Assembly (NCBI GenBank): GCA_963695095.1
Contig: CAVOFT010000002.1
Span: 1 to 28,947 of the forward strand
Direction: 5' to 3'
DNA from: an uncultured bacterium
GTDB lineage: Bacteria > Krumholzibacteriota > Krumholzibacteriia > JACNKJ01
Length of the DNA stretch: 28,947 bases
In this document: piece by piece, positions 1-28,947 of the stretch
Layout of the letters: each line of letters opens with the position of its first letter
Numbering within the stretch: position 1 is the first letter of the stretch
Position numbers and translations under genes: made by a program
Notes under the pieces: model-generated
Told to the model about the DNA's origin: nothing
Databases searched by the model: none
What the model saw: only the letters and a program-made list of their open reading frames with translations

Positions 1-52
1 CGCTGGCCGATCAACTGCTGCCCTGATCGGCGCGCAGCGTCCCCGCCGGGCA

Positions 53-80
53 GATCTACCTGCGATCAAGCAGGTAGATC
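53..80. terminator. Perfect 11-bp inverted repeat downstream of the TolC gene; candidate terminator hairpin
   Basis: GATCTACCTGC-gatcaa-GCAGGTAGATC, about 30 bp past the TolC stop. A plus-strand frame ending ...LADQLLP* (TGA 24-26) may be a convergent gene end. No U-tract. Confidence 0.4.
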
Positions 81-109
81 GTAGCCGAGCGGCAGCAGTC
101 ATCCACGCA

Positions 110-1479
110 TCAGTCGCGTCCGGCGGCTCTCTGGACCATGGCCCAGGCGATGCGCGCGTCGGCCAGCGCCTGCACGAGATCGGAGCGCGCCTGCATCAGT
201 TCGGTGGTGGCATCCAGCAGGTCGAGACTCTGGATCCGGCCGGCGTCGAAGAGGATCGCAGCCGCCGCGTAGGCTCGCTCGGCCGTGCTGACTGCCTGAC
301 GAGCAGCCACGATTCTCTCGGCCGCGCTGGTCTGTTCCCGGTGCCGGTTTTCGACATCGAGCCGAACGGCGTCCCGGACCTCGTCCACGCTGCGCGCAGC
401 GGCAGTGGCCTCGGCTTGTGCCGCCCGTTTGCCGTGGTAGGAGGCACCCCAGTCCCAGGCCGTCCAGGAGAAGACGAGGGAGAGGTCCCAGGAGTCATCG
501 AAGCGATCCTGCACGGGGAAGTAGCGAGAATTGGGGCGCTCGTAGTTGTACCCGAGACGCAGCGAGGCCTGCGGCCAGAGGGCGGAGCCCTCGACGCCGG
601 CGCGCGCCGCTGCCAATGCGGCCCCCTCCTGCGCGATGGCCAGCTCGGGCCGGGTCGCCATGGCCTCGGACAGGAGCTGCGCGGCGGCCGGGGGAGGCTC
701 CGGAGCCGCGGCCTGCACAAGCTCGGTCAGCTCTAGAGTCGTCGCGGACGGCACTCCGAGCAGAGTGGTCAAGGCCAAGTGCGTGCCGTCTTCCGCGCCG
801 CGGATCTGGACCAGGGACAGCGCGGCTGTCGCCACCCTGCTCTGCACACGGGACACGTCGAGCTCGGTGGCCCGGCCGGCGTCGTAGAGCAGCCGCATCT
901 GCTGCAGGTGCTCGTTGAGGGCTGCGACCAGTTGCTCCGTGACGTCCCGCAGCTGGCGCGCCTTGAGCAGATTGAAGTAGGTCTCTTGCGTGACGGCGCG
1001 GACATCGGCGCGCTCGGCGCGCACCCGATGCTGGGCGAGGGCTTCCGCGTGCGCGGTGACCTGGTAGCCGCGGCGCAGGGCGAAGCCGGTGAAGAGCGGC
1101 TGGTCCACCGCCAGCCGCAGCGAGTACTGGTTGTCCACCGCCTCGCCGAGCTGGAGGGTGATCGGCTCATCGGGAATGGTCAGCCCCGACAGGCTCAGCG
1201 ACCCCGGCTCGACGTGGCTCACCCGGCTGTAGCGCGCGCTCAGGGACAGCTTGGGCAGGAACAGGCCCGCCGCCTGCAGCCGTCGGTGCACGGCCGCCGC
1301 CGCCTCGTCTTCCCGTATCTTGGTCTCGACGATCGTGGGCCACCGCCAGTTCGACGGCCGTGTGGACGTCCAGGCTCAGACTCTCCTGAGCCGTGCGCGG
1401 GGCCCGGCCTCGCCGCCATGGCCATCGCGATCGCCAAGCTGGCAGCGGAAAGCGCTCCGCGGCGAAGTGCATGTTTCAT
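110..1479 (-). CDS. TolC-family outer membrane efflux protein (two apparent +1 frameshifts near the N-terminus, ~1405 and ~1334)
   Basis: ORF 110-1291 has OEP-type helical repeats (QPLFTGF, YFNLLKA, LYDAGRATELDV, RPEL, LFDAGRIQSLDLLDA). The signal peptide MKHALRRGALSAASLAIAMAMAA starts at 1479 (ATGA overlap with the upstream stop). AQESLSLDVHTAVELAVAHD and VETKIREDEAAAAV lie in successive frames. Confidence 0.85.
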
Positions 1480-2189
1480 ACCGATCTCCCTTCACCGGCC
1501 TCCTCGTAGGTCTTGCCGTCGCGGATGTTGTAGATGCGCTTGAATGTGGGGATGATCTTCTCGTCGTGCGTGACCACGATGATCGCGGTCTGGAACTCCA
1601 GCGCCAGGCGATTGAGGATCTGCACGACGGCGAGGGCACGCTCGCTGTCCAGGGGCGCGGTGGGCTCGTCGGCCAGGATGATCGGCGGCTTGTTGGCCAG
1701 CGCGCGCGCGATCGCCACGCGCTGCTGCTCGCCGCCGGACAGCTCGGGGATGCGCGCGTGGGCCCGGTGCTGGACGTCCAGGGCGGTCAGCATGTCCAGT
1801 GCCGTCGCGCGCGCCGCGGGGTTGCCCACGCCGGCCAGCATGGGCAGCAGCGCCACGTTGTCGGTGGCGTCGAGGAAGGGGATCAGATAGGGCGCCTGGA
1901 ACACGAAGCCGATGCGGTCGCGACGCAGGGCGCGCAGGTCGGTCCGCTTCCAGCCGTCGTCGTAGATCACGTCGCCGGCCAGGGTGAAGCGTCCGGAGGT
2001 CGGCTCGATCACCGCGCCCAGGCACTTCAGCAGGGTGGTCTTGCCGGAGCCGGACGGCCCGATCAGGCCGACGACTTCGCCGCGGTCGATCCGCATGTCG
2101 ACGCCCTTGAGCGCATCCACGGCGGCGGCGCCGCTGCCGTAGCGCTTGGTCAGGTTCTCGATGAGGATCGCGGGTGCCGCATCGTTCAT
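1476..2189 (-). CDS. ABC transporter ATP-binding protein (MacB/LolD-like)
   Basis: MNDAAPAILIENLTKRYG; Walker A GPSGSGKTT, signature LSGGEQQRVAIARAL, Walker B ILADEPT, H-loop VTHD. The fusion to the permease C-terminus in the ORF track comes from a frameshift at ~2228. Confidence 0.92.
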   Translation of the reverse strand: MNDAAPAILIENLTKRYGSGAAAVDALKGVDMRIDRGEVVGLIGPSGSGKTTLLKCLGAVIEPTSGRFTLAGDVIYDDGWKRTDLRALRRDRIGFVFQAPYLIPFLDATDNVALLPMLAGVGNPAARATALDMLTALDVQHRAHARIPELSGGEQQRVAIARALANKPPIILADEPTAPLDSERALAVVQILNRLALEFQTAIIVVTHDEKIIPTFKRIYNIRDGKTYEEAGEGRSV

Positions 2190-2194
2190 CGTGA

Positions 2195-3395
2195 TCAACC
2201 CCCAATCGCCTCGGCCGGGTCGATGCTGCAGCGCCGCGCGGATCGCCAGCACGGAGGCCAGCGCGCAGATCACCAGGGTGAGCACGAAGGCGCGCATCGC
2301 ATCGCCGGTCTCGAGGAGCACGTACTTGGGAAACACCGGCGCCCATAGCGTGGCGGCGAACTTGCCGACGAAGAAGCCGATGACGCCGAGGCCCAGCGCC
2401 TCCTGCATGATCATCGCGGCGATCGTGCGATCGCGGGTGCCGATCAGCTTCAGGACGGCGATCTCCTTGATCTTGCCGAGCGTCATCGTGTAGATGATGA
2501 AGGCCACGATGGCCGCGCTCACGACCGCCAGGATGATCAGGAAGAGGCCGATCTGCTTGGCCGCGGTGGCGATCAGCTTCGCCACCAGGATGTCTTCCAT
2601 GTGCGGCGCTGGTGTAGGCCGTCAGGTGCTTCCAGCGCTTGATGTTGTCGGCCACCTGACGTGCGGATCCTGCCCCGCGTGCCACCCGCACCAGGACGGC
2701 GTTGACCCGGTGGCTGGACGGTCTGGATGGACTCGACCGCGTCGAGCAGGCCCGGCTGACCGGGGCGATTGACGGCCGGGTTGGCGGCCAGGCGATTGCG
2801 GTCGTTGATGATGGACTCGTTGTCCTTCAGGAACTGCGCTTCCTGCGCGTCCTGCAAGGGGAATGAACACCATCGGATCGCCGCCGGAGGACACCATGCG
2901 CCGGGTGAGGCCCACCACGGTGAAGTCGTTGCGACGGATGCGAATGCGGTCGCCCACCTTGAAGCCGGTCTTGGCGTCGGCGACCGCTTCGTAGTGGGAC
3001 TGGGCGATGGGGCGTCCGGCGATGAGGAAGGCGGGGCCGCCGAGCTTGCCCGGCGTGTAGCCCGCCACCATGACGCGCTGGTCCTTGCCGCCGTGCTCCA
3101 CCTGCATCGTGAGATAGGCGACGTTGCCGGTCTCGGCCACACCGGGCAGCCCGGCCAGGCTGCGATAGACGTCGTCCTGCAGGCTGGACGGTTCGGCGAA
3201 CGGCCCGAGCGTGTTCTGCTGCACCACCCAGATGTCCGCCCGGCCGGCGCGCAGCAGCACCTTGGCGTCGTCGACCATGCCCCGATACACGCCGGCCATG
3301 GTCAGGGTGACCCCGATCAGCAGCCCGAGGCCGAAGCCGGTGAGCAGGTAGCGGCCGAGGTGGTTGGCGACGTCGCGGCGAGCCAGGTTGATCAT
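2195..3395 (-). pseudogene. ABC transporter permease (MacB/FtsX-like), frameshifted, probably by sequencing error
   Basis: Pieces in successive frames: MINLARRDVANHLGRYLLTGFGLGLL...GDPMVFIP / LQDAQEAQFLKDN...ESIQT / SSHRVNAVLVRV...KRWKHLTAYTS / MEDILVAKLIA...KEIAVLKLIG...AIRAAL / IDPAEAIGG* (TGA 2195-2197). Shifts at about 2860, 2720, 2601 and 2228. Confidence 0.85.
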
Positions 3396-4570
3396 GGCTG
3401 CCCGACCTTCCGCTGCCGCACGCGGGCGCCGGGCTTGAGCTGCGCGGAGCTGTAGACGATGATGCGCTCGCCTTCGTCCAGGCCGGAGAGGATCTGGGTC
3501 ACGCCGCCTTGGCCCTGGCTGCCGATGGTGACCGGCTTGAAGCGGGCGCGACCGTCCACGCACTCTGCCAGACGCCGGTCTGGCCGCCCTCGTGGGCGAT
3601 GGCGGCACTGGGCACGATGAGCACGCCGGTCTCGCCCGGCAGCTGGATGGTGACTTCCGCGAGCTCGCCCATGTAGAGGCTGGGCGGGCGGCGAATCGAA
3701 GCTCACGTTGACGACCCGCTCCTCGGTCACCGGGTCGCTCTGCAACTCGATGCGGGCGACGCGGCCCGGCATCGGCGAGTCCGGGCGCGGAGCGGAGCAC
3801 GATGCTGGCCGGCTGGCCCACCTGCAGGCCCCGGGCGCTCGCCTGATCCACGCGCGCCCGCACCCACAGGCTCTCGGGGACGATGAGGCGCAGGACGGCC
3901 TGACCGGCGACCACCGTGGTGCCCGGCTCGGCCTCCCGCGCGACGATGATGCCGTCCACGGGACTCACGAGCCTCAAGGCTGTCGCGCAGGCTGCCCACG
4001 CCCTGCAGTTCGGCGTCCACGCGGGCGACCTCCTGCTTCGCGGCCTCCGCGTTGGCGAGCGCTGCCGCCAGCGCCGCCTCGGCCCGCTCGGCCTCGCTGG
4101 TGCTGTTGTCGAGCGCTTGCTTGCTGATGACGCGCTGCTCGAACAGCATCAGATCGCGGTCGCGATTGATGCCGGCGAGCTTGGCGCGACTCGTGGCTTC
4201 GGCGACCTGCGCCTCTGCCACCTGCACCGCCTGGCGCGAGCGCTCACCGCTGCTGCGCGCCGCCTGCAGGCGGCGGTCCAGATCGACCGGGTCCATTTCC
4301 GCCAGCAGCTGCCCGGCCTTTACGGCATCGCCCTGATCCACCAGCACGCGCAGGACGCGCCCGGGCGCAATGGGACCGACCGCGTAGGCCAGTCGCGCCG
4401 TCTACCGTGCCGATGCCGAAGACTTCGCGGTGCATGTCGGCACGGACGACGCTGCCGGTCTGCACGGCGACCGGGGCCAGGGGCCCATGGGTCGTGAGCA
4501 GCCAGAAGAAGGCCGCCACGAACAGAGCCGCGCCGGCGATGAGAGCGACTAGCTTGGTTCTGGACTTCAT
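3392..4570 (-). pseudogene. Efflux periplasmic adaptor subunit (MFP, HlyD/MacA-like), frameshifted, probably by sequencing error
   Basis: MKSRTKLVALIAG (TM anchor) / GRVLRVLVDQGDAVKAGQLLAEMD + coiled coil / RLVSPVDGIIVAREAEPG / PGRVARIE / YMGELAEVTI...LIVPSAAI / VDGRARFKPVTIG...QILSGLDEGERII. Shifts at about 4400, 3978, 3782, 3682 and 3563. Confidence 0.85.
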
Positions 4571-5166
4571 GATGTCTCCTGTTCGCGCACGAGCGCCAAT
4601 CGGAGGAGCTGCCATGACCGCTTCTCCATCTCGGGAAGCGATGCCGGGAGGGCGCCGTCTTTGTAGGCGAACATGAAGCCCATCACCGTTCCCGAGACGA
4701 GGAGGACCGCGCCCTCGATGTCGAGGTCCTCGCGGAGGAGACCCGCGGCGGCCGCTTCGCGCAGGCAGGACCTGATGTACTCTCGGCTGCGATTCCTGAG
4801 TGCAGCGACGCGCCGGGGACCTTCCGCCCCCAGGGCGTGGGAGATCTGGTCAGAGAAGATGAGCGACTGGATGCCCGGCTGGACGGCCACGGCGCGCAGG
4901 CGTTGCAGGACGAAACCTTCAAGCCGCTCCAGGGGATCTCCCGCCGGCTGGGGCGCCGCAGCGATCAGCTCCTCGATCCGGTCCAGGACGGCCCGCGTGA
5001 TCTCGCCCATGTCCTTGAAATGACGGAAGATCGTCCCGTCCTTGATGCCGACTTCGTGGGCGATCTGGGCCGCGGTGAACTCGCGCAAACCCCGTTCGCC
5101 AATGATCTTGATGGCAGCATCGGCGATCTCCCGGCGCCTTACTTCGGTCGGCTGTCTCGTCGTCAT
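4567..5166 (-). CDS. TetR/AcrR family transcriptional regulator
   Basis: N-terminal HTH RRREIADAAIKIIGERGLREFTAAQIAHEVGIKDGTIFRHF; first gene of the efflux operon. Confidence 0.93.
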   Translation of the reverse strand: MTTRQPTEVRRREIADAAIKIIGERGLREFTAAQIAHEVGIKDGTIFRHFKDMGEITRAVLDRIEELIAAAPQPAGDPLERLEGFVLQRLRAVAVQPGIQSLIFSDQISHALGAEGPRRVAALRNRSREYIRSCLREAAAAGLLREDLDIEGAVLLVSGTVMGFMFAYKDGALPASLPEMEKRSWQLLRLALVREQETS

Positions 5167-5181
5167 CGCTCATCTCCAAGA

Positions 5182-5195
5182 AGCAAGTACTTGCT
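5182..5195. promoter_or_regulatory. Candidate TetR operator (perfect 14-bp palindrome)
   Basis: AGCAAGTACTTGCT lies between the -10 box and the RBS of tetR. Confidence 0.65.
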
Positions 5196-5198
5196 AGC

Positions 5199-5227
5199 AT
5201 AATAGTCGAGCCTGCCACGGCTGTCAA
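5199..5227 (-). promoter_or_regulatory. Sigma70-type promoter of the tetR-efflux operon
   Basis: Minus strand reads TTGACA-N17-TATTAT. Confidence 0.75.
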
Positions 5228-5287
5228 GACCCAAGATCGCGAGGAGTCAGGCGGATCCCCGAGCCGCGTCCGCGGGCCCCCGCCCCC

Positions 5288-5315
5288 TTGACGGTAATGC
5301 ACATATGTGCATAAT
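5288..5315 (+). promoter_or_regulatory. Sigma70-type promoter of the DUF134 unit with an overlapping 16-bp palindrome
   Basis: TTGACG-N16-CATAAT; perfect palindrome ATGCACATATGTGCAT at 5297-5312. Confidence 0.65.
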
Positions 5316-5333
5316 TGGGCACGGAGGTGCCCC

Positions 5334-5690
5334 GTGCCCAGGCCGCATTGCTGTCGTCGCATCCAGGGAGAGCCAGCCGCGCCGGTGTTCAAGCCGGCGG
5401 GCGTCCCGCTGCGCGCGCTGGAGTCCATCGCCATGACTCTGGATGAGCTCGAAGCCCTTCGCCTTGCCGACCTGGAGGGGCTCTATCAAGAGGAGGCCGC
5501 CGCCCGCATGGGCGTGTCGCGCTCCACCTTCAGCCGCATCGTGGCGGCGGCCCACCGCAAGGTTGCCGATGCGCTCGTGCACGGCAAGGCGCTCACGATC
5601 GCGGGCGGGCCGGTGGCCTGGGCCGGCGGTGGGCGCCGTGGCCGCTGCCGCGCGGACTGGCAGGCACCCGAACAAGGAGAGGATCCATGA
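5334..5690 (+). CDS. DUF134 (UPF0251) family predicted DNA-binding protein
   Basis: GTG start after GGAGG; MPRPHCCRRI...FKPAGVP...MTLDELEALRLADLEGLYQEEAAARMGVSRSTFSRIVAAAHRKVADALVHGKAL. Confidence 0.9.
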   Translation: MPRPHCCRRIQGEPAAPVFKPAGVPLRALESIAMTLDELEALRLADLEGLYQEEAAARMGVSRSTFSRIVAAAHRKVADALVHGKALTIAGGPVAWAGGGRRGRCRADWQAPEQGEDP

Positions 5691-6076
5691 AGCTCTGCAT
5701 TCCCGTCACCAAGGACGATGGCCTGAAGAGCCCCGTCTGCGCGCACTTCGGCTCGGCGCCGCTCTTTCTCGTCGTCGACACCGAGAGCGGCGACTGCCGC
5801 ACCATCGCCAACAACAACCAGCACCATGCGCACGGGATGTGCCAGCCGCTTGCCGTCTTGGCCGGCGAGGCCATGGACGCCATCGCCGTGGGCGGCATCG
5901 GCATGGGGGCGCTCGGCAAGCTCCAGACGGCCGGCGTGCGCGTCTACCTCGCGGAGCAGGCCACGGTGGCGGCCACGCTGGCCGCCTTGGCCGCGGGGGA
6001 TCTCGCCGAGATCGACCCGGGCAGGGCCTGCAGCCAGCATGGTCAGGGTCATGGCCAGCACGGCCATGGGCAGTGA
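5687..6076 (+). CDS. NifB/NifX-like (dinitrogenase FeMo-cofactor biosynthesis domain) protein with His-rich tail
   Basis: MKLCIP...HFGSAPLFLVVD...HGMCQP...GGIGMGA...AGVRVY; C-terminal CSQHGQGHGQHGHGQ. Confidence 0.85.
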   Translation: MKLCIPVTKDDGLKSPVCAHFGSAPLFLVVDTESGDCRTIANNNQHHAHGMCQPLAVLAGEAMDAIAVGGIGMGALGKLQTAGVRVYLAEQATVAATLAALAAGDLAEIDPGRACSQHGQGHGQHGHGQ

Positions 6077-6569
6077 GCACGCCCTCTTGACCCTGCGGCC
6101 GATCGGCGTCATCCACTCGCCGCATCGCGAGGCGGCGGGGACGCCGATCCAGTCCGTCTATGCCGAGGCCAGCGAGGGCGAGGTCGTGCTGGATCCGGAG
6201 TTTGTGCCGGCGCTGGCCGACATCGAGGGCTTCGAGCGCCTCTGGCTGCTCTACGCCTTCGACCGCGCCGGCACCTATCGGCCGCGGGTCGTGCCTTATC
6301 GCGACACCGTCGAGCATGGGCTCCTCGCGACCCGCTCGCCCTGCCGGCCCAATCCGCTCGGTCTGTCGGTGGTGCGGCTGCTCGGCCGCGAGGGCAATCG
6401 CCTGCGGGTGGCGGGCCTGGACATTCTCGACGGGACGCCGCTCCTCGACATCAAGCCCTATGTGCCCGACTTCGACGCCTTCCCCGGCGCGAAGGCAGGC
6501 TGGCTCGACGCCCGGCGCAGCGAGCGCAAGCACGCCGATGGTCGGTTTCATGAAGACGAGGGGGAGTAA
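6066..6569 (+). CDS. tsaA: TrmO/TsaA family SAM-binding methyltransferase (tRNA m6t6A37 methyltransferase-like), short single-domain form
   Basis: LRPIGVIHSP...GLLATRSPCRPNPLGLSVVRL...GLDILDGTPLLDIKPYVP. Start uncertain (ATG 6066 or TTG 6087). Confidence 0.85.
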   Translation: MGSEHALLTLRPIGVIHSPHREAAGTPIQSVYAEASEGEVVLDPEFVPALADIEGFERLWLLYAFDRAGTYRPRVVPYRDTVEHGLLATRSPCRPNPLGLSVVRLLGREGNRLRVAGLDILDGTPLLDIKPYVPDFDAFPGAKAGWLDARRSERKHADGRFHEDEGE

Positions 6570-6613
6570 GGGAGGAAGGGCGCCGTGATCGCAATCCCGG
6601 TGCCGAAGTCGTA

Positions 6614-8008
6614 ATGAACAAGTCAGTCAAGACAGCGCTGCCGCAGGCCACCATCGGCACGGAAGCTATCCTCGAGAGCATCTCCGACGGCGTCTTCACT
6701 GTTGATGCCCAGTGGCGCGTCACCTCCTTCAATCGCGCCGCCGAGGAGATCACGCACATCTCCCGCCTGGACGCGATCGGGCGCCGCTGCGCGGAGGTCT
6801 TCCGCGCGAGCATGTGCGAGACCGAATGCGCCTTGCGCGAGACGATGGCCACCGGCGTCGCTGTCATCAACCGGGCCGCCTTCATCGTCGACGCCGAGGG
6901 CCGGCGCATTCCGATCAGCGTCTCCACCGCTCTTCTGCGCGACGCCACCGGGGCAGTCATCGGGGGGGCGGAGACCTTTCGCGATCTGAGCCTCATCGAG
7001 GAACTGCGCAGCGAACTGAAGGGGCGCTCCCAAGTGGGGGACATCGTCAGCCGCAGCGCAGCGATGCGCCCCGTGTTGGCGATGTTGCCTCGCGTTGCCG
7101 AGAGCGGCAGTAGCATCTTGATCCAGGGCGAGACAGGCACCGGCAAGGAGCTGGTGGCGCGGGCGATTCACGACCTCAGCCGCCGCCACGGTCCCTTCGT
7201 GGCGGTCAACTGCGGGGCGCTTCCTGACACGCTGCTGGAGTCTGAGCTCTTCGGCTACAAGGCCGGCGCCTTCACCGGCGCGGTGAAGGAGAAGCCCGGC
7301 CGCTTCGCACTGGCCCGAGGCGGTACGCTCTTTCTCGACGAGATCAGCGAGGTGAGCCCGGCCCTGCAGGTCCGGCTGCTGCGCGTCCTTCAAGAGCGGG
7401 AATACGAACCGCTCGGGGGAACGCGCGCGGAGGCCACCGACGTGCGCGTGCTCGCCGCGACCAACCGCGACCTTGCCGCCCTGGTCGCCGCCGGCGAGTT
7501 CCGGCAGGATCTCTACTACCGCATCCAAGTGCTGAAGCTCGAGCTGCCTTCCCTGCGCCAGCGCCGCGAGGACATTCCGCTGCTCGTGCAGCACTTCATC
7601 ACCCGCTTCAACGCCATGCAGGGCAAGCGCGTGACCGGCATCAGCCCCGATGCTCTGGGAGTGCTGACCGCCCACGACTATCCCGGCAACGTGCGGGAGC
7701 TGCAGAACATCATCGAGCACGCCTTCGTGCTGCTCGACGAAGGGCGCATCGAGCTCGCGCACCTGCCCGCCGACGTGGTGCCGGTCTTCTCGCGCGCGGC
7801 GAGCGGTGGCAAGTTCAGCGCGCTGGCGCGGGCGCTCGAGGCACAAGCCATTCGCGAGGCCCTTGCACGACACGGCGGCAACCGCCTCGCGGCCGCGCAG
7901 GAGCTTGGCATACACAAGAGCACCTTCTTCCGAAAGGTCCAGCGCCTTGGGATCGAGTTGCCCGCACAGGACGGCCGCTCCCATGCCAAGACGAAACGGC
8001 GGGCCTAG
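6614..8008 (+). CDS. PAS-domain sigma54-dependent transcriptional activator (bEBP) with Fis-type HTH
   Basis: PAS (ILESISDGVFTVD...FNRAAEEIT), Walker A GETGTGKE, ESELFG, GAFTGA, LFLDE, FRQDLYYR, PGNVRELQN, HTH AAQELGIHKSTFFRK. Confidence 0.95.
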   Translation: MNKSVKTALPQATIGTEAILESISDGVFTVDAQWRVTSFNRAAEEITHISRLDAIGRRCAEVFRASMCETECALRETMATGVAVINRAAFIVDAEGRRIPISVSTALLRDATGAVIGGAETFRDLSLIEELRSELKGRSQVGDIVSRSAAMRPVLAMLPRVAESGSSILIQGETGTGKELVARAIHDLSRRHGPFVAVNCGALPDTLLESELFGYKAGAFTGAVKEKPGRFALARGGTLFLDEISEVSPALQVRLLRVLQEREYEPLGGTRAEATDVRVLAATNRDLAALVAAGEFRQDLYYRIQVLKLELPSLRQRREDIPLLVQHFITRFNAMQGKRVTGISPDALGVLTAHDYPGNVRELQNIIEHAFVLLDEGRIELAHLPADVVPVFSRAASGGKFSALARALEAQAIREALARHGGNRLAAAQELGIHKSTFFRKVQRLGIELPAQDGRSHAKTKRRA

Positions 8009-8145
8009 ACGGTCGCCACGCCGCGCCTCTGCGCGGCTCCAGGGTCGGCGCCGCGCGACTGCGCTCTCCATTTGCTCAGCCCGCATCGATGCGCAAGGTC
8101 CATCCATCGCAGGGGATAGCACAGTCTACACGGATGGCCCGCGCC

Positions 8146-8161
8146 TGGCGCGATCTCTGCA
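8146..8161 (+). promoter_or_regulatory. Sigma54 (-24/-12) promoter of the NifX-like/ATPase/radical SAM operon
   Basis: TGGCGC-GATCT-CTGCA gives exact GG-N10-GC spacing, 25 bp upstream of the TTG start and directly downstream of the bEBP gene. Confidence 0.7.
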
Positions 8162-8186
8162 GTGTCGATGGCGGGAGGTGTCTGAG

Positions 8187-8597
8187 TTGAGAGTCGCCCT
8201 GACCATCTGGGAAGGACACATCGCACCGGTCTTCGATGTCAGTCGTGAGGCCGAGCTGCTGACGATCGACGACGGCATCGTGACCGGTCGCCAACGTGCG
8301 AGCATCACGACGGCGACGGCGACCGAGAAGATCGCCCGCCTGCAGGAGCTCGGCGTGGAGACCCTGATCTGCGGCGCTATCTCCGCACCCTTGCAGCATG
8401 AGCTGTCCAGCGGTGGCCTGCGCGTCATCGGCTTCGTCGCCGGCGAAACCGAGGCAATCGTGCAGGCGCTCATCGCGGGCAAGCTCCCCAGTCCGGCCTT
8501 CGCCATGCCCGGCTGTTGCGGCCGGAGGCTGCGCATCCGCGGTGGCGCGGGTCGCGGCGGCCCGGGCCGGCGCTGGGGCCGCAACGGCCGCCGGTGA
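8187..8597 (+). CDS. NifB/NifX-like family protein
   Basis: TTG start after GGAGG; MRVALTIWEGHIAPVFDVS...LQELGVETLICGAIS...FAMPGCC with a Gly/Arg-rich tail. Confidence 0.8.
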   Translation: MRVALTIWEGHIAPVFDVSREAELLTIDDGIVTGRQRASITTATATEKIARLQELGVETLICGAISAPLQHELSSGGLRVIGFVAGETEAIVQALIAGKLPSPAFAMPGCCGRRLRIRGGAGRGGPGRRWGRNGRR

Positions 8598-8625
8598 GGC
8601 CAACCACAACGAGAAGGAGTCAACA

Positions 8626-8997
8626 ATGCCAGGAGGAGATCGGCGGGGTCCTGAGGGACGAGGCCCGCGAACGGGGCGCACAGCCGGCTTCTGCGCCGGC
8701 AATGACCAGCCCGGCAGCATGAATCGGGGTTGGGGCAGGGGAGGCGGCGCCGGTGGCGGCGGTCGCCACCGCAACTGGTTTCATGCCACCGGCCTTACCG
8801 GTTGGCAGCGCGGCGTGCGCGGTGGAGCTGTCTGCAGCAAGCCGATCACCAGCGCCGCCCCGGCGGCTGATCGGGAAGCGCTCCAGCGCCAGATTGCCGA
8901 GCTCAAGCGCAATCTTGCCGCGCTGGAAGCAAGCCTGAGCGGATCCGCCGGGCCAGGGTCGGCCGTTGGGCCGGAGACCGGGACGGCGGGCCGATGA
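8626..8997 (+). CDS. DUF5320 family protein
   Basis: RBS AAGGAG; MPGGDRRGPEGRGPRTGRTAGFCAG...RNWFHATGLTGWQR and a C-terminal coiled coil. Confidence 0.85.
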   Translation: MPGGDRRGPEGRGPRTGRTAGFCAGNDQPGSMNRGWGRGGGAGGGGRHRNWFHATGLTGWQRGVRGGAVCSKPITSAAPAADREALQRQIAELKRNLAALEASLSGSAGPGSAVGPETGTAGR

Positions 8998-9368
8998 AGA
9001 TCGCCATCACGGCGGCGGGGCCGGCTCTGGACTCTGCCAGCGACCCCCGCTTCGGTCGCTGCGGCTACTTCGTGATCGTCGAAACCGCCGACATGTCCGC
9101 CGTCGGTGTTGCGAACCCGAACATCGACCGCGGTGGCGGCGCGGGCATCCAGTCGGCACAACTCATGGCGAGCCATGGCGTCCAGGCCGTGCTCACCGGC
9201 AACTGCGGACCTAACGCCCACCAGACGCTCAGCGCCGCGGGCATCGCGGTGGTCATCGGCTGTACGGGTAGCGTCGCCGAGCTCGCCCGGCGCTATGCGG
9301 CAGGCGAGCTGAGCGGCGCCACGGGACCGAACGTGGACAGCCACGCCGGGCTGAAGCCGCGGCGATGA
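8994..9368 (+). CDS. NifB/NifX-like family protein
   Basis: MKIAITA...DPRFGRCGYFVIVE...NPN...GGAGIQSAQ...AVLTGNCGPNA...NVDSHAG. Confidence 0.88.
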   Translation: MKIAITAAGPALDSASDPRFGRCGYFVIVETADMSAVGVANPNIDRGGGAGIQSAQLMASHGVQAVLTGNCGPNAHQTLSAAGIAVVIGCTGSVAELARRYAAGELSGATGPNVDSHAGLKPRR

Positions 9369-11188
9369 GCCGGCCGCTGCGCATCGCCGTGGCCAGCGGT
9401 AAGGGCGGCACCGGCAAGACGACCATCGCCACGAACCTTGCTGTCCTGCTAGCCGAGACGGGCGCTCGCGTTGCCTTCCTGGATTGCGACGTCGAGGAGC
9501 CAAACGGGCACATCTTCCTCGCGCCGACGCTCGCGACGCAAACGGCGGTCACGCTGCCCGTGCCCGTCGTCGATCCCGCGCGCTGTACGCTCTGCGGGGC
9601 CTGCGGGGACGCCTGCCGCTTCTCGGCGATTCTGCCCCTGCCGACCCAGGTACTGACCTTCCCCTCGCTCTGCCACGGTTGCGGCGGCTGTGCGCTCGCC
9701 TGTCCCGCCGGGGCAATCCAGGAGACGCCGCGGGCAATCGGTGTCGTCGAGACGGGGGTCGCCGGCCGGCTCGCGTTTCTCCAAGGGCGGCTCGATGTCG
9801 GCCAGGCGCTGTCGCCGCCGGTGATCCACGCCGTGCTGGCGGCCGCGCCCAGGGAGCACCTGCTCGTCATCGACGCGCCGCCGGGGACCGCCTGTCCGGT
9901 GGTCGCAGCCGTGAAAGGGGCGGACCTGGTACTTCTGGTCGCCGAGCCGACGCCCTTCGGCCTCAGCGACCTGCGGCTCGCCGTGGACACCGTGCGCGAA
10001 CTCGGCCTGCCCTGCGCCGTCGTCATCAATCGCGCCGGCGCAGGCGAGGACGAGCTGCGCGCCTACTGCGCAGCGGAGCAGCTTGCTGTGCCCCTGGCGA
10101 TTCCGGACGACCGCCGGGTCGCGGAAGCTTACTCCCGCGGTGAGCTGGCGATCGTCGCGCTGCCCTCACTGCGGACTGCCTTTCAGACGCTCATCGCCCA
10201 GCTGCCGGCGCTGGCGGCCGTGTCCCGCCCGCGGCCCGCCGCGCGCCCGCCGGCGCCACTCGAGCCTCCTGCTGCAGCGCCGCCGCCGCCGCCGCGCGCG
10301 GGAGACCTGCGCGAACTCGTCGTGCTCAGCGGCAAGGGCGGCACGGGCAAGACCAGCGTCGCCGCCTCCTTCTTCGCGCTCGCCGAGCGCGCGGCGGTGG
10401 CGGACTGCGACGTCGACGCCCCCGACCTGCATCTCGTCCTCGATCCCCGCGTCCTCGAGCGGGGCCACTTCGCCGGCGGCCGGACGGCGAGCATCGACAC
10501 CGCACGCTGCGACGCCTGCGGCCGCTGCGTCGAGCACTGCCGCTTCGACGCGATCCAGCGCGTGGGGACGAACGGGAGCGCGACCTTTCGCGTCGATCCC
10601 CTCGCCTGCGAGGGCTGCGGTGTCTGCGTCGATTGCTGTCCGGTGGGCGCGGCGACCCTGCTGGAGACGGCGGGCGGCGAGTGGTTCATCTCGGCGACGC
10701 GGCACGGCCCCATGGCTCACGCTCGCCTCGGCATCGCCCAGGAGAACAGCGGCAAGCTGGTCTCGCTCGTGCGGCGGCAGGGCGCCCATGTCGCCCTCGC
10801 CGGCCGGCGCGAGCTCTTGATCAGCGACGGCTCGCCGGGCATCGGCTGTCCGGTGATCGCCTCGATCGCCGGGGCGCGCCTGGCGCTCATCGTCACGGAA
10901 CCGACACTCTCCGGCCTGCACGACCTGCGCCGCGTCGCCGAGCTCTGCCGGCAGTCGGGCGTGGCTGCGGCCATCTGCATCAACAAGGTCGATCTCAATC
11001 TCGAAGTCTGCGCGCAGATCGAGGCTGAGGCGGCTGTGCGCGGGATTCCCGTGCTCGGCCGCATTCGCTACGACGCAGCGGTGACCGCGGCCCAGGTGAA
11101 ACGGCTGTCCGTCGTGGAGTGCGGCGACAGCCCCGCGGCCGCCGACATCCGTGCGCTCTGGGAGCGCGTGAAGCAGGCGAGCGCCTGA
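9365..11188 (+). CDS. Tandem fusion of two MinD-superfamily P-loop ATPases, each with an inserted 2x[4Fe-4S] ferredoxin domain (COG1149-like)
   Basis: Two SGKGGTGKT motifs and two DCDV motifs; Cys motifs CTLCGACGDAC, CHGCGGCALACP, CDACGRCVEHC and CEGCGVCVDCCP; Pro/Ala linker ~10214-10305. Confidence 0.9.
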   Translation: MSRPLRIAVASGKGGTGKTTIATNLAVLLAETGARVAFLDCDVEEPNGHIFLAPTLATQTAVTLPVPVVDPARCTLCGACGDACRFSAILPLPTQVLTFPSLCHGCGGCALACPAGAIQETPRAIGVVETGVAGRLAFLQGRLDVGQALSPPVIHAVLAAAPREHLLVIDAPPGTACPVVAAVKGADLVLLVAEPTPFGLSDLRLAVDTVRELGLPCAVVINRAGAGEDELRAYCAAEQLAVPLAIPDDRRVAEAYSRGELAIVALPSLRTAFQTLIAQLPALAAVSRPRPAARPPAPLEPPAAAPPPPPRAGDLRELVVLSGKGGTGKTSVAASFFALAERAAVADCDVDAPDLHLVLDPRVLERGHFAGGRTASIDTARCDACGRCVEHCRFDAIQRVGTNGSATFRVDPLACEGCGVCVDCCPVGAATLLETAGGEWFISATRHGPMAHARLGIAQENSGKLVSLVRRQGAHVALAGRRELLISDGSPGIGCPVIASIAGARLALIVTEPTLSGLHDLRRVAELCRQSGVAAAICINKVDLNLEVCAQIEAEAAVRGIPVLGRIRYDAAVTAAQVKRLSVVECGDSPAAADIRALWERVKQASA

Positions 11189-11206
11189 GCAAGCGAGGTG
11201 GGGAGC

Positions 11207-11707
11207 ATGCAGGCCAAGCAGACGGCGGCGCCCGGCGGTGAGTCGCCGGCAAGGGAGGCGGCCAGCCAGGAGGTGCTGGCCAGGTTGGGGGCGAGGGAGC
11301 ATCGCCACTGCCTGCTCTGCGGTGCCGCTCATCCCGGCGGCCTGCGCCTGGCCTTCGTAGTCCAGCCGGATGGCGCAGTCGAGGCAGTGATGCCGGGCCG
11401 CGCCTTTCTGGAGGGTTATCCGGGTATGCTCCACGGGGGCGCCATTGCTGCGCTGCTCGATGCGGCCATGACCAACGCGCTCTTCGCCCGCGGTCTCGTC
11501 GGCCTGACGGCGGAGCTGACGGTGCGCTTCCTCGCGCCCGTTCGTCTCGATCGGCCCGCCCTCGTGCGGGCGGCGCTCACCGGCGCCCGGGTCCGGCCTC
11601 CCTACTGCCTGCGGGCGGAACTCGAGCAGGACGGCCAGCGCGTGGCCCGCGCCACCGGCAAATTCCTGGCGAAGCCCCCGGGGAGTCCGCAGGAGCGACA
11701 GCCGTGA
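11207..11707 (+). CDS. PaaI family (hotdog-fold) thioesterase
   Basis: HCLLCG...EGYPGMLHGGAIAALLDAAM...TAELTVRFLAPV...VARATGKF. Start may instead be GTG 11198. Confidence 0.88.
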   Translation: MQAKQTAAPGGESPAREAASQEVLARLGAREHRHCLLCGAAHPGGLRLAFVVQPDGAVEAVMPGRAFLEGYPGMLHGGAIAALLDAAMTNALFARGLVGLTAELTVRFLAPVRLDRPALVRAALTGARVRPPYCLRAELEQDGQRVARATGKFLAKPPGSPQERQP

Positions 11708-12654
11708 ACGCGCGCTCGCCGCAGCTGGTCTACGGTCCCGTGCCCTCGCGGCGTCTCGGTCGCTCGCTGGGTATCGATCTCGTTCCCTTCAAGACCTGCA
11801 GCTACGACTGCATCTATTGCCAGCTCGGGCGAACCACCGTGCAGATAACCGCGCTGGCCAGCGGCATCTCGCTCGCTGGAGTGCTCGACGAGCTGGCGGA
11901 GCGCCTGGCCCAGGGTCCCACGCCCGACTACATCGGGCTTGCCGGCTCGGGGGAGCCCACGCTGCATCCGGAGCTGGGGCGCCTGATCGACGACATCAAG
12001 CGCCTGACGGCCGTGCCCGTGGCCGTGCTCACGAACGGCTCGCTGCTCTGGCGTCCGGCCGTCCGGGAGGCACTGGCGGCGGCAGATCTGGTGCTGCCCT
12101 CGCTCGACGCCGGCGATCCGGCCACCTTCCAGCGGGTGAACCGGCCGCACCCCGACATCCCCTTCGCGCAGATGGTGGAGGGCTTGGTCGACTTCGCGGC
12201 TGCCTACAGGGGCGAGCTCTGGCTCGAGGTCTTCGTCCTGCGCGGCATCACCGATGACGCGGCAGCGATCGCGAAGATCGCGGCGATCGCCGAGCGGATT
12301 CACCCGGCGCGGGTGCAGCTCAACACGGCGACGCGTCCGACCGCCGACCCCGATGCGCGGCGGGCGACGGCGGCGACACTGGCGCACCTCTGTCCGCACT
12401 TCACAGGCCGCTGCGAGGTCATTGCAGAGAGCCACCGGGCCGCGCGGGGTCCGGTGGCGAGCGACGCCGATCCCAAGCCGGCGATCCTGGCCCTGCTCGC
12501 GCGGCGCCCCTGCACCGTGGCCGACATCGCGACGGGACTGAACCTGCAGCCAAACGCGGTGGTCAAGGCCCTAGCTGCGCTCGACGCCTGTGGGGCCCTG
12601 GGCTGCGAGCGGCGGGCGGGGACCGTCTACTACGCAACGGCGAGGTCGCGATGA
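11704..12654 (+). CDS. Radical SAM protein (COG0731 / TYW1-related family)
   Basis: YGPVPSRRLGRSLGIDL, CSYDCIYC (CxxxCxxC), GSGEPTL, VLTNGSL, PSLDA; C-terminal winged-helix-like segment RRPCTVADIA. Confidence 0.92.
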   Translation: MNARSPQLVYGPVPSRRLGRSLGIDLVPFKTCSYDCIYCQLGRTTVQITALASGISLAGVLDELAERLAQGPTPDYIGLAGSGEPTLHPELGRLIDDIKRLTAVPVAVLTNGSLLWRPAVREALAAADLVLPSLDAGDPATFQRVNRPHPDIPFAQMVEGLVDFAAAYRGELWLEVFVLRGITDDAAAIAKIAAIAERIHPARVQLNTATRPTADPDARRATAATLAHLCPHFTGRCEVIAESHRAARGPVASDADPKPAILALLARRPCTVADIATGLNLQPNAVVKALAALDACGALGCERRAGTVYYATARSR

Positions 12655-12672
12655 GCAGCGAGGTGGGCGAGG

Positions 12673-13089
12673 TCAGCGCCTGCTTCGCCGCGCATCGAGG
12701 CTCCAGGGTCCTGCCCCGGCAGCGGAGAAGTAGAGCCAGACGAAGCAATACAATGCTGCCGCCACGCCGCCGTTCTGCACGGGCCAGAAGCCCTGGGGCT
12801 GGTGGAACTGGAAGTAGGCCACGGCCATCTCGCCGGCGAGCAGGAAGGCGACGGGCCGCGTGAAGAGGCCCACGAGCATGAGCAGGCCGCCGCCCACTTC
12901 GAGCAGGCCGCCGATGCCGATCTGCGTGAGGAGCTTCGCGGTGCTGTCGTCCGGCGGCATGCCCATCGGCCAGGCGAAGAGCTTCATCGTGCCGGCCTGC
13001 AGGAACATGAGCGCGGCCACGATGCGCAGCAGGCCTTGCAGGGCGGGACCAGAGCGGATCCACTTCGCGAACAGGCCAGTCTCGGCCAT
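12673..13089 (-). CDS. DoxX family membrane protein
   Basis: LRIVAALMFLQAGTMKLF...GLLEVGGGLLMLVGLFTRPVAFLLAGEMAVAYF...AGAGPWSLD; GGAGG RBS. Confidence 0.92.
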   Translation of the reverse strand: MAETGLFAKWIRSGPALQGLLRIVAALMFLQAGTMKLFAWPMGMPPDDSTAKLLTQIGIGGLLEVGGGLLMLVGLFTRPVAFLLAGEMAVAYFQFHQPQGFWPVQNGGVAAALYCFVWLYFSAAGAGPWSLDARRSRR

Positions 13090-13203
13090 GGCGGCACCTC
13101 CTGAGTTGCCGCAGGTGGGCATGGCAGGCTGCCGGCTGTCAAGGACCGGGGTTGGGGGGCTTGCAGCGCCGAGGGGGAAACGCCACTCCGCGGCAAGCCG
13201 GCG

Positions 13204-13803
13204 CTAGCGGTTCTCCTGCTCGAGTTCCCGGATCAGGCTCTGCAGATCGCCGGCCTCGAGCTGGATGGCGCCGCCCGCGTCCACCTTGACTTCGCTGATG
13301 CCGGGATGCTGGCTCTCGAGCTGGCGCAGGACGGCCTGCTGCTGGCGCGTCCGGGACAGCAGGCGCGAGCTCTGCCTGGCGAGATCGCGCAGCTGCAGAC
13401 CGCCGAGAATGGTGTTCGCGAGATCCATCGGATTGCAGGGCTTGGCCAGGAAGCGGTAGACCTCTCCCTCGTTGATGGCGCGCACTGCGGCTTCGAGGCT
13501 CGCCTGGCCCGTGAGGATGATCCGAATCGTCTCCGGATGCTGCTTGCGCACCACGCTCAGCAGCTGCGAGCCCGACATCAGCGGCATCTGCTCGTCGGAG
13601 ACCACCACGTCCACCTGCTGCTCAGCGAGCGCGGCCAGGGCCTCGGCGGCCGAATTCGCCGTGAGGATCCGGAAGGGAAACTTGCGCAGCGCCACGCGCA
13701 ATCCGGTGAGGATCTTCGGCTCGTCGTCCACGAAGAGCACCGTGCTGAGGGTGTCGCTTGCCGGCGGCGTCCGGGCGTCCGCGCTCACGGAAGTCTGGTT
13801 CAT
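13204..13803 (-). CDS. Response regulator (REC domain plus short C-terminal tail)
   Basis: VLFVDDE, VVVSDEQMP, RIILTG, RFLAKP; start overlaps the kinase stop (ATGA-type). Confidence 0.9.
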   Translation of the reverse strand: MNQTSVSADARTPPASDTLSTVLFVDDEPKILTGLRVALRKFPFRILTANSAAEALAALAEQQVDVVVSDEQMPLMSGSQLLSVVRKQHPETIRIILTGQASLEAAVRAINEGEVYRFLAKPCNPMDLANTILGGLQLRDLARQSSRLLSRTRQQQAVLRQLESQHPGISEVKVDAGGAIQLEAGDLQSLIRELEQENR

Positions 13804-16007
13804 GTCGATTCTTCTCCAGTCGGTGACTGGTGGGAGGGGAGCGGCGTCGCCGCGGGGACGACGGGGACGAGCGGCAGGCGAATCGTGAAGCAGGTGCCCT
13901 TGCCGAGTTCGGAAGTGAAGCGCAGCGTGCCGCCGTGCTTCCCGACGACGATCGCATGGGCGATGGCCAGGCCCTGTCCGGTGCCCTTGCCGACCGCCTT
14001 GGTCGTGAAGAAGGGCTCGAAGACGCGATCGCGGATAGCCTCGGGAATGCCGCCACCCGTGTCTTCGATGTCGATGCGCGCGCAGTCGCCCTCGCGGGCC
14101 GTGCGCACGCGGATGGTTCCCAGCGCGCCGCTCGTGCCGACGACATCGCCGATCGCATGGGCGGCGTTCACCAGCAGGTTGAGGAAGACCTGGTTCAGGT
14201 CGCCGAGGTGGCAGATCACGGGCGGCATCTCGCCGAATTCGGTGACCAGCTCGGCCACGTACTTGTACTCGCTGCGCGCGATGGTCAGCGTGGATTCGAG
14301 GGCGCGATTGAGATCTGCTGCGGCCTTCTCGTTCTGGTCCGGATGCGCGAATTCCTTCATCGCGCGCACGATGGTGGATATCCGCGAGACGCCGTCCTTG
14401 GCGTCGGCCACGGCGCCGGGAAAGTTCTCGAGCACGAAGTCGATGTCGACGGCGGCTTCGGCCGCCGCGATCTGCGCGCGCAGCTCCTCGTGCTCGGCAG
14501 TGGCCGACAGGTCGGCCAGCCGCCGCCGGACTTCCGCGAGGAGGGACTGGATCGGCGCGATGCTGTCGCCGAGGAACTGGATGCTGTCGCCCACGAATTG
14601 CGCGGGCGTGTTGATCTCATGGGCGATGCCGGCGGCGAGCTGGCCCACCGCCTGCAGCTTCTGCGACTGGCCGAGCTGCTCCTCGAGGCGGCGCTGCTCC
14701 GCCTCCGCCAGCCGCTGGGCGGTGACGTCGGCGATGAAGCAGGCGAACTGGCCCGGCGCGGGCCGGAAGGCCGACACCGCGAAGCGCTTGCCCATGGACG
14801 CGAGCTCGTCCTCGAAGTGAGCCGGCTCGCCGCTCAGCGCCACCTTGCCGTAGGTTTCGATCCAGGAGCGGTCGAGGTCCGGCAGGACCTCGAGGACCGT
14901 CCGCCCCAGGATCGCCGCTGCCTCGAGGCCGGTCATGCGCTCGAAGGCCGGGTTGGCGGCGAGGAAGCGGTAGTCCACCGGCCGCCCGGCGACGTCGCAG
15001 ATGATCTCGTGCAAGGCGAAGCCGTCCAGCATCTCGCGGAAGAGCGTGCGGTAGTCCTGCTCCGCGCGGCGGAGGGGGGTGATGTCGTAGTAGGTGCCGA
15101 GCACGCCGACGATGGCGCCGTCGGCGGCGCGGAGGGGGAGCTTGCTCGTCAGCAGGTGGATCTGCCCGCCGTCGGGCGTTGTCTGCGGCTCCTCGATGAG
15201 GAGTCTGGCTTGCCCGCCTTCGATCACGGCGCGATCGTCGGCTCGGTAGAGCTCCGCCTGGTCGCGCCAGCCCATCGCGAAGTCGTCCTTGCCGATGACC
15301 GCCTCGGGCCCCGCGACCCCCGCATCCCCCGCGAAGGCCGCATTGCAGCCGAGGTAGACCAGGTTCTTGTCTTTCCAGAAGACCCGCACCGGGATGGCAT
15401 TGAGAACGCCCTGCAGCACTTCGCGCGATTCCCGGAGCGCCTCCTCGGCGCGCTTGCGCTCGCTGATGTCGCTGCAGAAGCCGATGAAACGAGACTCCGA
15501 CAGCTTCACGGAGGAGACGGACCACCAGCGCAGCTCGCCGCTCTTGGTGCGGAAACTGAATTCGTCATGCGCTTCGCCTGTCTCGGCGACAGCTCTGGAG
15601 TAGCGCATCCCGGCGGCGATGCCCTCTCGGCCCAGGAGATCGAGGATCCTCATGGCCAGCAGCTCGTGCTCCGCGAAGCCGGTCATGCGGCAGGCTGCCG
15701 GGTTGACCTGGACGTAGCGGCCCCGCTCATCGGTGACAAACACGCCGAGGGGCGTGTTCGCGATGTAGTCGCGGTGCCGCTGCTCGCTTTCCTGCAGCCT
15801 GCGATGCTCCTGCTTCAGCTCAGCGATGGCCCGGCCAGCGCTCTCGACCACGATGTTGACCAGCGTCCCGAGCTTCTGCACGCGCGCATCGGCGGAGTCC
15901 GTATGTACACGGAAGTCGAAGTTGCCGTCGGCGGCCTGGGAGAGCTGATCGGCGAGGCTGTCGATGTCTCGCGCCAGCGCTTCCCTCAGCTCCAGCTCAG
16001 TTTGCAT
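13800..16007 (-). CDS. Cytoplasmic PAS-domain sensor histidine kinase
   Basis: HAMP-like N-terminus and three PAS domains; H-box GQLAAGIAHEINTP, N-box QVFLNLLVNAAHA, DTGGGI, FEPFFTTK, GTGQGL. Start 16007 or 16037. Confidence 0.93.
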   Translation of the reverse strand: MQTELELREALARDIDSLADQLSQAADGNFDFRVHTDSADARVQKLGTLVNIVVESAGRAIAELKQEHRRLQESEQRHRDYIANTPLGVFVTDERGRYVQVNPAACRMTGFAEHELLAMRILDLLGREGIAAGMRYSRAVAETGEAHDEFSFRTKSGELRWWSVSSVKLSESRFIGFCSDISERKRAEEALRESREVLQGVLNAIPVRVFWKDKNLVYLGCNAAFAGDAGVAGPEAVIGKDDFAMGWRDQAELYRADDRAVIEGGQARLLIEEPQTTPDGGQIHLLTSKLPLRAADGAIVGVLGTYYDITPLRRAEQDYRTLFREMLDGFALHEIICDVAGRPVDYRFLAANPAFERMTGLEAAAILGRTVLEVLPDLDRSWIETYGKVALSGEPAHFEDELASMGKRFAVSAFRPAPGQFACFIADVTAQRLAEAEQRRLEEQLGQSQKLQAVGQLAAGIAHEINTPAQFVGDSIQFLGDSIAPIQSLLAEVRRRLADLSATAEHEELRAQIAAAEAAVDIDFVLENFPGAVADAKDGVSRISTIVRAMKEFAHPDQNEKAAADLNRALESTLTIARSEYKYVAELVTEFGEMPPVICHLGDLNQVFLNLLVNAAHAIGDVVGTSGALGTIRVRTAREGDCARIDIEDTGGGIPEAIRDRVFEPFFTTKAVGKGTGQGLAIAHAIVVGKHGGTLRFTSELGKGTCFTIRLPLVPVVPAATPLPSHQSPTGEEST

Positions 16008-16094
16008 GGCGACCTTTCCCGGTGAATCGCTCAACAATTCATCGGGTGCCGAGCGCCAGGACTTTATCGGAATCGCAAATGTGACTCTAAATAG

Positions 16095-17291
16095 TTACGT
16101 CTGCGACTCTTCCGGTGGCTTGATCGCGCGAAATGCGCGCCAGAGCAGCAGGTCGTAGGCGATCTTCATACCGGCGCCGATGACGAGCGGCAGGTAGAGC
16201 GACCCGGGGTCCATCAGGCTGCCGGCCAGGGCGGGCGCCACGGCCCAGCCGCCCAGGCGGACGAGATTGGTGATGCCCGAGGCGACGGTCCGCTCCTGGG
16301 GCTCGACCACGGCGAGCACGTAGGAACTGCGGGTGGGGACGTCCATCTCGACGAGCCCCTCGCGCAGCAGGAAGAGCGCAGCCGCCACCGGGAAGCTGGG
16401 CGCGAAGGCGACGGTGACCAGGAGCAGGCTGGAGGGGATGTGCGTGAAGACCATCGTGTTGACGAGGCCGATGCGGCCGGCCAACCAGGCGGCGGCCAGG
16501 TGCGAACCCGCGTTCATCAGGCGCGAGAAGAAGAAGAGCAGGCCGATCGCCATCTCCGGCGCGGCGAAGCGCGCGAAGAAGAAGTAGGAGAGCAGGGTGG
16601 TGGTCAGGAAGCCGCCGGCCAGGCTGTCGATGCCGAAGAGCGCCGAGAGGCGCAGGAGCAGGCCGCGGCTGCGCGGCGACAGGCGCTGGCGGCGGGCGCC
16701 CGCGCCCGGCTCGATGCCGGCGCGCAGGCGCAGGTAGAGCAGCGCCATCGCCAGGCCGAGCCCGGCGCAGAGGAACAGCGCGACGCGGTAGCCGCCGGCG
16801 CCGGTGGCGTCCCCGGAACGCAGCACCGAGGGCAGTCCGGCGAGCAGGGCGCCCAGCCCGTGGCCGATGTCCTGCAGCATCGTGTAGACGGCGATGGTCC
16901 GCGTGCGGCCGGCGTCCGTGGTCGTGGCGGGCAGGGCCGCCTGCTCGAGGATGAGCGCCGCGCCGCGGTCGCGGCCCATGCCGTTGAGCATGGCCACGAA
17001 GGCCGTGAGGGCGAGTGCTAGGGGACTGTTGCTGAGCGCGAAGGCCGCCGTGCCGAGCGCGCCGATGGCGGCCGTGCCCGCCAGGAAGCGCCGCCGGCCC
17101 AGGCGATCCGCGAAGGCGGTGGCGAGGATGGCGGCCAGCGCGGCGCCGGCGAGGCCGGCCGAGACGATGCGGCCGATTGCCGCCGCGTCGTGTCCCATGC
17201 GCGCGAGGTAGAGCCCCAGGGTCACGCCGATGAAGCCCGTGCTCAGGGCGCGCAGGAAGGCGGTGGTGTAGAGGATGCCGCGGTCGCGCAT
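16095..17291 (-). CDS. MFS transporter
   Basis: ATG after GGGAGG; many TM segments; MFS motif A ADRLGRRR and AGRIGLVNTMVFTH; EMDVPTRSSY. Confidence 0.9.
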   Translation of the reverse strand: MRDRGILYTTAFLRALSTGFIGVTLGLYLARMGHDAAAIGRIVSAGLAGAALAAILATAFADRLGRRRFLAGTAAIGALGTAAFALSNSPLALALTAFVAMLNGMGRDRGAALILEQAALPATTTDAGRTRTIAVYTMLQDIGHGLGALLAGLPSVLRSGDATGAGGYRVALFLCAGLGLAMALLYLRLRAGIEPGAGARRQRLSPRSRGLLLRLSALFGIDSLAGGFLTTTLLSYFFFARFAAPEMAIGLLFFFSRLMNAGSHLAAAWLAGRIGLVNTMVFTHIPSSLLLVTVAFAPSFPVAAALFLLREGLVEMDVPTRSSYVLAVVEPQERTVASGITNLVRLGGWAVAPALAGSLMDPGSLYLPLVIGAGMKIAYDLLLWRAFRAIKPPEESQT

Positions 17292-17511
17292 GCCGGCCTC
17301 CCTCAGATGAGTCCAGCGCCGAGCGCCAGGGCGATGGCGAGGTAGGGGATCAAGGCGCTCCTTGGGCTGCCCATCGATAACCGACATCGGGGTGGGCTGA
17401 CAAGAGGGGGCTTGTTGAAGTGGGAATTCGATATCGGAGACATTCGCAGATATGGTAGATTTTCCCGTGACTGAAATCCCCGCTAGGCGGAGAGATGGCC
17501 GGGAGGTCCCC

Positions 17512-19425
17512 ATGAATCGTATCGTCTATATTTGCATTGCGTTATGCCTTTCTCCGGGGCCGGCCCTGGCCAGCCTGATCAGCTCCACCGCGGCGGGCGG
17601 CTTCTGGGCCGTGGGGAGCACCTGGGTCGGGGGCGTGGTTCCCGGACCCGGGGATGAGGTCATCATCGCCGGGCCGGTGCACGTGACCGGCACCCAGAGC
17701 TGCGCCAGCCTGCTCGTCGAGCCGGCCGGACTGTTGCACACCGCCAGCAGCGGGCCGGCCACCCTGAGCGTGGCGGGCCCGGTCAGCAACGGTGGCCTCA
17801 TCGAGAACGGCTCGTATTTCTTCACGCTCGAGCTGGGCGGCGATCTCACGAACAGCGGCAACTGGCTCAACAACCTGACCCGCATCACCGGCAGCGCCGA
17901 TCGCAGCCTCAGCCAGGATGCCGCCGCCGTCTTTGCGAGCGCTCTCGTCTTCGCAACGGGCGCGGCGGGCGACCTGCTCGTCGAGACGCCCTGGGTCAAG
18001 TCCGGGGATCTGGACGTCACGGGCGGGCGCCTGCTGCTCGGCGCGAGCTGCCCGCTCACCGTGGACAGCGGGCGCATCAGCGGCGACCTGCGCATGAACG
18101 GCAATCCGCTCCATGCGCTGTCCTGGACCTATCTGCAGAACGCCACGCTCGATGCGGCGGTCATCTTCGGCGAGACCGACATCGCTGGCAGCGCGCACTT
18201 CACGGGCGGCCTGACCGTGAAGGACGGCCTGAAGCCCGCCGGATTCACCGGCGGCGGGCACATGACGGTCCAGGGCGGGCTCGTCAACGAGGGCCGGATC
18301 ACGAACACGAGCTACGGCCTCACCATCAACTTGGCCGGCGACCTCGTGAACGACGGCGAGATCAGCTGCAGCTGGCTGCAGTTCGACGGCGCCAGCGTGC
18401 ATCATCTGAGCATGGGACCCGCCGGCATCTTCGACGTGAGCATGTTCCTGCCGGAGTTCCAGGGCGGCAGCATCGTCGCCGACACGCCGCTGCTCCTGCG
18501 CGACGGCATGGGCCTGGCCGAAGGCGACCTGACCCTGGCGCCCGGCGCTGATCTCACCCTGCTCGGCTGGGGGAGCGTCGGCGGCGGCACCATCTACGCC
18601 AACGGGAACGCGATCGAGATGCACGGTCTGAGCGCCATCGGCGGGGTGACGATCGATCAGGCCATCCTCCGCGGGCGCGTGCAGATCAGCAACGTGGCGG
18701 ACTTCACCGGCGGCGTCACCGTGGCCGACACCTTGCAGGGCTGGCCGACCGGCTGGGGCACGGCGAACATGAGCGTGAGCGGACTCCTCGTCAACGACGG
18801 CCTCATTCGCGACAGTGCCCAGGTGCCCATCGCGCTGCGGATCCTGAATGACCTGCAGAACAGCGGCGCCATCGAGAACGCGCGGGTGGTGGTGGCCGGC
18901 AGCGTCGATCAGGTGATCGGCGCCGGACCGGGCATTGCCGCGCCCGAGTTCGTGCTGGAGTCCGGACTGAACGGCGGCAGCTACCAGTGGTTCAGGAACG
19001 GCCAGCCGCTGGCCGGCGAGACGGCCGCCCAGCTCATGCTGGCCGGTGTCGCTGCGGCGGACTACGGCGTCTACCACTGCGAGGTGGACGGCGGCAGCTA
19101 CGTGTCGCGGAGCATCGCCATCGGCGAGTTCGCCGATCCCACCGCCGCGCCGCCGCTTGCCGTCTCGGCGCGGCTCGCGCAGAACCACCCCAATCCCTTC
19201 AATCCGGCCACCGAGATCGCCTTCAGCCTGGCAGCGGCCGGGCAGGCGCGGCTGACCGTGTACGACTTGGCCGGGCGCGAGGTCGCCCGCCTTGTCGACG
19301 GTTCGCTGCCTGCCGGCGAGCACCGCGTGAGCTGGCGTCCGCAGGGGCTGGCCTCAGGGATCTATCTCTACCGCCTCGCCGCCGGCGGGCGGGTGCTCGT
19401 GGGCCGCGCCACGCTCCTCAAATGA
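17512..19425 (+). CDS. Secreted repeat protein with Ig-like domain and C-terminal FlgD-Ig/T9SS-type sorting domain
   Basis: Signal peptide MNRIVYICIALCLSPGPALA; Gly/Asn-rich beta repeats (GDLTNSG, GDLVNDG, NDLQNSG); Ig motif YQWFRNG...DYGVYHCEV; LAQNHPNPFNPATEIAF...YDLAGREV...ASGIYLYRL...LLK. Confidence 0.85.
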   Translation: MNRIVYICIALCLSPGPALASLISSTAAGGFWAVGSTWVGGVVPGPGDEVIIAGPVHVTGTQSCASLLVEPAGLLHTASSGPATLSVAGPVSNGGLIENGSYFFTLELGGDLTNSGNWLNNLTRITGSADRSLSQDAAAVFASALVFATGAAGDLLVETPWVKSGDLDVTGGRLLLGASCPLTVDSGRISGDLRMNGNPLHALSWTYLQNATLDAAVIFGETDIAGSAHFTGGLTVKDGLKPAGFTGGGHMTVQGGLVNEGRITNTSYGLTINLAGDLVNDGEISCSWLQFDGASVHHLSMGPAGIFDVSMFLPEFQGGSIVADTPLLLRDGMGLAEGDLTLAPGADLTLLGWGSVGGGTIYANGNAIEMHGLSAIGGVTIDQAILRGRVQISNVADFTGGVTVADTLQGWPTGWGTANMSVSGLLVNDGLIRDSAQVPIALRILNDLQNSGAIENARVVVAGSVDQVIGAGPGIAAPEFVLESGLNGGSYQWFRNGQPLAGETAAQLMLAGVAAADYGVYHCEVDGGSYVSRSIAIGEFADPTAAPPLAVSARLAQNHPNPFNPATEIAFSLAAAGQARLTVYDLAGREVARLVDGSLPAGEHRVSWRPQGLASGIYLYRLAAGGRVLVGRATLLK

Positions 19426-19497
19426 ACTTCCTCGCCTCCACCTGCGCGCGACAGAGCTGCGCGGCGGTGCGCCAAGCGAACACACCGGCCATTAAGA

Positions 19498-19531
19498 GAC
19501 CCGGCGCGAAATCCGTGCCGGGTCCTTTTTT
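19498..19531 (+). terminator. Rho-independent terminator
   Basis: 11-bp stem GACCCGGCGCG/CGTGCCGGGTC (one G-U), 5-nt loop, then CTTTTTT; lies between convergent genes. Confidence 0.85.
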
Positions 19532-19594
19532 GGGCGAGCGATCTCGCCTCCAGCCCGCGCGCGTTGTTTCGCGCGCGGGTGGAGGCGAGGGAGC

Positions 19595-22500
19595 TCATTT
19601 CAGAAGGATCATCCGGCGCGTCTCCTGCAGCTCGCCGGCGCTGATCCGGTAGAAGTAGACGCCCGAGGCCTCGCCGCTGGCGTCCCAGCGCAGCTGGTGC
19701 TCGCCCGCGGCGAACTCCTCGTCGGCCAAGGTCGCCACGCGGCGGCCCTGGATGTCGAAGATGAGCAGCTCCACCCGCTCGGCTTCCGGTAGGCTGAACT
19801 TGATCGTCGTCACCGGATTGAAGGGGTTCGGGTGGTTCTGGCCCAGCGCGTACTCCGCGGGCAGCTCGATCACCCGCGGTTGCTGGGTGAGCAGGGTGCC
19901 GCCCGCTCCCGCGAAGCCCGCGGTCTGGCCGCGGAAGGTGATCTGGTCGATGTAGATGTCGTCGCTGTCGTTGCTGGCGTCGCACTGGAAGCGGATCTTG
20001 GCGTTCGTCGGGTAGCTGTAGCTCGCCCGCGGGATCTGCACGGTCGCCGTGTAGAAGCTGCCGTTGTTGAAGCTGGTCCCCCGCGCGAAGCTGGCCACCG
20101 TCTGCCAGGCGCTGCCGTTGTAGTACTGGAGCCAGAAGTCCTCGCCCGTCTCCATGCTGATCGCGATGAAGTAGAACTCCACCTCGAGGTCGACATAGGC
20201 CGACACGTTGTAGCCGGCCGTGTGGTAGAACGACGAGCTCGTGCCGCTGTTGTCCTGGATATCGATGGCCGCGCTGCCCTGCCAGGCGTAGGTGCCGCCC
20301 GTGTAGCGCAGGCAGTCCGTGCCGCCGTCCGTGTAGCTGCCGAAACCGCTCTCGAAGTCGTCGTAGGTGATGGTCTGCCAGGTGCCGCCTGTCGGCTGGG
20401 TCACCGTGATGTAGGCCGTCTTGGTCTCGGGATCCGAACCGTAGGCGTTGCTCGCCGTCAGGCTCACGGTGTAGCTGCCGGCCGTCGCGTAGCTATGACT
20501 GGGACTCTGCGCGGTGGACGTGCCCCCGTCGCCGAAGGTCCAGCTCCAGGCCGTGGGCATGTTCGTGGAGGCGTCGGTGAACTGCACCGCCAGCGGGGCG
20601 AGGCCCTCCGTCGGCGTGCCGCTGAAGGCCGCCACCGGCGCCGCGCCGGCGTAGCCCGTGACGCTGATGTCGTCGAAGGCCATGCCGTCCGTGGCGATCG
20701 GGTAGTTGTCGTACTGCTGGAACTTCACGACGAAGGTGGAGCTCAGGCTGAGCCCGTTGGCCGCGCAGAGGGCGTCCACGTCCAGGGCGAAGTTGTACCA
20801 GATGTTGTTCGTGTAGCTGGCGCCCGGCAGGTTGAAGACCTTGACGAAGCTGCTGCCTCCGTTGGCCGAGAAGTAGACGCCGTCCTGGGTGTGCGTCTCG
20901 TCGCCGAAGTCCTTCCACCAGAAGCTGAGATCCACCTGTGCCAGGCCGGCCAGGTCCAGGCGCAGCCAGGCCTCGTTCTGGGCATAGGTGCCGCTGGTCG
21001 AAGTGTCCATCGTCAGGTGCCGCGTGCCCGAGTGCGGCGTGTTGGCCGTGGTCACCAGGATGCGCCCGGGCGAGGGGCTCACCGTCGCCCAGTAGCCGTC
21101 CAGCACCCCGGACTCGAAGCCCGTGCTGTAGGGCAGCGTCGCCCAGGTGCCCGCAGGATTGGTCACGGTGATGTAGCCCGTCTTCACCTCGGCGTCACTG
21201 CCGACGCTGTTGGTGGCGGTCAGGCTCACCGTGTAGCTGCCGGCCGTGGTGTAGCTGTGGCTGGGATTCTGTGCCGTCGAGCTGCCGCCGTCGCCGAAGG
21301 TCCAGGCCCAGCTCGTGGGCAGGCCCGTGGACTGGTCGGTGAAGCTCACGGCCAGCGGGAAGTTGCCGGTCGTGGGGCTGCCGATGAAGGCCGCCACCGG
21401 CGCCACCGGGCCGCCGCCGCCACCCACCGCCGCCGCCGCGTCCACCATGCCGTAGCCGGTGTAGCGGTCCCAGCCGGCGCCGGACTCCACGGAGGTGATG
21501 TCCTGGGCCGTGTTCACGAGCTGATTGCGGATCTGCACATTGGTCCAGGTCGGGTTCTTCGACTTGATCAGCGCGCAGACACCGGCCGCATAGGGCGTGG
21601 CGCAGCTCGTGCCGTTGAAGAAGGGCTCGTAGTCCCCGCTGCGATAGCCGCCGCTGCCGATGATGTCCGTCGTCGGCAAGATGGTGGGGGCGATGATGTC
21701 CACGGCGCCGGCCGCATTCGCGGTCGTGACGCCATAGTTGGAGCCCCACCAGCGCTCGCCGTCGCAGGTGTAGCCGTTGGGATCGGTGCTGACGCCGGGG
21801 TTCACCTCGCCGCTGCTGGAGGAGCTGCGCTTGCGCTCGCCGCAGGGGCTGGCGGCGCCGACGCCGATCACGTTGGCGTGGATGGCCGGGTAGCTGATCG
21901 TGCTCATGTTCTCGTTGCCGGTGGCGGCGAGAATCACGCAGCCCGCGTTGTAAGCGTAATTGATCGCCGTGTCGGTGGCCGGGTCGCTCGAGATCGCCGC
22001 GCCCAGGCTCATGCTGATGATGTGGGCGCCGTTGTCGGCGGCCCAGTAGAGCGCGTTCTGGATGTAGCTGAAGTACATCGACCCGGCGCTGTTGGCCACC
22101 TTGCAGGGCATGATGCTGGAGCCGGCGGCAATGCCCGCCGCACCGATGCTGTTGTTCACCGAAGCGGCCACGCCCGCGCAGCAGGTGCCGTGGCCGGCGC
22201 CCGTGGCGTCGTCGTCGGGGTTGCTGTCGTTGTTGCCGAAGTCGTAACCGGCGACCCGGCGCAGGTCCGGGTGATCCACGTCCACGCCGCTATCGAGGAT
22301 GGCGATGATGACGCTGGCCGATCCGTAGCCCTGGCTGGCGTCCCAGGCGGCCTGGGCGTTGGCGTCGAAGCCCGGCGTGCCCACCGTGGTGGCCAGGGTG
22401 TGGTCATAGGTGCCGCCCCAGTCCAGACCCGGCAGCTGGGCGGTGTTGTTGTGGCCCCAGTGGCTGGGGTGCAGGGGATCGCTGGGCACGGCCATCGGGA

Positions 22501-22990
22501 AGGCCCGCCAGTCCAGGGACACCGCCTCCACGTCGGGGTCGGCCGCGAAGTCGCGCGCCAGGGCGAGCAGATCGCGACCTGCCGCGATGCGCAGCAGGAA
22601 CCAGCGGTCCACGCCCAGTTCCACGCTGAGGGCGGCATTGCGCGGCGCATCGTAGGGGCGCTCGACGGCGCTCACGCCGGCCGCGGCGGCCAGGGCGTCC
22701 ACGCCGGGCAGGCCCGTGCGGGCCGTCCGCAGCGTCGCCCCGCGCTGCAGGGGCAGATCCAGGCTGGCGCGCTCCATCGCCTCCATGCGGAATTGAACGA
22801 GCAGCCGGTCCGGCGCGTAGGGCAGCAGGGCCGCCGCGTCCGGCTGGAAGCCGTTCTGGGCGGGGGCGAAGGGCCGCGGCGCGAGCGTGCGCGCGGCGTC
22901 GGCATCGAAGGCATTGAGTGGATCCGCGCCCATGGCCGCTGCAGGCAGCAGCCAGAGGAGCACGAGCAGACCGATCGCGAACTTCTTCAT
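19595..22990 (-). CDS. Secreted S8 (subtilisin-family) serine protease with two PKD domains and C-terminal FlgD-Ig/T9SS-type domain
   Basis: Signal peptide MKKFAIGLLVLLWLLPAAAMG; catalytic IAILDSG, GHGTCCAG and NGTSCATP; oxyanion AATGN; two PKD domains (WTFGDG...HSY...GSYTVSLTA); LGQNHPNPFNP tail. Confidence 0.93.
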   Translation of the reverse strand: MKKFAIGLLVLLWLLPAAAMGADPLNAFDADAARTLAPRPFAPAQNGFQPDAAALLPYAPDRLLVQFRMEAMERASLDLPLQRGATLRTARTGLPGVDALAAAAGVSAVERPYDAPRNAALSVELGVDRWFLLRIAAGRDLLALARDFAADPDVEAVSLDWRAFPMAVPSDPLHPSHWGHNNTAQLPGLDWGGTYDHTLATTVGTPGFDANAQAAWDASQGYGSASVIIAILDSGVDVDHPDLRRVAGYDFGNNDSNPDDDATGAGHGTCCAGVAASVNNSIGAAGIAAGSSIMPCKVANSAGSMYFSYIQNALYWAADNGAHIISMSLGAAISSDPATDTAINYAYNAGCVILAATGNENMSTISYPAIHANVIGVGAASPCGERKRSSSSSGEVNPGVSTDPNGYTCDGERWWGSNYGVTTANAAGAVDIIAPTILPTTDIIGSGGYRSGDYEPFFNGTSCATPYAAGVCALIKSKNPTWTNVQIRNQLVNTAQDITSVESGAGWDRYTGYGMVDAAAAVGGGGGPVAPVAAFIGSPTTGNFPLAVSFTDQSTGLPTSWAWTFGDGGSSTAQNPSHSYTTAGSYTVSLTATNSVGSDAEVKTGYITVTNPAGTWATLPYSTGFESGVLDGYWATVSPSPGRILVTTANTPHSGTRHLTMDTSTSGTYAQNEAWLRLDLAGLAQVDLSFWWKDFGDETHTQDGVYFSANGGSSFVKVFNLPGASYTNNIWYNFALDVDALCAANGLSLSSTFVVKFQQYDNYPIATDGMAFDDISVTGYAGAAPVAAFSGTPTEGLAPLAVQFTDASTNMPTAWSWTFGDGGTSTAQSPSHSYATAGSYTVSLTASNAYGSDPETKTAYITVTQPTGGTWQTITYDDFESGFGSYTDGGTDCLRYTGGTYAWQGSAAIDIQDNSGTSSSFYHTAGYNVSAYVDLEVEFYFIAISMETGEDFWLQYYNGSAWQTVASFARGTSFNNGSFYTATVQIPRASYSYPTNAKIRFQCDASNDSDDIYIDQITFRGQTAGFAGAGGTLLTQQPRVIELPAEYALGQNHPNPFNPVTTIKFSLPEAERVELLIFDIQGRRVATLADEEFAAGEHQLRWDASGEASGVYFYRISAGELQETRRMILLK
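20401..21405 (-). repeat. Two direct-repeat PKD modules (~21163-21405 and ~20401-20643) within the S8 gene
   Basis: APVAAFIGSPTTG...WAWTFGDGGSSTAQNPSHSY versus APVAAFSGTPTEG...WSWTFGDGGTSTAQSPSHSY. Confidence 0.85.
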
Positions 22991-23200
22991 CGGTGATCTC
23001 CCCTCGAACAGGTGATGGACTGTGGCCATGCTGGATGTCAGGCGAAAACCAAGACCAACCTGCGTGGGGCCCGTCCGCTGGGCGGGGCCCCGGATGCCGG
23101 GTCGATGTGCGCAGCAATTCTATTCCCGCCGGGGAGCGGCCTGCAAGCGGAGGCATGCGGCGATCGGCCGCTGGCGGCGATTCCCCGCCATCGCGTATAC

Positions 23201-23216
23201 TGGCCGGAAGCTTGCT
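23201..23216 (+). promoter_or_regulatory. Sigma54 (-24/-12) promoter upstream of the multiheme cytochrome
   Basis: TGGCCG-GAAGC-TTGCT has exact GG-N10-GC spacing and a TTGC -12 box, about 52 bp before GTG 23269. Confidence 0.65.
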
Positions 23217-23268
23217 TCGCGTCTCCCGCGGCGCCCGTCCGCATCGATCCCATCCGGGGAGTCCGCTC

Positions 23269-24361
23269 GTGCCCATCCTGTCGACCGCCTGTCTGCTCGG
23301 CCTCCTGCTGCTCGGCGCCCAGCCCGCCCTCGGCCTTCCACGAGGGCGGCGTGGCGACCTGTGGCGCCTGCCACATCCTGCATGGCAGCGAGGACGGCCT
23401 GCCCGCCGATCCGGGCCTGCCCGGGGGCGTCAGCGGCCTGCTGCGCTTCGCCTCTTCCACGGACCTGTGCCTGTCCTGCCACGCAACCGCCCTCGGGGCG
23501 GTGCTGGCCGGCGATCCGGCCTACCCGCCGCCCGAGCGCGGGCCGGGCAATTTCGTCTTCCTGTTCGCACTCAACCTGAATGACGCTCCGGACGGGCTTT
23601 TCTACCCGATCGGCGGCCACCGCGCGGGTCACAGCCTGGTTTCGGCCGATCTCGGCCTCTTCGAGGATCCGGATCACCCGCAGGCGCCGGGGGGCGACTA
23701 CCCCGCCGACGCGCTCGGCTGCACGAGCTGTCACGATCCCCACGGCAATACCAACTACCGCCTGCTGCGCGGCGCGGGGGAGCAGGACGCGGCCGGCTAC
23801 AGCTTCCACTACCCCGCTCCGCAAGGCACGGGGCCGGCGCTGGACGGGCCGCCCGAGGCGCTCGCGAATCACACGGCCTACCAGGCCGGCTGGTCGGAGT
23901 GGTGCGCCAATTGCCATGGCTTCTACCACGATGAGTCCGGCGCCGGCTTCGCGCATCCTGTGGACCGGCCGCTGGACGGCGAGGCGCGCCAGTCCTACAA
24001 CGGCTACGCCGGCCCGGACAACCCCACGGGCGGCGACTACTGGACCGCCTACCTGCCCGAGGTGCCGCTCGAGCAGGCGAGCATGGCCGTGGACGGCACG
24101 GCCGGCGCCTTTCAGGACTGCCGCGTCACCTGCATGAGCTGCCACCGGGCCCACGCCACGAGCGCGCCGGCCGCCACCCGCTGGGATCCCAACGTGAACT
24201 TCCTCGACGAGGACGGCCAGGTCTCCGGCTCCTATCCCCTGCCCAATCCCTACGCCCACCCCGCGCAGCGCGCCCTCTGCGTGAAGTGCCACTACGAGGA
24301 GTCCACCGAACACGGGCAGGGCGCCGCCTGCCTGAGCTGCCACCGGGACCTGCACGACTGA
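23269..24361 (+). CDS. OmcS-like multiheme c-type cytochrome with 7 CxxCH motifs (one apparent +1 frameshift at ~23332 after the signal peptide)
   Basis: GGGGAG RBS, GTG start and signal peptide MPILSTACLLGLLLLGAQPAL in one frame; mature FHEGGVATCGACH from 23336 in the next frame. Heme motifs: CGACH, CLSCH, CTSCH, CANCH, CMSCH, CVKCH, CLSCH. Confidence 0.88.
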
Positions 24362-24430
24362 GCAGGGCTGGCCTCCGCGGACGCCTTGTGCTATGAGTGG
24401 GAATCCCCCACCTGAACCCAAGGAGTCCGC

Positions 24431-24931
24431 ATGGCCAGTTTCATCTTCAAGGGCAGCTCGCACAGCACGGTGGGCGAACTGCCCCGCGTGGGCAGCGCTG
24501 CCCCGGATTTCCGCCTCGTCAAGACCGACTTCTCCGTGCTCACCCTCGCCGATCTCAAGGGACAGCGGGTGGTCCTGAATGTCTTTCCCAGCCTCGCCAC
24601 TGGCGTCTGCTCGGCCAGCATCCGTCGCTTCAATGCCGAGGCCGCGGGGCTGAAGAACGCGACCGTCCTTTGCGTGTCGATGGACCTGCCCTTCGCCCAC
24701 AAGAGCTTCTGCGAAGCCGAGGGGCTGGACCGCGTCGTGCCCTGCTCCGACTTCCGCGACGGGGCCTTCGGCCGGACCTATGGCATGAAGATGGCCGGCG
24801 GCGATTGGACAGGCCTGCTCGCCCGCTCGGTGATCGTGCTCGACACGGCCGGCAAGGTGCTGCACAGCCAGCTCGTGCCGGAGACCGGGAGCGAGCCCGA
24901 CTACGCCGCCGCCCTGGCCGCTCTCGCCTAG
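24431..24931 (+). CDS. tpx: Thiol peroxidase (atypical 2-Cys peroxiredoxin)
   Basis: AAGGAG RBS; VGSAAPDF, VLNVFPSLATGVC (PxxxTxxC), CVSMDLPFAHKSFC, GLLARSV, EPDYAAAL. Confidence 0.93.
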   Translation: MASFIFKGSSHSTVGELPRVGSAAPDFRLVKTDFSVLTLADLKGQRVVLNVFPSLATGVCSASIRRFNAEAAGLKNATVLCVSMDLPFAHKSFCEAEGLDRVVPCSDFRDGAFGRTYGMKMAGGDWTGLLARSVIVLDTAGKVLHSQLVPETGSEPDYAAALAALA

Positions 24932-24973
24932 CCCCCGGCCCGCGGCCGGTCCCCCCGACCTTGCTGCCGAAAT

Positions 24974-25002
24974 GCCTGCCGCCGGCCCGCCCGGCGGCAG
25001 GC
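24974..25002. terminator. GC-rich 12-bp perfect hairpin after tpx
   Basis: GCCTGCCGCCGG-cccgc-CCGGCGGCAGGC; no U-tract. Confidence 0.4.
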
Positions 25003-25177
25003 GAGGGCAGGATGCGCCCTTACTCGGCACCGCCTGAACCCCGATTCCAGTCAAGAAGCTGCCCCGGAGAGCCGATTCCCCTAGCGGGCAGGGGCGCTCG
25101 CCCGACCGCGAGCGTCCGCCTTTCGCCCTGACCGCTCGGGTTCGCCGATGGCAATCAAGGTCCGGGATGGGGAGACC

Positions 25178-28100
25178 ATGTTTCAGAGGCCGCGCCGGCT
25201 CAGTCTACTGATCGCCCTCGCCTCGCTGCTCGCCGGGGCGGGCGGCGTCATCGCAGCGCCCTGCTACGTCGCCAGCGGCAACTACGTCGGCGACGGCGGC
25301 AATGCGCGCGCGGTCGCGGGCCTGGGCTTCCAGCCTGTCGTCGTCATCGTCAAGGGCAACCGCAACGATGGCGCCGTCTGCCGCAGTACCGACATGCCCG
25401 TGGGCTACTGCAAGCATCTCTCCGGCGCCTGGGACCTGCAGGCGAATCGCCTGCTCAGCCTGGATCCGGATGGCTTCAGCATCGGTTCCGATGCCGATGT
25501 GAACGCCTCCGGCAGCAACTATTACTGGGTGGCCTTCAGCGCCGGCGACGAGATCCGCGTGGGGAGCTACACCGGCTGGACCATCGCCAACCAGACCGTC
25601 ACCGGCCTGGGCATCGATCCGGACCTCGTGCTCGTGATGGGCGAGGGCGCCACCCGCGCCTGGCACCGCAACCGGGAGATGACGGCGGGCTACAGCCTGC
25701 CCTTCAGCACCGAGACGGCGACCACGAATCGCATCATCGATCTCGTCGCCGACGGCTTCCAGGTCGGCACCTCATCGGACGTGAATGCCGCCTTCACGCG
25801 CTACCACTACATCGCCTGGAGCCAGTCGCCGGGTCACCTGGCCGCAGGGCGCTACTGGGGCAATGGCCTGGACAACAGCGCCGTGGAGCTGGGCGGCTTC
25901 CAGCCCGACTACGTCCTGGTGAAGTCCGGCGGCTCCACCAGCGGCGCCCAGCGCCCCTCCGCCCTGGCCGGCGACGCCACGCAGAGCTTCGATGCGCTGG
26001 CCAACTACGCCAACGCCATCCAGGCCCTCACGGCCACGGGCATCGAGCGGGGCTCCAGCGCCGCGGTCAACCAGAACGGCCAGGCCTTCTTCTGGCTGGC
26101 TGCGCGGGGGGCGGACCACGCCGAACTGAGCCTCGCGCTCGAAGCCGATGATCTCACGCCCCAGCCGGGGCAGACGGTCCTCCTCACCCTGAGGCTCGCC
26201 AACGCTGGTCCGCGCACGGCCCAGGGTGTCGAGCTTGCCGTGCCGGAGCCGGAGGGCCTCGTCTTCGAGTCCGTCATGGTGGAAGGCGTAGCCGGGGACG
26301 CCGGCGCCGGCGCCTGGGCCATCGCTCCGCTGCCGGCGGGCATGGCAACGAGCGTGGAGATCAGCGCGCGGGTGCTGGAGTCGGTGGTCGGCACGATCGC
26401 CGTCACGGGAAGCATTGCGGCGGCGGCCCTGCCGGATCTCCACCCCGCGGATGACAGCGCCACGCTCCTGCTGCAGTTGCCCGGCGCGGACCTGAGCCTG
26501 GCCCTCAGCGCCCTGCCCTCCGTGGTGGAAGAGGGCGATTCCCTGTGGCTGGCCATCGATCTGCACAATGGCGGTCCGGACGCCGCCACCAACGTCCAGG
26601 TGCTGTTCGCGCTGCCGGCCGGGCTGGGCTACCTGGCCCATCAGGCGAGCGCCGGCAGCTACAATCCCGCCTCGAGCAAGTGGCAGCTCGCCACCTTCGC
26701 GGCCGGCGCCACCGCGACGCTGCGCATCCAGGTCTGGGCCCTGCCCGGCAGCGAGGGCGGGCTCTACACCGCGACGGCCGCGGTCACGGAAGCGCTGCCC
26801 CCCGATCCCACGCCGGCCGACGCGGCCGCTGCCGTCGACATCGCCGTCACCGCCTTCGAGCTGTTCACGCTCTCCGCGCTGGGCGACACCTGGATCGAGG
26901 AAGACCATCCCTACGACGAACACGGCGATGAGATTGAAATGAAGGTCCGGCGCCGGTCGGGCGCCGACCGCTGGACGCTCCTCGGCTTCGATCTGACGAG
27001 CGTTCCGCCGGCGAGCCGCGTGCAGTCCGCACTGCTGCAGGTGACCGTGCAGTCGAAGGACGACAGCGGCTTGCCCGTGAACATCCATCGGGCGACAAGG
27101 GCCTGGAACGAAACCACCATCAACTGGAACGGCTTCGGGGAGGCCGTCGATCCCGAGCCGGCCGCCAGCTTCCTGCCGCTCATCCAGCAGATGTACAGCA
27201 TCGAGATCGGCGGGCTGGCCGCCGACTGGGTGGCGGGCACCTCGCCCAATCAGGGCCTCGCCTTCCTCGCCAGCTCGTGGGACAGGGAGTCCAAGTACTA
27301 CACGAAGGAGGAGGCCAACTCGAGTCGCCGTCCCCGCCTGCTCGTGTACACCTCGGGGCTCGCCGACCTAGCCGTCGCCCTGGGCGTCGATGACGCCGAG
27401 CCCGACGTGGGCCAGCGCCTGCGCTTCACGGCCACGGTGCAGAACACGGGCCCTCGCGCCGCGGACGGCCTCGCGCTGCGCGCGGCCCTGCCCGTGGGTC
27501 TGGAGTTCGCCGCCGCCGCCCCCAGCGCCGGCGCCTACGACGCCGCCCGCGGGCTCTGGATCCTGGGCCGGCTGGCCCAGGGCGCCAGCGCCACCCTGCT
27601 CCTGGATGCCGACGTCCCTCCAGGCAGCGCCGGCCTCACCCTGGTCGACAGCCTCAGCGTGGCGAACTGCGCCCAGGCCGACCCCGATCCCGGGGACAAC
27701 GCCGCGGCGATCAGCCTGCGCGTACGGGCCGCCGATCTCGCCCTCTCCCTCGCGGTCGATGAGCCCAATCCGCTGCCGGGTGCGCTGATCAACTACGAGC
27801 TGCGCGTGGACAACCTGGGCCCGGATGCGGCCACGGCCGTCGTCCTGCGCGACTCCCTGGCCGCCGGCCTCGCCTTGCAGAGCGCGACGCCGAGTCAGGG
27901 CAGCTTCGATGACCTCGGCGGGCTCTGGCAGGTCGGCTCCCTCGCGGCCGGCGCCTGGGCCACCCTCGAGCTGGCCGTGCAGCTGCAGGCCGAGGGCGAG
28001 CTGGAGCACCTGGCCTGGCGGGTCGGCGCCGATCAGGGCGACCCGGTGGCGGCCAACGACACGACGCGCCTGACGGTGACCCCGGCCGCGGCCGACCTCG

Positions 28101-28947
28101 CCCTGGCCATGAGCGTGGACGACGATACGGCGGGCGAAGGCGAGCCCCTCAGCTTCACGCTGATCGTGACCAACCTGGGTCCCCAGGCGGCCACCGGCGT
28201 GCAGATCGGCGACCTGCTGCCGGCCGGCCTGCTCTACCTGGGCGACACGCCGAGCCAGGGCATCTACCTGCCGGCCAGCGGCCTGTGGGCCCTGGGCGAC
28301 CTGAGCGCGGGAGCGAGCGCGACCCTGGTTCTCGACGCCACGCCGGCCCCCGGCACGGCGGGCAGCGAGATCGAGAACAGCGCCGAGCGCATCGCCTCGA
28401 CGCCGGCCGATCCCGAGCCCGCCAACGACAGGGCCGGCGTCCGCATCGCGGTGGGCGGCACCGACCTCGCGCTGGAGCTCAGCCTGGATGCCGAGGCGGC
28501 CGACCCTGGCGACCTGCGCCTGCTGACCCTCGTCCTGCGAAATCTGGGCTCTCAGCCGGCGAGCGGAATCAGCGTCCGTGACAGCCTGCCGGCGGGCCTG
28601 CTCTTCGAGTCCGCCAGCCCCGAGCTGGGTGGCTACGATGCCGGCGCCGGCCTCTGGAGCCCGGACACGCTCGCCGCGGGGGACAGCCTGCAGCTCCGGC
28701 TGGAGGCGCGGGTGGCCGGCGGCTGGGCGGGCCAGCAGCTCCTCACGCGGGCCTGGATCGCGGCCGCCGACCAGGCCGACCCCACGGCCGCGAACGACTC
28801 GACGAGCGCGGCCCTCCTCGTCCGGGCCGCTGACTTGACCCTCGGCCTGGAGATCGACGACGACTCGCTCGAGGTGGGCGAGGCCTGTGAACTTCTCGCC
28901 ACGCTGGCGAACGCCGGCCCCCAGCCCGCGGTGGGGGCCGGCGTCCT
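25178..28947 (+). CDS. Large secreted/surface protein with DUF11 repeats and a DNRLRE-like domain (3'-partial, more than 1250 aa)
   Basis: GGGGAG RBS and ATG 25178; signal peptide MFQRPRRLSLLIALASLLAGAGGVIA. The same frame holds at every point checked to the window end, so the track lacks it (no stop). A(D/E)Lx(L/V) repeats and DTWIEEDHP...LLGFDLTSVP. Confidence 0.88.
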   Translation, partial: MFQRPRRLSLLIALASLLAGAGGVIAAPCYVASGNYVGDGGNARAVAGLGFQPVVVIVKGNRNDGAVCRSTDMPVGYCKHLSGAWDLQANRLLSLDPDGFSIGSDADVNASGSNYYWVAFSAGDEIRVGSYTGWTIANQTVTGLGIDPDLVLVMGEGATRAWHRNREMTAGYSLPFSTETATTNRIIDLVADGFQVGTSSDVNAAFTRYHYIAWSQSPGHLAAGRYWGNGLDNSAVELGGFQPDYVLVKSGGSTSGAQRPSALAGDATQSFDALANYANAIQALTATGIERGSSAAVNQNGQAFFWLAARGADHAELSLALEADDLTPQPGQTVLLTLRLANAGPRTAQGVELAVPEPEGLVFESVMVEGVAGDAGAGAWAIAPLPAGMATSVEISARVLESVVGTIAVTGSIAAAALPDLHPADDSATLLLQLPGADLSLALSALPSVVEEGDSLWLAIDLHNGGPDAATNVQVLFALPAGLGYLAHQASAGSYNPASSKWQLATFAAGATATLRIQVWALPGSEGGLYTATAAVTEALPPDPTPADAAAAVDIAVTAFELFTLSALGDTWIEEDHPYDEHGDEIEMKVRRRSGADRWTLLGFDLTSVPPASRVQSALLQVTVQSKDDSGLPVNIHRATRAWNETTINWNGFGEAVDPEPAASFLPLIQQMYSIEIGGLAADWVAGTSPNQGLAFLASSWDRESKYYTKEEANSSRRPRLLVYTSGLADLAVALGVDDAEPDVGQRLRFTATVQNTGPRAADGLALRAALPVGLEFAAAAPSAGAYDAARGLWILGRLAQGASATLLLDADVPPGSAGLTLVDSLSVANCAQADPDPGDNAAAISLRVRAADLALSLAVDEPNPLPGALINYELRVDNLGPDAATAVVLRDSLAAGLALQSATPSQGSFDDLGGLWQVGSLAAGAWATLELAVQLQAEGELEHLAWRVGADQGDPVAANDTTRLTVTPAAADLALAMSVDDDTAGEGEPLSFTLIVTNLGPQAATGVQIGDLLPAGLLYLGDTPSQGIYLPASGLWALGDLSAGASATLVLDATPAPGTAGSEIENSAERIASTPADPEPANDRAGVRIAVGGTDLALELSLDAEAADPGDLRLLTLVLRNLGSQPASGISVRDSLPAGLLFESASPELGGYDAGAGLWSPDTLAAGDSLQLRLEARVAGGWAGQQLLTRAWIAAADQADPTAANDSTSAALLVRAADLTLGLEIDDDSLEVGEACELLATLANAGPQPAVGAGV
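26120..28947 (+). repeat. DUF11-type Ig-like repeats, six complete plus one partial, ~120-123 aa each
   Basis: Units start at 26120, 26486, 27362, 27731, 28091, 28460 and 28829; pattern (A/T)(D/E)Lx(L/V)...NxGPxxAxGVxxxDxLPxGL...GxW...DPxPxND. Confidence 0.85.

Follow-up and report, generated by a model that had tools for sequence, protein, structure and literature searches.

Structures of cytochrome nanowires have come from a few cultured organisms only. In the OmcS filament, His16 of the mature chain coordinates a heme of the adjacent subunit, and presumably the subunits meet right after heme motif 6, at the C-terminal end of the chain (both for 6EF8). Among solved OmcS-type wire structures, PDB sequence and Foldseek searches found only Geobacter sulfurreducens OmcS (6EF8/6NEF), and one preprint presents this protein as the only Geobacter paralog known to polymerise (bioRxiv 10.1101/2025.11.06.686851). 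Among the products of the Geobacter osc cluster, as summarised in PMC13194489, OscH has a role in folding, OscEFG in secretion and OscD in morphology. The next sections discuss a relative of OmcS encoded by an uncultured bacterium of a sediment type, and how it compares with these systems.

The gene and its two reading frames

The window, that is the whole stretch of 28,947 nucleotides analysed here, carries this gene (Table 1). Translation of 23339-24361 on the forward strand yields a chain that reads HEGGVATCGACHILH...CLSCH...CTSCHDPHG...WCANCH...CMSCHRAHA...QRALCVKCH, and the Phe codon TTC at 23336-23338, directly 5' of this frame, completes a mature protein of 341 residues. Both the length and the peptide strings quoted in an earlier note on this DNA are therefore found in the window. 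The same note took 23269-24361 as one gene; the stretch is 1093 nt long, no multiple of three, and an extra G puts the mature chain one base out of frame with its signal peptide. The GTG at 23269 is the start of a good signal peptide, MPILSTACLLGLLLLGAQPALG, and in the alignment of the family (A1) Ala occupies position -1, just before the mature Phe, in 69 of 86 rows and position -3 in 53 of 86. The product proposed by the gene caller (P0002, 336 aa) begins inside the mature chain, at Val6. An upstream in-frame ATG within the open reading frame 23012-24361 was rejected as the start because it yields no signal peptide.

Table 1. Features of the cytochrome gene and of its two neighbours in the window
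Feature	Position	Strand	Basis
Divergent neighbour: subtilase of family S8, carrying two PKD domains and, at its C-terminus, a type IX secretion sorting domain	19595..23029	-	Pfam; context
Possible ribosome-binding site GGGGAG	23256..23261	+	Read from sequence, 7 nt before the GTG start; inferred
Signal-peptide coding stretch MPILSTACLLGLLLLGAQPALG	23269..23334	+	Translation; frame differs from mature chain
One-base insertion, GG against a single G in the C1 allele	23332..23333	+	blastn of the two alleles; separates the frames of signal peptide and mature chain
Mature seven-heme OmcS-family cytochrome	23336..24361	+	341 codons and stop; translation, phmmer, AlphaFold2 model, structure comparison
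CxxCH motif 1, CGACH	23360..23374	+	Translation; aligned to OmcS motif
Mature His16 codon	23381..23383	+	In register with OmcS His16; invariant in 86/86 aligned family members
CxxCH motif 2, CLSCH	23468..23482	+	Translation; OmcS alignment
CxxCH motif 3, CTSCH, then DPHG	23720..23734	+	Translation; OmcS alignment
CxxCH motif 4, CANCH	23903..23917	+	Translation; OmcS alignment
CxxCH motif 5, CMSCH, then RAHA	24131..24145	+	Translation; OmcS alignment
CxxCH motif 6, CVKCH, the last motif of OmcS	24278..24292	+	Translation; OmcS alignment
CxxCH motif 7, CLSCH, on C-terminal extension absent from OmcS	24329..24343	+	Translation
Downstream neighbour: redoxin/AhpC-TSA thiol peroxidase-like protein	24431..24931	+	Pfam; 70 nt after cytochrome stop; context

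Judged from a blastn comparison, the window is a strain variant of a stretch of the chromosome; the other copy, on contig C1, is 96% identical to it, with 134 gap openings over 12.5 kb. The C1 allele encodes the matching signal peptide, ...QPALA followed by FHEGG, all in one frame; it is intact at the 23332/23333 site and has a 1-nt insertion of its own elsewhere, and the codon changes between the two alleles are 25 synonymous versus 9 non-synonymous. The extra G is probably an assembly indel, because two other genes in this assembly, rpoB and rpoD, are also split between frames. Public sequencing data included three DNA runs with 5-6% of the sampled words each, the contigs of which were short patches from relatives; near the frameshift these gave one piece, 23298-23333, a 36-base local fit at <90% identity that does not span the site. 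The same sequencing-run search found no RNA runs carrying the window sequence.

Kinship with OmcS and the added heme motif

By alignment and by predicted structure, the protein is a true OmcS homolog, with a similarity that goes far beyond chance and beyond the CxxCH motifs. A phmmer search of 177,635 distinct PDB sequences returned OmcS (6ef8/6nef) as the single match, with an E-value of 9.2e-25, and set residues 1-138 of the query on OmcS 2-150 and residues 139-288 on OmcS 185-351, the last motif being also aligned. The loss of the long loop after DPHG is confirmed, because OmcS residues 151-184 have no counterpart. An AlphaFold2 model built from 86 sequences reached a pLDDT of 81.5 and a pTM of 0.83 (the model made without an alignment, with a pLDDT of 33, was discarded). 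Foldseek found 6ef8_A as its sole match (E 1.6e-15, TM 0.69), and VIA-align placed model residues 1-322 on OmcS 2-407 with a Z of 25.9 and an rmsd of 3.6 A over 301 aligned residues. The claims of the earlier note that this is an OmcS homolog, that His2 and His16 keep the OmcS register and that the loop is missing all agree with the phmmer alignment, which runs from residue 2 to the last motif, and the predicted fold, named there as a possible refutation if unlike OmcS, resembles OmcS. A complex of two mature chains, predicted without hemes from alignment A2, had an ipSAE of 0.00 in both runs, scored without controls, a result that weighs neither way on polymerisation.

The seventh CxxCH motif closes the chain as ...HGQGAACLSCHRDLHD, on an extension of 18 residues. 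Seven such motifs are present in 79 of the 86 aligned relatives, and the exact six of the hexaheme OmcS family is exceeded here. The N-terminal arm is strongly conserved: C9, C12, H13 and H16 are invariant among the 86 relatives, His2 is present in 84 and Phe1 in 78, and the mature chain keeps Phe1, His2 and His16 of OmcS. Two profiles of the doubled CXXCH domain match the protein, Pfam PF09699 (49.3 bits, cut-off 20.6) and TIGR01905 (46.9 bits, cut-off 25.2), while no OmcS-specific model among Pfam and NCBIfam matched.

Host, family and companion cluster

In a protein-database search, RpoB of this genome shares 95% identity with its counterpart in a MAG labelled Candidatus Latescibacteria, and 80% with those in MAGs labelled Candidatus Krumholzibacteria; against five named MAGs it has 62-66% identity to every one, values too alike to tell the phylum. 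On this evidence, the genome groups with Latescibacteria/Krumholzibacteria-labelled MAGs, outside Geobacterales/Desulfuromonadia. The non-Geobacter origin proposed in the earlier note is upheld by RpoB and by the type IX sorting tail of the divergent neighbour, and the search for heme maturation genes that it suggested found ResB and CcsA (System II) in the genome. Its description of a lineage not known for nanowires is, however, overstated, since an OmcS gene in Krumholzibacteria is already known from a FeGenie screen reported in a 2020 preprint (bioRxiv 10.1101/2020.09.22.307553), and 44 of 151 sampled genomes of the host phylum have OmcS-family genes. The seventh heme motif, the frameshift, the strain-variant copy, and the closer six-heme homolog with its companion cluster had been overlooked there.

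In a FastTree phylogeny, the 23 rows with the seven-heme tail group together as a single clade (SH-like support 98), nested in a clade of 54 rows (98); the tree is midpoint-rooted, and its deep branches and root are not to be over-read. The members of the seven-heme clade come from Calditrichota, KSB1, Eisenbacteria and the Krumholzibacteria-type phylum. These proteins are a large, distinct branch of the OmcS family that is apparently undescribed: no description of a seven-heme OmcS relative was found in the literature searched, which was limited in coverage. The seven-heme type is almost always accompanied by a six-heme OmcS homolog: within the phylum sample, 20 of the 21 genomes that bear it have a second OmcS-family gene somewhere, at least 9 of the 21 within 2 kb, and all five genomes examined from other phyla have one too.

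The genome of the window also encodes a six-heme OmcS homolog (G000:C1:1498594-1499697, locus L064 14595-15698), which matches OmcS over the full length with an E-value of 2.3e-53. It shares 40% identity, the N-terminal arm and the signal-peptidase site with the seven-heme protein and belongs to the same family. Nevertheless, it is closer to OmcS, ends in ...QRSLCNKCHVKD as OmcS does, falls in a different clade, and keeps its place beside an NHL propeller and the rest of a cluster. Orthologs of the six-heme homolog occur in MAGs labelled Zixibacteria, Krumholzibacteria and Ignavibacteriales. The cluster consists, in order, of a barrel-like outer-membrane protein, an LpoB-like lipoprotein, a PpiC-type prolyl isomerase, a 42-heme cytochrome, the NHL propeller and the six-heme OmcS homolog. 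The barrel-like protein, used as a single query, gave no match in 4 of 5 other-phylum genomes, which is no proof of absence. The cluster lies at about 1.488-1.500 Mb of C1, some 1.5 Mb from the seven-heme gene, which is likewise unlinked to it in the same-genus genome G011. In two other genomes (G052 and G055), the seven-heme gene lies directly 3' of the six-heme homolog and closes the lipoprotein-PPIase-42-heme cytochrome-NHL cluster. In its domain types, and by one language-model lead, the cluster resembles the osc cluster of Geobacter. A survey of the spread of osc clusters was reportedly published by Shen et al. in 2025 and may already cover these phyla.

Possible functions and comparison with Geobacter

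The seven-heme protein is probably an outer-surface cytochrome of the OmcS fold that works with the osc-like machinery in extracellular electron transfer, a reading that we hold with moderate confidence and that derives from the OmcS fold and from the association with the osc-like cluster in relatives. The protein would be exported by the Sec pathway as a c-type cytochrome with seven covalent hemes, attached in the periplasm by System II cytochrome c biogenesis; the machinery of the osc-like cluster would be its partner, and probably its exporter and assembler, and electrons would be passed outward to minerals or partner cells. The N-terminal arm of one subunit (Phe1, His2 and His16) may supply what a heme site of its neighbour lacks, and the added C-terminal heme may then lie where two subunits join or close by. 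Head-to-tail polymerisation like that of OmcS, the filament formation proposed in the earlier note, is the mechanism that we prefer within this electron-transfer reading, and we give it somewhat less than an even chance. The six-heme paralogs have His16 too, so that it does not point to which paralog, if any, polymerises, and a tail added where OmcS subunits presumably meet might equally well obstruct OmcS-type stacking or prolong it. Further points against the electron-transfer reading are the lack of linkage to the cluster in its own genome and in the same-genus one, and the lack of an in-frame signal peptide in the sequence as given.

A bolder proposal, which we advance only tentatively, is that the seven-heme proteins make up another, so far undescribed kind of cytochrome nanowire. 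Its subunits would hold seven hemes each in an OmcS-like filament, or would alternatively share a filament with the six-heme paralog, and the C-terminal heme would bridge or branch the heme chain at the junctions. An osc-like machine, common in Krumholzibacteriota, Calditrichota, KSB1, Eisenbacteria and neighbouring phyla, would assemble such wires, and these uncultured sediment phyla would then be major wire-based metal respirers.

One other explanation, possible though rather doubtful, is that the protein is a non-polymerising accessory paralog comparable with OmcT, OmcJ and GSU2501, soluble or attached to the surface, which relays electrons to or from a filament or the 42-heme cytochrome, or caps or anchors a six-heme filament. 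It would fit the much greater closeness of the six-heme paralog to OmcS (E 2.3e-53 versus 9.2e-25) and its constant place in the cluster, the near absence of seven-heme genes without a six-heme one (20/21 and 5/5 genomes), and the position of the extra heme past the point where OmcS stops. Moreover, the Geobacter OmcS paralogs are presented in one preprint as having no assigned function, none of them being known as a wire former (10.1101/2025.11.06.686851). However, the entire N-terminal arm, with Phe1, His2 and His16, shows the same conservation as that of OmcS, which is hard to explain if subunits make no contact, and the seven-heme clade is large.

That the cytochrome has the OmcS fold and acts outside extracellular electron transfer, for example as a periplasmic carrier for a soluble-acceptor or detoxifying reductase, is improbable. 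The solitary position of the gene in the window, adjoining the thiol peroxidase-like gene, favours this role, as do three Calditrichota loci that place the gene among heme-synthesis genes, a two-component system and ccsA/resB and not beside a porin. Yet the ancestral linkage is to the cluster of barrel, lipoprotein, PPIase, multiheme cytochrome and NHL propeller, the sole structural relative found by Foldseek and VIA-align is an extracellular wire, and the peroxidase-like neighbour is not conserved: it had no match beside the same-genus homolog and is not kept near relatives. Equally slight is the chance that the window copy is a pseudogene, in which the insertion is real, the signal peptide stays unfused and no functional protein comes from this allele. 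As sequenced, signal peptide and mature chain do lie in separate frames, P0002 starts within the mature chain, and no alternative in-frame start supplies a signal peptide. This explanation is opposed by the equally frame-split rpoB and rpoD, essential genes of the same assembly, by the many gap openings between the window and C1, by the intact site in the other allele and by the mostly synonymous substitutions.

Many uncultured sediment phyla have two kinds of OmcS relative, a six-heme one beside a conserved, assembly-like cluster and a seven-heme one with a heme added at the chain end where OmcS subunits presumably join, and marker-gene matches to "OmcS" mix two different proteins or more. 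Should the seven-heme form polymerise, its wire architecture would be new and would serve as a natural experiment on the lengthening of heme chains, and if it does not, it would be a clear candidate for an adaptor that feeds or terminates wires; either way, both forms are concrete targets for expression and cryo-EM.

Compared with Geobacter sulfurreducens OmcS (GSU2504; 6EF8/6NEF), the modelled protein has the same fold across the whole OmcS chain, with 33% identity over 301 residues and about 26-33% identity between the two proteins. The six CxxCH motifs follow in unchanged order, and the mature N-terminus FH.GGV..C..CH..H, with His16 in register, is common to both, as are DPHG, WCANCH, CHRAHA and QRxLCxKCH. 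In contrast to OmcS, the chain is about 66 residues shorter, lacks the loop 151-184, bears a further heme motif on its C-terminal extension and belongs to a host of the Krumholzibacteria/Latescibacteria type; and whereas OmcS is a six-heme filament former, the seven-heme protein is a candidate for one. As in Geobacter (OmcT, OmcJ, GSU2501/OscC; osc GSU2493-2500), a genome has several OmcS-family paralogs, and an accessory block goes with one of them. Set beside Geobacter osc by description, the block here comprises a prolyl isomerase, a beta-propeller, further cytochromes and a putative outer-membrane channel, and, unlike osc, this FCB cluster includes a 42-heme cytochrome.

The cytochrome gene and its reading frames

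The gene in the window encodes a seven-heme cytochrome of the OmcS family, OmcS being the six-heme protein of Geobacter sulfurreducens that polymerises into conductive filaments (PDB 6EF8/6NEF). An earlier note had placed it at 23269..24361. The chain quoted there is indeed encoded, and GTG 23269 starts a convincing signal peptide, MPILSTACLLGLLLLGAQPALG; however, translation puts this peptide and the mature chain in different frames, so that 23269-24361 spans 1093 nt, a length not divisible by three, and the CxxCH motifs number seven, not six as in OmcS. The seventh lies within ...YEESTEHGQGAACLSCHRDLHD, C-terminal to CVKCH, the counterpart of the last OmcS motif. The gene-caller product (P0002, 336 aa) begins within the mature chain. 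Pfam and NCBIfam matches were limited to the generic doubled-CXXCH domain.

Features of the window, of the main contig C1 and of a homolog locus
Feature	Location	Strand	Description
ORF	window 23012-24361	+	includes the chain quoted earlier
Phe codon TTC	window 23336-23338	+	immediately 5' of the P0001 start
Mature chain P0001	window 23339-24361	+	340 residues, N-terminal HEGGVATCGACHILH; translation
S8 subtilase	window 19595-23029	-	1144 aa, divergent from the cytochrome gene; two PKD domains, type IX secretion C-terminal sorting domain
DUF11-repeat protein	window 25148-28945, runs off end	+	>1266 aa; six DUF11 repeats, DUF7483, CARDB and CBM96-like parts
Gene row	window 8398-12654	+	DUF5320 protein; tandem P-loop protein (607 aa, CbiA/ParA-type, with 4Fe-4S ferredoxin domains); thioesterase-fold protein; radical SAM protein; sigma-54 activator with PAS domain upstream of the row
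rpoB	G000:C1:3153811-3157572		four frame segments
rpoD	L064 2310-4237		domains over three overlapping ORFs
C1 cluster, whole	L064 4304-15698 = G000:C1:1488303-1499697		
C1 cluster gene 1			730-aa barrel-like protein; no Pfam or NCBIfam match
C1 cluster gene 2			LpoB-like lipoprotein; weak match
C1 cluster gene 3			PpiC-type prolyl isomerase
C1 cluster gene 4			multiheme cytochrome in two frame-split pieces, 24 + 18 motifs
C1 cluster gene 5			NHL protein, frame-split
C1 cluster gene 6			six-heme cytochrome, 367 aa
Calditrichota-type stretch	L005 487-10233 (also L007, L008)		heme synthesis, regulator (OmpR-type, with histidine kinase), cytochrome and heme attachment combined

The assembly consists of two contigs, and the window is all of the second, C2. 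Comparison of C2 with C1 by blastn gave three blocks: C2 1-56 (equal to C1 3062510-3062455), C2 12682-25162 (C1 3055513-3043013; 91.5% identity, 888 mismatches, 134 gap openings) and C2 25123-28947 (99.2% identity). Set against G000:C1:3039191-3062510, window 1-28947 has ends of 99-100% and a middle of 91.5% identity, and 57-12681 is mostly missing from C1. From these blocks, C2 appears to represent a strain variant of part of the chromosome and not an additional locus, probably a strain-variant "bubble" that was binned together with the main contig. The cytochrome allele on C1 is 96% identical to the window copy (blastn), with 25 synonymous and 9 non-synonymous codon differences in the mature coding part. 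At the junction between signal peptide and mature chain C1 has CTCGCCTTC where the window has CTCGGCCTTC, and C1 gives ...QPALA, then FHEGG, in one frame; the C1 allele in turn carries a one-base insertion elsewhere, following window base 24244. The splitting of rpoB and rpoD between frames indicates that there are many single-base indel errors in this assembly, so a frameshift in this genome would need read support before being taken as the mark of a pseudogene. The additional G at 23332/23333 is probably such an error, and a one-base assembly error is the probable cause of the separation of signal peptide and mature chain in C2.

Family, conservation and predicted fold

A word-indexed search (8000 scored candidates) returned 1968 proteins at E <= 1e-3; among the 120 matches listed, identity ranged from 48 to 100%, and the source names were Candidatus Eisenbacteria, candidate division KSB1 and Calditrichaeota. 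Exhaustive phmmer against 1.84 billion cluster representatives at 50% identity matched 523 clusters at E <= 1e-3, 234 at <= 1e-10 and 31 at <= 1e-30. Conservation was read from an alignment of P0001 and 85 of the 120 matches listed; the other 35 were the product of the window itself and 34 rows with less cover or shorter chains. Across these 86 rows C9, C12, H13 and H16 of the mature chain are invariant, Phe1 occurs in 78, His2 in 84 and an Ala preceding Phe1 in 69; the CxxCH count is seven in 79 rows, six in 5 and eight in 2. Sixteen histidines are invariant or near-invariant, against fourteen axial positions, and three of them (NHT, tail HG and motif 7) are without an OmcS counterpart in the phmmer alignment.

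Among all PDB sequences, OmcS (6ef8/6nef) was the sole phmmer match (E 9.2e-25). The alignment spans OmcS residues 2 to 351 plus the last motif, and it leaves OmcS 151-184 unmatched in the cytochrome, which bears out the loop previously described as missing. An AlphaFold2 model from a single sequence was useless, and one from the 86 sequences (mean pLDDT 81.5, pTM 0.83) was used instead. With it, Foldseek against the PDB returned 6ef8_A at E 1.6e-15 and no other match below E 1, and VIA-align placed residues 1-322 onto OmcS 2-407 (Z 25.9, rmsd 3.6 A, 301 residues); the predicted fold thus agrees with the homology claimed at the outset. In the model, the last 18 residues, bearing motif 7, extend past the OmcS C-terminus, and this tail is confidently modelled (block pLDDT 86-90 at residues 301-330, 65 over the last ten).

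Two paralogs and a companion cluster

An OmcS-family match at E <= 1e-10 was present in 44 of the 151 sampled genomes of the window's phylum (its own, G000, included) and in 37 of the 117 of high quality; with G000 left out, the rates by taxonomic family were 36/61 (f4), 4/9 (f6) and 3/9 (f1). The seven-heme type, counted as a match with >=49% identity reaching query residue 335 or beyond, occurs in 21 genomes of this sample. A second family match accompanies it in 20 of them, lying <=2 kb off on the same contig in at least 9 of the 21. The two such regions fetched, from relatives G052 and G055, have the order lipoprotein, PPIase, 42-heme cytochrome, NHL, six-heme, seven-heme; in G000 and the same-genus G011 the six-heme gene closes the cluster and the seven-heme gene is located elsewhere. 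In other phyla, all five genomes with a "solo" seven-heme gene have a second family member, and in three Calditrichota genomes it lies ~15 kb from the seven-heme gene on the same contig.

In the genome under study, tblastn with the cluster families found them grouped on C1 at ~1.4888-1.4997 Mb, and gene identities were confirmed by Pfam and NCBIfam. Intact relatives of the cluster's multiheme cytochrome have 42 CxxCH. In the six-heme cytochrome the signal peptide is intact and FHDGGVADCQGCHTMH comes next. This protein matches OmcS over its full length (E 2.3e-53); judged by sequence, it is the closer OmcS relative within the genome. A language-model look-up gave the 730-aa protein ~700-aa clusters as neighbours, all commonest in Thermodesulfobacteriota and two of the top three auto-named outer-membrane proteins, a lead only to its being one. 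ResB and CcsA of System II heme attachment are also present in the genome.

The cytochrome gene is solitary in the window, with the S8 protease gene on one side and a thiol peroxidase-like gene on the other, after which comes the DUF11-repeat gene, probably for a very large surface protein; none of these neighbours was conserved beside the same-genus homolog. A scan with one genome per species found 55 homolog loci, titled Calditrichota, Zixibacteria, Krumholzibacteria, Ignavibacteriales, Fibrobacteraceae, Gemmatimonadales, Thermoanaerobaculia and others, labels that are the depositors' own and in some cases look unreliable. Neighbour ORFs were clustered for 43 of them (L005-L047), giving an NHL-type propeller directly upstream at 24, a barrel-like protein of ~700 aa at 15, a lipoprotein (~195 aa), a protein of ~350 aa, a PpiC-type isomerase and an upstream multiheme cytochrome at 14 each, a very large multiheme cytochrome at 13 and a YVTN-type propeller at 9. 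These conserved neighbours go with the six-heme members, whose C-terminus is ...QRSLCNKCHVKD; none was found within the fetched 6 kb at the five loci with the seven-heme tail (L005-L008, L034). The surroundings of the seven-heme gene are syntenic at three Calditrichota loci, where it is placed between hemA-hemB-hemL, a histidine kinase with a response regulator, and ccsA-resB.

A FastTree tree was built from 137 family members, each with a mature chain of 300-480 residues and an N-terminal motif that could be recognised; 16 hand-picked rows of the seven-heme group were used, and the midpoint root serves for drawing only. Every one of the 23 rows with an HG...CxxCH tail belongs to a single clade (support 98). 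This clade is nested in one of 54 rows (98), whose other members include the second-position paralogs from Krumholzibacteria and the six-heme proteins linked to the cluster in Zixibacteria and in Ignavibacteriales-labelled MAGs. The six-heme protein of G000 belongs to a separate 14-row clade (98), which in the drawing adjoins a clade holding 60 rows of longer six-heme proteins at a weakly supported fork (84, drawn open).

Host, function and known systems

In the protein-database search the longest rpoB segment (P0122) shared 95% identity with a protein from a MAG that carries the label Candidatus Latescibacteria, 80% with Candidatus Krumholzibacteria-labelled MAGs and ~70% with many further MAGs of both labels. 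This placement, the 70% G+C of the genome and the type IX sorting tail on the adjoining protease argue against a Desulfuromonadia contig and for the non-Geobacter host proposed before. The earlier note made a real observation, with homology and taxonomy right, the seventh heme and the frame split missed, and filament formation a hypothesis. Its "lineage not known for nanowires" overstated the novelty, as a 2020 FeGenie screen reports OmcS in a Krumholzibacteria MAG, a result that its authors present as the first time iron-reduction potential was described for that group (10.1101/2020.09.22.307553). Iron-cycling genes are reported for Zixibacteria and Ignavibacteriales MAGs in PMC8478452, and PMC10954620 describes the polymerisation of OmcS into wires and lists RefSeq homologs for Geobacter, Geoalkalibacter and Anaeromyxobacter.

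The product is reasonably likely to be an outer-surface electron-transfer cytochrome served by the osc-like cluster. Within that reading polymerisation would be the preferred mechanism, a tentative choice with somewhat less than an even chance. No description of a seven-heme OmcS relative was found in the literature searched; new here are a distinct, widespread seven-heme clade and the finding that its gene is almost always accompanied by a six-heme homolog of OmcS and by an osc-like cluster. The title of Shen et al. 2025 calls the osc machinery widespread and ancient.

The C1 cluster is similar in gene composition to the osc cluster, which accompanies OmcS in Geobacter, as that cluster is described in PMC13194489 and 10.1101/2025.11.06.686851. 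Two OmcS-family genes occur at 6 of the 43 loci (L023, L037, L039, L041, L045, L047), adjacent in five and ~1.1 kb apart in L037, and these loci recall the Geobacter omcS-omcT pair. In comparison with OmcS itself, the predicted structure places an extra heme motif beyond the OmcS C-terminus, a further new feature of the seven-heme cytochrome.
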